From an uncultured Candidatus Binatia bacterium (GTDB lineage: Bacteria; Desulfobacterota; Binatia; UBA9968; JAJDTQ01), in assembly GCA_965215605.1 (NCBI GenBank), contig OZ244070.1, positions 1,248,001 to 1,312,000 of the forward strand: 64,000 nucleotides of DNA, in the 5' to 3' direction. The translations under genes and the position numbers were made by a program. Under the pieces are notes generated by a model. That model did no database searches. It was not told the origin of the DNA and saw nothing but the letters and a program-made list of their open reading frames with translations. Every line of letters begins with the position of its first letter. Position 1 is the first letter of the stretch. This document shows positions 1-64,000 of this stretch, piece by piece.

Positions 1-45
1 ACCAGTATGTGTGATGTTTTCTTCATTGCGTCAACACCGCGACAT

Positions 46-654
46 TCACGACTGTTGTATGGTCGGCAGATCGGCACGCACCGGCACGATCCTGTATTGA
101 TACAGTTTTGTGGAAAAGAGACGGCTCGAAATCAACCCGCCGGGCTTGACACAAACCTCCACCACCATGACCGTCTCGCCACCAGTCATTGCCAACTCCG
201 TGGGGAGGGCGCCGCCTTTGCCGATCAGAGTGCGGTCGCCGCAAGCCTCGACAAGCGTGGGCGGAGCCCCGTCTTTGGGAGCCAGCAGGACCTCGTGGTC
301 CCACTGCACACTCGTGGCGCCCTGCTGATCAGACTTGGTGATCGCGGAAATGACGAATGCGGCCTTTGACGACACCCCTATCTGTTTCTCGTGAGAGAAT
401 TTCGCCAAGTCGTTGACCCACTGGGCCGGCGGCGTACTCGCCAACGACATGTACTCGGCCATGGTGTTGGCGGCCTGCGTGCCCAACGATTTCGCCTCAA
501 TGAGCCGGTAGATGTCCAGAGAGCCTGTCGTTATGGCGAGAAAGAGCACTGACCCGGCGACGAACTCTATGCTTACGGATGCGCGCGTGCTCCGCCACCA
601 CGATGACAGCACCGCGGGGACACTTGAAGACATTTTGCGTTTCAAGCTTTTCAT
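46..654 (-). CDS. TadE/TadF-like pseudopilin (Tad/Flp pilus assembly)
   Basis: N-terminal RASVSIEF motif followed by a hydrophobic helix, like the G-x-x-x-x-E-F prepilin motif of TadE/F; adjacent to a paralogue. Confidence 0.7.
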   Translation of the reverse strand: MKSLKRKMSSSVPAVLSSWWRSTRASVSIEFVAGSVLFLAITTGSLDIYRLIEAKSLGTQAANTMAEYMSLASTPPAQWVNDLAKFSHEKQIGVSSKAAFVISAITKSDQQGATSVQWDHEVLLAPKDGAPPTLVEACGDRTLIGKGGALPTELAMTGGETVMVVEVCVKPGGLISSRLFSTKLYQYRIVPVRADLPTIQQS

Positions 655-663
655 TGGCCTACC

Positions 664-1422
664 TCAACGTGGGAGCTGGCTCGTCTCAAGTGGGCCATCG
701 GTTTGGGAATCCGGATCGCCATTGGTTTGGGAATCCGGATTGCTGGTCGGGGTGTTCGGGTCGTTGGTCTGCGGAATGCTGGTCTGCAAATTCGGGCCGT
801 CGGTCTGCGAATCCGGGCCGTCGGTCTGCGAGACTTTCTCGTCCTTTTCAGGATTGGTGGCCAATGCCAGTTCGTTGCGCGTCACCGCCAGCGCCGTGAA
901 GGCGACGTCGCCGCTCCCGCCATTGTCCAGCAATTTCTGTCGCCACCACGCAAAACCGCCGGTGGGCTCATAGGTCAGCTTCACCACCACCATATCGCCC
1001 GGACCCCCACCCTTCTGGCCGAATTTGTCGGTGGACACCTCGCCGGCCTGCATCTTCGACGGGTTCTTGTAGACCTCGAACCGAACATCCACCACGTTGC
1101 TGTCCAGCGTGTCTTTGCCCACCTCTTCCCGTATGGCGTCCCAAGCGCGGTTTTCCAACTCGTGCTTGTTTCTCGCCTGGAACGGCTGCAACACATGGTC
1201 ACGCGCGGCAGCGTAGGCCGCGCGCTCCAGGATGTCGCCGGTGTTCACCACTTTCACAATCTCGAACGCGGTACCGAACATGCCTACCGTGAAGGCGATG
1301 TATGCGACGCTCTCCAACGCCACCGACGCGCGGCGGCAGAAGGCGAAAGGCCGCAAGCGCCCCACCGAAAAGGAGGAAAGCCCGCGCAACCTCGGAAGCA
1401 ATTTACGAATCGCCAAATTCAT
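664..1422 (-). CDS. TadE-like pseudopilin with repetitive low-complexity C-terminal tail
   Basis: RASVALES, hydrophobic helix, LERAAYAAAR, then GGPGDMVVVKLTY and VTRNE, all typical of TadE proteins. Confidence 0.75.
   Translation of the reverse strand: MNLAIRKLLPRLRGLSSFSVGRLRPFAFCRRASVALESVAYIAFTVGMFGTAFEIVKVVNTGDILERAAYAAARDHVLQPFQARNKHELENRAWDAIREEVGKDTLDSNVVDVRFEVYKNPSKMQAGEVSTDKFGQKGGGPGDMVVVKLTYEPTGGFAWWRQKLLDNGGSGDVAFTALAVTRNELALATNPEKDEKVSQTDGPDSQTDGPNLQTSIPQTNDPNTPTSNPDSQTNGDPDSQTDGPLETSQLPR
690..831 (-). repeat. Degenerate 21-24 bp coding tandem repeats (QTDGPDS-like units)
   Basis: cgggccgtcggtctgcga at 793-810 and 814-831; ggtttgggaatccggat twice within 697-740. Confidence 0.8.
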
Positions 1423-1498
1423 ACCCTCTGTTTCAATACCCTCTGTCCGTCAATGACCGATTTGACCACGATGGCCGGGTGAACCGAGGGTATGTTAC

Positions 1499-1513
1499 GC
1501 AAAGTGCGTGCCA
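1499..1513 (-). promoter_or_regulatory. sigma54 (-24/-12) promoter of the tadE-like operon
   Basis: Minus strand reads TGGCACGCACTTTGC, matching TGGCAC-N5-TTGC, about 77 bp upstream of the ATG at 1422. Confidence 0.8.
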
Positions 1514-1761
1514 TCTGTACCCGAGGGGGCCTGAAGGGGAAATTGCCCGGTTTAACGGGGGCTAACGGCGAGGAATCTGGAAACCGCGAATTCCAGCGGC
1601 GCGACAAAATTGATCGCCGTGCGACCGTACAACACGAAGTTTCTCGGCAGGAAAATCATAACTATCTGATTTAAAATGAGATTTTTCCAATTGTTTCGAA
1701 AGTGTTGCAATTTGCATCGTATACCAAAAAAACGCAACACTGCGTGAAACCGCAAACGACC

Positions 1762-3657
1762 TCAGTCCCTGTCGGTGAGGCCGTACCGTTTCAGTTTCCG
1801 GTGCAGTGTCACCCGGTTGATGCCCAGTGTCCGGGCCGCCTGGGTGACGTTGTTTCCGGTGGCTTCCAGCGCCTGGGCGAGGGCCTCCCGCTCGACATCA
1901 ACCAACGACGGCGCCGCCACCGGGAGCCGCCTTTCCGAACGCGCGCGGCGGCGGAAAAGTTGCGGAGGCAGACTCTCCGCCTGCAGCACGTCGGTCTGCT
2001 CCAGCAGAACGGCGCGCTCAATGGCGTTGTCGAGCTCGCGCACGTTGCCGGGCCAATCGTATTGCAACAGCATCCGGCTCGCGGCGCTGGAAATTCCCCT
2101 AAGGGGCCGGTCGCTGCGTTGGGTGTGTATCTTCAGAAAGTGATCGGCCAGCATCGTGATGTCCCCACGACGCTGCCTGAGGGGCGGTATCTCGATGGGG
2201 AAGGCGGCAACGCGATACAGCAGGTCTTCACGGAAATCCCCCTCTTTGACCGCGTCCTCGAGGTTCTTGTTGGTGGCCACGATGACCCGGACATCGACGG
2301 CGGTGGTGCCGGAACCGCCCACACGCTGGACTTCCCGTTCCTGCAACACCCGCAAGAGCTTGGCCTGGAGCGCGGGCTGCATGTCGCCGATCTCGTCAAG
2401 CAGGATGGTCCCGCGGTTGGCCCGCTCGAAGGCGCCGATTCTCCGTTGGGTCGCGCCCGTAAACGCCCCATGTTCGTGACCGAACAACTCGCTCTCTATC
2501 AGTGCTTCGGGGATGGCGGCGCAGTTGAGGGCCACGAACGGCCCCTTGTTCCGAGGACTGTTGGCGTGAAGCATCCGCGCCACGAGTTCCTTGCCAGTAC
2601 CGCTCTCGCCGCGAATCAACACGGTGATGTCGCTCCCCGCGGCCTGGCGAATCAGTGCGTAGACCTGCTGCATGGGTCGACTGGCGCCGACCATGCCCTC
2701 CACGGACTCCGTGGCCTCCGCCAACTCGGCGCGCAACCGCAGCAACTCGGCCTTCATGTGCTCGCTTTCCACGTCTCCGGATACATCCCGGTAGACATGG
2801 AGGTCGCCCACCACCGTCCCCCCGCTGTCACGCACCCGCGAAGTCGCGCGGTAGAACAACCGGCTCTCGCCCGCCTTGCCGTTGCCTCTTTGCTCCACCA
2901 ACTCTCCCCTATCCCCGAAGGCGGATTCCCTCTCCAGCGCTGGCAACTCGGGGGCGTGGAACCGCTCCTTGAATCGGGCCGTTGCCGCATCCAGATCAAG
3001 CTCCTTCAACTCGATTTCCGTGAGGCCCGCCAAGGTCTGGTAGCCCTGATTGGCAAACAGGAGGCGCCCGTCACGATCATACAGCGCCATGGCCTCCCGT
3101 GAGGCGTTGAGCACGGATTCCAGCCGCGTATAGCCGATGGAAAGCTGCCGCCGGTTCTCCGCCAATTTCCTCTCGACGTTCCACTTCCCCACCAGAGAGA
3201 GCGTGATCTGCTGGATCTCTTCGCGCGCAAAGGGCTTGCGGACGTACAGCACCTTGTGAAGCGGCCCGACGGTTTCGACGACATCGAGCAAGGACCGGTC
3301 CGTGTAGGCGGTCATGATGACGACCTCGATGTCGGGGTCGATCTTCCTGATGCGGCCGATGGTTTCGATACCGTCCATGCCGGGAGGCATGCGGATATCG
3401 ACGTAGGCGACGGCAACGGGAACGTCCGCTTCCTTTCCGGCGCTCACGATCCCGCAGGCGTCCTCTCCGCTCCTGGCGTGCAGCATCTCGAAGTCCGGCA
3501 AACGGGGCGGTTCCTCCTCGGCGAGAAACGCGGACGCCAGCTCGCGTCCCGACGACGCCAACGACCGTGGGTTCAGGATCTCCGCGAAGTCGTCGTGAAT
3601 CTCCTTCTGATCGTCGACGATCAACACGCGCCGGTTGGTGTACCCCTCAAACTCCAT
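1762..3657 (-). CDS. sigma54-dependent response regulator (REC-PAS-AAA+-Fis HTH)
   Basis: VLIVDD...DIRMP receiver domain, GESGTGKE Walker [25 protein letters not shown]-terminal HTH. Confidence 0.95.
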
Positions 3658-5488
3658 CCAGCATCCTCATGGGCCGGACGGATGGCTCACATGCCGTACC
3701 GCCCGGCTCAGCCCAACTGTGCGTAATACGGGGGGGGGGGGGCAACCGCAGCCCGATGCGCACGGTGGCGCCCTTGCCGAGGCCGGGGCTCGAAATCTCA
3801 ATGCGCCCGCCCGCGCCAACGACAAAGTTGGCCGCCGAATGAAGACCCAGTCCGGTGCCCGATTCCTTGGTGGTGTAGCCCGCGGCAAAGAACTTGCGGG
3901 TGTCCCGCTCAACGAAACCGATGCCGTTGTCGGTCACTTCGACGTCGAGCGAACCGTTGGCGCTGCCGGCCTGTATCCGAACGCACGGCTCTTCGTCGAG
4001 TGCAGCCGACTCGCGGCGCTGACGAATCGCCTGCACCGCGTTCCCGACTACGTTGATGAGCATCTGATGAAACGGACTCTCATGAATCGAGACCTCTTTC
4101 GGCGCCTTGGCGCAGTCGACGTGGAACCGGACACGCTCATCGGCGTGCGACTCCTGCACCACCCTGACGGCATCCCAGAGAGTCTTCCGAAGGTTGACGT
4201 TCCTCTCGGCGGCGGCCGGACCGCTGGGCCATCGTTGTGTACGCACGATGTCGGCGATGTGCCCGGCCCTGTCTCGCACCCGCCCGACCGTCCGCGCCAA
4301 CCTTCGGTTTTGCCGGGAGATGTCTTCGGCGAGGCTTAAGATGAACGGCCTCACCTTCCGGCCTTGCGGGTGGCTCTGGAGATAGTCGATCCAGTCGTCT
4401 CCATGTGCCTCGATGGCGTCGGACAGAGCGCGGAGCCGGCGCACCAACCGGTCGTCCTCGAGTTCCGAGTGGATGGTCTCGACGCCGGTGGTCACGGAAC
4501 TGATGGCGTTGCCGATGTTGTGCAGGATCGTATCGACCCCTTCCACCCGCCCCTCCGCAAACGCGCCCCTCATCGCTACATCCGCCGTCTTCTGGGCGGT
4601 AATGTCACGAAAAACGATCACCCCACCTCGTTGGCGGTTGGAGATGTCCTTCAACGGCCGGCCGGTGACGCTGATATAGACGCCTTGGGGCTGAACTTCA
4701 TTGCGCACGAACAATTCCTGATCGTCCGTCTCCCGGCCCAGCATCGCTAGCACCAGCGGATTCTCTTCCACCGGCAGCAGCGTCTTCTTGTCGAGAAGAT
4801 AAACGCCATGCATGGCCGCCCATTCATCAATGTTGTTGTTGGGCTCACGCATGCCGCCGATCCGAACCGCCCCCACGTTGAATGCCAAGCGCTCCCCGTC
4901 CTGATCCGTGGCGAGCACGCCCTCCTCCATGCTGTTGAAAATGACATCCATCATGTGGATGTGTTCCCGCATCTCTTCGACTCGGTGCTCCAACCGGGTT
5001 CGGGTTTCCCTGTGTCTGCCTTCCCACTCACGCAGGGACAGAGCCGTGTCGAGGCTCAGGCGGAGCTGCCGCGCGTCGAAGGGTTTCAGCACGAAGGTCA
5101 ACGGGTAACCCGTGGAAGGGGGCGGGGAGAAAATTCCGCCGAAACCGTCCGCCGTCTCGGTCAGACAAACCACGGGGATATGGAGCGCCGCGCCGATCCG
5201 TCGGGCCGATGCAAGGCCGTTCATCTCGGGGCTGGGGCCGTTCGCGCCGGCGTCGACGCCGTTCATGCCGGCTGCCGCGCCGTTCACTTCCGCGCCGGAA
5301 TCGAGGGCGACGGCGGGATCGAGGTCCATCAGTGCCGCGTCAGGAGCCGTTTCCGCCGCCCGCTCAACCGCCTCGTCCACGGAAGCCGCCACCGCGCACA
5401 CATCGTAGCCCAAACCGCGCAGATGTTGCTCCAAACCGTCAGCATCCGGCCCGTCGCCCCGGACAACCAATATGCTGGCGCGCGTCAT
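3647..5488 (-). CDS. Hybrid sensor histidine kinase (REC-PAS-HisKA-HATPase); start uncertain (ORF is open to 5620)
   Basis: LHNIGN H-box, NAVQA N-box, DNGIG G1, [15 protein letters not shown]2 boxes, N-terminal receiver-like domain. Confidence 0.9.
3730..3742. repeat. G13/C13 homopolymer tract in the kinase 3' end
   Basis: 13 consecutive G on the plus strand. Confidence 0.9.
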
Positions 5489-5634
5489 GACGTTCCCGTA
5501 CCTGCCAAGTCTCTCGTCCCTGCCTTCATCGTGCTCCTTCCCATGTGGATCCTGGTCAACCCACTGGAGTACCCCCCCTTCCTGCCGACACAAACTCCCA
5601 TACATCACCCGGCATTTCAAGCAAAGTTCCTCCC

Positions 5635-5657
5635 GTCACCCCGGACTTGATCCGGGG
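5635..5657. repeat. Short palindromic repeat element (GTCACCCCGGACTTGATCCGGGG) overlapping the TMTC-like stop codon
   Basis: CCCCGGA-CTTGA-TCCGGGG hairpin resembling the widespread GTCATCCCGGACTTGATCCGGGA repeats. Confidence 0.5.
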
Positions 5658-8125
5658 CCGGACCCGGCCCCCCGCGAACGCAACGCCTCCCGTACCCGAT
5701 CCCGCAACTCCCGGGCTTCCTCCGACCCCGGAGCCAATTCCAGAGCGCGCCCCAGTGCCGCCAGCGCATCCGAATACCGACCCAGGCGATGCAATGTCAT
5801 GCCGAGTCGAAGGTGCGCCCCCGCCACGAAGGGCCTCACCTTGACGAGCCGCCGGTACAGCGCCAAGGCGTCCTCGAACCGTGCATCCGCGAAACGAATC
5901 GCCGCCAGCGGCTCCAGGGCCTCCGCGTCGAGGGGGTCGACATCCAGCGCACTCCGGTAATGCCGGGCCGCGTCCTCGGTCCGGCCCTGCTTCTCGCGGA
6001 CCTGGCCCATGACCCGGTGCGCCTCGCGGGCTATCGGGCGGCTCGGGGCGAGCGAGAATGCCTTGTCGAGGGCTGCCTCCGCGGCCTCGAACTGCTCCAG
6101 CCTCAGGAGCACCGTGCCCAATAGGACTCGGACCAGCGGATGCTCCGGCTCGCGCTCGATCAGCGCCTTGCAGCGGTCCTGCGCTTCGGCGAGCCAAGCG
6201 TCGTGTCCCGCCGTATCCGCATCGGCTCGGGGCGTGGGGCCTTGCTCGGTGGAATGTCCGCTGTCGCTGACCGAAACACCCGCAGCCCGTATCCGGTCGG
6301 CCTCCAGATCCGCCCGGGCGAGGAGGAGCCGGATGTGACCAGGCCGTAATGCGAGGGCCTGGTCGAGGTGCGATGCCGCGGCACCGAAACCCCCCAGCTT
6401 GTGAAGGGCCTCACCCGTCAGCGAGTGCAGAGCAGGCTCATTGTTCACGTGCCGGACCACCGGAAGCGCCCGGCTGAACGATTCGACCGCGGCCTCGTAG
6501 CGCCCGGATTGAAAGAGGGCGATACCGTTCTGAAGGTGAGCCACATCGTTGCCGGAGTCATCCGCAATCAACTTTCGGTAGATTCCCAAGGCTTCGTCAT
6601 AGCGTGTTTGGCGCACCAGAGCCCGCGCAAGCTCCAGTCGACGCCCCGCCTCACGGCCACGTGGCCAGGACGCGAGAGAACGACGAAGAACGGCCTCCGC
6701 CTCGCCGGGGTGATCTTGTGCCAGCAGGGCGTTACCGAGAGTCAAGTCTACCTCGCCTTGGGAATACCCGCTGATGCCCATGGAAAGGTCCACCGCTCGC
6801 CTCGCAGCTTCGAGGGCCTTGTCGTGGTAACCGCTGCCATTCAGTGCTCCGCTCAAGATGATCTGTCCGAAATAGTGCCGCGGACTAGACGCGGCGACGT
6901 GACGGGCGAACACAAGGCCGTCACGGTAGATGCCCGCCTGCTGCCAACTCAGGACACCCAAGGCCAGGAGGATGACGCCGGCCGCGACAACCGTGCCCGG
7001 CTGACCCAGGAATCGTAGTCGACCCGCCCTGTGAAACACGACGCCCAGGAGGGCCAGCGGACCGATGCTGGCCAGGTACTGGAAGCGATCAGCCACGAAG
7101 GCGATGCGCATGAAGCTGAAGTCCACAAAGCCGAGGACCGGCGAAAGGGTCACCGCGAAGAACAACCCCGCCGCGAAGGGGCCACGCCCGATACGGCCGC
7201 GGGCGCACCACAGCATCACGCCAAGAGAAACCAAGGCCGCGAGTGCCAGCCAGCCCAGGATGTCGCCCGTGTGGACTTCCCAGCGAGGGTAGAAGACCGG
7301 CAAGTGCACCGGCCACGCGAGCTGGTACACGTACATCCAAAGCGCCCGCGCCGCGATGAGCGCTCGCTCGACCAACGAGTAATCAAAGGGGAGGTAGGCT
7401 CTGTCCTGGTACAAGGCGAGGTCGGCAAGCGTAATGCCAACCGCAAGCGCCAAGAACGGCGCGACGCGCGCGGCATCGCGCCATGTCACACGTCCATGGA
7501 GCCACCACTGAATGATCAGGAGGGTCGGCGGCAGAGTCACCGCGATGGACTTGGAAAGCAATGCCAAGGCGAAGAGCGCAAGGGAAAACAGGTAGCGACT
7601 GAGCCCCGGCGTCTCGGTGAACCGCAACCAAACATGGACCGCGCCAAGATAGAAAAGGGCGGAGAGCAGGTCCTTCCGTTCAATGATCCAGGCCACCGAC
7701 TCCACGTGCACCGGATGAATCGCGAAAACTGCGGCCACGAGCCACGCACCCGGAACCAAGAGGCGGACAAGTACGCGCCAGAGCAAAACCGTATTCAGGG
7801 CATGTAAAACGATGTTGACCGCGTGGTAGCCCGCGGGGTGAAGACCCCAGAGCTTGTGCTCGATCCAGAAGCTCGTGTAGGTGACCGGCCAGTAATGAAA
7901 CTCAGAGTTTAGCTCCGACGGAGCAAACCAGATGGACACAATCCCGTCAACGCGGCGGATCAAGGGTTCAGCGACGAGAATCACGTCGTCCCAGACAAAA
8001 CCGCCGGAGAATGCAGGAAAATAGGCGATAAGCACCAGCAGCACTAGGCCCCGGCCCTTGCGGGCCTCGGAGGCCTGCGCCCATGACGCCAATCGGCGGA
8101 ACGCGACTGCGAAAACCTCTACCAT
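5636..8125 (-). CDS. TMTC-like GT-C membrane glycosyltransferase with C-terminal TPR repeats
   Basis: GFVWDD, YWPVTYTSF, YHAVNIVLH, HPVHVESVAWI and ADRFQY motifs, many TM helices, then multiple TPR units. Confidence 0.85.
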   Translation of the reverse strand: MVEVFAVAFRRLASWAQASEARKGRGLVLLVLIAYFPAFSGGFVWDDVILVAEPLIRRVDGIVSIWFAPSELNSEFHYWPVTYTSFWIEHKLWGLHPAGYHAVNIVLHALNTVLLWRVLVRLLVPGAWLVAAVFAIHPVHVESVAWIIERKDLLSALFYLGAVHVWLRFTETPGLSRYLFSLALFALALLSKSIAVTLPPTLLIIQWWLHGRVTWRDAARVAPFLALAVGITLADLALYQDRAYLPFDYSLVERALIAARALWMYVYQLAWPVHLPVFYPRWEVHTGDILGWLALAALVSLGVMLWCARGRIGRGPFAAGLFFAVTLSPVLGFVDFSFMRIAFVADRFQYLASIGPLALLGVVFHRAGRLRFLGQPGTVVAAGVILLALGVLSWQQAGIYRDGLVFARHVAASSPRHYFGQIILSGALNGSGYHDKALEAARRAVDLSMGISGYSQGEVDLTLGNALLAQDHPGEAEAVLRRSLASWPRGREAGRRLELARALVRQTRYDEALGIYRKLIADDSGNDVAHLQNGIALFQSGRYEAAVESFSRALPVVRHVNNEPALHSLTGEALHKLGGFGAAASHLDQALALRPGHIRLLLARADLEADRIRAAGVSVSDSGHSTEQGPTPRADADTAGHDAWLAEAQDRCKALIEREPEHPLVRVLLGTVLLRLEQFEAAEAALDKAFSLAPSRPIAREAHRVMGQVREKQGRTEDAARHYRSALDVDPLDAEALEPLAAIRFADARFEDALALYRRLVKVRPFVAGAHLRLGMTLHRLGRYSDALAALGRALELAPGSEEARELRDRVREALRSRGAGSGPGSSPG

Positions 8126-8252
8126 GCCGCCCCGTTGGTACCCTTTTCCGCCATCGTGGTATTCAGTTCATGCGCGTTGCTTGGACTCCATTGATGACCG
8201 TAAGCTTACAGGCTGGTTTGGGGCTACCGCAAATCCACCGAGTGAATGGCGA

Positions 8253-9896
8253 ATGACACGCACGCAGGCAACTCTGGAAACTCTACTGCACCGGCAGACC
8301 CCCGGGCCGCAACCCTGGAAGGGCGTCACCGCGGTGCTCGTCCTGGCATTCGCCGTGCGCGCGGCCATCGCCCTGTCCAACGACTTCGTCCTCCATCCCG
8401 ACGAAATAATGCAGTATCTGGAACCAGCCCACCGGTTGGTGTTCGGCAACGGCGTACAGTACTGGGAGTGGTTCTACGAGGCACGCTCATGGCTCATTCC
8501 GGGAGCAATCGCCGGTATCCTGAAGCTCTTTGACACCCTCGGCTTGGGAGAGCCGTTCTGGTACGTGGGCGGTGTCAAACTTGCGCTGTGCGCGATCTCC
8601 CTCACGATCCCCGCGGCCATGTATGTGTTCGCGCGTCGACACTTCGGCGAAAGCACCGCGAGATTGGCCTTGGTGGCCGGAGCGTTGTGGTACGAACTGG
8701 CCGGGTTCGCGCACAAACCCTTATCCGAGTTCCTGGCCACGGCGGCGTTCATGGGCCTGTTGGCCTTGGCCGTGCGCCCCTCGGTGGACGACAGAGTGTG
8801 CTGGACACCCATCCTCGCGGTCCTGACCGCGGCCTTGCGCATTCAATACGCGCCGCTGGCGGTGATGGTTCTGGCAGTGGTGTTCTTGCGTTCCCGTCGA
8901 CGTATGCCCATGGCCCTCGTGGCGGCAACCGCCGTACTCTTGGTCGGGATATTCGATGCCGTTACGTGGAATGGCGGGCTGTTTCACTCTTACGCCCTGT
9001 ATTCGCGTTTCCACCTTATTGGCGCCGCCATTGGCCACGCCGACAATAGCCCTCTCTGGCTCTACTTCCTGTGGCTCGCCTTGGCCAGCGGCGGCGTCTG
9101 CGCCATCACCTTGGTAGAGTCCCTACGCCACCTGCGACGCTACGGCTTCTTGCTTGCCCTTGTCACTTTGACTCTGCTGCTTCATTCTCTACAGGCGCAC
9201 AAGGAATACCGCTTCATTTTCGTAGTGATTCCGCTCTGGCTGATGATTGGCGCGGATGTCGTGACAAAGTTCGCGACTGAGCGTGTCAAGGGACGTTGGG
9301 TGACACAAACCGTGGCAGCGGTTTTCGCTGGCCTCTCTTTGTTCGGAATCCTGAACCTGCTACCGTACCAACGGCTGGTGTATCTCGCCTGGTCATTTGA
9401 GACCGGATATACCGACTTCGTGCGGGGACAGGATCCTGCCTTTGCCGCTTACCGTTATCTTGCCCGGGCCCCATATGTGAAATCGGTGTGGCACATCGAC
9501 CGATCCTACTTCCAGACGCCAGGCTACTATTACCTGCACCGGAGCGTGCCGTTCTACGACGCACACACTGGACGCAGCCTCATTCCACATAAGGCCACAA
9601 TCCACGCATCGGCGAGTCACATCGTCTCTACGACGTCCGATACCTATTTTCCTGGCTATTCCCTGGAAAGAGCCTTCGGACCCTTGCGCATCCTTCGACG
9701 CAACGAGAACGACGCGCCTGTACGTGGATGGCATTCGTACACGCCCATCATTGTGGGAGAACACGACGAAACCGCCGTTAACCGTGTCGACCGTGGGGCG
9801 CCGGCACCCCCAACCGATTCCGGCATCCGCTTCACCGACACTGTGGACTCCCCTTGCACCGCTCAACCATCGCCCAATGAACATGATAGCCGTTGA
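8253..9896 (+). CDS. Alg9/PIG-B-like (GT22) mannosyltransferase, GT-C fold
   Basis: HPDEIMQYLEPAHRLVFG, WEW..EARSW and HKEYRFI motifs; polytopic membrane protein; start chosen at ATG 8253. Confidence 0.85.
   Translation: MTRTQATLETLLHRQTPGPQPWKGVTAVLVLAFAVRAAIALSNDFVLHPDEIMQYLEPAHRLVFGNGVQYWEWFYEARSWLIPGAIAGILKLFDTLGLGEPFWYVGGVKLALCAISLTIPAAMYVFARRHFGESTARLALVAGALWYELAGFAHKPLSEFLATAAFMGLLALAVRPSVDDRVCWTPILAVLTAALRIQYAPLAVMVLAVVFLRSRRRMPMALVAATAVLLVGIFDAVTWNGGLFHSYALYSRFHLIGAAIGHADNSPLWLYFLWLALASGGVCAITLVESLRHLRRYGFLLALVTLTLLLHSLQAHKEYRFIFVVIPLWLMIGADVVTKFATERVKGRWVTQTVAAVFAGLSLFGILNLLPYQRLVYLAWSFETGYTDFVRGQDPAFAAYRYLARAPYVKSVWHIDRSYFQTPGYYYLHRSVPFYDAHTGRSLIPHKATIHASASHIVSTTSDTYFPGYSLERAFGPLRILRRNENDAPVRGWHSYTPIIVGEHDETAVNRVDRGAPAPPTDSGIRFTDTVDSPCTAQPSPNEHDSR
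9779..9883 (+). repeat. 105-bp direct repeat, copy 1 (within the 3' end of the GT22 gene)
   Basis: Matches 14609-14713 with one visible mismatch. Confidence 0.9.
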
Positions 9897-10161
9897 TTCC
9901 CAAACGGAATGGCCCGTTCAGGGAAATTCGTGAGTTTCAGATGGTAAGTCTGTCTGGTTTGGGCGGTTTGGGAAAGGGAAACGGCGTCGGCCTTGACGAA
10001 GAGTGGTCCGGCGGATACTGTTTCGGGTGGATCGCGGCCGAGAAGGCGCAGGGCCAGTTGGTGGTATGTCCGTCAAACATACAGACAAGCGTAGCGACCG
10101 GAGTCCAGCGCCTCACCCAGGAGCGCTTGGCGGGCCACGGCCAACTCCAATGAGGTGGAAT

Positions 10162-10404
10162 ATGTTGATCCGATGGTTTTTCATGACATTGGCATTCCTC
10201 GTCATGATGAACGGCTCGGCCCATGCCTATATCGATCCGGGAGTTGCCAGCATCGTGCTGCAGACCGTGGTCGGGGCAATCGCGGCGGTATTGTTCTTCT
10301 GCTCCGGAGTTTTGCGGTATTTGAAAAACCTGTTCCGGTTCCGTCGCAGCGCACGTGACGAAGCCGCGCCTGCTGCAAAGACTGAACCGCGTTCCCGGCA
10401 GTAA
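10162..10404 (+). CDS. Small membrane protein with AYIDPG motif
   Basis: GAGGTGG RBS, signal-like N-terminus, AHAYIDPG then a TM helix; stop overlaps the next ATG. Confidence 0.7.
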   Translation: MLIRWFFMTLAFLVMMNGSAHAYIDPGVASIVLQTVVGAIAAVLFFCSGVLRYLKNLFRFRRSARDEAAPAAKTEPRSRQ

Positions 10405-11690
10405 TGATCGACCCGGCTTCCTTCAGAGACCGAACCGGGCAGGTTCATCTGGTCGGCGACAGGGTGTTCAGGGCGGTTCAACCGTGGGGCCTCGCAGACT
10501 ATGCGTTCGTCAAGGACAGCGGGGCGCTCGTTCCCTTGATAGACGAAGGTCTGGTGCTTGGCGCGGAGGAGGTCGAACCCGACAACCTCGGATCGGAAGT
10601 GCCAGCCGGGGGGCTGGTTCTGGAGCATCCTCGCATTCCGTTCTGGTCCTATCCGTACGAGTGGCCTTTCGGCGCACTCAAGGCGGCGGCGCTTGCGCAT
10701 CTCGACATCCAGGTCAGGCTGCTCGACTGCGGCGTGGCGCTGTCCGATTCCTCCGCTTACAACATCCAGTTCCAGGGTCCGCGCCCAATATTCGTCGACA
10801 CGCTCTCCTTCCGTCGTTACCGGGAACATGAACACTGGGCCGGGTACCGGCAATTCTGCGAACAATTCCTCAATCCCCTGCTGCTGTACGCGAAGTTTGG
10901 GCTGACTTTCCAGGACTGGTACCGAGGGCGACCCGAGGGTATTCCGGCCAAATGCCTCACACAGCTCGTCAGATGGCGTCATCGCTTCTCCTTCGGCATG
11001 CTGTCCCATGTCGTCGCGCCGGCGCACCTGCAGGCGCGGACCGGCAAGGTGTTGCTAAACAGGGCGGTCCAGGCGCGGGCGCGTGGCCTTCCGTTGTCGA
11101 GCTACCGCAGTCTGCTGGTCCAACTGCGCAACTGGATCAATCGGCTGCGCCCCAAGGCGACCCGCGAAACGCCGTGGGCAAACTACGCCCGTAGCACCCA
11201 CCGGGCCGAGACAGGCGTCGCGGAGAAGCGCGCCGCGGTGGCGGAATTCGTGAGATCCGTGCGGCCCTCGCTTCTTCTGGATCTGGGCTGTAACACCGGC
11301 GATTATGCAGCATGCGTGCTTCACGCCGGCGCCCGCAAGGTTGTGGGACTCGACGCGGATCACGGAGCGCTCGAACAGGCCTTCGCGCGGGCTCAAGCGG
11401 ACGACCTGGACTTTTTGCCCCTTTATCAGGATTGCGCCGACCCGAGCCCCAGCCAGGGATGGAATGCGCGGGAACACAAGGGTCTCGCCGAGCGCTGCGC
11501 CCAAGTGGACGCCGTGTTGGCCCTTGCCTTCACGCATCATCTCGCCATTGGCCGCAACATCCCGCTGCCCGAGATCCTGAGCTGGATCACCTGCCTGGCG
11601 CCGCGTGGGCTGATCGAGTTCGTGCGCAAGGACGATCCCACGGTGCGCACGATGTTGGCGGTACGCGAGGACATCTTCGATGACTATTCG

Positions 11691-12773
11691 CTAGTGTGGT
11701 GTCTGGTTAATTCGTTTAATAACGCTGGTGACGGAGTCAATGATGGCATCAGCGGACTTGGTCCAACGAAACGGCTTGGGATGTTGATTGTGCAGGTCGA
11801 GGTAATTTCGTATGGCTTTCTCCAGAGCGACCACGGAGCGGTAGGTGCCTCGGCGTAACTGGTGTTCGGACAAGGTTGCGAAGAAGCGCTCCACCAAGTT
11901 CATCCAGGAACTGTAGGTGGGGATGAAATGACAGTGGAATCGGGGGTGTCGTAACAGCCAATTCTTGACTTGGGCGGTCTTGTGGGTACCGTAGTTGTCG
12001 AGAATGAGGTGGACTTCCAAGGCGGCCGGGACCTGCGAGTCGATGTGGCGCAAGAAGGCGATGAACTCTTGGCTTCTGTGCCGGCGGTGCAGCTTGCCCA
12101 ACACTCGACCCGTGGCTACCTCCAGTGCGGCGAACAGCGTGGTGGTGCCATAGCGCCGATAGTCATGGGTCCGAGTCTCGGGTGTGCCGTAGTTCAGCGG
12201 TAAACCGGGTTGGGTACGGTCCAATGCCTGAATCTGGCTTTTTTCATCCACGCACAACACCAGCGCCTTGTCCGGCGGATTCAGATAAAGACCCACCACG
12301 TCCCGCACCTTGTCGATGAAGTGCGGATCGGTGGATAGCTTGAAGTTTCGCGACAGGTGAGGTTTGAGCCCGAATGCTCGCCATACACGATGAACGAAAT
12401 CCCGTGGCACATCCAGGTCCTCGGATAAACTCCGCACGCTCCAGTGCGTGGCATGCTTCGGCCGTCGATTCAGTGTCGCGTCCAACACTTCCTGCACCCG
12501 TATGTCGTTGTGCTTGCGCGGCTGGCCGCTTCGTACAGCATCGGACAGTCCCGCCAGTCGCTCTCGGGCGAACCGCCCCCGCCACTTCGACACCGTCTGC
12601 TGGCTCGTGTGGTGTCGCTTCGCCACCTCCTCCCCTGTGTAACCTCGCGCGCAATCCAAAATCACGCCCGCTCTCAGATGAAGACCCGCTCGCGTATTGC
12701 GCCGCCGGCTCCATCTCTCAAGCTCCGCCTTCTCTTCCTCACTCAAAACGATCCCTGCTGGTGGTCGTGCCAT
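11691..12773 (-). CDS. IS630-family DDE transposase
   Basis: HTH N-terminus, [34 protein letters not shown]; the stop codon uses the target TA. Confidence 0.95.
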
Positions 12774-12847
12774 GGTGCCTCCTTCACCCTTCTCCCCATG
12801 GTACTACACCCTGTATTGTTTTTCAACTAATTAATCGGACAGGATAC
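11694..12847 (-). mobile_element. IS630-family insertion sequence (1154 bp) inserted in CTAG with TA duplication
   Basis: CTAG at 11691-11694 and 12847-12850; imperfect terminal IRs GTGTGGTGTCTGGTTAATT / GTATCCTGTCCGATTAATT. Confidence 0.93.
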
Positions 12848-12953
12848 TAGAACGCTTTGTGGCCGCACTGCAGCCCCACGCCCGAATCGTGGCCCGGCGC
12901 ACGGTCTCGGAAACCGGACGCGAGCTCATCTGGTTTGAGAGGCCCGTACGCAA

Positions 12954-14564
12954 GTGAGAGCCACCCTCGCGGAATCGCTCCTGTGGGCCGGCGCTTCCCT
13001 GTGTGCTGCCCTGGCGATCGTGTGCGGTTCGGTCCTCGCCAATATCGACAGTATCGGGTTGGCAGACGTCGTGCGGCCGCTCGCAATCTTGGCCATCCTC
13101 GCGGTGCTTATGACTCTTGCGCTGATGGCGGTTTTGCCGCCCCTCGGCCGTGTGTTCCCCATGGCGCTTTACGCCTACTTCGCGTTCCATCCGATTGAGG
13201 CTCTGCTCCCTGACTTTGGATACGAACATATCGTGGCCGGAGCGGCGGTCGTTGTCGGCCCCTTGGCACTCCACCGCATCTTGCGTCGCGTTGATCGACT
13301 GCGCGGAGCCGCCGGTGGGCTTGCGGTTGCGGCAACCATGGCGGGTTCCTCCCTCGTGGCAATCGCACCTTCGATCCTGTATGACAGCGCCCCGGTCATA
13401 TCCCGGGACTTCCAGGACGAGACCCTGGTAGCGGTCGCGAGTCATCGCGGCACGACCGCGTCGCTTCCGGACATCATCTACGTGGTGCCCGACCGCTACG
13501 CGAGCGCGGCGACCCTCAAGCGGGAGTTCCAACTGGACAACAGCTCGTTTTATGCCGCGCTCGAAGCACGCGGATTCCGGGTCGCGAAGAATGCTCATGC
13601 CAACTATCACAAGACGTTTCAGTCGCTTGCTTCCACCCTGAACGGCGGCTACCTGGAGGGGTTCACCAATGCTTACGGTATTGGGAGCGACGAGCGGCGT
13701 CCCGCCTATGACACGATTGAAAACAATGTGGTTCAGCACCGGCTGCGCAAGCTGGGATACCGGTTCCACAACTACGGCAGCTGGTGGGAACCGACGCGCA
13801 TCAACCGTTGGGCGGACGTAAACGACACGGCCTCTGCGTTTCTGAACAATCTTTCCGAATTCGAGCGAGCCCTGATTTACCGGACGCTAGTGCCTAGTCG
13901 GTTTTCCGTCAGTTCCATTAGAAGAAGCGAATGCAACCGCATCCAACGCAAGTTGCAGCAATTGGGGGAGGCCGGCAACGGGCCGGAGCCGGTTTTCGTG
14001 TTCGCGCACACAATGGTGCCCCATGATCCCATCACAATGAACGCCGCTGGGCACTGCCTCGAACCGCCTGTGTTCTATACGCCCGGCAAAGCGAGGGCGT
14101 GGCGCGATTTCAAGGCCGCTTACGTAGAATATCTCAAGTTCTTCAACGCCGCGATGCTTCGGGTCATCGATCAGCAGATGGAGCGGCGCAAACAGGACGG
14201 CCGAGACCTCCTGTTCGTCATCCAATCTGATGAAGGGCCTTGGCCCCTAACCGGGCGCGGAGAAGGGCGGAACGTTGACTACGCGTCCTTCACACGGCGG
14301 GAACTTCGCATGAAAACAGGAATCATCAATGCCCTACGCATGCCCGGGGGCGAGGCCCCAGACTTTGCGTCCATCGCAACCCCTATCAACAACTGGCGGC
14401 TCATCTTCAACACGCTTGTGGGCACCAGGATGAAGATGTTGCCCCACCGGATCTACATCCACCCGTCCGGAAAGAACGTCTACCGATTCTGCGACGTGAC
14501 AGCCCTCGTCACCGAAGAGGAAATTGCCGACGGGGAACCGGCACCGATGCCGTGCGACGACTGA
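12954..14564 (+). CDS. Membrane-anchored sulfatase/alkaline-phosphatase-superfamily transferase
   Basis: N-terminal TM helices, PDIIYVVPDRY, TFQSLASTLN, FVFAHTMVPHDP and IQSDEG motifs; GTGA overlap with the restored methyltransferase stop. Confidence 0.8.
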   Translation: MRATLAESLLWAGASLCAALAIVCGSVLANIDSIGLADVVRPLAILAILAVLMTLALMAVLPPLGRVFPMALYAYFAFHPIEALLPDFGYEHIVAGAAVVVGPLALHRILRRVDRLRGAAGGLAVAATMAGSSLVAIAPSILYDSAPVISRDFQDETLVAVASHRGTTASLPDIIYVVPDRYASAATLKREFQLDNSSFYAALEARGFRVAKNAHANYHKTFQSLASTLNGGYLEGFTNAYGIGSDERRPAYDTIENNVVQHRLRKLGYRFHNYGSWWEPTRINRWADVNDTASAFLNNLSEFERALIYRTLVPSRFSVSSIRRSECNRIQRKLQQLGEAGNGPEPVFVFAHTMVPHDPITMNAAGHCLEPPVFYTPGKARAWRDFKAAYVEYLKFFNAAMLRVIDQQMERRKQDGRDLLFVIQSDEGPWPLTGRGEGRNVDYASFTRRELRMKTGIINALRMPGGEAPDFASIATPINNWRLIFNTLVGTRMKMLPHRIYIHPSGKNVYRFCDVTALVTEEEIADGEPAPMPCDD

Positions 14565-14608
14565 CCAGGATGCCGGGCTTGGTGGCGTTGGGGTTGTGAC
14601 TCCACAGG

Positions 14609-14713
14609 TAACCGTGTCGACCGTGGGGCGCCGGCACCCCCAACCGACTCCGGCATCCGCTTCACCGACACTGTGGACTCCCCTTGCACCGCTCAACCAT
14701 CGCCCAATGAACA
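14609..14713 (+). repeat. 105-bp direct repeat, copy 2
   Basis: Near-identical to 9779-9883. Confidence 0.9.
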
Positions 14714-14772
14714 GTCAACGCGACCAGCGCGCGACGGGGAGGCGTCTTCGCGCCACGGCTGCCAACGTCCAT
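14714..14772 (-). pseudogene. Truncated 5' stub of a flippase-like gene
   Basis: MDVGSRGA matches the MDVGHRGA start of the gene at 20830, with the same spacing after the ELPVW* stop. Confidence 0.6.
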
Positions 14773-14785
14773 GTTCGGAGAAACA

Positions 14786-15880
14786 TCAAGACCAGACAGG
14801 AAGCTCGGCCCAGATGCGGTAGCCCGCAAAGAAGTCAGCCAGTGCGCCTCCCCCCCGAATGGAGTGAACATGGCGAGCCGGCGGCTCAAGTTGGTCGCAG
14901 ATTTCCAGAGCGCATGAGGCGAAGGTGTCGCCCCGAAGGGTCACCTTAGCCAGATCCTCGGTCAGGGAGTCCACGAGGCCCATGCCGAGACGTTCCTGGT
15001 CGAAGTCGTGCAGGAGATCATGCACGTTGCGCTCCTGCCTGACCAAGGGTCGCCCGAAAGAGACACCCCAGCCGAGGTGATCCGCGATACGCTTGACAAT
15101 GAAGCTGGCGAAGATGTCGTCGTACCGACCCACTTTGGGCGACAGGAAGTACGCGGGAAGCACGGCGCGCGCCAAGGTGGTATTCTGCGAGTTGAAGGGA
15201 CTCCGTGCGCCGGGAGCCAGGAAAAAGTTGTGTTCGAGGCGGTAACGGATGACGTATACGGGATGGGCGAGGCGGGTGGCGGCGTCGATGTCGGGATCGC
15301 CGAGCCAGAACCCGGCGACGACAGCGACGGGCAGCGACAGCGGCACACTCGCCACGGGCGCAGATCCGTCGTCAAGGTCGGCCCGGGCAGCCATTCCATA
15401 TCCTCGCGGCACGAACTGATAGTTATTTGCCGTCGTGAGAAACCGGCATACGTTGAACCACTCGCCGGACTTCCCATACGCCGTCAGGTCAAGACGGCTA
15501 CCGGCGGCGGCGCTATGGGAGAAATAGTCCTTCTCGGCGATGAAGTTGTCGTCGTCGATGGTGACCACGACATCCGCACCGTCGCACGCCGCCTTGAGGA
15601 TGGCCACATTGCGTCGTTGTATGCAGTTCCAGGGCAGATGGGCGCGAAGTTCAGGCCAGGGAGAGAGAAAAGCCTCCTGGGCGGCAGGCCCCAAGTACTC
15701 GCACTCGACGCCGGTGTCGCTGGCGAGTCGGGCGCAGTAGTCGGGTGCCGCAGCGTTCGTCCCTCGATCCCCAGCGACGTAGATTTTGATTGTTCGACCA
15801 TGTTCAAGGGCGTCGCGCGCAAATCCGTGCAATGCCTCGGGGACGTGGATCGTGGTCGTGATCAGTGCGGTCGAGGGCAA
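14786..15880 (-). CDS. RGP/GT75 (STELLO-related) family protein; candidate NDP-sugar pyranose-furanose mutase
   Basis: ITTTI, RRNVAIL, TIDDDN, GFWLGDPDIDA and GRYDDIFASFIVKRIADHLG resemble plant RGP/UAM motifs; TTG start with a GGAG RBS. Confidence 0.7.
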   Translation of the reverse strand: MPSTALITTTIHVPEALHGFARDALEHGRTIKIYVAGDRGTNAAAPDYCARLASDTGVECEYLGPAAQEAFLSPWPELRAHLPWNCIQRRNVAILKAACDGADVVVTIDDDNFIAEKDYFSHSAAAGSRLDLTAYGKSGEWFNVCRFLTTANNYQFVPRGYGMAARADLDDGSAPVASVPLSLPVAVVAGFWLGDPDIDAATRLAHPVYVIRYRLEHNFFLAPGARSPFNSQNTTLARAVLPAYFLSPKVGRYDDIFASFIVKRIADHLGWGVSFGRPLVRQERNVHDLLHDFDQERLGMGLVDSLTEDLAKVTLRGDTFASCALEICDQLEPPARHVHSIRGGGALADFFAGYRIWAELPVWS

Positions 15881-16647
15881 CCTCGGCTCCCTTCTGTCGG
15901 CGCAACGATCAGACTGCGCACGGGCCTTGCTCGGGTGGATAGACCGATCCGGAAGTACCGTAGGTACTCCGTGGCCGGCATGTGGGTCGTTCCCTCCCGG
16001 CGCCTGCGCCAGTGTGTCTGGACCTCCGCCACCCGGGCGCCGCATCGCAGCGGCGTGACCAGCGCCTCGAAGAAGAACGCGTGGCCTGTCTCGCGCCACG
16101 CATAGCGACGCAGTTCCCGCGCTCGATAGAGCCTGAAGCCGAAGGTCATGTCGGTCAGCCTGACACCGTAGAGGGCCGAGAACATCAACTGAAACAGCCA
16201 GTTGCACACCCGCTTCAGCGGCGAGTAGTCGCCGAAGCGGCCACCGCCGAGCCAGCGGGACGTGGCGACGATATCCACGTCACCGACTCGCGCGCGTTCG
16301 ATCATCTCCGGTGCCGTTCCGGGGTGCGTTTCCAGGTCGGCCGCCATGAGCAGTATCCAGGGCGAACGCATCAGCGGGATGCATTCTCGATTTGCGCCGC
16401 CCGCGCCGCGGAGTTCCGTCTGTTCGTGATGGCGCACGATAGCTGGATGCACGGCTTCCAGTTCGGCGATCACCGCCCGACACGCCGGCGTGGTATGCGA
16501 CGCGATGCCGATCATGATCTCGTGGATGGCGTCAGCGTTTTCGCGGAGCAGGGTATCGACGGTTTCGCGCAGAGACCAGGTTTCATCGATTGCAGTGATG
16601 ATGACGCCCACGTCGGGAAGGGCGCGAGGCGGAGGAGCGTCAGCCAT
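15862..16647 (-). CDS. GT2 glycosyltransferase, polyprenyl-phosphate sugar synthase (DPM1-like)
   Basis: MAADLETHP (DxD-like), VATSRWLGGG and TDMTFGFRLY motifs. Confidence 0.85.
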   Translation of the reverse strand: MADAPPPRALPDVGVIITAIDETWSLRETVDTLLRENADAIHEIMIGIASHTTPACRAVIAELEAVHPAIVRHHEQTELRGAGGANRECIPLMRSPWILLMAADLETHPGTAPEMIERARVGDVDIVATSRWLGGGRFGDYSPLKRVCNWLFQLMFSALYGVRLTDMTFGFRLYRARELRRYAWRETGHAFFFEALVTPLRCGARVAEVQTHWRRRREGTTHMPATEYLRYFRIGLSTRARPVRSLIVAPTEGSRGCPRPH

Positions 16648-17596
16648 TTCGAACCATGGACTCGATCCAGCGATAGGTGGGGGCGAGACCGTCCTTGAGC
16701 AGGGTGGGCGGTTCCCAACCCAGCACCTCGCGCAGCAGCGTGTTGTCCGAGTTGCGGCCGCGCACTCCCTGTGGACCGTCAATATGCTCGACCGTGACGT
16801 TCCTTTTACCGCTTATGTCGATGATGATCTTGGCGAGACCGTTGATGGTGACCATCTCATCGGAGCCGAGGTTGAGCGGGTCGGCGTGGCCGGACTCCAT
16901 CACACGGTGCAGGCCCTCGATGCAATCGTCGATGTAGCAGAAGCTTCGAGTCTGCAGGCCGTCGCCCCATATCTCGATGCTGCCGCCGCTGCGGGCCATG
17001 GCGACCTTGCGGCACAGCGCGGCGGGCGCTTTCTCCCGGCCTCCGTCGAAGGTCCCGAGCGGTCCGTAGATGTTGTGGAAGCGGACGATGCGGGTTTCGA
17101 TGCCAAAATCCGCAGAGAAGTAATCGAGCGCCCGTTCAGCGATGAGCTTCTCCCATCCGTAGGCGTCCTGCGGCGCCGCCGGGTAAGCGTCCGCCTCCTT
17201 GAGCGGCGCTACGTCGGTCCGGGTCTGGAGCGACTCCGGGTAGACGCAGGCGGACGAGCTGAAGAGGTATCGGCGGACGCCGTTCTCCCGCGCGGCGTCC
17301 AGCGTATGGAGGTTGATGAGCGCGTTGTTCCGCAGGACGCGGGCGTGGTTGGACGACAGGTACCCCATTCCACCCATGTCCGCCGCGAGAGCATAGACCG
17401 CGTCAATGTCTCTCGTGGCTCGAAGGCAGTTCTCCCAACGCCGCAGGTCGAGCAGCTCGAACTCGTCGGCGTCGGAAACGGTGAACTCCGGTCGTTTGAT
17501 GTCCACACCGCGGACCCAGTGCCCAAGCCTCTTGAGGTGGGTGACGAGGTGGTGGCCGATGAAACCGCCGGCGCCGGTCACGAGAAATCGGTTCAT
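16640..17596 (-). CDS. GDP-mannose 3,5-epimerase-like extended SDR
   Basis: GAGGFIGHH, LAADMGGMG, SSSACVYP, PQDAYGWEK and GGREKAPAALCRK are GME-type signatures. Confidence 0.88.
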   Translation of the reverse strand: MNRFLVTGAGGFIGHHLVTHLKRLGHWVRGVDIKRPEFTVSDADEFELLDLRRWENCLRATRDIDAVYALAADMGGMGYLSSNHARVLRNNALINLHTLDAARENGVRRYLFSSSACVYPESLQTRTDVAPLKEADAYPAAPQDAYGWEKLIAERALDYFSADFGIETRIVRFHNIYGPLGTFDGGREKAPAALCRKVAMARSGGSIEIWGDGLQTRSFCYIDDCIEGLHRVMESGHADPLNLGSDEMVTINGLAKIIIDISGKRNVTVEHIDGPQGVRGRNSDNTLLREVLGWEPPTLLKDGLAPTYRWIESMVRNG

Positions 17597-17619
17597 GTCG
17601 CTTGTACCTCGGGTCAAGG

Positions 17620-19497
17620 TTAGGGGATACGCTGACGCAATACCCCATCCGCTCGCTGATCGCGAATCAGGTGGCAATGCAAGGGTAAAGCATCAGTGCC
17701 TTTGCCGTGAGTCGGCACACTGCCAAGCTCCTGCTCCAGGAACAACTGAAGGCTCCTGTCCGCAAAAGTAACCCCGCTCTCCCTCGGAGTCCAGGCCCCG
17801 TGAAGCAATTCATCGTACAGTCCGAGATTCACCCTGATTATCTCCTTGAACCGGTTCGCGCTCAGAAGCCGCTCACCGCCAGTGACCACACGGAGGCTGC
17901 GGAAGTAACGGTTCAACCCGGCGTCTACAAAGGCTTGTGATCGTGACGCGGTCGACTCGGCCAGTCCCGTCGGCCGAACGCGCACGTAGTGGCCCGGGCG
18001 CCATACCGTCACAGGCAAACTTGCCATGAACTTGTCGCCCAGACCCCAGACGTCGAGAAAATTCTGCTCAAGCCGGGCACTGTACGGTGTCATGCCAAGA
18101 TTGCAGACGTGGAAAGTCGCCTGCTTCGAGTCGCGAAGCAGAGAGCCGAGTCGCACCGTCACATCGTCCGGGTACGTGGTCCCGGCTCCCACGGACCGCC
18201 ACCAGACCGTAATCCCCGTCTTCGGATGCCACGCGGCTCTCTCGTTCGCAATCCCGGTCGGGTATGTCGCGAAATCCAGGACGGTCTCCGCGTAGACGAC
18301 CGGTCCTGTGAGTGGTGAGTGCGGCCACAGACCGATCCAGACAACCAGGGCGGTAATCGAGAGTGCGCGCAGGCATCGCCATCGTCCCGGTTCCAGTCGC
18401 CCGCGTAGGTGTGTTTCCCAGTGGCTGCTCATACCTGCAAGGAGAGCGATCAGTATGACGTATGGGACAGTAAAGAAGCGCCCGCCCATGTAGTCAGCCC
18501 CGACGAAGATAACATACAGCAGAGCCAACCCAATGGCAGCGGCTATGACTCGTGCTGGACCACGCCCAAACCAGAGCAACTGGGATCCGAAAAGGACCAC
18601 CATCATCACGGTGTCCTTGTGTATGGAGAAACGGTAATAGTCCAATGCAGACAAGAGACGGAACGCCAAGCCAGGAAGACCGGCGTCCGCCGGCAGCTTG
18701 GCGTAGGCCGAGGCCGGCAAGGGGAACCCGAAGTAGATAAGGGAGAACAGCGTCCAGAGGAAAAGCGGGGCCAGCATCCAGCCAATGGACCGAGTGAGTC
18801 CCTTCGCTCCCAAGCGTGCGCGGTTGTCCCAGAGCGCCCAGGCAGCAAGGGGCCAGGCGAGCATGACGAAGTCGTGACGATAGAGCGGCGCGACAGCGAT
18901 CAGGGCAACGAACCAGCGCCAATGGAACCGGTCCGGAGGCTCCCCGTGGCGCAGATCCGGATACATCCGCAGCCAGATCAGGACAATGGCCGCGGCCAGC
19001 ACATGGCCGATCGGGTTCTCCTGACCGAACCACGAGTAGTCGAAGTGGGCCTTGGACGCGAACAGCAGGCCGAGTGCCAGGAACCACGCTCGGACGTCCT
19101 TGCCGGCCAGCACCCAGAGGAGCCAAAGCAGCGCGGCGTTGCAGGTCAGCGCGACGATGGCGTGTAGGATAAAAGGGTCCGACGTGAGGACGCGGAGCGG
19201 CAAAAGGACGAAGAAGTAGATCACTGAGGTGCTGAGAAAGGAGCGTTCGTACAGGTTGAACCGAATGCCGTTTCCGGCAAACACCTGCTCTACCTGCCGC
19301 AGGGTGATGAAGTAGTCGTCGGAGAGCCAAGCGCATTTGAGGAGCGTGACAAAGTAGACTACCACGCCAAGTGCCACCAACCAGTGGGCTCCCGGCGCCA
19401 GCCAACCGTTGCTCTTGGTGGGAGTGGGCACTCTCGCAACCTTGCTTGATCTCACGGTTTTCTGAACGTCAAGCCAGGCTGATGCCCAGGTGACCAA
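17620..19497 (-). CDS. AftB-like GT-C furanosyltransferase
   Basis: AWLSDDYFITLR...GNGIRFNLYERS resembles the AftB DD-motif loop; GADYMGGRFF, IANER and RPGHY; many TM helices. Confidence 0.7.
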   Translation of the reverse strand: MVTWASAWLDVQKTVRSSKVARVPTPTKSNGWLAPGAHWLVALGVVVYFVTLLKCAWLSDDYFITLRQVEQVFAGNGIRFNLYERSFLSTSVIYFFVLLPLRVLTSDPFILHAIVALTCNAALLWLLWVLAGKDVRAWFLALGLLFASKAHFDYSWFGQENPIGHVLAAAIVLIWLRMYPDLRHGEPPDRFHWRWFVALIAVAPLYRHDFVMLAWPLAAWALWDNRARLGAKGLTRSIGWMLAPLFLWTLFSLIYFGFPLPASAYAKLPADAGLPGLAFRLLSALDYYRFSIHKDTVMMVVLFGSQLLWFGRGPARVIAAAIGLALLYVIFVGADYMGGRFFTVPYVILIALLAGMSSHWETHLRGRLEPGRWRCLRALSITALVVWIGLWPHSPLTGPVVYAETVLDFATYPTGIANERAAWHPKTGITVWWRSVGAGTTYPDDVTVRLGSLLRDSKQATFHVCNLGMTPYSARLEQNFLDVWGLGDKFMASLPVTVWRPGHYVRVRPTGLAESTASRSQAFVDAGLNRYFRSLRVVTGGERLLSANRFKEIIRVNLGLYDELLHGAWTPRESGVTFADRSLQLFLEQELGSVPTHGKGTDALPLHCHLIRDQRADGVLRQRIP

Positions 19498-19646
19498 GAG
19501 GTCGATGTTCCGTTTGCCGGTGTCATTCGTGGGTCATGGGGACTGGCACGGATACCTTGTCAGAGCCGTTTTCTGCCTAACCTGATCGGCCCAACTACAT
19601 CTTGGCACATGTAACAGTTCATGCCGGCCTCGCCAACTCGTTGCTT

Positions 19647-19703
19647 GCCGGGTTCCGGGCCCTCAAGGAGCGTTTGGCAGCGGACACCGAGTCGACGACG
19701 TAG
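19647..19703 (+). pseudogene. Stray fragment of an Rpn C-terminal tail
   Basis: Encodes AGFRALKERLAADTESTT*, nearly identical in DNA to the ends of the Rpn copies at 24561 and 26284. Confidence 0.85.
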
Positions 19704-19849
19704 CCTGCAGCCGTTAAAAGTCATTCACCCGTTCGTTGACTATCCGACACGTCCAGCCAAACCGGTCCGCGGTCGCCACCACATTTGCTACGAACAGTCG
19801 GAGATAGTCTACCCACCTCTCGGATCCAAAGGCCGCCGCTACCTGTTCG

Positions 19850-20830
19850 TCACGCGGTGGAACCCATGCAACGGCGGGACAGATGCAGAAAAAACGGCAC
19901 GCTCAGCGCCGCGGAGTACCAAAGCGTGCTCACGCGCATGATTCCGACCATCGCCATGGCGCTTGCAGTCGAGTTGCCGGCGACACCGGCGATGAGCAGG
20001 GCCATCGTGAGTTCCTGACTGCCAATGCCTCCGGGGAGGAAGGTGATGACTCCCGCGACGTTGCCGAGGCCAAGGGCCGCCATCGCCGCCCGTAGCGGTA
20101 GCTCTCCTCCGATCACCGGCATGAGCATGTGCAATGCGACGGCCTCCATGCTCCATGCAAGCAGGCTCAATGACAGGAGCCTGACCAAGAGGGCCGGCTT
20201 CAGCAGCAGCGCGACGTTGCGGCAGACGGACAGCAGCAGCGCGAACCGACGCGGTCTTCGGCGGCCGGTTGCTGCCCAGAGTGCCTTGATCGCGCGTCGT
20301 GCCCAGCCCGGCAACGCCATGAGCATCACCAGTGCCGAGGCTGCAGCCAGACTCGGCGTCGCCAACCACCCGGGACCCGCGCCGAGCCCCAACCCCGCGC
20401 CCGCGAAAAGCAGGAGGGCGCAGAGATCGAGCAACCGATCACAGATCAGCAGTGGCAGGGTGCGGCGGTATCTCACCCGCCACAGGCGCCAGAGCACCCA
20501 ACTACGCCACAGCTCTCCGATGCGTCCAGGCGTGAGGTTCATGAGGAAGCCGCCGACATAGACCGTCGCGAGGCTGTTGGCCCGGACATCGAGGCCCGCC
20601 GTGTGAGCCAGCAACAACCACCGTGCCACCCGTACCGCAAAGCCGGCGGACGCAAAGGCCATAAAGGCCGGAACGACCCACCAAGGGGTCGCCGCAAGGA
20701 TAAGGCGCAGATCGGCTCTGAATGCGAGCAGGGACAGAGCCGCCAGCGCATAGACACCCAACAGGACTCCCAGCCAACGACCTGCGCGCGACCGGAAGGC
20801 GTCTCCGGCGCCACGGTGGCCAACGTCCAT
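19850..20830 (-). CDS. Lysylphosphatidylglycerol-synthase TM-domain (UPF0104/AglD2-like) flippase
   Basis: RVARW, TPGRIGE, DRLLD and PGGIGSQE motifs; polytopic membrane protein. Confidence 0.85.
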   Translation of the reverse strand: MDVGHRGAGDAFRSRAGRWLGVLLGVYALAALSLLAFRADLRLILAATPWWVVPAFMAFASAGFAVRVARWLLLAHTAGLDVRANSLATVYVGGFLMNLTPGRIGELWRSWVLWRLWRVRYRRTLPLLICDRLLDLCALLLFAGAGLGLGAGPGWLATPSLAAASALVMLMALPGWARRAIKALWAATGRRRPRRFALLLSVCRNVALLLKPALLVRLLSLSLLAWSMEAVALHMLMPVIGGELPLRAAMAALGLGNVAGVITFLPGGIGSQELTMALLIAGVAGNSTASAMAMVGIMRVSTLWYSAALSVPFFLHLSRRCMGSTA

Positions 20831-20843
20831 CTTCGGATGTACC

Positions 20844-21216
20844 TCAGTGCCAGACAGGAAGCTCGGCCCAAATGCGATAACCCGAGAAAAGGGCGGCCAG
20901 TGCACCTTCACCCTCCGTTCGCACCTCCCCGCCAGTGGAGTGGACTTGGCCAGCCGGCAGCTCGAGTTGATCGCAGATTTCAAGAGTACATGCGGCGAAG
21001 GTGTGGTGGCCGATGAAGCCGCCGGCGCCGGTCACGAGAAATCGGTTCATGTCGCTTGCACCTCGGCTCAAGGTTAGTTCAGGCGATACGCTGGCGCAAC
21101 AGGACACGCCCTCCCCTCCCTCGGGTCCAGGCGCCGTGTAACAACTCGTGGTACAGCCCGAGATTAGCCCTGACAATCTCCTTGATTCGGTTCGTGCTGA
21201 GAAGGGGCTCGCCGCC
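20844..21216 (-). pseudogene. Collapsed paralogous operon remnant (AftB-like 3' end, then epimerase 5' end fused to RGP-like 3' end)
   Basis: MNRFLVTGAGGFIGHH joined directly to TFAACTLEICDQLE...YRIWAELPVWH*; upstream DNA encodes GGEPLLSTNRIKEIVRANLGLYHELLHGAW. Confidence 0.85.
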
Positions 21217-21244
21217 CCTGGATTCCAGCTTTCGCGGGAACGAC
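21217..21244. repeat. CTGGATTCC..TTTCGC.G.AA.GAC palindromic repeat element; second copy at about 24752-24779
   Basis: ctggattccagctttcgcgggaacgac and ctggattccccctttcgccgaaatgac, each upstream of an Rpn gene. Confidence 0.65.
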
Positions 21245-21987
21245 GCTTTGAGGTGGCGGTGCCGTTTCCCGTTCGAGTGAAGTCCTGACCGGGACTTTAC
21301 TGCGGAACTGCCCGAAACCCCGTGGACGACTCACCCGGACCGCAACCTGAACCTAAAGTTTCGCGGCGCTCTGCCGATTCCTGTCTACAGGACAGGGATG
21401 TTTCCAATCCCCGTCACGCTCGTTCACGTCGGGGAGGGTCCTGTATGGCGGCGGAAATCGAACACCCGCATGACCGGCTGTTCCGCGCCGTCTTCTCCGA
21501 CGCCGCGGAAACCGCCGACTTGCTCCGCTCGGCCCTGCCACTGGACGTCTCGGACAAGGTCCATTGGGACAGCCTCCGGCTCATCGACGGCACCTTCATC
21601 GACAACGCCCTGCGGGAGAGCGAAACCGATCTGCTCTTCGAGGCCGGCTATGGGGAGGAAGTACGCCCGGTGCGGCTCTATCTGCTGTTCGAGCACCAAT
21701 CGACTCCCGATGCGTGGATGCCGTTCCGGTTGCTCAAGTATTGCTTCCGCATCTGGGATGCGGAACTGCGGGACGAGCCCGGGCTCACGAAACTGTCGCC
21801 CATCGTACCGTTGGTATTGTACCAAGGGAGCCGGCGGTGGCAGCATTCTACGGAGTTTGCGGACCTGTGTTGGTGGCAACTGTAAATTTCCCATTTATGG
21901 CAATCGAAAACTGCACACATTGATTGCTGGCGTGAGTGCTCGGGTCCAGGCTGTTGGCAAGACCAACAGGAACGGAGCGGAGCACAG

Positions 21988-23010
21988 ATGCACGGATGGG
22001 AGACGAGGATGCTGCTTAGGCACTATCTGGAACGGGGTGTAACGAAGACGGAGCTGTCGCGGCGGTTCGGGGTGAGTCGCCGGACGATCCACGAGTGGAT
22101 CGAGACAGGACAGTTGGACCGGGATCTGTCGGGAGGCGGGACGCGATACAGGGCGAGGCCGCCGGTGTGTCACAAGCTGGATCCGTACAAGGGGATCATC
22201 GAGGCGCGACTGGAGGAGTATCCGCGGTTGTCGGCGAAGCGGCTGTACGACGAGGTACGAGGGGCAGGCTACACGGGCGGGTACGTCCGTGTGAGGGAGT
22301 ACGTTCGGGCGGTGCGGCCAAGGGAGCCGGCGGAGGCGGTGGTGCGGTTCGAGACGCCGGCGGGACGGCAGGGGCAGGTGGACTTTGCGACGTTCACGCT
22401 TCCCTGGGGGCGGCGGCATGCTTTGGTGATGGTTCTGAGCCACTCCCGGCTGTTGTGGCTGCGGTTTTACCGGCGGCAGACGATGGCAGTGCTGATCGAA
22501 GGGCTGGAGAGCGCCTTCGAGTGCTTCGGCGGGGTGCCGCAGGAGCTCTTGTTCGACCAGATGCGGACGGTGGTGCTGTCGGACGGCCGCGCGGGCGGGG
22601 GCGAGTTGGTGTTGAACGCGGACTTCTTGCGGTTCGCCGCGCACTGGGGGTTCCGGCCTCGGGCATGCCGGCCGTACCGAGCCCAAACCAAGGGCAAGGT
22701 GGAGCGGCCGATCCGCTACATCCGCAACAACTTCTTCTACGGCCGGGAGTTCCTGAACGACGAGGACCTGAACGAGCAGGCGCGCTTGTGGCTTGAGGGA
22801 ACCGCGAACCGGCGCTGGCACGGCACCACCAGGGAGCGCCCGGTGGACCGCTTCGAGCGCGACGAGCAGCAGGCGCTGCTGCCGTTGGCGAGTTGCCCGT
22901 ATCGGCGCCTTGGTATGCACAGGCTTCCACAGCAAGCCCGGCGCCCCCTGCCCGTCACCGTAGACGTCGAGCGGCGCTCGCTCAGGGTCTACGCGGAGGC
23001 GGTGTCATGA
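21988..23010 (+). CDS. istA: IS21 transposase IstA
   Basis: HTH, RFETPAGRQGQVDF, LFDQMRT and QTKGKVER motifs. Confidence 0.95.
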   Translation: MHGWETRMLLRHYLERGVTKTELSRRFGVSRRTIHEWIETGQLDRDLSGGGTRYRARPPVCHKLDPYKGIIEARLEEYPRLSAKRLYDEVRGAGYTGGYVRVREYVRAVRPREPAEAVVRFETPAGRQGQVDFATFTLPWGRRHALVMVLSHSRLLWLRFYRRQTMAVLIEGLESAFECFGGVPQELLFDQMRTVVLSDGRAGGGELVLNADFLRFAAHWGFRPRACRPYRAQTKGKVERPIRYIRNNFFYGREFLNDEDLNEQARLWLEGTANRRWHGTTRERPVDRFERDEQQALLPLASCPYRRLGMHRLPQQARRPLPVTVDVERRSLRVYAEAVS

Positions 23011-23804
23011 GGGCCGAGGCAGGCAACCGGCGCGACCGGCTGCGGGCGATGCTGGCGGATCTGAAGATGCCGGGCGCGCTCGAGGCCGTCGACGACGTCC
23101 TGGCCCAGGCCGACAGCGGGGCGGCCACCGCCAGCGAGGCTATCGAGCAGTTGTTGGACGCCCAGATCGGGTTGCGCAACAACCGCCGCCTCCAGACCGC
23201 CATGCGCTCGTCGCGGCTGCCGGCCGTGAAGACCCTGGCCCAGTTCGACTTCGCCTTCCAGCCCAGCATCAAGCGCGAGCAGATCGAGAGCCTCCACGAA
23301 CTCGGCTTCCTGGATCGCCGCGAAAACGTCATTTTTCTCGGGCCGCCCGGGGTCGGCAAGACTCATCTGGCTATCAGCCTAGCCGTCGCCGCCGCCGAAT
23401 CCGGCCGCCGCGTCTACTACGGAACCCTGGCCGGACTGATCGAGTCGCTGCTGGAGGCCAAGGCCGCAGGCGAGCTCTCCCGCCGGCTGCGGGTCCTCAC
23501 CTATCCCGCCTTGCTCTTGGTGGACGAGATCGGCTACCTGCCGGTTACCCAGGACGGCGCCGTGCTCTTCTTCCAGCTCATCAACGCCAGGCACGAACGC
23601 GCCTCCACCGTGCTCACCTCCAACAAGGGCTTCGAGGACTGGGGCAGCGTCCTCGGCGACGAGGTCATGGCTGCTGCCCTCATCGACCGGCTCCTCCACC
23701 ACTGCCACATCGTCAACATCCGCGGCAACAGCTACAGGATGCGCGAACACCGCAACCTCATGCGGTCAGCCGACGAGCAGCCTCGCCAGGGAGGCGTCCT
23801 GTGA
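23007..23804 (+). CDS. istB: IS21 helper ATPase IstB
   Basis: GPPGVGKTHLA, LLVDEIGY and DRLLHH motifs; ATGA overlap with istA. Confidence 0.95.
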   Translation: MRAEAGNRRDRLRAMLADLKMPGALEAVDDVLAQADSGAATASEAIEQLLDAQIGLRNNRRLQTAMRSSRLPAVKTLAQFDFAFQPSIKREQIESLHELGFLDRRENVIFLGPPGVGKTHLAISLAVAAAESGRRVYYGTLAGLIESLLEAKAAGELSRRLRVLTYPALLLVDEIGYLPVTQDGAVLFFQLINARHERASTVLTSNKGFEDWGSVLGDEVMAAALIDRLLHHCHIVNIRGNSYRMREHRNLMRSADEQPRQGGVL

Positions 23805-24312
23805 GCGCCATGTCCTGCCGATCTGCAACCCGTCATGGCCTGGACTCCGCTCGCTCCGCTCCCTCCGTCCAGACCATGACCCATGAACCGAACCAACCGC
23901 AGAGCGTCACTTCTGCACGGACGCTCTTCTCGAAAGTGTGCAGTTTTCGATTGCCAAATGTGTGCAGTTTTCGGTTGCCATTGACAACCTGTTCCGAGAG
24001 GAGGTTCGGGGATGGCCGTGGGTGCCCCGGTTCGAGCACCTGCTGTTGGACCAGACGGAGATGGAGCCCGGCGGTGTGGAGGGTGGAGTGGCGGGCCGCA
24101 TCGCGCAGTTGTTGATGATGGCCGCGTCCGGAAGGCATGCTCGGGAGGCGTTGGAAGGGGCTGCGGGGCTGCTGGCGTCGCTGGTTCCGGGTGGCGCGGG
24201 AAGCCCATTTGGGATATTCGTTCTATATGTGATGGCAACACAGGACCGCGCGACGTGGGAGACCTTCACCACTGCGCTGAAGCGGCGTGAAAGCGGCCAG
24301 GAAGGAGACACC

Positions 24313-24561
24313 ATGGCATATGCTCACGAACTTCTCGCGGAAGGCCGGGAGCAGGGCCTCGAAGAAGGCATGCAACAGGGCATGCAGCAGGGCATGCAAC
24401 GGGGAATGCTACAGGGCGTGCAACGCGGCAAGGTGGAGACGGTGGAGGGCTTTTTGAAGGCCGGGGCGACATGGGAGATGATCGAGTCGGCCACCGGGCT
24501 CGACGAAGCCGGGTTCCGAGCCCTCAAGGAGCGGTTGGCGGCGGACACCGAGTCAAAGTGA
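24313..24561 (+). CDS. Putative internally initiated small Rpn C-terminal protein (RpnS-like), 82 aa
   Basis: Strong SD GAAGGAGA 4 nt before an in-frame ATG (MAYAHELL...). Confidence 0.65.
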   Translation: MAYAHELLAEGREQGLEEGMQQGMQQGMQRGMLQGVQRGKVETVEGFLKAGATWEMIESATGLDEAGFRALKERLAADTESK

Positions 24562-24994
24562 CCGGGAACCGTTCACTGGCTCCAACACAGGACGTTGGCG
24601 GGACGACCCGCTGTCTGGAATACCCCTTTTGCCGTCTCGCTGACCCGTAAACCGGGATCACCTCACTTATCGGCGTTAGTGCAGTTGGCCGCCACGATGC
24701 AGCCGGCGCAACAGCGCTGCCACCCTGTCCCTTGCAACTGCCATTTGCGCCCCTGGATTCCCCCTTTCGCCGAAATGACCGTTAGGGGTGGCTGCGCGCT
24801 GGGGTGCCCGGACGCTTCCCCGTTGGAGTGGGGTCTTGGCACAGACTGACCGGCGGAAACACCCGAGCCCTCCTCGACGTGTAGCCCGGACCAGCACCCA
24901 ACCTAAAGTTCCGCCGCACGGTGCCGATTCACAAGTACAGGACAGGGATGCTTCCAATCCCCGTCACTCTCGTTCACGTCCGGGAGGGTCCTGT

Positions 24995-25927
24995 ATGGCG
25001 GCAGAAATCGAACACCCCCATGACCGGCTGTTCCGTGCGGTCTTCTCCGATGCCGCCGAAACCGCCAGCCTGCTCCGCTCGGCCCTGCCACGGGACGTCT
25101 CGGACAAGGTCCATTGGGACAGCCTCCGGCTCATCGACGGCACCTTCATCGACGACGCCCTGCGGGAGAGCGAAACCGATCTGCTCTTCGAGGCGGGCTA
25201 TGGGGACAAAATATACCCGGTGCGGCTTTACCTGCTGTTCGAGCACCAATCGACTCCCGATGCGTGGATGCGGTTCCGATTGCTGAAGTATTGTTGCCGC
25301 ATCTGGGATGCGGAACAACGGGACGAGCCCGGGCTCACGAAATTGTCGCCCATCCTGCCGTTGGTCTTGTACCAAGGGAGCCGAGAGTGGCAGCATTCTA
25401 AAGAGTTTGCGGACCTGTTCCGAGAGGAGGTTCGGGGATGGCCGTGGGTGCCCCGGTTCGAGCACGTGCTGTTGGACCAGACGGAGTTGGAGCCCGAAAG
25501 CGTGGAAGGCGGGGTGGCGGGCCGCATCGCGCAGTTGTTGATGATGGCCGCGGCCGGAAGGCATGCTCGGGCGGCATTGGAAGGGGCTGCGAGGCTGCTG
25601 GCGTCGCTGGGTTCGGGTGGCGCGGGAAGCCCATTTGGGATATTCGTTCTATATGTGATGGCAACACAGGACCACGCGACGTGGGAGACCTTCACCACGG
25701 CGCTGAAGCGGCGTGAAAGCGGTCAGGAAGGAGACACCATGGCATATGCTCACGAACTTCTGGCGGAAGGCCGGGAGCAAGGCGCGCAACACACCAAGGT
25801 GGAGATGGTGGAGGGCTTTTTGAAGGCCGGAGTGACCTGGGACGTGATCGAGTCGGCCACCGGGCTCGACGAAGCCAGGTTCCGGACTCTCAAGGAGCGT
25901 CTGGCAGCGGACACCGAGTCAAAGTGA
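24995..25927 (+). CDS. Rpn-family nuclease/putative transposase, copy 2 (intact); internal RpnS-like start at 25739
   Basis: Same motifs as copy 1; GGAGGG RBS; 310 aa. Confidence 0.93.
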   Translation: MAAEIEHPHDRLFRAVFSDAAETASLLRSALPRDVSDKVHWDSLRLIDGTFIDDALRESETDLLFEAGYGDKIYPVRLYLLFEHQSTPDAWMRFRLLKYCCRIWDAEQRDEPGLTKLSPILPLVLYQGSREWQHSKEFADLFREEVRGWPWVPRFEHVLLDQTELEPESVEGGVAGRIAQLLMMAAAGRHARAALEGAARLLASLGSGGAGSPFGIFVLYVMATQDHATWETFTTALKRRESGQEGDTMAYAHELLAEGREQGAQHTKVEMVEGFLKAGVTWDVIESATGLDEARFRTLKERLAADTESK

Positions 25928-26059
25928 CCGGGTGCCGTCCGGTTTCCGGCCCGCGAGGTTGGTGAGTGCTTCTACCCAGGACCACCTCACTGGCAACACA
26001 GGACCGCGCGACCTGGGACACCTTCACCACGAAGCTGAAGCGGCCAGGAAGGAGACATC

Positions 26060-26284
26060 ATGGCGTATGCTCACGAACTTCTGGCGGAAGGCCGGGAGCA
26101 GGGCCTCGAAGAAGGCATGCAACGGGGCATGCTACAGGGCGTGCAACGCGGCAAGGTGGAGACGGTGGAGGGCTTTTTGAAGGCCGGAGTGACCTGGGAC
26201 GTGATCGAGTCGGCCACCGGGCTCGACGAAGCCGGGTTCCGGGCCCTCAAGGAGCGGTTGGCGGCGGACACCGAGTCAAAGTGA
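26060..26284 (+). CDS. Stand-alone Rpn C-terminal cassette (orphan RpnS-like), 74 aa
   Basis: Own GAAGGAGA RBS; near-identical to the C-termini of copies 1 and 2; no nuclease domain upstream. Confidence 0.75.
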   Translation: MAYAHELLAEGREQGLEEGMQRGMLQGVQRGKVETVEGFLKAGVTWDVIESATGLDEAGFRALKERLAADTESK

Positions 26285-26352
26285 CCGGGTGCCGTTCGGT
26301 GTCCCTTGAAGCCGGCGACCGATGGCTCGACCGGAAAGACATCCCGCAAATC

Positions 26353-28176
26353 TTATCGATTCGGAGCGACTCCTGGATGAACCCGATACAGGGCCGTTCC
26401 GTCCTGTTCCGTGACGGGGACAAGCCACCAGGGCGGATCGCCGGAGGCAAGCTGGTCACTGAGAAAGGCCGGTCGATCTCCATAGGCCGGCACGAACGCG
26501 TACTTCTGGCAGAACAGGATCGCATCGACGCCAAGCGCCCTTACGGTGGCAAGCGCCTCCTCCTCGGTGCCGGCGAAGATGCGGCGGTTGTTCGACAGCC
26601 CCTCCACGTTGCGATGATAGGGCGCGGCGAGAACCTTGTGGCGGGTGAGGAACAGGATGCGTGGCCCCACGTCGATGGGCGCCGCAATCGTTCGAACGCC
26701 GGCGCCCAAACCGGCGGGATCGGTAAGATCGCCAACCACGGACAGGACATCGCATTCAGCGTTCCCCCTATCCGCCGCCCGGTTCGAGCCCGGCAATAGC
26801 CGCGGCGGCACAACTACCGCGAGCATCAACAACAACGGTATACAGAGCCGTAACCCGATCCTCGCCGGCACGCTTTCCAAATCATCCACCCGTTTGTTGA
26901 CTGCCGCGGCTGGCAGAACCAGGGCGATGCTCGCCACCAGTCCGGCATAAGCTCCCCCCCGGATTTGCCAGGCGGCCAGCACTACGCCTGAAAGGACCAG
27001 CAGTGCCATGGCGGGCCAGCGCAGATCCGTCCGGTCCGAGGCGCGCATCCAGGACCAGCCCACGGCCACCAGTGCGGCGAGTGGCAGACTGACGGCGGAG
27101 ACGGCGGTACCCGGTTCCCGTTGGAAAAGACCCGCAAGCGATTGCGCTTCGGCCACTTTGTCGAGCCAGAAGCCTATTTCGTCGGAAAAGCTGGCATGAG
27201 GACTCCCCGCGCATTGGGGAAAGGCGGCCGCCACCGCCGCTAGCCCGACCATGCCCACGGCCGCCACCGTGGCGAATCGCACGGGCCAACGCGCCTCGGG
27301 CCGCAGGCGCCCGAAAGCCGTGGCAGCGGCCCCCGAGGCCAGGACCATGCCGCCCAGCGCCAAGTGAGGAAGGGACAGGCGATCACACGCGACGGTCGCC
27401 CACGCGGCCGGAGGCAGAGTGAGGAACAAGAGGATGACCGAGGTCGCGGCCAAGGCTCCGCCGAAACATGTCAACGCCGTGGCCGCCGGTCGGCCGCCCA
27501 ACACCCACGCCAGGCACAGGATGGTGGTGGCGGCGCCCAGGAACGGCAGGGTTTCGAGACCCACGGCCAGCGACGCGCCGCCTGCGATGCCGAGCCCCAC
27601 GGCCGCCCATGATCTTCCAGGCGCCAGGGACCGCAAGAGAAATCCGGCGCCCAGGGCGGTCAACACCAATTGCAGGCCGTGATGGTCGACCCGTCCCGGC
27701 AACATTTGCAGCAAGGGGATCACCAGAGCTGGCGTTGCCAGCACCGCGGCCGGCAATGCGGCGGCCCGGTCCGGGATCAGCGGGACGGCGGCCCAGAGGA
27801 ACAGCGCGGCAAACACTCCACCGAGCAGAGGCGGCGCCACCAGAACCGCAAAATCCACCGCCCTTGTGCGGCCGAGCCACGGTTCGGCCAGGGTGATGAC
27901 CGCGGCCAGGGGCAGATCGGCGAGCCGCGACCAGTGCATGTCCACGCCGGCCGGCGGATTCAGGCGCCGCTGCACCATGTCGTTCCAGCCCTGGCCGTCG
28001 ATCCAGTCGAGGACCTGCACCGCGCGCATGAAGTCGTCCGGACCCGCCAGCAGTCTGGCCGCTCCGCCGTCCCGGCCGAGACCGAAAGGCAACAGGGCCG
28101 CGAAGCACAGCACGGCGGCCAACGCATAGGGCAGGAAACCGGAAAGACGGCGCTCGTGCACAGGCGGTTCAGTCAT
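26353..28176 (-). CDS. STT3/AglB-like GT-C membrane glycosyltransferase
   Basis: GPDDFMR, MHWSRLADLP, RVDHH and AAPYHRN motifs; many TM helices plus a soluble C-terminal domain. Confidence 0.7.
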   Translation of the reverse strand: MTEPPVHERRLSGFLPYALAAVLCFAALLPFGLGRDGGAARLLAGPDDFMRAVQVLDWIDGQGWNDMVQRRLNPPAGVDMHWSRLADLPLAAVITLAEPWLGRTRAVDFAVLVAPPLLGGVFAALFLWAAVPLIPDRAAALPAAVLATPALVIPLLQMLPGRVDHHGLQLVLTALGAGFLLRSLAPGRSWAAVGLGIAGGASLAVGLETLPFLGAATTILCLAWVLGGRPAATALTCFGGALAATSVILLFLTLPPAAWATVACDRLSLPHLALGGMVLASGAAATAFGRLRPEARWPVRFATVAAVGMVGLAAVAAAFPQCAGSPHASFSDEIGFWLDKVAEAQSLAGLFQREPGTAVSAVSLPLAALVAVGWSWMRASDRTDLRWPAMALLVLSGVVLAAWQIRGGAYAGLVASIALVLPAAAVNKRVDDLESVPARIGLRLCIPLLLMLAVVVPPRLLPGSNRAADRGNAECDVLSVVGDLTDPAGLGAGVRTIAAPIDVGPRILFLTRHKVLAAPYHRNVEGLSNNRRIFAGTEEEALATVRALGVDAILFCQKYAFVPAYGDRPAFLSDQLASGDPPWWLVPVTEQDGTALYRVHPGVAPNR

Positions 28177-29182
28177 GCGGGGACGGGTCAGAGGGGTTGG
28201 AGAATGTGCGGGACCGCGAGGGCGGGCTTGGCTGGCCGAGATAGTGCAGGCGCTTGATCTCCCGGCGTCCGAGGGTCACGGTGTCGAGGATGAGGCTGCA
28301 TGCCAGGCTCAGGAAGCCCAGCAGCGCGAGTCCGGTAGAGAGCACCGCGGTGGGGATGCGCGGCACCAAGCCGGTTTCCAGATATTCCGTCAGGAGCGGC
28401 CAAGCGAGGATGACGGCGGCCAGTTCCAGCAACACGAACACGGAGAAGAAACATTCCAGCGGCCGCTCCTCCTTGATCAGCGCGAAGATGGTCTTGAAGA
28501 TGGCGATCCCGTCGCGAACCGTTCTGAGCTTGCTGGACGACCCGTGAGGCCGTTCGTGATACGGGACTTCCAGCTCGGCGCAGGGCAGACGCATCTCGAG
28601 CGCATGCACGGCAATCTCGGTCTCGATTTCAAACCCCTTGGAGAGCGCGGGGAAGGACTTGACGAAACGGCGGGACAAGACCCGGTATCCCGACAGAACG
28701 TCGGAGAACTTCTGGCCGAAGATCAGGCCCACCATGGCGGTGATCACCCGGTTGCCGAACCGGTGACCCGGACGGTAGGCGGCCTTGAGGTCAAAGGCTC
28801 GCGCGCCGGTGACCATGTCCAGCGGGCCATCGATCAGACGCGCGATCATCTCCGGAGCGCGGTCCGCGGGATAGGTGCCGTCGCCGTCCACCAGGACGAA
28901 GACATCGGCGTCGATGTCGCCGAACATCCGGCGCACCACGTGGCCCTTCCCGGGCACCGGGTCGGAGCGGACCACCGCGCCGGCCCTGGCCGCAGTCTCT
29001 CCGGTGCGGTCGGTCGAGGCGTTGTCGTAGACATAGAAGCGCGCGGTGGGGAGCGCCGCCCTGAAGTCCTCCACCACTCCGGCAATGGCCGCCTCCTCGT
29101 CGCGGCACGGAATCACCACGGCAATCGAAAGATCGCCAAAATCGAACTTCTCGTCACCGATGGTTCCCACTCCCTTTGACAC
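28169..29182 (-). CDS. GT2 glycosyltransferase (DPM1/GtrB-like) with two C-terminal TM helices
   Basis: VVIPCRDEE, YDNASTD, VDGDGTY, DVLSGYR and GFEIETE motifs; GTG start with a GGAG RBS. Confidence 0.9.
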   Translation of the reverse strand: MSKGVGTIGDEKFDFGDLSIAVVIPCRDEEAAIAGVVEDFRAALPTARFYVYDNASTDRTGETAARAGAVVRSDPVPGKGHVVRRMFGDIDADVFVLVDGDGTYPADRAPEMIARLIDGPLDMVTGARAFDLKAAYRPGHRFGNRVITAMVGLIFGQKFSDVLSGYRVLSRRFVKSFPALSKGFEIETEIAVHALEMRLPCAELEVPYHERPHGSSSKLRTVRDGIAIFKTIFALIKEERPLECFFSVFVLLELAAVILAWPLLTEYLETGLVPRIPTAVLSTGLALLGFLSLACSLILDTVTLGRREIKRLHYLGQPSPPSRSRTFSNPSDPSPHD

Positions 29183-29275
29183 GAATGCTCCTGACGTTAT
29201 CAGTCGGATTAGACAGGTGCAATCCGCGGGAAGGGGCGGCACCCGCAGGCATGGCTGCTCTTCGGCACCTGATCG

Positions 29276-29722
29276 TCACACGGCGGAGCCCATGCAGCGC
29301 TTTCCCACGTAATCGGCCAGCGTCGTCACGGTTTCACCGTGCTCGGTGGGCGCAACGGCCGTCACGAATCGACGATCCGCCGTCACTACCGTCGCGCCGA
29401 TGCGGTGCGCGAGCGCGAGATACACGCAGTCGTAAACCGGGTGGTCGAGGGCCAGCGCCAGACGCACCGCGTCCGCGGTGACGGTTTCGTCATCGTTCCA
29501 GCGCAACGGCATGTCGGGAAGCAAAGCCATGGCGGCGCCCGCATCGGCGCGCTCGATTTGACCCACCCGCACCTTGCGCCAAAGCGCATTGGCAACCTCG
29601 GAAGCCATCAGGCGCGGCGCGTGCAGTTCCTGTCCGCTCGCCGCCAGCTCCCGCGCAGCATCCGAATCGGGTTCGTCAACCAGTAACTTGACCGCCACGC
29701 TCGCATCGATGACGAAGCGCAT
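29276..29722 (-). CDS. vapC: VapC/PIN-domain toxin
   Basis: VIDASVAVK, EVANAL, VYDCVYLALA and VTAD motifs. Confidence 0.92.
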   Translation of the reverse strand: MRFVIDASVAVKLLVDEPDSDAARELAASGQELHAPRLMASEVANALWRKVRVGQIERADAGAAMALLPDMPLRWNDDETVTADAVRLALALDHPVYDCVYLALAHRIGATVVTADRRFVTAVAPTEHGETVTTLADYVGKRCMGSAV

Positions 29723-29982
29723 CAGAAATCGTCGCGGTGACCGCGTTCGCGGTCCTCGCGGATCAGCACTTCCGCCGGGGTTTGCTTGCGGCCCCTGGTC
29801 TTCTCCCGCAGCCGGTCCGACGCTTCCAGGAAAGCAGCGCGTTTCGTCGCCATGTCATCGTAGGCGGCGCACTCCAGAACGTGTCGTACCTCGCCTTCCA
29901 GGGAGCGGTTGTTCGACGAGGCGCGCCGCTTCAGGCGGTCCACCACATCGTCGTCGAGTTGTCGCACATTGATCGTCGCCAT
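29722..29982 (-). CDS. FitA-like ribbon-helix-helix antitoxin
   Basis: MATINVRQLDD...LKRRA...RSLEGEVR; GGAGGT RBS; stop overlaps the vapC start. Confidence 0.88.
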   Translation of the reverse strand: MATINVRQLDDDVVDRLKRRASSNNRSLEGEVRHVLECAAYDDMATKRAAFLEASDRLREKTRGRKQTPAEVLIREDRERGHRDDF

Positions 29983-30171
29983 CGGCGTACCTCCAATCCC
30001 CAACAATGCTATCAGTTTGATAGCGCATCGTCGCGGCGCATGCGACCCCCCGGCCCGAAGGCCATCGCTCGCCCCTGTGTTGTCAATTGAGCAAAGGGGA
30101 CTTGGGACATGACCGCGTTGTCTAACATTAGGATTGAACATCAACATAAATCATGATAATATTCGAGAAAA

Positions 30172-31194
30172 ATGTTAGAAAGCCGTCACATCTCTTCGGA
30201 TTACAGCTACCATCGTGACCGCCTACAGGGCTATCTCGGAGCCATTCTACAGCGCGAGGTCCCTCTGAAGGACTGGGACGGGCATAAGGCGCTGCCTGTC
30301 TTTCTGACCCGCCTCTACCAATTCTTTGAAACGCGGGCCGGTCAAACGCCACTCCTCTTCATGTGGGCGGGCCAAACCGTGGAACACACGCCAGCAGAGA
30401 TCAGGAAGCACCTCGACTTGGCAAAGCGGAAGTTCGACGGAATAGTCGTGTATTCAACCGAACGACTCACAGCTCGCTTGCGCGCACGACTTGTTGCCGC
30501 TGGCGTCGCCTTCGCCGTGCCCGGTAATCAGCTCTTTATTCCGGAGCTCGCAACCGACTTGCGCGAACATTTCAGGGCACCTAAACCGAAACGGCCTGAC
30601 AAACTGTCGCCATCGACTCAACTATTGCTCTTTTTCCACCTCTTCCAGGATGAGCCGGCGCGACCGTGGACGCCAACCGAACTCACGGAACCTCTTCGGT
30701 ATTCGATCATGACCACGAGCCGGGCATTTGACGAGCTTGCCGCGGTCGGCCTTGCCCGGGTAGAGCGGCACGGCCGCAGGAAATTCTTGTCGTTCCGCTC
30801 CGAGGGACGCTTGCTGATCGACCTTTCCAAGACACTCCTGGTTCGTCCCGAACGTCGGCTGACCCATGTCCGTTGGAGGAAACACCCCCCTGACGTGCCG
30901 CTGGCTGGCGAGCATGCCCTCGCACGCTTCAGCGATCTCAGCCCGCCAACGACACCACCGGTTTACGCAGTGACGCCGCAACAGTTGCGCGACCTGCTCG
31001 CGGCCGGGTGGGCCGAACAGCGGGAGGCTGCCTATGACTCGGATGCAGCGCTTGCGACCTGGAGATACGATCCAAGGATACTGGCTCGCAACCGAGTGGT
31101 CGATCCTCTCTCTCTCTTCGCGCAGTTTTGGGACGATCCCGATGAACGCTTGTCCATGGCCGTCGACCGACTACTGGAGCACTGGACATGGTGA
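30172..31194 (+). CDS. wHTH-containing protein, putative type IV TA (AbiEi-like) antitoxin/regulator
   Basis: VPGNQLFIP, central HTH (YSIMTTSRAFDEL), LAGEHALA, WRYDP and VDPLSL motifs; followed by a nucleotidyltransferase-like stub. Confidence 0.6.
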   Translation: MLESRHISSDYSYHRDRLQGYLGAILQREVPLKDWDGHKALPVFLTRLYQFFETRAGQTPLLFMWAGQTVEHTPAEIRKHLDLAKRKFDGIVVYSTERLTARLRARLVAAGVAFAVPGNQLFIPELATDLREHFRAPKPKRPDKLSPSTQLLLFFHLFQDEPARPWTPTELTEPLRYSIMTTSRAFDELAAVGLARVERHGRRKFLSFRSEGRLLIDLSKTLLVRPERRLTHVRWRKHPPDVPLAGEHALARFSDLSPPTTPPVYAVTPQQLRDLLAAGWAEQREAAYDSDAALATWRYDPRILARNRVVDPLSLFAQFWDDPDERLSMAVDRLLEHWTW

Positions 31195-31328
31195 AAGGAG
31201 CTGACCGGTTTCGAGAGTATTTCGCCGGGCACGAAGACAGCTACGCGCTGATTGGAGGCGCGGCCTGCGATATCCTTTTCGGCGAAGCCGGACTTCCGTT
31301 TCGCCTTGTAGGCGTCGCAAGGGTTTGA
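31188..31328 (+). pseudogene. Truncated nucleotidyltransferase (AbiEii-like toxin) N-terminus
   Basis: MVKGADRFREYFAGHEDSYALIGGAACDILFGEAGLPFR, then a stop at codon 47, before the expected T-x-D-x-D motif. Confidence 0.7.
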
Positions 31329-31567
31329 AACCTTGGCGGAAATCAAACTAAACGGTCAAGTCGCGCCTTGATTGCGTCGCAATCACTGAGGTGGTCCTGG
31401 TTTGTAGGACAGGAAGGCGGCGGAGTTAAGGTGTATTCCAGACGTTCGATCATGCCGCCAAGGTCCCGTCTATCACGTCTTCGTGTTCCGATGGAACTGG
31501 CAGAGGGGCGGGCGGGGTGTGAGGCCCAGCCTGCCTCTGGAGTCCTCGTTCGTAGGCCTCCGCCGGG

Positions 31568-31828
31568 GTGGATGCCACCACCGAGGCGGAGATTGCGGCG
31601 CAGGAGCGGGAGGACAAGAAAGAGGCCATGCAGGACATGGCGCGGTATGCGCGGCGGATCCGGCGGCGGCTCGGGCTGGCGCAGACCGAGCTGGCGCGCC
31701 GCATCGACGTGCCGCATGAGACGATCCGCAACTGGGAGCAGGGCAAGCGCTGCCCGACCGGCGCGGCGCGCGCCCTGTTGCGGGTGCTCGACAAGGCACC
31801 GGAAACCGCGCTCCGCGTACTGACCTGA
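31568..31828 (+). CDS. XRE/HigA-type HTH antitoxin-like regulator (possibly 5'-truncated)
   Basis: LGLAQTELA...TIRNWEQGKRCPTGAARALL motif. Confidence 0.8.
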   Translation: MDATTEAEIAAQEREDKKEAMQDMARYARRIRRRLGLAQTELARRIDVPHETIRNWEQGKRCPTGAARALLRVLDKAPETALRVLT

Positions 31829-31919
31829 AAGGATGGCGGCGGTGCCGCCCGACCAACTTTTTTCGATCATACGTCAGGCGCCGCATGAAATGGGCCGGAA
31901 ACGGGCGCGGAAGCACGAA

Positions 31920-31950
31920 GACCGACATCTCCATGCGGGAGATGTCGGTC
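31920..31950 (-). terminator. 13-bp stem-loop downstream of the tRNA
   Basis: GACCGACATCTCC-ATGCG-GGAGATGTCGGTC; no long U-tract. Confidence 0.55.
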
Positions 31951-31954
31951 TCGG

Positions 31955-32031
<77 letters not shown>

Positions 32032-32089
32032 GGATGGTTGTAGCCCGTCGGTGTGGCGCTGTCAACCGTAGCCGGGAGACGGTAGTGGC

Positions 32090-32344
32090 TCAGTTTGAAA
32101 ATATACCTGGAAGTTGTGCTTGAGCGCAGACCAGGATATTCAATTGTCGCGCAAGCTGGCGTATATGTCCGGACTCAATCTCCGTGGAGTTCGTCTTCTT
32201 CCCATGCGGTCCAATCGGTATCCTGGCCGTCTTGCTACCATAAGTCACGAGGTGATTGTGTTTTGTCGTACGGCGGGCGTAGCCGGGAGCACAAACGTCC
32301 AACATGCCCCAAATGTCGCCGAGCCTGACGAGCCGCGTAGCCAC
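32090..32344 (-). CDS. Small basic protein, possible divergent HicA-like toxin
   Basis: 84 aa; TKHNHLV...RIP..PH...EI..GHIRQLARQL pattern resembles the HicA fold. Confidence 0.5.
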   Translation of the reverse strand: MATRLVRLGDIWGMLDVCAPGYARRTTKHNHLVTYGSKTARIPIGPHGKKTNSTEIESGHIRQLARQLNILVCAQAQLPGIFSN

Positions 32345-32352
32345 CTGGTGTG

Positions 32353-32844
32353 TCAGGCGGCTAGCACGGATCCGGCTAGCACGGATCCGACTTGTTGAGG
32401 GTAATTGTCGGCCGGCAAGACGTGCGCCAAATCTTTAAACTCAACCCGTATGTAGCTCTCAGAATCCGCGCTCTCCCGCTGGATCTCCAGTTCGACTTTA
32501 CCCCTTCGGACTTCATCTACAGCCGAGAGCCACTCTCGCTCTCGCAAGATGTTAACGTCGAAGAACATCTCTTTGACGGCCGCCTCGAATGCTGCTGAGG
32601 ACTCTGACTCTTCAGCCAAGTCAAACAGCACGTTACGGAAGGATTGCCGATATGCCCTGACAGCATCTGTCGGCCCATCACCGGTCGCCGCGAAACTCCC
32701 CGGCTGGACGCCATAGACCCAGTGCTCGTCGTCCTCGCTGGCCGCTAGAACGCGCCCGCGCGAGAACACGTCAGCGATGAAGCCCTTGCCGAAGACGCGA
32801 TCATGATAAGTGAAAAAGAGTGGCAGTTGGTCCATAGTTCCCAC
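32353..32844 (-). CDS. Acidic protein, possible divergent HicB-like antitoxin
   Basis: EDDEHWVYGVQPGSFAATGDGPTDAV resembles the HicB N-terminal motif; 8 bp from the downstream gene. Confidence 0.5.
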   Translation of the reverse strand: MGTMDQLPLFFTYHDRVFGKGFIADVFSRGRVLAASEDDEHWVYGVQPGSFAATGDGPTDAVRAYRQSFRNVLFDLAEESESSAAFEAAVKEMFFDVNILREREWLSAVDEVRRGKVELEIQRESADSESYIRVEFKDLAHVLPADNYPQQVGSVLAGSVLAA

Positions 32845-32957
32845 CCCCGTAAGTTCTTGGGTTCATGGAGGGTTTGTCGCCCTTTTCTACTAGATTACTA
32901 TAGTGGGATCAAACTGAAACAGCAGGTGGAATACCCCCAGGGGGAAACGGGCGCGTG

Positions 32958-33452
32958 TTACGGCCGGGGAAACTTCTCCCGAAGCTGTTCGAGCACGACT
33001 TCCGGGACGAACGCGGTGACGTCGCCGCCCAGCCCGCACACCTCCTTGACCAGCCTGGAACTGATGTAGAAGGACGATTCACTGGTCATCATGAAGAAGG
33101 TTTCGATATTCGGCTTAAGCCTGCGGTTCATGGTCGCCATCTGGAACTCGTATTCGAAATCCGACACCGCCCGCAGCCCCCGGATCACCACCTTGGCCGA
33201 CACCGCCTCCGCATAGTCCACCAGCAGGCCCTGGAAGCTGTCCACGCGCACCCGTTCCTCGGACTCGAAGACCTTTCGAACCGTGGCCATGCGTTCTTCC
33301 ACCGAGAAGAGGGCGCCTCCCTTCTCCTGGTTGTACGCGATGGCGATGATCACCTGGTCGAAGATGCGGAGGGCGCGTCTCACCAGATCCACGTGGCCGT
33401 TGGTGATGGGGTCGAAGGACCCCGGATAGACCGCAGTGCTGATTTCCGCCAT
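32958..33452 (-). CDS. coaD: Phosphopantetheine adenylyltransferase
   Basis: YPGSFDPITNGH and RGLRAVSDFEYE motifs. Confidence 0.97.
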   Translation of the reverse strand: MAEISTAVYPGSFDPITNGHVDLVRRALRIFDQVIIAIAYNQEKGGALFSVEERMATVRKVFESEERVRVDSFQGLLVDYAEAVSAKVVIRGLRAVSDFEYEFQMATMNRRLKPNIETFFMMTSESSFYISSRLVKEVCGLGGDVTAFVPEVVLEQLREKFPRP

Positions 33453-33464
33453 GTGCAGACCGCC

Positions 33465-34019
33465 TCAGTCGCTCAGTTCGAAGAAGGAGAGCACCGTGCC
33501 GCCGTACCGCCGGCAATCACGGCGCACCAGACCGTCGTATTCCTCGTCGACTCTTTCCCGTGCGCTGTGCTCCGCCACGGCGGCGCCTCCCGCATTGAGT
33601 ATTCCCGCCCGGGAGATCATGGGCATGGTCCTGTTCACCCAGCCGCCGTCGTAGGGAGGATCCAGAAATATCGCGTCGTACGCCGCGCCCTCGTCCGCCA
33701 GCCGGCTCAGGGCCTTGCCCACGGGTGTCGACCATATCCGCGCCCGGTCCATGAAGCCGAGCGTTTCCAGGTTTCCGCGAATCAGACCCGCCGCCTCCGT
33801 CGATTGGTCCACCAGCAGCGCCGACGCCGCCCCACGGCTCAGGGCCTCCAGGGACAGGCTCCCTGTGCCGGCGAAGAGGTCCAGCACTTGCCTGCCGGAG
33901 AAATCCCTGGGGAGGATATTGAACAGGGCCTCCCGGACCCGGTCGGCCGTCGGCCGGATGGTGCTCCCCTTGGGCGCCCTGATGCGTCTTCCCCGCGCTG
34001 TCCCTCCGATGATGCGCAT
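33465..34019 (-). CDS. rsmD: 16S rRNA m2G966 methyltransferase
   Basis: MRIIGG, RPTADRVREALF, DLFAGTG and DPPY motifs. Confidence 0.96.
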   Translation of the reverse strand: MRIIGGTARGRRIRAPKGSTIRPTADRVREALFNILPRDFSGRQVLDLFAGTGSLSLEALSRGAASALLVDQSTEAAGLIRGNLETLGFMDRARIWSTPVGKALSRLADEGAAYDAIFLDPPYDGGWVNRTMPMISRAGILNAGGAAVAEHSARERVDEEYDGLVRRDCRRYGGTVLSFFELSD

Positions 34020-34056
34020 GCCGCGGGTGTTTCCTCCGGGCGCCGCGCCGCCGCAC

Positions 34057-34081
34057 GGGCGGGTTGGAAGCCCGCCCCTAC
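34057..34081 (-). repeat. GTAG-type REP palindrome
   Basis: GTAGGGGCGGGCTTCCAACCCGCCC. Confidence 0.8.
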
Positions 34082-35115
34082 GACCCTGGCACCAGGGTGA
34101 TCTTGCCGAACTGCTGCCCGGTCTCCAGCCTGGTCTGGGCCGCGGCCGCCTCGGCCAGCGGAAAGCTCTTGTCGAGCACCGGCCGGACCCCCGCCGTCTC
34201 CACGAACCGCAACACCTGCTCGAACTCCTCCCGGCTGCCCAGGGTCGACCCGAAGATGCTGAGGTGGTTCCAGAAGATCCGCCGGATGTCCGTCGGCGGC
34301 GTGGCGCCGGTGGTGGCGCCGCAGGTGACGAGCCGCCCGCCCTTCACCAGCGCCGCGAGGCTCTTGGCCCAGCTCTCGCCCCCCACGCAGTCCACCACTA
34401 CGTCCACCCCCCGCTTGCCGGTGACGTTGCGTATCTCACGGGTGAAGTCGCACTCCCGGTAGTTCAACCCGTGATCGGCGCCCAGCTCCCGTGCCCGGTC
34501 GAGCTTCTCGCCGCTGCTCGAGGTCACCGCCACCCAGGCGTTCATGGCCTTGGCGATCTGCAGCGCCGCCATGGCCACGCCGCCGCCGATGCCCAGGATG
34601 AGCACCGTCTCCCCGGGCGCGAGCCTCGCGTTGGTCACCAGCATGCGCCAGACCGTGATGAACACCAGCGGAAACGCCGCCGCCTCCTCGAAACTGTAAC
34701 CCTCGGGGATGGCGAAGCAGTTGGCGGCGGGAATCGTCACGTACTCGGCGTACGATCCCTTCATGCCCTCGCCCAGGACCCGCAGCCGCACACACATGTA
34801 GTCGCGGCTGGTGCGGCAGAACTCGCAAGCGCCGCAGCCCACCGGCGGATACAGGCAGACCGCGTCGCCCTTCTTCAGATGTGTCACCTCGCTCCCCACC
34901 TCCTCCACCACGCCCGCGCCGTCGGCGCCGAGGATGTGCGGGAACTCCACCTTCATGCCGGTGAGACCCTTGCGGTTCCACAGGTCGATGTGGTTCAGGG
35001 AGGCCGCCTCGAGGCGCACGATCACGTCGCGCGGCGAACGCAGGACCGGGTCGGGAGCCTCCTCGTAGCGGAGCTTGTCGGCCCCGCCGTACTCGTAAAA
35101 CTGGACCGCTTTCAA
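34078..35115 (-). CDS. Zinc-binding MDR dehydrogenase / quinone oxidoreductase family
   Basis: LNHIDLW, GADGAG, CGACEFC...C and GIGGGVA motifs; TTG start inferred. Confidence 0.9.
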   Translation of the reverse strand: MKAVQFYEYGGADKLRYEEAPDPVLRSPRDVIVRLEAASLNHIDLWNRKGLTGMKVEFPHILGADGAGVVEEVGSEVTHLKKGDAVCLYPPVGCGACEFCRTSRDYMCVRLRVLGEGMKGSYAEYVTIPAANCFAIPEGYSFEEAAAFPLVFITVWRMLVTNARLAPGETVLILGIGGGVAMAALQIAKAMNAWVAVTSSSGEKLDRARELGADHGLNYRECDFTREIRNVTGKRGVDVVVDCVGGESWAKSLAALVKGGRLVTCGATTGATPPTDIRRIFWNHLSIFGSTLGSREEFEQVLRFVETAGVRPVLDKSFPLAEAAAAQTRLETGQQFGKITLVPGS

Positions 35116-35170
35116 GACAACGACCTCGGAGATGGGTTGGTTCCGGTCAAAGGGGATGCGAGGCCGGCCG

Positions 35171-35512
35171 TCAGGCCGAAAAGGAGGTGCCGCACCCGCA
35201 GGTGCCCGTGGCATTGGGATTGGAGAAGCGAAAGCTGGCACCCTGGAGCTCGCTCACGTAGTCGATGACCGTCCCATCGAGCTGCTGCAGGATGGCCGTC
35301 TCCACGTAGACCTGCAGGCCCCCCATGTCGAGCACCACGTCCTCAGCCCCGGGGCCGTCGTCGAAGTCCAGCTTGTAGGAGTAGCCGGAACATCCTCCCG
35401 GCATCACGGACACCCGCAGTCCCCGGCCGGCGAGCTTCTCCCGCTCGCGGATCTTCTTGACGTGGGCGACGGCGGCGTCGGTCAGGCGAAGTTTGTTCGC
35501 GTCATTTTCCAC
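35171..35512 (-). CDS. A-type Fe-S carrier (IscA/ErpA/HesB family)
   Basis: GGCSGYSY and NPNATGTCGCGTSF motifs. Confidence 0.93.
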   Translation of the reverse strand: MENDANKLRLTDAAVAHVKKIREREKLAGRGLRVSVMPGGCSGYSYKLDFDDGPGAEDVVLDMGGLQVYVETAILQQLDGTVIDYVSELQGASFRFSNPNATGTCGCGTSFSA

Positions 35513-35544
35513 AGCTTGGAGTCTAGTCGACGGTTGCGGGCAAG

Positions 35545-36975
35545 TCAAGATTCCCGCCGCCCGAGCCCGGCCACGATCTTGTGCGGCAGGCCGCCGAAGC
35601 TGCCGTTGGACATCACCAGCACGACGTCCCGCGCCACCGCGTCCCGGACCACCATCCGGGCGATTTCGTCCACTCCGGCGAGATGGCACGCGGCCCGGTC
35701 CCCCCGGCGCCGGTTGATGCAGTCCACCAGCTCCGCGGGGGAGATGCGCTCCTCCTCGGGAATCTTCTCCGGGTGGTAAAGGTCGGGGAGCACGACCCGG
35801 TCGGCCCGCGCCAGCGCCCGGGCGAACTCCGTGAGGAAGACCCGCCTGCGGCTGGTCTGGCTGCGGGGCTCGAAGACGGCCCAGAGCCGCCGCCCGGGCC
35901 AAGCCTCCCGCACCGCGGCGATGGTGTCCGCCACCGCGGTGGGGTGGTGGGCGAAGTCGTCGATGACCAGGACGCCCGCCTCCTCGCCGGCAATCTCCTG
36001 CCGCCGCTGCACGCCGCGGAAGCTCGCCATGGCCGAGCGGACCACGGACGGGCGCAAGCCGATCTCCCTGGCGGTGGCGTAGACCGCCAGCGCGTTCTTG
36101 GCATTGTGGCGGCCGATCAACGGCACCTCCACCGCGCCTTCGGCGACGCCCTTGTAGCAGGGAGTGAAGGCCATCCGGCCGCCCGTGGCCCGGACGTCGA
36201 GGGCTTGCCAATCGGCCGACCCGCCGATGCCGTAGGACAGCACCGGACAGGCGGCGGCGTCCAGGATCTCCCGGGCATGGACCGCTTCGTCGCACACCAG
36301 CAATCCGCCGTCGGGCGCGATGATCTCCACCAGGCGCCGGAAGGCGTCCTTCACGTGCTCCAGGTCCCGGTAGATGTCGGCGTGGTCGAACTCCAGGCTC
36401 GTGAGGATGACCCGCTCCGGCTTGTAGTGCAGGAACTTCGGCCCCTTGTCGAAGAAGGCGCTGTCGTATTCGTCGCCCTCCATGACCACCCACGGGCCCC
36501 CGCCGGAGCGGAACCCGCTGCCGAAGTTCACCGGGATGCCGCCGATGAAGAAGCTCGGGTCCAGCCCCGCGGCCACCAGCACCCAGGACATCAGCGACGT
36601 GGTGGTGGTCTTGCCGTGGGTGCCCGCCACCACCACCGAGTGCTTGCCGTCGATGAGGAACCGGCCCAGGGCCTGGGGCAGCGACACGTAGGGGATGCCG
36701 CGGCGCAGCACCGCCTCCGCCTCCGGGTTCCCCCGGGACACGGCGTTGCCGATGACCACCAGGTCCGGCCCCTCGCCGAGGTGGTCCTCGCTGAAACCGG
36801 GCAGGATGTCGATGCCGATTTCTTCCAGGAAGGTGCTCATGGGCGGGTAGACGTTCTCGTCCGAGCCGGTGACCCGGTACCCCTGCTGCCGCAGCAGGGC
36901 GGCCAGGGAACCCGTGCCGACGCCGCAGACAGCGACGAAATGGACGTGGGCGCCGGGGTTCAGGTCCGGAATCAT
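35545..36975 (-). CDS. mpl: UDP-MurNAc:tripeptide ligase (murein peptide ligase)
   Basis: YPPMS, GTHGKTTT, EGDEYDSAFFDK and DDFAHHPTA motifs. Confidence 0.92.
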   Translation of the reverse strand: MIPDLNPGAHVHFVAVCGVGTGSLAALLRQQGYRVTGSDENVYPPMSTFLEEIGIDILPGFSEDHLGEGPDLVVIGNAVSRGNPEAEAVLRRGIPYVSLPQALGRFLIDGKHSVVVAGTHGKTTTTSLMSWVLVAAGLDPSFFIGGIPVNFGSGFRSGGGPWVVMEGDEYDSAFFDKGPKFLHYKPERVILTSLEFDHADIYRDLEHVKDAFRRLVEIIAPDGGLLVCDEAVHAREILDAAACPVLSYGIGGSADWQALDVRATGGRMAFTPCYKGVAEGAVEVPLIGRHNAKNALAVYATAREIGLRPSVVRSAMASFRGVQRRQEIAGEEAGVLVIDDFAHHPTAVADTIAAVREAWPGRRLWAVFEPRSQTSRRRVFLTEFARALARADRVVLPDLYHPEKIPEEERISPAELVDCINRRRGDRAACHLAGVDEIARMVVRDAVARDVVLVMSNGSFGGLPHKIVAGLGRRES

Positions 36976-38069
36976 GAACACAGGCTCTCAATCACCGCGT
37001 CATGCACCAGCGGGCGGAACTCGCGGATGGCCCCGCTGTCCCGGGACGGGTGCACGCGGTTGGTGAGGAATACGACGTGGACGTCCCGCTCCAGGTCCCA
37101 CCAGATGGAGGTGCCGGTGAAGCCCAGGTGGCCCACGGTACGGGCGGAGAAGTGCCGGCCGCTGGACGATCCCCCGGGCGAAGGCGTATCCCAGCCCAGC
37201 ACGTGGGTCTGTCCCGGCAGGGTCCGTTCCGCCTCCAGGAAATCGCGTACCACCGGGGCGGGGAGGAACTCGGGCTCGGCGCCGGCGCGGCACCGGCCGA
37301 GGAAACGGATGAAATGGTGAACGTCCGGTGCCGACGAGAACACGCCGGCATGCCCGGCGACCCCGCCCATGGCGTAGGCGTTGTCGTCGTGGACCTCGCC
37401 GCAAAGTATCTTCCGGCGCCAGGGGCAGTCCTCGGTGGCGGCAACGGCCTCGACGGGAACCGGCAGAGGGGCATGGGAACACCGGCCCAGGTCCGCGAAG
37501 AACGTGGACGCCAGTTGCATCGGCGCGAATATCTCGTCGTGGCAGAACCGGTCCAGCGGCCTCCCGCTCAGCCGTTCGACGGCCTCGCCCAGGAGGATGA
37601 AGCCGAGGTCGCTGTAGCAGACCCGCTCCCCCGGCGCGGCCACCAGCGGTTCGGCATGGATCTGCTCCAAGATCCGGCGGCGACCCACACCTGGTTTTCC
37701 GCCACCCTCTCCGTAATACGGCTTCCAGGCCGGGAGGCCAGAGGAATGGTTCAAGAGCTGGCGGAACGTGACCGCGGTCTTGGCCCCGGCGCTGAACTCC
37801 GGGACCACGCTGCTCACCGGATCGTTCAAACGCACGCACCGGTCCCGCACCAGCAGCATCATGGCGGTGGTGGTGGCCATGGGCTTGGTGAGGGAGCTCA
37901 TGTCGAAAACCGTGTCGGGCATCATGGGAAGCCGCTCGGGCGCCAGCGCCCGATGGCCATAGGCGCGATGAAAGAGGGTGCCCTCGCCGTCGCCCGCCAG
38001 CACCACGGCGCCGGGGAAGGCGCCTTCGTCAACGCCGCGGCGGCAGGTCTCGTCAACCGTGCGCCACAT
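36972..38069 (-). CDS. Serine hydrolase, beta-lactamase class C/AmiE-like
   Basis: SLTK (SxxK), YSD, GEVHDDNA and HLGFTG motifs. Confidence 0.9.
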   Translation of the reverse strand: MWRTVDETCRRGVDEGAFPGAVVLAGDGEGTLFHRAYGHRALAPERLPMMPDTVFDMSSLTKPMATTTAMMLLVRDRCVRLNDPVSSVVPEFSAGAKTAVTFRQLLNHSSGLPAWKPYYGEGGGKPGVGRRRILEQIHAEPLVAAPGERVCYSDLGFILLGEAVERLSGRPLDRFCHDEIFAPMQLASTFFADLGRCSHAPLPVPVEAVAATEDCPWRRKILCGEVHDDNAYAMGGVAGHAGVFSSAPDVHHFIRFLGRCRAGAEPEFLPAPVVRDFLEAERTLPGQTHVLGWDTPSPGGSSSGRHFSARTVGHLGFTGTSIWWDLERDVHVVFLTNRVHPSRDSGAIREFRPLVHDAVIESLCS

Positions 38070-38992
38070 CAGCACGCCGCCCGGGTGGCCGGCTCCACCA
38101 GCATCAGCACGCCGTTGCGCCCGTCCAGCTCGGCGTTGAGCCCGATGGGAAGCAGGGTGTTCGGGGTAGCGTGGCCGCAGGGCAGGCCCGTCACCACCGG
38201 ATAGGGGGCGTCGGCGAAGACGTCGGCCAGAACCTCCGTAACGTCCCGCTCGGCCCCGGACTCGCAGTCGTTGAAGGCGCCGGTCACCACGCCGGCGACA
38301 TCGTCCAGCTTCCCCGCCATGCGCAGATGGGTCAGCATCCGTTCGATGCGGTAGGGGCGCTCGCCCACGTCCTCCAGAAAAACGATCTTTCTCGCGGTGT
38401 CGATCTCGTAAGGGGTCCCGAGGGTGGTCACCAGCACCGACAGGCAACCGCCGGCCAACGCGCCACGGACGGGGGCGCCGCCGCGGAGCACGCTGGAGCC
38501 CTTGATCTGCCAGAGCCGGCGTTTGCCCGTGAGGGCGTCCCAGAACCCGCTGCTCACGCCGCCTTCGAGCTCTCCCGCGAACTCCACCGCGACCATGGGG
38601 CCGTGGAAGGCCACGACGCCGCAACGCTGCGACATCCAGTTGAGCAGGGCGGTGACGTCGCTAAAGCCGACGAAGATCTTGGGATGGGCGCGGATGAGAT
38701 CGGGGTCGAGGGCGGGCAGGAGCTGTATCGAGCCGAAACCGCCGCGGGCGCAGAATATGGCGGCGATGTCGTCCCGCAGAAAGAAGCGCTCCAACGTTTC
38801 CGCGCGCTGCTGCTCGCTGCCGGCCAGGTAGCCCTTGCGCGCCAGGATTCCTTCGGCCAGCACCACGCGGAACCCGCTCGCCTCCAGGGCGCGGACGCCC
38901 CTGGCCAGGAGGTCCTCGTACACGGCTCCGGCCGGGGCGATGACTCCGATGGTGTCTCCGGGCCTCAAGGGCGGCGGTTTGAGGAGGTTCAT
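38069..38992 (-). CDS. ldcA: Muramoyltetrapeptide LD-carboxypeptidase (S66)
   Basis: ARGGFG, GFSDVT, LEDVGE and GH motifs. Confidence 0.9.
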
Positions 38993-39122
38993 CACGTGTT
39001 TACAGGGTGTTGGCCGCCATTCTGTCAAGATTTCGGTGACACGGCAAACGTTGAGGGCAGGTTCTGCACGTTGCCGGTCCCGTTCCGCCGGCAGATTTCC
39101 GACAAAAGTTGTCCACGCCCCC

Positions 39123-39150
39123 TTGACAGCGCCGGGACCGTGCTTAGATT
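39123..39150 (+). promoter_or_regulatory. Putative sigma70-type promoter of groESL
   Basis: TTGACA-16 bp-TAGATT. Confidence 0.5.
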
Positions 39151-39230
39151 TACCGCCGCACCTCATAGTGCACGTCTATCGGTCTAACCGAAATACGTTT
39201 TACGGCGAACTTGGAAAAGGAGGAGAGAAC

Positions 39231-39521
39231 ATGAACATCAGGCCCTTACAGGACCGGGTCATCGTCAAGCGGATCGAGGAAGAGGAAAAGACCGCGGGCG
39301 GGATCATCATCCCCGATACCGCCAAGGAGAAGCCCCAGGAGGGCGAGGTCGTCGCGGTGGGCAAGGGCAAGGCCAACGGCGACGGCGAGGTCACTCCGCT
39401 GGACGTGAAAGTCAAGGACCGGGTGTTGTTCGGCAAGTACGCCGGCTCCGAGATCACCCTGGACGGCGAAGAGCACATCATCATGCGCGAGGATGACATC
39501 CTCGGCATCGTCGAAAAATAA
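39231..39521 (+). CDS. groES: Co-chaperonin GroES
   Basis: [10 protein letters not shown]...[13 protein letters not shown]; AGGAGG RBS. Confidence 0.98.
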
Positions 39522-41216
<1,695 letters not shown>

Positions 41217-41237
41217 CGCGCCATACAGGCTGAACCC

Positions 41238-41279
41238 AGGGCCTGGGGCGTCTCGCAAGAGATGCTCCAGGCCCTTTTT
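41238..41279 (+). terminator. Rho-independent terminator of groESL
   Basis: AGGGCCTGGGGCGTCTC-GCAA-GAGATGCTCCAGGCCCT followed by a T-run. Confidence 0.9.
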
Positions 41280-41364
41280 GCTTTATTGCCAAGGGGGGAC
41301 TATATTACCATCCCTGATTTTCTGGCTTCCCCTGCCGGCTCGTCAGCAAACGACCTCATTCCCA

Positions 41365-42711
41365 ATGTTCGAAACACTCACCGACAAGCTGGAGCAGACC
41401 TTCAAGCGGCTGCGGGGCCACGGCAGGATCACCGAGTCCAACGTGGCGGAGTCGCTGCGCGAGGTGCGGATGGCGCTGCTCGAGGCGGACGTCAACTTCA
41501 AGGTGGTCAAGAGCTTCATCGAGTCGGTCCAGGCCAAGTCCATGGGCCAGGACGTGCTTCAGAGCCTGACGCCGGACCAGCAGCTCATCAAGATCGTCAG
41601 GGAAGAACTGGTGGAGATCCTGGGCGGGGAGGCCGCCGGGCTGGATCTCAAGGGGCGGCAGCCGGTGGTGCTGATGCTGGTGGGGCTTCAGGGGTCGGGA
41701 AAGACCACCACCGCCGTCAAGCTGGCGCTGCACCTGAAGAAGCAGCAGAAGCGCACTCCCTACCTCGTGTCCGCGGACGTGTACCGGCCGGCGGCCAGGG
41801 AACAACTGCGCACGCTGTGCGACGAGCACGGTTTCCCGGCGTACGACTCCGGCGACAGTTCGGCGCCGGTGGAGATCTGCCGCGACGCCCTCAAGAAGGC
41901 GGACCAGCGCCTTTGCGACGTGCTGATCGTGGACACCGCCGGACGGCTGCAGATCGACGAGGCGATGATGCAGGAGCTGGTGGCGATTCGCTCGGCGCTG
42001 GAGCCCCGCAACATCCTCCTGACCCTGGACGCCATGATCGGCCAGGACGCGGTCAATCAGGCGCAGGGCTTCAACAAGGTCCTGGACCTCAACGGCGTGA
42101 TCCTCACCAAGCTGGATGGCGACGCCCGGGGCGGGGCGGCGCTCTCCGTACGGGCGGTGGTGGGCAAGCCGGTGCTCTACGCCGGCGTCGGGGAGAAGGC
42201 GGACGCCCTCGAGCCCTTCTTTCCGGACCGCATGGCGTCACGCATCCTCGGCATGGGCGACGTGCTGTCGCTGATCGAGAAGGCGGAGCAGGCGGTGGAC
42301 AGGAAGGCCGCGCCGGAGATCGAACAGCGGATGCGCAAGGGGGAGTTCTCCCTGGAGGACTTCCAGACGCAGATGCAGGCCATCAAGAAGATGGGCTCCA
42401 TCGGCGGGCTGCTGGACATGGTGCCCGGGGGACGGAAGCTGAGCCAGCAGGTGGACATGTCCAACGCGGAAAAGGAAATCAAGCGCGTCGAGGCCATCAT
42501 CAACTCCATGACGCTCAAGGAACGGCGCAACCCGGCGCTGTTGAACGGCAGCCGGCGCCGGCGCATCGCCGAAGGGAGCGGAACCACGGTCACCGACGTC
42601 AACCGTCTCATGAAACAGTTCATGGAGATGAAAAAGATGATGCAGCGGATGAAGAAGTCGGGGGGCAAGCGGCGCGGCATGCTCGGCCGTTTGTCAACGC
42701 CGTTCCAATGA
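41365..42711 (+). CDS. ffh: Signal recognition particle protein
   Basis: GLQGSGKTT, DTAGR and TKLDGDARGG motifs; M-domain. Confidence 0.98.
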   Translation: MFETLTDKLEQTFKRLRGHGRITESNVAESLREVRMALLEADVNFKVVKSFIESVQAKSMGQDVLQSLTPDQQLIKIVREELVEILGGEAAGLDLKGRQPVVLMLVGLQGSGKTTTAVKLALHLKKQQKRTPYLVSADVYRPAAREQLRTLCDEHGFPAYDSGDSSAPVEICRDALKKADQRLCDVLIVDTAGRLQIDEAMMQELVAIRSALEPRNILLTLDAMIGQDAVNQAQGFNKVLDLNGVILTKLDGDARGGAALSVRAVVGKPVLYAGVGEKADALEPFFPDRMASRILGMGDVLSLIEKAEQAVDRKAAPEIEQRMRKGEFSLEDFQTQMQAIKKMGSIGGLLDMVPGGRKLSQQVDMSNAEKEIKRVEAIINSMTLKERRNPALLNGSRRRRIAEGSGTTVTDVNRLMKQFMEMKKMMQRMKKSGGKRRGMLGRLSTPFQ

Positions 42712-42750
42712 GCTAATACTTTAGAAAACAAAGAGAAAAGAGAACCCCGT

Positions 42751-43011
42751 ATGAGCGTGAAGATCAGACTCAGTCGCCACGGCGCCAAGAAGCGGCCGTA
42801 CTACCGTATCGTGGTGGCGGATGCCCGCACTCCCCGCGACGGCAGATTCATCGAGCAGGTGGGCACCTATGACCCCACGACTCCCTCCGCCGTGCTGAAG
42901 CTTGACCGGGCCAAGGTCGACGGCTGGCTGGAGCAGGGGGCGCAGCCGACCCAGACCGTGCGCAATCTCATCAAGAGGGCCGCGAAGGAAGCCGCAGCCG
43001 CGCCGGCGTAG
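42751..43011 (+). CDS. rpsP: 30S ribosomal protein S16
   Basis: MSVKIRL...RDGRFIE. Confidence 0.98.
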
Positions 43012-43032
43012 GGACGGGTTTCGAACCCGCCC
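43008..43032 (+). repeat. GTAG-type REP palindrome
   Basis: GTAGGGACGGGTTTCGAACCCGCCC. Confidence 0.8.
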
Positions 43033-43096
43033 GCCTCCCGCTGGCGTCCCGGCGTTTGCCGAAGCCGCCGGACCGAGCGCGCAGGAGACAGGTTTC

Positions 43097-43336
43097 TTGA
43101 AGGAACTGGTACAGTATCTGGCCCGGTCCGTCGTGAGCGAGCCCGAGGCCGTCGAGGTCACGGAAACGCAGGACGACAACGCCTCGGTGTTTGAGCTCAA
43201 GGTGGCCAAGGAAGATCTCGGCCGGGTCATCGGCAGGCAGGGACGCACCGCCAAGTCGCTGCGAACGATATTGAACGCCGCTGGCGCCAAGATCGACCGG
43301 AAGGTCGTTCTGGAAATCGTCGACGAAGAAGATTAA
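43097..43336 (+). CDS. khpA: KH-domain RNA-binding protein
   Basis: DLGRVIGRQGRTAKSLR; conserved position between rpsP and rimM. Confidence 0.93.
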   Translation: MKELVQYLARSVVSEPEAVEVTETQDDNASVFELKVAKEDLGRVIGRQGRTAKSLRTILNAAGAKIDRKVVLEIVDEED

Positions 43337-43353
43337 CCGCTCCCTCCTTCCCA

Positions 43354-43866
43354 TTGTCCAGCAACAAGATCGCCCTGGGCGACATCGCAGGCACGCACGG
43401 CGTCGCCGGCTGGCTCCGGCTCAGATTGTACAACCCGCAAGGCCGCGCGCTCTATTCGACCACGGAGGTGGATCTGGCCCGCGGCGAAACCCGGTTCACG
43501 CTTCGCGTCGACGGGGCCAAGCCTCACCGGGGGTCCGCTCTTCTGAAGCTCCACGGCATCGATGACATGGACGCGGCCCGGGACCTGGTGGGCTGCCGGT
43601 TGTGGGTGCGGCAGGACGCGCTCGCGCCTTTGGGCGCGGCCGAGTATTACTACGAGGAAGTTGTGGGTTTCGAGGTGGTGGACGCCGAGGGTGAGCGCGT
43701 CGGCACCGTGACCCGGATATGGCCCCGGCAGGGCGGCGACCTGCTGGTGGTTGCGGGCCCCGCGAAGGAGCACCTGATCCCCGCGGTCAAGGAATTCGTC
43801 CGGCAGATCGACGTCGTGAACAGGACCGTGACCATCGACGCGCCCGACGGGCTGCTGGAACTGTAG
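43354..43866 (+). CDS. rimM: Ribosome maturation factor RimM
   Basis: GTHGVAG, EYYY and LIPAV motifs; synteny. Confidence 0.93.
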   Translation: MSSNKIALGDIAGTHGVAGWLRLRLYNPQGRALYSTTEVDLARGETRFTLRVDGAKPHRGSALLKLHGIDDMDAARDLVGCRLWVRQDALAPLGAAEYYYEEVVGFEVVDAEGERVGTVTRIWPRQGGDLLVVAGPAKEHLIPAVKEFVRQIDVVNRTVTIDAPDGLLEL

Positions 43867-43887
43867 AGGCGGGGTTCAGACCCGCCC
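43863..43887 (+). repeat. GTAG-type REP palindrome
   Basis: GTAGAGGCGGGGTTCAGACCCGCCC. Confidence 0.75.
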
Positions 43888-43934
43888 GCGCCCGAGCCGA
43901 CGCGAAAGACGGCAACACCGCCAAAGCGCCTGTC

Positions 43935-45215
43935 ATGCATTTCTCGGTCATCACCCTGTTTCCGGAGATCTTCGAGTCGCCGCTGGCCCACAGCATCCTC
44001 AAGCGGGCGCGGGAGAAGAACCTCCTCTCCATCGACCTGGTGGACCTGCGGCAGTATGCCACGGACCGGCACCGCACCACCGACGACTACCCCTACGGCG
44101 GCGGCCAGGGCATGGTGCTGAAGCCGGAGCCGCTCATCGAAGCCATCGAGGACTGCCGGCGCAGGCTAGACAACCCGCGGGTGGTGCTGCTGTCGCCCCG
44201 CGGCAGGGTCTTCGCTCAGGAGACCGCCGCGGAGACGTTGCGGCACCGGGAAGTCGTCCTGGTTTGCGGCCGCTACGAAGGGGTCGACGAGCGGGTCATG
44301 GACCATGTCGACGACACGCTCTCCATCGGGGACTATACCCTGAGCGGCGGCGAGATACCGGCTCTCGCGGTCATCGACACGGTGGCCCGGCTGGTGCCGG
44401 GCGTCCTGGGGAACGAGCAATCGGCCCGGGAGGAGTCGTTCATGGAGGGTCTGCTGGAATATCCGCAATACACCCGGCCGGCGGAGTACCGGGGCATGAA
44501 GGTCCCGGAGGTCCTGCTCTCCGGCGACCACGAGGCGATCCGCCGGTGGCGCCACAAGATGAGCGTCGAGACCACCGAGCGGCTGCGGCCGGACCTGCTG
44601 GCCAAGGCGCCCGGCGAGGCCGTCACGCCCCGGGCCGACGTCTACGTGGCACTGCTGCACTACCCCGTGTCCGACCGCCGCGGCGACACCGTCACCTCCT
44701 CCATCACCAATCTCGACATACACGATATCGCGCGCACCTGCCGCACCTACGGGGTTGCGGGCTTCCACGTCGTCAACCCGGTGAAGGCTCTGCAGAAGCT
44801 GGCGGCCAGGATCATCGATCACTGGGAGCGGGGCTACGGCGGCGACTACACCAGCACGCGCAGGGAAGCCCTGTCCCGGGTCCGGCTTTGCGACACGCTG
44901 GATGCGGCGGTGGCTAAAGTGGAGCGGGAGCGCGGCACCGTCCCCCGGCTGGTGGCGACATCGGCCCGATCCGTCCCGGGCAGGGAGCTGATAACTTTTG
45001 GAAAAATGCGGGAGATGCTAAGAAGAGACGATGTCCCCTGCATGATCCTGCTGGGCACGGGTTGGGGCCTGGCGGACTCCGTCTTCGCCCGCTCGGACTT
45101 GGTGCTGGAGCCCATCGCGGGCAAGGACGATTACAATCATCTTTCCGTGCGAGCGGCGTCCGCCATCATGCTGGATCGCATACTGGGACGGTTGCTGGAA
45201 GGGAGCGTCGAATGA
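43935..45215 (+). CDS. trmD: tRNA m1G37 methyltransferase fused to a second SPOUT (DUF2168-like) domain
   Basis: [18 protein letters not shown] and EYPQYTRP, then VALLHYPV...[10 protein letters not shown]...GTGWG...YNHLSVR. Confidence 0.93.
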
Positions 45216-45568
45216 ACGTCATAGACCGAATCGAACAGGAGCAGACGCGGGAAGCGCCCGCGATCAAGCCCGGGCAGCGGGTCCGTGTCCACGTCCGCAT
45301 CGTGGAAGGCGAGAAGGAGCGGATCCAGGTCTTCGAAGGCGTGGTGATCGGCATCTCCGGCAGCGGCAACCGCGAGACGTTCATGGTGCGCAAGACGTCC
45401 TACGGCGTGGGGGTGGAACGCATCTTCCCGCTCCACTCGCCGCGCATCGAGAAAGTCGAGATCGTCACCCAGGGCCGGGTCCGCAGAGCCAAGCTGTACT
45501 ACCTGAGAAACCTCTCGGGCAAGCGCGCCCGTCTGGAAGAGGACCGCAGGCCGCGGGCGTCGCGCTGA
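45212..45568 (+). CDS. rplS: 50S ribosomal protein L19
   Basis: [16 protein letters not shown] and [10 protein letters not shown] motifs. Confidence 0.98.
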
Positions 45569-45575
45569 CGATGCC

Positions 45576-46904
45576 GTGGAACTGTTCGACTCCGCGAGTT
45601 CCCGCGGCGCCGGGAAGAACACGCCCCTGGCGGAGCGGATGCGGCCGTCCAGCCTGGACGACGTGCTGGGACAGGAGCATCTCCTGGGCCCCGGCAAGCT
45701 CCTGCGGGGCATGGCCGATACCGGCCGCCTCCAGTCCATCATCCTCTGGGGTCCGCCGGGATGCGGCAAGACGACCCTCGCCCGGCTTCTGGCCGATGCC
45801 TGCCAGGCCCACTGCATCCAGTTCTCCGCGGTCAGCTCCGGCACGCGGGAGCTGAAGAACCTCCTCCCGGACGCCCGGCGGCTGCAGCGGAGCGCCGTTC
45901 CGGTGGTGCTCCTGGTGGACGAGATCCACCACTTCAACAAGTCCCAGCAGGACACCTTCCTCCCCCATGTCGAGGGCGGACTGCTGACCCTCATCGGCGC
46001 CACCACCGAGAACCCGTCCTTCGAGCTGATCGCGCCGTTGCTCTCCCGTTGCCGGGTGTGCGTGATGCACCCCCTGACCGAGGAGACGCTCACGCGGGTC
46101 GTGGACCGGGCGCTGGCGGAAGGCGGACGAGGACTCTGGGACGCCGGCCTGGACATGGCGCCGGAGGCCCGGACGGCGCTGGTGCAGCGGGCGCAGGGAG
46201 ACGCCCGGGTGGCGCTCAACGGCCTGGAGGGAGCCGTCACGCTGGCCCGCAACGACTCCGGCGCCGCCCGCATCGACCTGATCCACGTCGAACAGGCCCT
46301 GCAGCTCGGGCCGCTCCGCTACGACAAGTCCGGCGAGGAGCACTACAACCTAACCTCCGCCTTCATCAAGAGCCTCCGGGGCAGCGACCCCGATGCCGCG
46401 GTGTACTGGATGGTGCGGATGATCGAGGCTGGTGAGGACCCGCTCTTCATCGCCCGCCGAATGGTCATCTTCGCCGCCGAGGACATCGGCAACGCCGACC
46501 CGCGGGCGTTGCAGGTGGCCGTGGCCGCCAAGGACGCGTTCCACTTCGTGGGATTGCCCGAGGGACGCATTCCCATGAGCCAGGCGGCCGTCTACCTGGC
46601 CGCCGCGCCCAAGTCCAATGCGTCCTACCGCGCGTTGCTGGAGGCCACCCGGGACGTGCGCGAACACGGCGCGCTGCCCACTCCCCTTCATCTTCGCAAC
46701 GCGCCCACCGGCCTGATGAAGTCCCTGGGCTACGGCGCCGACTACCGCTACCCCCACGACGCCCCCGGTCACGTCACGGAACAGCAGTACCTGCCGGCGG
46801 AGATCGAGGGACGCCGCTACTACGAGCCGGCCGACGAAGGGTATGAGCGGACAATCCGGGAGCGGCTGAAGTCCTGGGAGGCGTTGAAGAAGCGCCCGCG
46901 CTAG
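45576..46904 (+). CDS. rarA: Replication-associated recombination protein A
   Basis: PLAERMRP, GPPGCGKT, GATTENP and SAFIKSLRGSD motifs. Confidence 0.96.
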   Translation: MELFDSASSRGAGKNTPLAERMRPSSLDDVLGQEHLLGPGKLLRGMADTGRLQSIILWGPPGCGKTTLARLLADACQAHCIQFSAVSSGTRELKNLLPDARRLQRSAVPVVLLVDEIHHFNKSQQDTFLPHVEGGLLTLIGATTENPSFELIAPLLSRCRVCVMHPLTEETLTRVVDRALAEGGRGLWDAGLDMAPEARTALVQRAQGDARVALNGLEGAVTLARNDSGAARIDLIHVEQALQLGPLRYDKSGEEHYNLTSAFIKSLRGSDPDAAVYWMVRMIEAGEDPLFIARRMVIFAAEDIGNADPRALQVAVAAKDAFHFVGLPEGRIPMSQAAVYLAAAPKSNASYRALLEATRDVREHGALPTPLHLRNAPTGLMKSLGYGADYRYPHDAPGHVTEQQYLPAEIEGRRYYEPADEGYERTIRERLKSWEALKKRPR

Positions 46905-49039
46905 GGCGGGCTGGACGACGGCCCGCTTCCTGTCGGCGCCGGCCCGGCCGCGGCCGGCCGGCCGGCTTCCAGCTCCCGCCTGACGGCCCGGACCCGACTC
47001 AGGAAACGCTCGGTCGCGCGCTCGCCTTCCCTTCGATTGCGGATCACGCGGGGCGTGATCAGGATGACCAGTTCCGTCCGTTCGGACCGTTCGACGTCGG
47101 TGCGGAAGAGCTGGCCCAGGACCGGCAGTTCCATGAGCAGGGGAATGCCGAGTCGGGTCCGACGGCGGGTGTCCGTGATGATGCCGCCGATGACGAGGGT
47201 CTGGCCGTCCTGAAGCACGGCGGTGGTCTCCGCGTCCCGGACGTTGAAGGCGGCGAAGGATTGCCTCCCCACCACCACCCGTTCGCCCACGTCGCTGACC
47301 TCGACCCTGACCTGCAGATGAACGAGACCTTCTGAGTTCACCTGGGGCACGATGGTGAGAATCCGGCCGACGTTCTTGAACTGGATGGTCGTGGTGGTCG
47401 CCTGAGCCTCTTGCGAAACCACCATTCCGGTGGCCACGGGCTGCTCGCTCCCTACGCGAATCCGCGCGGGCCGGTTGTCCACGGCCAGCAGATGGGGCGA
47501 AGACAGCACCTTGACACGGGCGTCCTGCATCAGCGCGTTGACGAACACGCGAAATTCCCTTCCTGCTTCGACAATGGACGCGAACCCCGATTCCAACGCC
47601 CGGAAGCCGGCGCTGTCCTGTTGGCTTGCCGGGGAGCCGTCTCCTGCGGCCGCGAAGCCTCCTTTCGAAAGCGCGTATTCCACGCCGAACTCGAAGTCTT
47701 CGGAGAGCGTTACCTCCGCCACCAGCACCTCCATGAGGACCTGGCGCGGAACCAGGTCCAGCCTCCCCAGCACTTCCTCGATGGCGCGATATTCCCGCGG
47801 CGTCGCGAGAATGACCAGCGAGTTCGTGGCCGGCTCCGCAACCACCCGTACCCCTTGCTCCGCTTCGTTCCGGGCCAGGCGGGCGGCGGCGGGCGGCAGA
47901 GCGGCCGGCAATTGCGTCCAGCCCGGCCAATCCCGGCGCGCGGCCGCCCGGAGACCTCCGTCGCCATCGGCGCTCCCGGAAAAGGCCGGCAGTCCTTGCC
48001 GGCTGCCTTCCGTTCTTTCCGCGGCCGGGAGTCCGGCCGCGGCGCCGACCCCGTCCCGGCGCGACCGCGGGTCGGGTTGGCGGCCGGACGGCCCGCCGGA
48101 CCCGTAAAGCTGACCGAGCACCCGCGCCAGTTCCGTCGCCTTGCCGTTCTCCACCGGCCGGATGAAAATCTTCCGTCCAGGTCCCTCGGCGGCAACGTCG
48201 ATGCGCTCGATCCAGCGCTTCACGTACTGCCACGCGGCCTCGCTGTAGGCGATGATCAGGAGCTGATCGATCCGTGGCAGCGGCAGGAACCGGGCGGCGA
48301 AGTTGTCCTCCTGCGCCGCGGAGGCCGCGAACAGCTTCATGGCCGCCGACATCTCCCGCGCAAGCTCCCGAGCCGACGCTGCCTTGGGTCGGTAAAGCTC
48401 CATGCGGGTCCCGGCAAAGACCTGGACGTCGATCAGATCCCTGATTTCCGCCAGACGTCGGATGTTTGACGGCAGATCGACAAGTACCAGATAGTTGCCC
48501 CGCACATGTTCGAGAATCGAAGCCCCCTTGCCCATGAACGGCGTCAGCAACCGCTTCATGGCGCTCGCCGGGAGAAACCGCACGGGAAGGACGTGCATGG
48601 CCAGACCGGGGCCCTTCGCCGCGCCCGGACGGGCCAACCCGGAACCCTTCGCGATGGAAGTGATGCGGTACAGGTTCCCTCGCTTGACGGCGACGGCGCC
48701 ATGGATTCGAAGGAGTTCGTGGAAGATCGGCAACAGGTCGTCCCGCCGTACCGGGTGGCCGCTGAACAGCGTAACCATGCCCCCGACGTCCTTGTCGATG
48801 GTGTAGTTGAGCCGCAGGTGCCGCGCCAGGAGGTGGATGACCTCCACGAGGTCGGCGCCGTCGAAGTTCAGGGTCACCGTCCCGGCGCCCCCGGCGGGAC
48901 CGATGGGCGCAACGGCCCCCGACGGGCCGGTTTCCGAAACGGGCGGGCGCAAAGAGGCGCCCTGGCCCATCACCGGAGCCTCCCAGAGATGAAGACCCAC
49001 GATCAACGAGGCGACAACCTTCAGGGCTTTTGCGGTCAT
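46901..49039 (-). CDS. gspD: Type II secretion secretin GspD-like (ORF is open to 49147)
   Basis: TLNFDGADL N0 domain, TNSLVI, RQVLMEV and GIPLLMELPVLGQLF...RTELVILITP secretin signature. Confidence 0.88.
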   Translation of the reverse strand: MTAKALKVVASLIVGLHLWEAPVMGQGASLRPPVSETGPSGAVAPIGPAGGAGTVTLNFDGADLVEVIHLLARHLRLNYTIDKDVGGMVTLFSGHPVRRDDLLPIFHELLRIHGAVAVKRGNLYRITSIAKGSGLARPGAAKGPGLAMHVLPVRFLPASAMKRLLTPFMGKGASILEHVRGNYLVLVDLPSNIRRLAEIRDLIDVQVFAGTRMELYRPKAASARELAREMSAAMKLFAASAAQEDNFAARFLPLPRIDQLLIIAYSEAAWQYVKRWIERIDVAAEGPGRKIFIRPVENGKATELARVLGQLYGSGGPSGRQPDPRSRRDGVGAAAGLPAAERTEGSRQGLPAFSGSADGDGGLRAAARRDWPGWTQLPAALPPAAARLARNEAEQGVRVVAEPATNSLVILATPREYRAIEEVLGRLDLVPRQVLMEVLVAEVTLSEDFEFGVEYALSKGGFAAAGDGSPASQQDSAGFRALESGFASIVEAGREFRVFVNALMQDARVKVLSSPHLLAVDNRPARIRVGSEQPVATGMVVSQEAQATTTTIQFKNVGRILTIVPQVNSEGLVHLQVRVEVSDVGERVVVGRQSFAAFNVRDAETTAVLQDGQTLVIGGIITDTRRRTRLGIPLLMELPVLGQLFRTDVERSERTELVILITPRVIRNRREGERATERFLSRVRAVRRELEAGRPAAAGPAPTGSGPSSSPP

Positions 49040-49151
49040 GCCTTGTAGGGGACGCAAATTTCGGACCGGTTCCGATACGGTCCGTGATCGGGAGACAGAA
49101 GGGACGGCGATAGCGAATTTTCGCTCTCGCGAATTCCTGCGGCGCAAGCTC

Positions 49152-51428
49152 CTAGGAACCCAGGCCGAGCAGATTGAACTTGACCGAGTAAAGCGTGCGA
49201 TCCGGGTTGGTGTGCCTGTCGACCGAAACCGCGAAGGTCCAACACTCGCACTCGGAAAGATACTTGATGCTCCCCCGGTTGCGCGTCATCCGGCCCGCTT
49301 CGCCGTCGTAGCTGCCGTCGTAGAGCCACAGGATCTGGTCGGTCAAACGCAACAGGGCATCGGCCTGCAGGCCGTTCAACGGATCCCGTTGCTCGCACCG
49401 GCTGTCCCCCGGACAGTCGGCGGCGGGGTTGAGATTGGCGTCCCCGGCGAGCGGCGCAAGCGGATTCTCCCTTATGTGGAGGTAACGCAGCGAAAGGCGG
49501 TTGGGGCGCGCGAAGTCCCTGTCGGCGACTCCTGTCTCGATGGGCGCGGCCGCCGACACGGAGAACCCGAGCGCCGCTTGCTGGAGATTCCACGGCCCCG
49601 GGTCCAGGCCCGCGGCGGCATCGACGTCGAGGTTCCTGGCGGGGCTGAAGCGGACGTCCACGTCCACATCGGACAGGTCGTCCCGTCCCTCGCGCGACCG
49701 GTCTATGTCGAAGTTCGTGGCCACCCGGGCGACGGCCAACTGACGCATCGCCACGCGTTCGGCGGCGGCGGCGCGCCCGGACGTCCCCCAGAAACGATTG
49801 GTCAACGAGGCCGTGAGCACGTTGCGGCGGTTGATCCGATCGATGCCGTCCCAGATGGGGAGCCTGCTCTGGTCCGTATGCGGGATAAACAGGTACTCGA
49901 CCGCCGGCTCCACCACGTGCCGTATCCGGCTCCACGCGTCCCCGTTCAACTCATAGGCGCGGCTCAGCGAGGTGGCCAGGCGCCCGCGGACCTCCAGCAA
50001 CTCCCGGGAACTGTTGCGCGGGAACTTGCCGCTGAAGCCGTCCTGCTCCGCGTCGAACCTGCCCTCCACCGTGTCGAGCCGGTACAGGGTCTCGCGCAGC
50101 GCAACGCTGGTGGCGAGCCTGAAGTGACGGCCTAGCGTCACCGGCCAGGTCAACTCCGGCCTGATATCCACTCTCAGACCGTCGGCGCGCTTCTCGCGCA
50201 CGAAATTCGTCAGCTGCACGTTCCAGCCGAAGTCGAGCCGGTTGTCAAGCGGACGGGCGCCTGTGAAGGAGAGGTGGGGCATCCGGTGCAGCGTGTGCCT
50301 TCGCGGCTGGACCAGATCCTGCTGGTAGTCCAGCAACCCCTGGAGCGTCATGCCCGACTCATGCCGATAGAACCCGAGCCGCGACGCGCTGTAACGGCTC
50401 GTACGGGCAAGCCGTCTCGCATCGGAGCCGAGGTCGGAGAACTCCAGCAACTCGCGCGTCACCAGGCTGTCGCTGTAGAGCGCCACGTCGCTGAAGGTGG
50501 TCCACGGGCCGCGCTGGCGATGCGTCAGCATGGCGCTCCAGCGGTCCTCGGGAATCTCGGGATCGGCGATCCGCTTGTTCGCTACCACCCGGGTGTCGCG
50601 CATCTTCTCGCTGAAGTAGGCGACGTCCAGGCGCCCGGCGGCCGCACGGTTGAGCACCGTGCGGTACTGCCCCGCCACGCCAAGGCGTGTCTTGGACTCC
50701 GAGACGATGTTGAGCGTCGCATCGTTGCTCTTGTCCAGCGCCCAGAAGAAGGGCTGCCGGTACAGCAGCCCGTTCTCGTCGGACCAGCCGACGGAAGGGA
50801 AGAGCAGCCCGGTGGTGCGTTGCGATTGATGGGGAACGGACACGTAGGGCAGGTAGAGGACGGGAACGTCGTAGACATAGAAGGTGGCGTCGTCCGCCTC
50901 CACATCGCCTTCCCCGCTCAGCCGGAGCTCCCGGGCGCCGATGCGCCACGGAGACGTTCCGGTCTCGCAAAAGCAGGTGGTGAAAAGCCCGTCCTCGACC
51001 GTGTAGACCTGTCCGGGGAATTTCTCCAGCCGGCTTCCGCTGAAGCTGATACGGCCTTCCTCGATGAACACCTCGCCGTCGAGAATCGTGGCCGTCTCGT
51101 CCCTCAGGTTCATCTCGAGCCGCGACGCCGTCAGCCGGTACCGCGGATCACGGAGAGTTACCGAGCCCTCGGCGCGCAGCGTTTGCGCCGACCGGCGGAC
51201 ATCCACGGCATCGGCTCCGAAGACGGTCTGTCCCTGCCGTACCTCCACGTTGCCCCGGACCTCGATGGTGTCGCCCCCCTCGCTCACCTGAATGGACTCG
51301 CCGGCCAATACCTCGACCCGCTCCGTATCGCCTTCGGATTGGGCCTGCGCCACGGCGACGGGCCACGGGAGGCACCACGCCAGCAGCAGCCACGTCAGGG
51401 TCCGGATGTTTGATTTCGATCGAAGCAT
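49152..51428 (-). CDS. lptD: LPS-assembly outer-membrane protein LptD
   Basis: Signal peptide, OstA-like N-domain (FTTC...PW, RTTGLLFP), beta-barrel C-domain with terminal ECW. Confidence 0.88.
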   Translation of the reverse strand: MLRSKSNIRTLTWLLLAWCLPWPVAVAQAQSEGDTERVEVLAGESIQVSEGGDTIEVRGNVEVRQGQTVFGADAVDVRRSAQTLRAEGSVTLRDPRYRLTASRLEMNLRDETATILDGEVFIEEGRISFSGSRLEKFPGQVYTVEDGLFTTCFCETGTSPWRIGARELRLSGEGDVEADDATFYVYDVPVLYLPYVSVPHQSQRTTGLLFPSVGWSDENGLLYRQPFFWALDKSNDATLNIVSESKTRLGVAGQYRTVLNRAAAGRLDVAYFSEKMRDTRVVANKRIADPEIPEDRWSAMLTHRQRGPWTTFSDVALYSDSLVTRELLEFSDLGSDARRLARTSRYSASRLGFYRHESGMTLQGLLDYQQDLVQPRRHTLHRMPHLSFTGARPLDNRLDFGWNVQLTNFVREKRADGLRVDIRPELTWPVTLGRHFRLATSVALRETLYRLDTVEGRFDAEQDGFSGKFPRNSSRELLEVRGRLATSLSRAYELNGDAWSRIRHVVEPAVEYLFIPHTDQSRLPIWDGIDRINRRNVLTASLTNRFWGTSGRAAAAERVAMRQLAVARVATNFDIDRSREGRDDLSDVDVDVRFSPARNLDVDAAAGLDPGPWNLQQAALGFSVSAAAPIETGVADRDFARPNRLSLRYLHIRENPLAPLAGDANLNPAADCPGDSRCEQRDPLNGLQADALLRLTDQILWLYDGSYDGEAGRMTRNRGSIKYLSECECWTFAVSVDRHTNPDRTLYSVKFNLLGLGS

Positions 51429-51452
51429 GTCTTGACCGCCACATTCACTGGG

Positions 51453-52778
51453 CTATCGTGATCGCGCCGCCAGTTCAAGGACCTTGCCGCGGACCGCGCC
51501 CACGAGATAGAGGGAGCCGGCCACGAGAACCGGATCGTTCCGCCGGCGCCGGTCGGCCGCGAGCCGCGAAATGGCGGCAACCGGATCGTCCGCCGTGGTT
51601 GCCGGCAGTCCCGCGGGCACGGCCGAAAGCAACGAACGCGGGTCGGCCCCTCTCCCGGACGGGACCCGCGTCAACACCACCTCCCTGGACACCGCGCACA
51701 GCGCGGCAAGCATTGCCGGCCAGTCCTTGTCCACCATGCTGCCGAACAGCAACCGGACCTTCCCGCAGCCCGGGAGCCTCCGGATCTCGCCGACGAGCGC
51801 CTCCACCGCCCCAAGGTTGTGTGCGCCGTCCAAGATGACCGCCGGGCGCCCGGACACCCTCTCGAACCGGCCCGGCCAAGCCACCGCCGCCAGACCGGAA
51901 CGAATCGACTTCTCCCGGACGGGCAACACCGGCCTCAACGCCTCGAGGGCGGCCAGGGCCACTCCCGCATTGTGTCGTTGATACTCCCCTCGCAACCCCA
52001 GGTCCAGCCCCTGCAGCGACCATTCCGGTCCGCGATAGTCGAACGAGCGGTGGTCACGGGCGGCGACGGAGAAGTCCCTGGCCCAATGAAGCACCGCGAC
52101 GCCGGCGGCCCGCGCCACCCCGTTCACCGCCCGCTTCGCCGCGGGAGACAGGGCGCCGCACACCAGCGGAACCCCCGCTTTGACGATGCCGGCCTTTTCC
52201 CGGGCAATGGAGCCGATGCGGCTGCCAAGGAAACGCTCGTGGTCCCGTGAAATGGTGGTGATGACGGTGACATCCGGCCGCACCACGTTGGTGGCGTCGA
52301 GCCGTCCCCCGAGACCCACCTCCACCACCGCGGCCTCCACCCCCTCCCGGGCGAAGTGCAGGAACGCCATCACGGTGGCGAACTCGAAGAACGTGAGACA
52401 GACGGCCGCCCGCCGCATGCGCCCGGCGATCTCCCCGACGAAGGCCGTCACCGAGGCCTGGCTGATGCGCCGCTTGCCCACGCGGATCCTCTCGGGGAAG
52501 GCGGACAGGTGCGGCGAGGTGTAGAGTCCCGCGCGGTAGCCCGCCGCGGACAGCACCGAGTGGACCATCGCGGCCGTGGAACCCTTGCCGTTGGTTCCGG
52601 CGACATGGCAGACCTTGAACCGGTGCTGCGGGTTGTCGAACAACGACAACGCCCGAGCCACCCGCTCGAGCCGGAGATCGATCTCGGCGCCGCGGAGGTT
52701 GTAAATGAGATCAAGGCTTTTCTTATAGGAAGTCACGGGACCAGGGCGGGGGCGGGTTCGAACCCGCCCCCGCGTCAT
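51453..52778 (-). CDS. folC: Folylpolyglutamate/dihydrofolate synthase (alternative GTG start at 52736)
   Basis: HVAGTNGKGST, YTSPHL, EVGLGGRLDATN and LDGAHN motifs. Confidence 0.96.
   Translation of the reverse strand: MTRGRVRTRPRPGPVTSYKKSLDLIYNLRGAEIDLRLERVARALSLFDNPQHRFKVCHVAGTNGKGSTAAMVHSVLSAAGYRAGLYTSPHLSAFPERIRVGKRRISQASVTAFVGEIAGRMRRAAVCLTFFEFATVMAFLHFAREGVEAAVVEVGLGGRLDATNVVRPDVTVITTISRDHERFLGSRIGSIAREKAGIVKAGVPLVCGALSPAAKRAVNGVARAAGVAVLHWARDFSVAARDHRSFDYRGPEWSLQGLDLGLRGEYQRHNAGVALAALEALRPVLPVREKSIRSGLAAVAWPGRFERVSGRPAVILDGAHNLGAVEALVGEIRRLPGCGKVRLLFGSMVDKDWPAMLAALCAVSREVVLTRVPSGRGADPRSLLSAVPAGLPATTADDPVAAISRLAADRRRRNDPVLVAGSLYLVGAVRGKVLELAARSR
52746..52773. repeat. Perfect 28-bp palindrome of the REP family at the trpF/folC junction
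   Basis: GCGGGGGCGGGTTC|GAACCCGCCCCCGC. Confidence 0.85.
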
Positions 52779-53398
52779 TCCGCCTTGGCTGCCGCGATGA
52801 AGTCTTTCATGCGCTGGGGATCCTTGCGGCCCGGCGCCGCCTCGACTCCCGAGCAGACGTCCACGCCGAAAGGCCTCAACTCACGCACCGCCTCGCTCAC
52901 GTTGCCTATATCGAGACCGCCCGCAAGGATCACGGGGCGGGCCATGGGAACGGTCAACCATTCCCAGGCGAAGGTGGATCCCGACCCCCCGAACCCGGGG
53001 CTCCAGGAGTCCAGGAGGTAATAGTCCGCCGGATACTCGCCGATCTCCCCGAGGGTCTCCTCATCGCGCACCCGGAACGCCTTGATGACCTTGAGCGGCC
53101 AGCGACTGCAATAGTCCCGCGCCTCATCGCCGTGGAACTGCACGGCCGTGAGCCCGGCGCTTCCCCCGGAGCGGCACGTCCGGAGCACCGACTTCACGTG
53201 CTGCCGGGTCTCGTTGACGAAGAGCCCGGCGGCGCAGATCCCGGCCGGCAACTCCCCGAGGATCCGCGCGGCCTGCTCGGGCGGAAGGTACCTCGGGCTG
53301 GGCGGGTAGAAGTTGAACCCCAGCGCGTCGGCGCCGTAATCCACCGCCCTCAACGCGTCGCCGGCGCTGGTGACGCCGCAGATCTTAACCTTGACCAT
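52775..53398 (-). CDS. trpF: Phosphoribosylanthranilate isomerase
   Basis: VKICG, QFHGDE, LAGGL and DVCSGVE motifs. Confidence 0.97.
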   Translation of the reverse strand: MVKVKICGVTSAGDALRAVDYGADALGFNFYPPSPRYLPPEQAARILGELPAGICAAGLFVNETRQHVKSVLRTCRSGGSAGLTAVQFHGDEARDYCSRWPLKVIKAFRVRDEETLGEIGEYPADYYLLDSWSPGFGGSGSTFAWEWLTVPMARPVILAGGLDIGNVSEAVRELRPFGVDVCSGVEAAPGRKDPQRMKDFIAAAKAE

Positions 53399-54197
53399 GG
53401 TGTTGGGCCGCGCCGGCCGCCCCCAGCAGCTCGGCGAGTCTGGCGCCGGGATCCCCGGCGCGCATGAGCGTTTCGCCGACCAGGAAGACCCGGGCGCCGG
53501 AAGCCTCCAGCCGTTCCACATGCCCGACGTCCTTGATGCCGCTCTCGCACACCGGCAACACATGGGGCGGGATCCTGGGCAGCAGCGCTTCCGCGACCCC
53601 GAGGTCCACCTGGAAGGTCCGCAAGTCGCGGTTGTTGATGCCGACCATGCTCGCGCCGACTCCGAGCGCCGCCTCCAGCTCCAGCTCCGTATGCACCTCC
53701 ACCAGCACGTCCAGGGAAAGCGCCCGGGCCTCGGCGTGGAGCGCCGCCAACTCGCCTTCGTCCAGGAGCGCGGCGATGAGGAGCACGGCGTCGGCGCCGA
53801 AACTCCGGGCTTCCGTGAGCTGGTAGGCGTCTACCACGAAGTCTTTTCTGAGAAGCGGCAGGGAGACCTCCGCGTGGATGTCGGACAGATAGCGGAGGGA
53901 ACCGTCGAAGAACCGTTCCTCGGTCACCACGGAAAGGGCGGTGGCGCCGTTGGCCTGATAACCGGAGGCGATGCCCACCGGGTCGAAGTCCTGGCGAATC
54001 ACGCCTTGGGAGGGCGAGGCGCGCTTGACCTCGGCAATGATGTGGCGTCCGGGTCTCGACAGGGATTCCAGAAACCCCCGCGGGTTCCGGCGATACAACG
54101 GACTGTCCTTCAGCGCCTCCACCGGATGCGCCCGCCGGCGGGGATCGAGTTGTGAACGCACGTGGGCGACAATCCGGTCGAGGATGTCGTTTCTCAT
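53385..54197 (-). CDS. trpC: Indole-3-glycerol phosphate synthase
   Basis: IAEVKRASPS, LRKDF and GINNRDL motifs. Confidence 0.97.
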   Translation of the reverse strand: MRNDILDRIVAHVRSQLDPRRRAHPVEALKDSPLYRRNPRGFLESLSRPGRHIIAEVKRASPSQGVIRQDFDPVGIASGYQANGATALSVVTEERFFDGSLRYLSDIHAEVSLPLLRKDFVVDAYQLTEARSFGADAVLLIAALLDEGELAALHAEARALSLDVLVEVHTELELEAALGVGASMVGINNRDLRTFQVDLGVAEALLPRIPPHVLPVCESGIKDVGHVERLEASGARVFLVGETLMRAGDPGARLAELLGAAGAAQHHGQG

Positions 54198-54210
54198 GGG
54201 GATGCCACCG

Positions 54211-55227
54211 TCATGACGCATGGGTGAGCCGGATCAGGTGTTCGAGCTTTCCCAGAGCCGCCCCGGAATCGATGCACTCCCGGGCCAGGCCGATGCCCTC
54301 GGCGATGGTTTCCGCCCGTTCACTGACGCACAGCGCCGCGCCGCCATTGAGCACCACCACGTCCCGGGCGGGACCCGGCTCCCCCTTCAGGACCGCCGTC
54401 ACGATGGCGGCGCATTCCGCCGGATCCGTCGCGGCGAGCCGTGCCGCGGGCTGCTTCTCGAAGCCGAAGTCTTCGGGGTCGAGGGTGTAGCGGGCGACGG
54501 CGCCGTCCTTCCATTCAGCGACGGCGGTGGGGCCTCCGAGAGAGATCTCGTCGAGGCCTTCCTCGCCGTGGACCACCATGGCCCTCTCGCTTCCGAGGTT
54601 CCCGAGGACCTGCGCCACCATCTCGATGAGCGTGCCGTCGTAGATGCCCATGAGTTGACGGCTGGCCCTGGCGGGGTTGGTCAGAGGGCCGAGCAGATTG
54701 AAGATGGTCCGTATGCCCACCTCCCGGCGCGGCGCCGCGGCATACTTCATGGCCCCGTGCATCGCCGGCGCGAAGAGAAAGCCGATCCCGACCTCCCGCA
54801 GGCAACGCTCCACCATCTCCTTGGGCACGTCGATCTTCACGCCCAAGGCGCCCAGCACGTCCGCGCTGCCCGAGCCGCTGGATACGGCTCGATTGCCGTG
54901 CTTGGCCACGGTAACGCCGGCGGCCGCCACCACGAAGGCCACCGTGGTGGAGATGTTGAACGTGTTCTTGCCGTCACCACCGGTGCCGCAGGTATCCAGC
55001 ACGCAACCGTCGCCCGCGTCCACGTGCAACGCCTTCTCCCGCATGACCCGGGCCGCGCCGGTCACTTCCTCCACGGTCTCGCCCTGGATTCGCAGCGCCG
55101 TCAGGAACGCCCCCACCTGGATCGGGGTGGCTTCGCCCGTCATGACCTGGTTCATGACATCCACCATTTCCTGTTCGGTGAGGTTCGAGCCGCCCACCAA
55201 CCGCGCTATCGCCTGCTGGATGTTCAT
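54211..55227 (-). CDS. trpD: Anthranilate phosphoribosyltransferase
   Basis: DTCGTGGDG, NIST and KHGNR motifs. Confidence 0.97.
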   Translation of the reverse strand: MNIQQAIARLVGGSNLTEQEMVDVMNQVMTGEATPIQVGAFLTALRIQGETVEEVTGAARVMREKALHVDAGDGCVLDTCGTGGDGKNTFNISTTVAFVVAAAGVTVAKHGNRAVSSGSGSADVLGALGVKIDVPKEMVERCLREVGIGFLFAPAMHGAMKYAAAPRREVGIRTIFNLLGPLTNPARASRQLMGIYDGTLIEMVAQVLGNLGSERAMVVHGEEGLDEISLGGPTAVAEWKDGAVARYTLDPEDFGFEKQPAARLAATDPAECAAIVTAVLKGEPGPARDVVVLNGGAALCVSERAETIAEGIGLARECIDSGAALGKLEHLIRLTHAS

Positions 55228-55754
55228 TGGTTCCTCGTGATCATCGCGTTCTTGTAGTCCTGGGTCTTGAGTCGCTGGAGGGCGACCAAGGCTTCCTGGC
55301 GAGTGCCGTACCGCCCTACCCGGACCCTGTAGAACGTCTTCCCGCTGAGCTCACCGGAGGTTACGTAGGCTCGATGTCCGCGCTTCATGAGCTCCGCCGC
55401 CATGCTGTCGGCGGTGACGCGGGTTCGATGAGCGGCGATCTGCACGGTCCAGGGAGGCTGTGTCGGAGGGGTTTTCGCTGGCGGCGTGGGCGTGACGTCC
55501 GGCCGGGGCTCGGGCTTCGTCAACGTTTCGTAGAAGGTGATGTGGTCATCCTTCCTGGCTTCGGAGTTGACCGGAACCTTGGCCGCCTCCTCCTCCCGCT
55601 GCAGGATCTTCCGCTCCTCGATATTCTGCCCGATCAGGATGCCGAGAAAGAAGATAACGACCGACGCAATGCCGAAAAGGACGGTAACGGTGACGAGCTG
55701 CGCGCGGCTGAAGTAGACACGGCCGCCGTCCGTCGACTTTCGATGGTTGAGCAT
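55224..55754 (-). CDS. SPOR-domain cell-division protein (FtsN/DedD-like)
   Basis: Single TM helix, TFYETL, Pro-rich linker, WTVQIAA...YRVRVG. Confidence 0.85.
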   Translation of the reverse strand: MLNHRKSTDGGRVYFSRAQLVTVTVLFGIASVVIFFLGILIGQNIEERKILQREEEAAKVPVNSEARKDDHITFYETLTKPEPRPDVTPTPPAKTPPTQPPWTVQIAAHRTRVTADSMAAELMKRGHRAYVTSGELSGKTFYRVRVGRYGTRQEALVALQRLKTQDYKNAMITRNQ

Positions 55755-55860
55755 ATACGCCAATCGGTTCCGAACTGACACCAGCGCGGTAAACCGTTCG
55801 GGCCGTTTCCCGGACTTCGTTGCGGCAACAGAGTGGTGTGACGAACGCCGGAGCCCGCCT

Positions 55861-56277
55861 CTAGGCGGTCGAGGCCGGCCGGTTCTCGGCGGTATGGTCC
55901 GCCGCCGTCTCTTCCCCGGCCTCGGACGATAGCAACTCGATGACGGAAAGCGGCGCCGCATCGCCGCGTCGACGTCCCACCTTGACGATCCTGGTATAAC
56001 CACCGTTGCGATCCTGGAAGCGCGGCCCGAGCTCGTTGAACAACCGCGCGACCACGGCCTTGTCCTGCACGAACCCCAGCGCCCGACGGCGAGCATGCAG
56101 GCTGCCGTCCTTGCCGAGGGTGATGAGCCAATCAGCCCAACGCCGCAACTCCTTGGCCTTGGCATCGGTGGTGGTGATGCGGTCGTGGCGCAGCAGCGAC
56201 GTGGTCATGTTGCGCAACATGGCCAGCCGGTGGCTGGGACTGCGATTCAGCTTTCTGCCTTTCTTCAGGTGCCGCAT
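55861..56277 (-). CDS. rplQ: 50S ribosomal protein L17
   Basis: [10 protein letters not shown]...GGYTRI. Confidence 0.98.
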
Positions 56278-56280
56278 GGC

Positions 56281-57303
56281 CTACGCTGTCTCCTTCTGCT
56301 CGTCCTGTTTCCGGCTCTCGAGCTCTTCGCGGCTGGGGAAGTGGTCCAGTCTCATGCCCAGCTCCAAACCCAGCTCGCCGAGCAGCTCCTTGATCTCGTT
56401 CAGGGACTTGCGTCCGAAGTTCTTGGTCTTGAGCATGTCCTGCTCGGTCTTCTGCACCAGTTCGCCGATGTACTTCAGATCGGCGTTCTGCAAGCAATTC
56501 TGCGCCCTGACGGAGAACTCCAGGTCCTCCACCGCGCGGAAGAGATTCTCGTTGAGCGGCGAGGCTTCCGCATCCGTTTCGTTCTCCGAAAGCTGCGGCC
56601 CCTCCTGGAAATTGATGAAGATGTCGACCTGGTCCTGCAGAATCCGGGCCGCGTGGGCCAGCGCATCCTCGGGCTTCTCGCTCCCGTCCGTCCAGACCTC
56701 GATCACCAGACGATCATAGTCCGTGCGTTGGCCGACCCGGGCGTTGGTCACGGTGAAGTTCACCTTGCGGATGGGAGAGAAGACCGCGTCCATGAAGATC
56801 GTGTCCACGGGCTGTTCCTCTTCCCGATTGCGTTCCGCCGGCACGTACCCCTGGCCCATCCGCACCACCAGCGAGGCGTTCAGCCGTCCCTCTTTCGAAA
56901 GCGAAGCGATGTGATGCTCCGGATTGAGGATCTCCACTTGCGGGCCGCAGATGATGTCCTTGGCCAGCACTTCTTCCGGGCCCGACGACTCGATGCGGAT
57001 GACCTCCCGCTCGGAGTCGTGGAGTTTCAGCCGCACCTCCTTCAGGTTCAGAATGATATCGGTCACGTCCTCCGTGGCGCCCGGGATGGTGGAGAACTCG
57101 TGCAGGGCGTCTTCCAACTGCACCGAGGTAATGGCCGCGCCCCTGAGCGACGACAGCAGGATTCGCCGCAGGCTGTTGCCGATGGTCTGGCCGAAACCCC
57201 TCTCGAAAGGCTCGCCGACGAACTTGCCATAGGTCGAGGTCAGGTTCTTCTCGTCGACCTCGATGGCGTCCGGTTTGATCAGTTCGCTCCAATGCTTCTG
57301 CAT
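56281..57303 (-). CDS. rpoA: RNA polymerase alpha subunit
   Basis: PFERGFG.TIGNSLRR and NFGRKSLNEI motifs. Confidence 0.99.
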   Translation of the reverse strand: MQKHWSELIKPDAIEVDEKNLTSTYGKFVGEPFERGFGQTIGNSLRRILLSSLRGAAITSVQLEDALHEFSTIPGATEDVTDIILNLKEVRLKLHDSEREVIRIESSGPEEVLAKDIICGPQVEILNPEHHIASLSKEGRLNASLVVRMGQGYVPAERNREEEQPVDTIFMDAVFSPIRKVNFTVTNARVGQRTDYDRLVIEVWTDGSEKPEDALAHAARILQDQVDIFINFQEGPQLSENETDAEASPLNENLFRAVEDLEFSVRAQNCLQNADLKYIGELVQKTEQDMLKTKNFGRKSLNEIKELLGELGLELGMRLDHFPSREELESRKQDEQKETA

Positions 57304-57327
57304 AGGGTCTCCAACACCGCCGAAGGG

Positions 57328-57954
57328 CTACTTGGAATACAACTCGACGATGAGCTTCTCGTTGATGGGCGTGGTGATGTCACCGCGGCTCGGCAGCACC
57401 CTGACGGTCCCGGAAAAGCTCTCCTGGTTCAACTCGATCCAGTCCGGCACACCGCGCCGCTGGGCGCCTTCCATGGCGGTCATGACCCGCTCCGACTTGC
57501 GGCTCTTCTCCGCCACCGCGACGACGTCCCCGACTCCCACGCGATACGAGGGAATCGTCACGCGCCGTCCGTTGACGAGAACGTGACCGTGCCGCACCAG
57601 CAGGCGGGCATCCCCCCTGGAACACGCGAATCCGAGTCGATACACGACGTTGTCAAGCCGTCTCTCCAGGATCACCAGCAAACTCTCGCCGGTGATGCCA
57701 CGGGACTTCTCGGCCGTCTCGAAGCTGCTCCTGAACTGTTTCTCGAGCAGCCCGTACATGCGCTTGACCTTCTGCTTCTCCCGCAACTGCAGGCTGTATT
57801 CGGAGAATTTGAGCCGGCGCTGGCCGTGTTGACCCGGGGGATAGTTGCGCCGCTCGATGGCGCACTTGTCCGTGTAACATCGATCGCCCTTGAGAAACAG
57901 TTTCAAATTCTCTCGCCGGCAGAGCCGGCAAACCGGACCATGGTACCTGGCCAT
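57328..57954 (-). CDS. rpsD: 30S ribosomal protein S4
   Basis: [16 protein letters not shown] and IVELYSK motifs. Confidence 0.99.
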
Positions 57955-57968
57955 CTGACTATCTCCTC

Positions 57969-58379
57969 TCAGACCCGCCTGCGCTTGGGCGGCCGGCAGC
58001 CGTTATGGGGAATCGGCGTCACGTCCTTGATCAGGCTGATGTTCAACCCGGCCGACTGAAGCGACCTCAGGGCCGACTCCCTGGCCGAGCCCGGTCCGCG
58101 CACGTAAACCTGGATCGAGTGCATTCCGTGGTCCATGGCCTTGCGCGCCACGTTGTCCGCCGCCTGCTGCGCGGCGAAAGGCGTGCCCTTGCGGGATCCC
58201 TTGAAGCCGATGGCGCCGGCGCTTGACCACGCGACCACGTTCCCCTGCGTGTCCGAGATCGTGATGATCGTATTGTTGAAGGTGGAATGGATGTGCGCCA
58301 CCCCCTCGGCGATGTTCTTCCGTCCGCGCCGTTTTCTCGGCGCCCTCGCGTCACGCGCTTTCTTAGCGGCCTGAGCCAT
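57969..58379 (-). CDS. rpsK: 30S ribosomal protein S11
   Basis: STFNNT and [18 protein letters not shown] motifs. Confidence 0.99.
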
Positions 58380-58403
58380 GGATGCTCCTGTTCTGGTTTG
58401 GGC

Positions 58404-58787
58404 CTAACCCTTCGACGGCGGCTTCTTCTTGCCGGCGATGGCCCGCCGGGGACCCATCCGGGTGCGCCCGTTGGTATGCGTACGCTGCCCCCTGACCGGG
58501 AGCCCGCGCCGGTGCCTGAGGCCCCGATAGGAGCCGATGTCCATGTGGCGCTTGATGTCCATGGTGACGTCGCGCCTCAGGTCGCCCTCGACCTTCATTT
58601 CCTGGTCGATGATCCGCCGTATCACCACGACCTGATCATCGGACAAGTCATCGGACTTGAGCTGGAACGATATTCCCGCTTCCTTGAGGATGTTCCGGGA
58701 CGTGGTCGCGCCGATGCCATAGATGTAGGTCAGCGCCACTTCCATCTGCTTGTTCTTGGGCAGATCCACCCCAGCAATACGTGCCAT
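58404..58787 (-). CDS. rpsM: 30S ribosomal protein S13
   Basis: MARIAGV and GLPVRGQRT motifs. Confidence 0.99.
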
Positions 58788-58801
58788 GAGTCCTTCCTCC
58801 C

Positions 58802-58826
58802 GTAGGGGCGGGGTTCAAACCCGCCC
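58802..58826 (+). repeat. GTAG-type REP palindrome
   Basis: GTAGGGGCGGGGTTCAAACCCGCCC. Confidence 0.85.
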
Positions 58827-58862
58827 GTGTCCCGCACCCGCGGGGGCGCGAAATCGTTCCGG

Positions 58863-58976
58863 CTAGCCCTGCCGCTGGGCGTGCTTGCGGGTGACACAGA
58901 TGACCCGCACGACCCTGTTCCTTCGAACGATCTTGCACTTGTTGCAAATCTTCTTGACCGACGCTCTTACTTTCAC
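58863..58976 (-). CDS. rpmJ: 50S ribosomal protein L36 (Zn-binding)
   Basis: (M)[18 protein letters not shown]...HAQRQG; GTG start. Confidence 0.97.
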
Positions 58977-59014
58977 ATCCGACCTCGTTGTCCTTCCCGG
59001 AGGAGCCGCGGCGC

Positions 59015-59039
59015 GGACGGGTTTGAAACCCGCCCCTAC
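59015..59039 (-). repeat. GTAG-type REP palindrome
   Basis: GTAGGGGCGGGTTTCAAACCCGTCC. Confidence 0.85.
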
Positions 59040-59794
59040 AGGCGGCTCAGCACGTAAGGCCCGTTTTCGGTAACGGCGATGGAGTGCTCGAAGTGGGCCG
59101 CGAGACTCCGATCCCGGGTGATGGCGGTCCAGCCGTCGTCCAGGATGCTGATTTCCTTCTTCCCGGCGTTGACCATGGGTTCGACCGCCAGGACCATACC
59201 CGCCCGCAGGCGGCATCCCTTGCCCGCGTCGCCGTAGTTGGGCACGGGGGGTTCCTCGTGCAGCTTCCTGCCGATGCCGTGTCCCACGAACTCCCGGACC
59301 ACCGAGTAACCGGAACGCTCCGCGATCTCCTGTATGGCGTTCCCCAGGTCTCCCAAGCGGTTGCCTTCGCGCAGCATCTCGATGCCCTCGTCCAGCGCCG
59401 TCTCGGTCACCCGCATGAGACGTTCGGCCTCGCTGCTCACCCGGCCCAGGCCCACCGTCACGGCCGAGTCGCCGTAGAAACCCTCGTACACCACCCCGAA
59501 GTCCATCCCCAGGATGTCCCCTTCCTTGAGTATACGGTCCGAGGGGATGCCGTGGACGATCTCCTCGTTGACCGACGTGCACAGGCTGTGCTCGAACACC
59601 CTGCCGGCAACGGCATAGCCCTTGAATGCCGGCTTGGCCCCCTTCTCGTAGGTCAGCCGCTCCGCTACCTCGTCCAGCTCCAGGGTGGTCATGCCCGGCT
59701 CCACCAGCTCCTTGAGCGACTCCAGCACCTCCGCCACGATGACGCTGGCCCGGCGCATGGTCTCTATCTCGGCCCGGGACTTGAGATAAATCAT
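59036..59794 (-). CDS. map: Methionine aminopeptidase type I
   Basis: [21 protein letters not shown] and AHFEH motifs. Confidence 0.98.
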
Positions 59795-59826
59795 TGGAGG
59801 ATCACCTCGGCCGTGTCCGGCGCTCC

Positions 59827-61129
<1,303 letters not shown>

Positions 61130-61137
<8 letters not shown>

Positions 61138-61573
61138 GCGACAGGATTTCTACCCGGCCTCCCGCGGCCTCGATCTTCTCCACGGCGCTGCGGGAAAAGC
61201 CATGGGCCTTCACCGTCAGCGGCCTGGACAACTCTCCGCGGCCCAGGATCTTCACCAAGCCCTTGCCCGCCAATCCCGCGGCCCGCAACGATTCGGGCGA
61301 AACCTCCTGACCCGCGTCGAACCTGTCGAGCCCGTCGAGGTTGACGGGGGTGTAGCTGGTCCTGAAAGGGTTGTGGAAACCGCGCTTGGGCACGCGCCTC
61401 GTGAGCGGCATCTGGCCGCCCTCGAAACCCGGCCTGACGCCGCCGCCGGAGCGCGAGCCCTGGCCCTTGTGTCCGCGGCCGGCGGTCTTGCCCGTGCCGG
61501 AGCCCATGCCCCTGCCCACGCGCTTCCTGGCGCGCCGGGTGCCCTTCGCGGGCCGTAGCTCACGCAGATCCAT
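61130..61573 (-). CDS. rplO: 50S ribosomal protein L15
   Basis: RVGRG.GSG.GKT and GFEGGQMPL motifs. Confidence 0.98.
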
Positions 61574-61610
61574 GAACGGCTCCTTTTGGTGTCCTGTCCC
61601 GACAGGGCAT

Positions 61611-62108
61611 CTACCGAATCTCCGCCAGCGGCTTCCCGCGCAAGTCCGACACCTCTTGAGGCGACTTCAGATTCTTGAGGGCCTCGAAGGTGGCCTTGAC
61701 GAGGTTGTGCGGGTTGTTGGAGCCGATGCACTTGCTCAGGACGTTGGGAATGCCGGCCGCTTCAACCACGGCCCGTACCCCCGCGCCCGCGATCACGCCG
61801 GTGCCGGGCGCGGCGGGCTTCAGCAACACGTGCCCGGCGCCGAAACGTCCCGTGACCTCGTATGGAATGCTGTCATCCACCAGCGGCACCCGCAGCAGCG
61901 TCTTCTTCGCGTGCTCGACTCCCTTGCGGATGGCCTCGGGCACCTCGTTGGCCTTGCCCAGGCCGTATCCCACCACCGAGGCTTCGTCACCCACCACCAC
62001 CAGCGCGTTGAAGCTGAACCTCCGTCCGCCCTTGACCACCTTCGCCACGCGGCTGATGTGGATGACCTTCTCCTTCAACTCCAACCCCTGCGCATCGACT
62101 CGTTCCAA
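61611..62108 (-). CDS. rpsE: 30S ribosomal protein S5
   Basis: [11 protein letters not shown] and PGTGVIAG motifs. Confidence 0.98.
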
Positions 62109-62121
62109 GACAACCCCCGGA

Positions 62122-62484
62122 TCAAAAAACGAGGCCGGCCTCTCGTGCCGCCTCGGCCAGCGCCTTTACCCGTCCGTGAAAGAGAAACCCGTTCCGGTCG
62201 AACACCACCCGGGAGATCCGCTTCTCCCCGCACCGTTCCGCGATCTGCCGGCCGACCTCCTTGGCCGCGTCGACTCCCTTGCTCTCCTCGGAACCCGCGG
62301 CCGGTTTCGACACCGTCGAAGCGCTCGCCAGGGTGACCCCGCTCTCGTCGGAAATGACCTGCGCGTAGATATGCCTGGAGCTCCGGTACACGCACAGCCG
62401 GGGACACGAGTCGCTTCCCGTGATTAGCTTCCGTACGCTCCGCTGCCGCCGCTTGCGGCTCACGACCTTCTTGCTCGTCAACAT
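62122..62484 (-). CDS. rplR: 50S ribosomal protein L18
   Basis: PRLCVYRS and VFDRNG..FHGRV motifs. Confidence 0.97.
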
Positions 62485-62506
62485 GGCCCCACCCGATTCC
62501 GTTGGT

Positions 62507-63055
62507 TCAACCTGCCGCCCCGCCCATGGCCTTGCCGGCCTTCCGCTGGACGAGCTCGCCCTGATACCGGATGCCTTTGCCCTTGTACGGCTCCGGAGGA
62601 CGGAACCGCCGCACCTCGGCCGCCGTCTGGCCCAGCACCTGCTTGTCATGACACTCGAGGGTGATCACGGTCAGCCGTTCCACCGAAGCGGACACGCCGG
62701 CCGGCAGGGGATAGACGATGGGATGCGAGAACCCCAGCGTCAGGTGCAGAGACCCTTCCTTGAACTCGGCCCGGTAGCCGACCCCGTTGATTTCCAGCAC
62801 TTTCCTGAAGCCTTCGCTGACCCCCTCGACCATGTTGGCGAGGAGCTTCCGGGTAAGCCCGTGCAGCGCCCTGACGGTCTTGGTTTCGTCGTTCCGGCGG
62901 ACGTGCAGCCGATCACCGTCCACCTCCACCGTGACGCCCTGCGGCACGCTGTGGGTCAGCGTACCCTTGGGACCCTGCACCTGCACTTCGGCGCCCTGAA
63001 AATCGATCTTGACCGTTCCGGGCACGACAATCGGCAATTTTCCTACACGTGACAC
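62507..63055 (-). CDS. rplF: 50S ribosomal protein L6
   Basis: SRVGK, GVGYRA and PEPYKGKG motifs. Confidence 0.98.
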
Positions 63056-63079
63056 GAAGGACTCCTGGTGTGCAGGCCA

Positions 63080-63484
63080 CTAGCTGACGGAACAAAGCAA
63101 CTCGCCGCCGACCTTGGCCTTTACCGCTTCCCGATCCACCACGATCCCCTTCGGCGTGGACAGGATGTGGCTGCCCAGGCCCTTGCGAACCGGATGGATG
63201 TCCTTGTAGCCCAGATACACGCGCCGGCCCGGCCGGCTGACCCGTTTCAACTCGCTCATCACCGGGCGGTGTTCCCGGTCGTACTTGAGGTGGATCCGAA
63301 GGGTATCCTGGACCTGGCCATCCACCGTGACGCGCCGGAACTGTTTCACGTACCCTTCCTCCACCAGCACCTTCACGATGCTCTCCTTGAGACGGGACCA
63401 CGGGACGTCGACGGTCTCGTGTTTCGCCATCCCGCCGTTCCGCATCCGCGTCAGCAAATCCGCAATTGGATCGGTCATGCTCAT
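63080..63484 (-). CDS. rpsH: 30S ribosomal protein S8
   Basis: MTDPIAD.LTR.RN and SRPGRRVY motifs. Confidence 0.98.
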   Translation of the reverse strand: MSMTDPIADLLTRMRNGGMAKHETVDVPWSRLKESIVKVLVEEGYVKQFRRVTVDGQVQDTLRIHLKYDREHRPVMSELKRVSRPGRRVYLGYKDIHPVRKGLGSHILSTPKGIVVDREAVKAKVGGELLCSVS

Positions 63485-63499
63485 TCGAGACTGCGCCTC

Positions 63500-63685
63500 C
63501 TACCAGCTTGCCTTGATGACCCCGGGAATCTCTCCCCGGCGGGCGTAGAGCCGAAGGCAGATCCGGCACATCCGGAAACGGCGATAAAACGCCCTGGCCC
63601 TGCCGCAAAGCGGACAGCGGTTGTACTGACGAACCTTGAACTTCGGCGTTCTCTCCGACTTGATGCGAAGACACTTCTTAGCCAC
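63500..63685 (-). CDS. rpsN: 30S ribosomal protein S14, short Zn-binding type
   Basis: RCPLCGR...CRIC...IPGVIKASW. Confidence 0.97.
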
Positions 63686-64000
63686 TTGTAGTACCCCCGT
63701 CGCCGGCGAACGGCAGTCCGAGATGCTTCAGCAAGGCCCTGCCCTCCTCGTCGGTGCGGGCGGTGGTCACGATGGACACCGTCAGGCCGTGTACCCGCTC
63801 CACCGACTCCGGTCTCACTTCCGGGAAGATGCTCTGCTCGCGAATTCCCAACGAGTAATTGCCGCAGCCATCGAAAGACCGCGCCGGGACGCCCTTGAAA
63901 TCCCTCACCTGCGGAAGGGCCACCTGTATCAGGCGATCCAGGAACTCGTACATCCGCTGACGGCGCAGCGTCACCATGCATCCGATGGGATTGCCGCGGC
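63678..64000 (-). CDS. rplE: 50S ribosomal protein L5 (partial; 5' end outside the window)
   Basis: VTLR...YEFLDRL...VRDFKG...FDG.GNY. Confidence 0.95.

Follow-up and report, generated by a model that had tools for sequence, protein, structure and literature searches.

A Candidate L-Galactofuranose Pathway Coupled to an AftB-Type Glycosyltransferase in an Uncultured Candidatus Binatia Bacterium

Introduction

Five neighboring genes in the genome of an uncultured Candidatus Binatia bacterium raise the question of which sugar their products would make and on which side of the inner membrane it would be used. They lie in a window of 64,000 nucleotides, the whole stretch of contig OZ244070.1 that was analyzed. 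[quoted passage not shown] If true, the locus would hold a full kit for L-galactofuranose synthesis, lipid loading and attachment outside the inner membrane.

[quoted passage not shown] In MtdM/MtdL, as here, a GME-type epimerase stands beside a GT75 protein, a mutase that requires metal but no flavin. MtdM/MtdL belong to an actinomycete antibiotic cluster, whereas the pair described here comes from a diderm, in which its neighbors are GT2, GT-C and flippase-like genes of envelope glycosylation. The original prediction regarded such a pair as unreported for Gram-negative envelope glycosylation, and our literature searches likewise found no description of a GME and a GT75 mutase paired in envelope glycosylation.

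Results

Organization and Conservation of the Cluster

All five predicted minus-strand genes were found in place or shifted by a few codons at most (Table 1). The GTG start of gene D was preferred on account of the length of its homologues (601–603 aa) and the alignment consensus. The reading frames of C and B share 8 nt and those of B and A 19 nt, while D and C are separated by 23 nt, so that the tight operon coupling proposed for D, C, B and A is borne out.

Table 1. Genes and gene remnants of the cluster, with positions counted in the window.
Feature	Position	Strand	Description
A, MtdL-like GT75	14786..15880	-	TTG start, 364 aa; predicted GDP-L-galactopyranose/furanose mutase
B, GT2, TM-less	15862..16647	-	ATG start, 261 aa; predicted polyprenyl-phosphate L-Galf synthase
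C, GDP-mannose 3,5-epimerase (GME)	16640..17596	-	ATG start, 318 aa
D, AftB-type (GT89-like) GT-C	17620..19431	-	GTG start at 19431, 603 aa; ORF extends to 19497
E, PF03706 (LPG_synthase_TM / MprF-flippase-like) membrane protein	19850..20830	-	326 aa; predicted flippase or membrane partner
Chimeric remnant ORF	20844..21053	-	start of a C copy (~17 codons) joined in frame to the end of an A copy (~45 codons) (window tblastn, frame translation)
Remnant of a diverged D copy, C-terminal part	21124..21321	-	matches D residues 511–570, 48% identity

In the window, gene E lies upstream of D, and directly upstream of E are remnants of D, C and A, the last two fused; the D fragment abuts a YhgA-like transposase gene. 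The rearranged cluster is ringed by insertion sequences (IS21, DDE_3 and YhgA-like transposase genes). The remnants show that the order in the window was formerly D-C-B-A-E, as it still is in nine of the 39 loci surveyed, where E directly follows A; the proposal that the flippase-like gene originally stood after A is thereby supported.

Genes C (at least 74% identity), B and A occurred together in 14 of the 39 surveyed loci, and D was also present in 13 of these, always in the order D-C-B-A. Among 60 related genomes, A and D were found in exactly the same five. Conservation of the neighborhood, on which the prediction depended, thus goes well beyond chance.

Epimerase and Predicted Mutase

The product of gene C matched plant GME structures in the PDB over about 312 residues (8sg0, E 2.7e-111; 2c59 from Arabidopsis, E 3.7e-110), with the next-best family at E 1e-28. 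Identity was complete at the equivalents of S143, C145, Y174, K178, N203, K217, R243 and R306, eight residues named as important or catalytic in a review of GME (PMC8787198), and the assignment as GME therefore stands.

Gene A had been placed in the RGP/GT75 family, and the profile and structure searches agree, with MtdL rather than STELLO as its relative. It scored 33.8 bits against Pfam RGP (cut-off 23.8) and 16.2 bits against STELLO, below the cut-off of 27.8; in a sequence search of the PDB, MtdL was matched over residues 3–323 (E 9.3e-38). The predicted structure (pLDDT 92.4) was matched by Foldseek to MtdL 7xpr with E 8.5e-32 and TM 0.87/0.85, compared with a TM of 0.62 for rice UAM.

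A and MtdL are 30–31% identical. The equivalents of the DDD motif, N112, R159, D195, S228/Q229, R257, D260, R289 and H292 are retained, a set that covers the proposed nucleophile of MtdL (Arg159), two catalytic Asp residues and the Ser, Gln and Arg residues of the sugar site. On the guanine side, T13, I15 and a small residue at position 86 are kept, and Asn42, which contacts guanine in MtdL, aligns with Gly or Lys. Two replacements stand out: the Mn2+-coordinating His287 of MtdL is Gln in A, and Asp87 is Ile.

These replacements bear on the strongest competing explanation, to which we give a modest chance, namely that the module is the same but its GT75 protein is not a working mutase (for example, a self-glycosylating RGP-like protein), the lipid donor being a pyranose, either L-Galp or L-gulose made by GME. 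The D87N and D87S mutants of MtdL are inactive, as is plant RGP5, which lacks both His287 and Arg257. In PMC6678494, moreover, GDP-L-gulose is given as a further product of GME, so the sugar of the cluster could differ. However, A keeps every other residue of catalysis and sugar binding, including the proposed nucleophile and the base Asp260, and each of the 24 family members aligned has Gln at the His287 position, which argues for selection rather than decay; this Gln may still bind metal. The gene is also retained beside a GT2 gene in loci of Binatia, Pseudomonadota and Patescibacteria-group MAGs, and the partner GT-C belongs to the only structurally solved family whose lipid donor carries a furanose.

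Predicted Lipid-Donor Synthase and Flippase-Like Protein

Gene B scored 42.8 bits against PF00535, and its predicted membership in the polyprenyl-phosphate type of GT2 was confirmed at the level of the family profile, whose best solved matches were all polyprenyl-phosphate glycosyltransferases: DPMS 5mlz (E 3.2e-16), ArnC (E 2.1e-10) and GtrB (E 9e-6). The matches were nearly full-length and included the C-terminal R-x-x-G-x-S region. DPMS, ArnC, GtrB and the AglD/AglJ synthases supplied the best profile and NCBIfam matches, but B, at 51 bits, stayed far below the equivalog cut-offs (325). It differs from them in the lack of TM helices, no hydrophobic segment being seen in B, and in its DxD motif, where the usual first Asp is missing (AADLE instead of DADLQ).

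For gene E, the flippase-like family membership that had been proposed was recovered (PF03706, 101.8 bits, cut-off 33.4; TIGR00374 'flippase-like domain', 48.4 bits), with six hydrophobic segments in the protein; a role as flippase is a prediction from this family membership. To our knowledge, flipping of a polyprenyl-phosphate sugar has not been described for any PF03706 protein. The pairing of B and E has a parallel in the archaeal AglD glycosyltransferases, whose C-terminal domain is PF03706 according to PMC5898192. A search for a fused B-E protein found none, which is weak evidence.

The absence of a TM segment from B would also suit an ordinary Leloir GT2 that uses GDP-L-Galf in the cytoplasm, on a glycan or a metabolite as in A201A, with D and E serving a separate process. 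Such cytoplasmic use is shown elsewhere, since the mutase adjoins GT4-type transferases in the four annotated loci without a GT-C (L021, L024, L029 and L032), and 15 of 37 mutase-tree rows, forming one clade, come from loci lacking a GT-C. For the present cluster we regard it as unlikely: the best solved relatives of the B profile point to polyprenyl phosphate as acceptor, D and A share exactly the same genomes and are translationally coupled in one operon, and no natural-product genes were seen nearby.

AftB-Type Glycosyltransferase

The predicted structure of D (pLDDT 86.8) was matched by Foldseek to AftB 9dlf with E 5.5e-11 and TM 0.60, and VIA fold comparison gave AftB a Z of 22.8 over 486 residues, compared with 15.9 for the next family. 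The D family profile searched against the PDB yielded AftB as the sole significant match (E 8.6e-41), the three other chains listed having E values of at least 0.15. The anticipated likeness to AftB/GT89 was thus upheld, in the periplasmic domain as well; D and AftB are 16–17% identical.

AftB is the mycobacterial terminal beta-(1->2)-arabinofuranosyltransferase (GT89), and its donor is decaprenyl-P-D-Araf. Its residues D62, T91, E172, R221, T274 and R372 align with D61, T90, E160, R207, S263 and R340 of D, which accordingly keeps the DD motif with the catalytic (nucleophile) Asp and five donor-binding residues, comprising both phosphate-binding Arg and the Thr/Glu/Thr sugar contacts, with Ser for Thr at the last. 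The hosts of D differ from those of AftB in being a Candidatus Binatia diderm or a Gammaproteobacterium, and the predicted donor is a hexofuranose derived from a GDP-sugar instead of PRPP-derived D-Araf.

It could be argued that D, like AftB, uses polyprenyl-P-D-arabinofuranose or another lipid donor and that the L-Gal genes are neighbors by chance. A Gram-negative precedent exists in TfpW of Pseudomonas aeruginosa, which is likewise a GT-C and adds, in the periplasm, a furanose whose ring has the same configuration; TfpW uses D-Araf from the PRPP pathway and targets pilin. We consider this explanation highly improbable, as the order D-C-B-A is kept in 13 loci and the genome, which is 97% complete, gave no hit for NF008978, the phosphoribosyltransferase family that we take to start the D-Araf lipid pathway. 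In the control search for this family, only Corynebacterium glutamicum exceeded the cut-off.

Proposed Pathway

The five family memberships, the conservation of catalytic residues and the co-occurrence of the genes were established computationally. From these results we infer the chemical steps, their order and the acceptor, as well as the mutase activity of A. The genome encodes ManC, LpxC and BamA. GDP-D-mannose from ManC would be converted by C to GDP-beta-L-galactose, whose ring A would contract to GDP-L-galactofuranose. As a peripheral GT2, B would then move L-Galf to polyprenyl (undecaprenyl) phosphate at the cytoplasmic face, E would flip the lipid-linked sugar or anchor B at the membrane, and D would transfer L-Galf to a periplasmic acceptor, probably an envelope polysaccharide; the 'surface glycan' originally named is a guess.

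In its stereochemistry, L-Galf corresponds to D-Araf, of which it is the C5-hydroxymethyl homologue. From a GDP-beta-L-furanose, an inverting GT2 would make polyprenyl-P-alpha-L-Galf, the homologue of the AftB donor decaprenyl-P-beta-D-Araf.

The whole would amount to a 'three-component' module for glycosylation outside the cytoplasm, with a branch of two enzymes supplying its nucleotide sugar. The common logic of a lipid-P-sugar synthase, a flippase candidate and an extracytoplasmic GT-C is shared with the glucose systems GtrA/GtrB/Gtr* and with the pentofuranose systems of Citrobacter youngae, which consist of PPPRS, a MATE flippase and a GT136 GT-C (PMC11127046). The cluster differs in its predicted hexofuranose donor, for which the ring of a nucleotide sugar would be contracted, in its TM-less GT2 synthase, in a PF03706 candidate instead of GtrA, SMR or MATE, and in an AftB-like GT-C instead of GT136. 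The terms 'mutase', 'galactofuranose', 'hexofuranose' and 'GT75' do not occur in PMC11127046.

Cluster Integrity and Variants

That the cluster is a decaying, functionless relic of a mobile island, as the remnants upstream of E, the flanking transposase genes and its restriction to 5 of the 27 other genomes in the genus might suggest, seems very doubtful, because its five ORFs are intact, full length relative to their homologues and 78–93% identical to the nearest loci (L002, L003 and L005), with the overlapping starts and stops preserved.

In a sister locus, a GDP-L-fucose synthase replaces GME alongside GT2, GT75 and PF03706 genes, a substitution that fits the dual L-Gal/L-Fuc specificity of MtdL and Hyg20. 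Two loci titled Patescibacteria group and Ca. Harrisonbacteria (L018 and L031) combine a GT-C-like gene and a GT2 with a different SDR and a GT75. A natural fusion of SDR and GT75 was found in one protein.

Proposed Pathway and Gene Organization

The best-supported reading of the five-gene cluster, predicted from computation and held with moderate confidence, is a route from GDP-Man through GDP-L-Gal and GDP-L-Galf to polyprenyl-P-L-Galf, followed by periplasmic transfer of the sugar. In this route, the GDP-mannose 3,5-epimerase (GME) C would turn GDP-Man into GDP-beta-L-Gal, the MtdL-like GT75 protein A would turn GDP-L-Gal into GDP-L-Galf, and the TM-less GT2 protein B would make polyprenyl-P-L-Galf. 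The latter would be flipped by the PF03706 flippase-like protein E, and the AftB-type GT-C protein D would pass L-Galf to a periplasmic acceptor. The original prediction had proposed this gene cluster as a lipid-linked L-galactofuranose pathway; the cluster and all five of its annotations were confirmed by family, profile and fold matches.

Codon composition was coding-like in all five genes, the coordinates of which are collected in the table below. The start of D was placed within its ORF because the homologues are 601-603 aa long and the alignment consensus begins at that codon. Overlaps of 8 nt (C/B) and 19 nt (B/A) were observed, with gaps of 23 nt between D and C and about 418 nt between E and D. 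A simple scan of the cluster returned no promoter-like site and five terminator-like sites, against 5.0 expected by chance. In the four runs covered by Logan, where contigs are fragmentary, none of the contigs spanned the gene junctions of the cluster.

Coordinates of the cluster genes and of the remnants next to them
Feature	Position	Strand	Remarks
A, MtdL-like GT75 protein	14786-15880	minus	TTG start
B, TM-less GT2	15862-16647	minus	ATG start
C, GME	16640-17596	minus	ATG start
D, AftB-type GT-C	17620-19497 (ORF)	minus	likely start GTG at 19431, giving 603 aa
E, PF03706 flippase-like protein	19850-20830	minus	ATG start
Remnant ORF	20844-21053	minus	upstream of E; ~17 first codons of a C copy fused in frame to ~45 last codons of an A copy
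Remnant, diverged C-terminal fragment of D	21124-21321	minus	abuts a YhgA-like transposase gene

Genes for LpxC (240.9 bits) and BamA (631 bits), each above its cut-off, were found in the host genome (4.06 Mb in 8 contigs, 97% complete), and by its gene content the host is a diderm with LPS. The genome also has a bifunctional ManC (623 bits with TIGR01479, cut-off 373), so that GDP-mannose is available. Family NF008978, the decaprenyl-phosphate phosphoribosyltransferase of the first step in the D-Araf lipid pathway, had no match in the host genome; in the control search it was over cut-off only in Corynebacterium glutamicum.

Beta-D-Galf and alpha-L-Araf share the same ring configuration, and in the mirror image alpha-L-Galf is beta-D-Araf with an additional C5 hydroxymethyl group. 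DPMS-type GT2 enzymes invert, and an inverting GT2 acting on a GDP-beta-L-furanose would therefore yield polyprenyl-P-alpha-L-Galf. Because this compound is a homologue of decaprenyl-P-beta-D-Araf, a link to AftB is natural, although the donor predicted for D would thus be a homologue of the AftB donor and not the same molecule. AftB is reported to use decaprenyl-P-beta-D-Araf with retention (PMC12041299).

Epimerase C and GT75 Protein A

In a phmmer search of the PDB, C matched the plant GME entries 8sg0 (E = 2.7e-111) and 2c59 (E = 3.7e-110) over about 312 residues, while the next SDR family followed only at E = 1e-28. The key residues described for GME are the SDR triad S143/Y174/K178, the acid/base pair C145/K217, and R306, R243 and N203 (PMC8787198). 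All eight were identical between C and 2c59 when aligned by motif position, and the annotation as a GME-like SDR was thereby borne out. For bacterial GME, a role in LPS synthesis is given only as a hypothesis in the excerpts of PMC6678494.

Protein A scored 33.8 bits with the Pfam family RGP (cut-off 23.8), whereas STELLO remained below its cut-off (16.2 against 27.8 bits). MtdL entries were the only solved relatives by sequence in the PDB (E = 9.3e-38, residues 3-323). An AlphaFold model of A built from 24 sequences (pLDDT 92.4) was compared by Foldseek, yielding E = 8.5e-32, TM 0.87/0.85, rmsd 3.1 Å and 30-31% identity for MtdL, and TM 0.62 for the rice mutase UAM2. Of the three groups against which A had been proposed for comparison by HMM and structure, RGP and MtdL were thus matched and STELLO was not.

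In the description of MtdL, R159 is the proposed nucleophile and D260 the proposed base, and a DDD motif and the Mn2+ ligand His287 are also named (PMC9937993). With respect to the MtdL residues given in the excerpts of that paper, the DDD motif, N112, R159, D195, S228/Q229, R257, D260, R289, H292, T13, I15 and D40 were identical in A and invariant in 24/24 family members; R90 was likewise identical in A. In the numbering of A, the DDD motif, R159, D195 and D260 correspond to D109-D111, R159, D197 and D255.

Departures from MtdL were observed as well. The Mn2+ ligand His287 is replaced by Gln282 in A, and this Gln is invariant in 24/24 members; Asp87 is replaced by Ile87 in A and by Ile, Val or Leu in the family as a whole. 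The D87N and D87S variants of MtdL are reported as inactive, and active plant UAMs carry Ser at this position (PMC9937993). The guanine-contacting Asn42 described for MtdL is Gly in A and Gly or Lys in the family. Position 86 is Cys or Ser in the family of A, whereas the UDP-using plant enzymes have Asp there, and Asp introduced at this position in MtdL is reported to abolish GDP binding (PMC9937993).

Based on the residue conservation pattern and on the fold and family matches, A is assigned, as a full-length enzyme, to a distinct bacterial branch of GT75, here called "Gln-type". Judged from its sequence, it most likely uses a GDP-sugar, and the predicted pyranose-furanose mutase activity is probable. 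The branch comprises 2110 cluster representatives at E <=0.001, 1042 at <=1e-10 and 241 at <=1e-30 among 1.84 billion proteins, and MtdL and Hyg20 (the hygromycin A counterpart) are the only bacterial GT75 members listed as characterised by 2023 in the excerpts of PMC9937993.

Two natural fusions were noted among the GT75 proteins: P0183 (742 aa) carries an N-terminal NAD-dependent sugar epimerase/dehydratase domain, an SDR-GT75 arrangement, and P0180 (570 aa) a C-terminal methyltransferase domain. The FAD-dependent CDP-fucofuranose mutase of Campylobacter was rejected as a precedent, being of the flavin type and unrelated (PMC12369002).

Proposed Lipid-Linked Transfer by Proteins D, B and E

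The relationship of D to AftB became visible only by family profile and fold search. As a single sequence, D had no Pfam match and only noise in a phmmer search of the PDB, together with a weak match to the NCBIfam AftB model NF041481 (E = 1.8e-4, residues 51-113). At E <=1e-5, 54 relatives of D were collected, four distant ones being named arabinofuranosyltransferase by their source. The family profile A1 matched AftB in the PDB with E = 8.6e-41 (143 bits, positions 9-482), the only significant PDB match among the matches listed, with the three other listed chains at E of at least 0.15.

A model of D from 37 sequences (pLDDT 86.8, pTM 0.89) gave a consistent result. Foldseek placed AftB (9dlf/9dlh) first, with E = 5.5e-11 and TM 0.60-0.62, and ArnT next, with E = 8.5e-5 and TM 0.42-0.47. 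By VIA-align, AftB was aligned over 486 residues (model 30-572, periplasmic cap domain included) with Z 22.8 and rmsd 3.5 Å; the next family reached Z 15.9.

In AftB, the nucleophile is reported to be D62 in a DD motif, R221 and R372 to hold the phosphate, and T91, E172 and T274 to contact the donor sugar (PMC12041299). The residues D62, R221, R372, T91, E172 and T274 correspond to D61, R207, R340, T90, E160 and S263 of D (numbering of the 625-aa ORF), and D61, R207, R340 and T90 are invariant in 37/37 aligned sequences. Since profile, fold and catalytic residues all matched, D is regarded from sequence and model as a genuine, distant AftB-type enzyme (identity 16-17%). The original assignment to AftB/GT89 therefore stands, with the donor-site residues conserved.

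Protein B matched the GT2 family PF00535 with 42.8 bits, and in NCBIfam it came closest to AglJ and to a dolichyl-phosphate hexose transferase, with both scores far under the cut-offs. No PDB match was obtained by phmmer with the single sequence of B. The profile A3, built from eight homologues of B, matched DPMS in the PDB with E = 3.2e-16 (positions 3-229 of 238), followed by three ArnC entries (E = 2e-10 to 3e-9) and GtrB (E = 9e-6). The top PDB matches of A3 were thus all polyprenyl-phosphate glycosyltransferases, with the C-terminal acceptor-loop region included, in agreement with the earlier DPM1-like GT2 annotation.

In place of the DADLQ metal motif of these enzymes, B has AADLE. The first Asp is lost, with Ala, Ser or Cys at this position in the family, the second Asp is invariant, and Gln is changed to Glu. 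Hydrophobic segments were absent from B at KD >=1.6, so that the membrane anchor of DPMS, ArnC and GtrB was not found in this protein. TM-less synthases of the DPMS kind exist, as in the case of eukaryotic DPM1.

The flippase-like annotation of E was upheld at the level of the family, with 101.8 bits for PF03706 (cut-off 33.4) and 48.4 bits for the TIGR00374 flippase-like domain (cut-off 43.2); six hydrophobic segments were counted. E is predicted either to flip the polyprenyl-phosphate sugar or to anchor B. The PF03706 domain is described as the C-terminal part of archaeal AglD glycosyltransferases (PMC5898192), its fusions with family-A and family-B glycosyltransferase domains are listed in excerpts of a preprint, and MprF-like flippases are tied in abstracts to glycolipid synthesis by GT2 enzymes. 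No fused B-E protein was found among the longer proteins searched, a result of little weight.

Conservation and Rearrangement of the Cluster

Scanning of one genome per species yielded 39 loci with a relative of A, and the five window proteins were compared with these by tblastn (E <=1e-5, with some loci re-run at 1e-2). In this survey of the neighbourhood, which the original prediction had proposed, C (74-93% identity), B and A occurred together in 14/39 loci (L001-L013, L015); 13 of the 14 also contained D and 10 contained E, and nine (L002-L004, L007-L010, L012, L013) had the contiguous order D-C-B-A-E. B, E and D were present in one locus in the window and in 10 related loci. D was not found in L006, where about 5 kb of upstream sequence is present. 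No E was found in three loci whose contigs end 0.6-1.3 kb past A (L001, L006, L011), nor in L015, where 3.1 kb past A is present.

The loci with C, B and A belong to MAGs titled Candidatus Binatia, Pseudomonadales, Ca. Azotimanducaceae and Gammaproteobacteria, those closest to the window being Binatia loci with 83-88% DNA identity. Distribution at close range was patchy: A occurred in 5/27 other genomes of the genus and in 0/33 genomes from the order's other two families, and the genomes with D were those five and no others. A maximum-likelihood tree was computed for 37 mutases (A and its relatives); in it, the 15 GME-linked rows formed one clade with support 100/100, inside which Binatia and Gammaproteobacteria were not separated. 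This intermixing, together with the flanking IS genes, points to horizontal spread of the cluster.

Mobile and addiction genes are dense around the cluster (11691-12773, 21322-25927 and 29276-30147), comprising a DDE_3 transposase gene, IS21 istA/istB, two YhgA-like transposase genes and a PIN/FitA toxin-antitoxin pair. Patchy occurrence and flanking IS genes are suggestive of a surface-variation trait, and roles in phage or host recognition are possible by analogy with pilin arabinosylation as described in excerpts of the literature. In the Gammaproteobacterial loci, the cluster has additional GT-C-like genes (PMT_2, DUF6311) at its flanks, and no conserved target (acceptor) gene emerged from the surveyed loci.

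The remnants upstream of E indicate that an ancestral D-C-B-A-E unit was duplicated or recombined and one copy gutted, leaving one full set in the window in the order E, D, C, B, A. The C part of the remnant ORF is identical to C, including the same upstream spacer. A related shuffle was observed in L001 and L005, where a truncated D (from residue ~182) is followed by C, B, A and then a full D; in L005, the flippase-like gene is located 7 kb further on. Rearrangement of the cluster is recurrent in Binatia-labelled genomes.

Several minor observations were made on the surroundings. The DDE_3 transposase gene of the window is 97% identical at the DNA level to part of L002. In run X1, a single Logan contig (depth 6.9, shorter side 25 letters only) joins 19647 to 21212, omitting E and the remnant ORF, and loose ends at 19647 and 19693 occurred in runs X1 and X4; on this weak evidence, the junction may be a strain variant. 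A window-specific stretch (~12254-14721) stands where relatives have other DNA after A. The 536-aa ORF at 12954-14564 (plus strand, convergent with the cluster), with coding-like GC3 and four N-terminal hydrophobic segments, was rejected as a sixth component, having no homologue in the 39 loci and no Pfam or NCBIfam match.

Variant Loci

The sister of the GME-linked clade was the mutase of L036, from a MAG titled Ca. Zeuxoniibacter. This locus contains a GDP-L-fucose synthase (427 bits, cut-off 500), a Gmd fragment, a GT2 and a mutase (59% and 53% identity, respectively) and a PF03706 gene. L-Fuc is 6-deoxy-L-Gal. Both MtdL and Hyg20 are reported to accept the GDP-sugars of L-Gal and L-Fuc (PMC9937993).

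GT2, SDR and mutase genes stood in a row in L016, L018 and L031 (uncultured Gammaproteobacteria, Patescibacteria group and Ca. Harrisonbacteria). Their SDRs were rejected as GME, the Cys/Lys pair being absent, and the sugar of these modules is for this reason probably different. In L018 and L031, the three genes are preceded by that of a membrane protein of 592 or 528 aa, which by hhalign matches the D profile over its first 200 columns, DD motif included (probability 94.6-94.7%, E = 6e-8).

Another clade of 15 rows, with short branches, had no B-like GT2 by tblastn in 14/15 and no GT-C in 15/15. Its members come from MAGs titled Alphaproteobacteria, Melainabacteria, Elusimicrobiales, Akkermansia, Mailhella, Phascolarctobacterium and others, and its rows include L021, L024, L029, L032, L022-L030 and L037. 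In the four loci with annotated flanks (L021, L024, L029, L032), the neighbours of the mutase are a GHMP kinase, a nucleotidyltransferase-HAD protein, a GT4 and an RmlD-like reductase, and given this setting the mutase family would also serve cytoplasmic pathways. The clade looks like a different, cytoplasmic furanose pathway spread across phyla.

Two mutase copies were encountered in one Gammaproteobacterial MAG (L014 and L039), one alone by a TraG-like conjugation gene and the other partial and adjoining a B-like GT2.

Comparison with Known Systems and Significance

In three-component glycosylation systems, a lipid-P-sugar synthase, a flippase and a GT-C occur together, as do their predicted counterparts B, E and D here. 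In the excerpts of PMC11127046, the Citrobacter-type pentofuranose systems employ a MATE flippase and a GT136 GT-C with PRPP-derived donors, in contrast to the PF03706 protein E, the AftB-like D and the predicted GDP-sugar-derived donor of the present cluster; none of the terms mutase, hexofuranose, galactofuranose and GT75 is present in that paper. On the proposed reading, the cluster is a variant of three-component glycosylation in which a GT75 mutase and an AftB-type GT-C are combined, and no new category.

A broader interpretation is put forward tentatively, as one that could well hold but is given slightly less than even confidence. Polyprenyl-P-L-Galf would be a new lipid-linked donor, a hexofuranose homologue of DPA derived from ring contraction of a GDP-sugar and not from PRPP, for AftB-type GT-Cs outside Actinobacteria. 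The window would then be one of a set of unrecognised "furanose three-component systems" made up of a Gln-type GT75, a TM-less GT2 and an AftB-like GT-C, with the choice of sugar depending on an exchangeable SDR (GME, GDP-fucose synthase or another). Such systems seem to occur in MAGs titled Binatia, Gammaproteobacteria and Patescibacteria group, and to move horizontally.

In the open-access literature searched, L-galactofuranose was not described in bacterial envelope glycans, although an earlier remark is possible in subscription journals, e.g., in the original 2017 MtdL paper. The same open-access literature yielded no description of a GME and an RGP-type mutase in Gram-negative envelope glycosylation, as had been anticipated, and the pairing of an RGP-type protein with a GT-C and polyprenyl was not found among the literature matches listed.

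If the proposed reading is true, L-galactofuranose, a sugar so far known from the antibiotic A201A, is built into a bacterial envelope, and a D-Araf-like epitope is reached without the PRPP/DprE pathway. The occurrence of lipid-phosphate furanose donors and AftB-type transferases would then extend beyond Actinobacteria, and a large uncharacterised GT75 branch would gain a function. The enzymes could also serve the synthesis of GDP-furanoses and furanosylated glycans.

Other Candidate Glycosylation Genes in the Window

Another GT2 gene, of the polyprenyl-phosphate type, is located at 28169-29242 (minus strand), its product scoring 192.6 bits with the AglJ-like TIGR04182 and having two C-terminal hydrophobic segments. 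It overlaps the gene for a 607-aa protein of no known family (26353-28176, minus strand), and the two may form another two-gene periplasmic glycosylation pair. The 607-aa protein was rejected as a second D-like GT-C (hhalign probability 1.5%). An 829-aa protein encoded at 5636-8125 (minus strand) combines an N-terminal PMT_2 (GT-C) domain with C-terminal TPR repeats, and its gene adjoins those of a sigma-54 activator and a histidine kinase.
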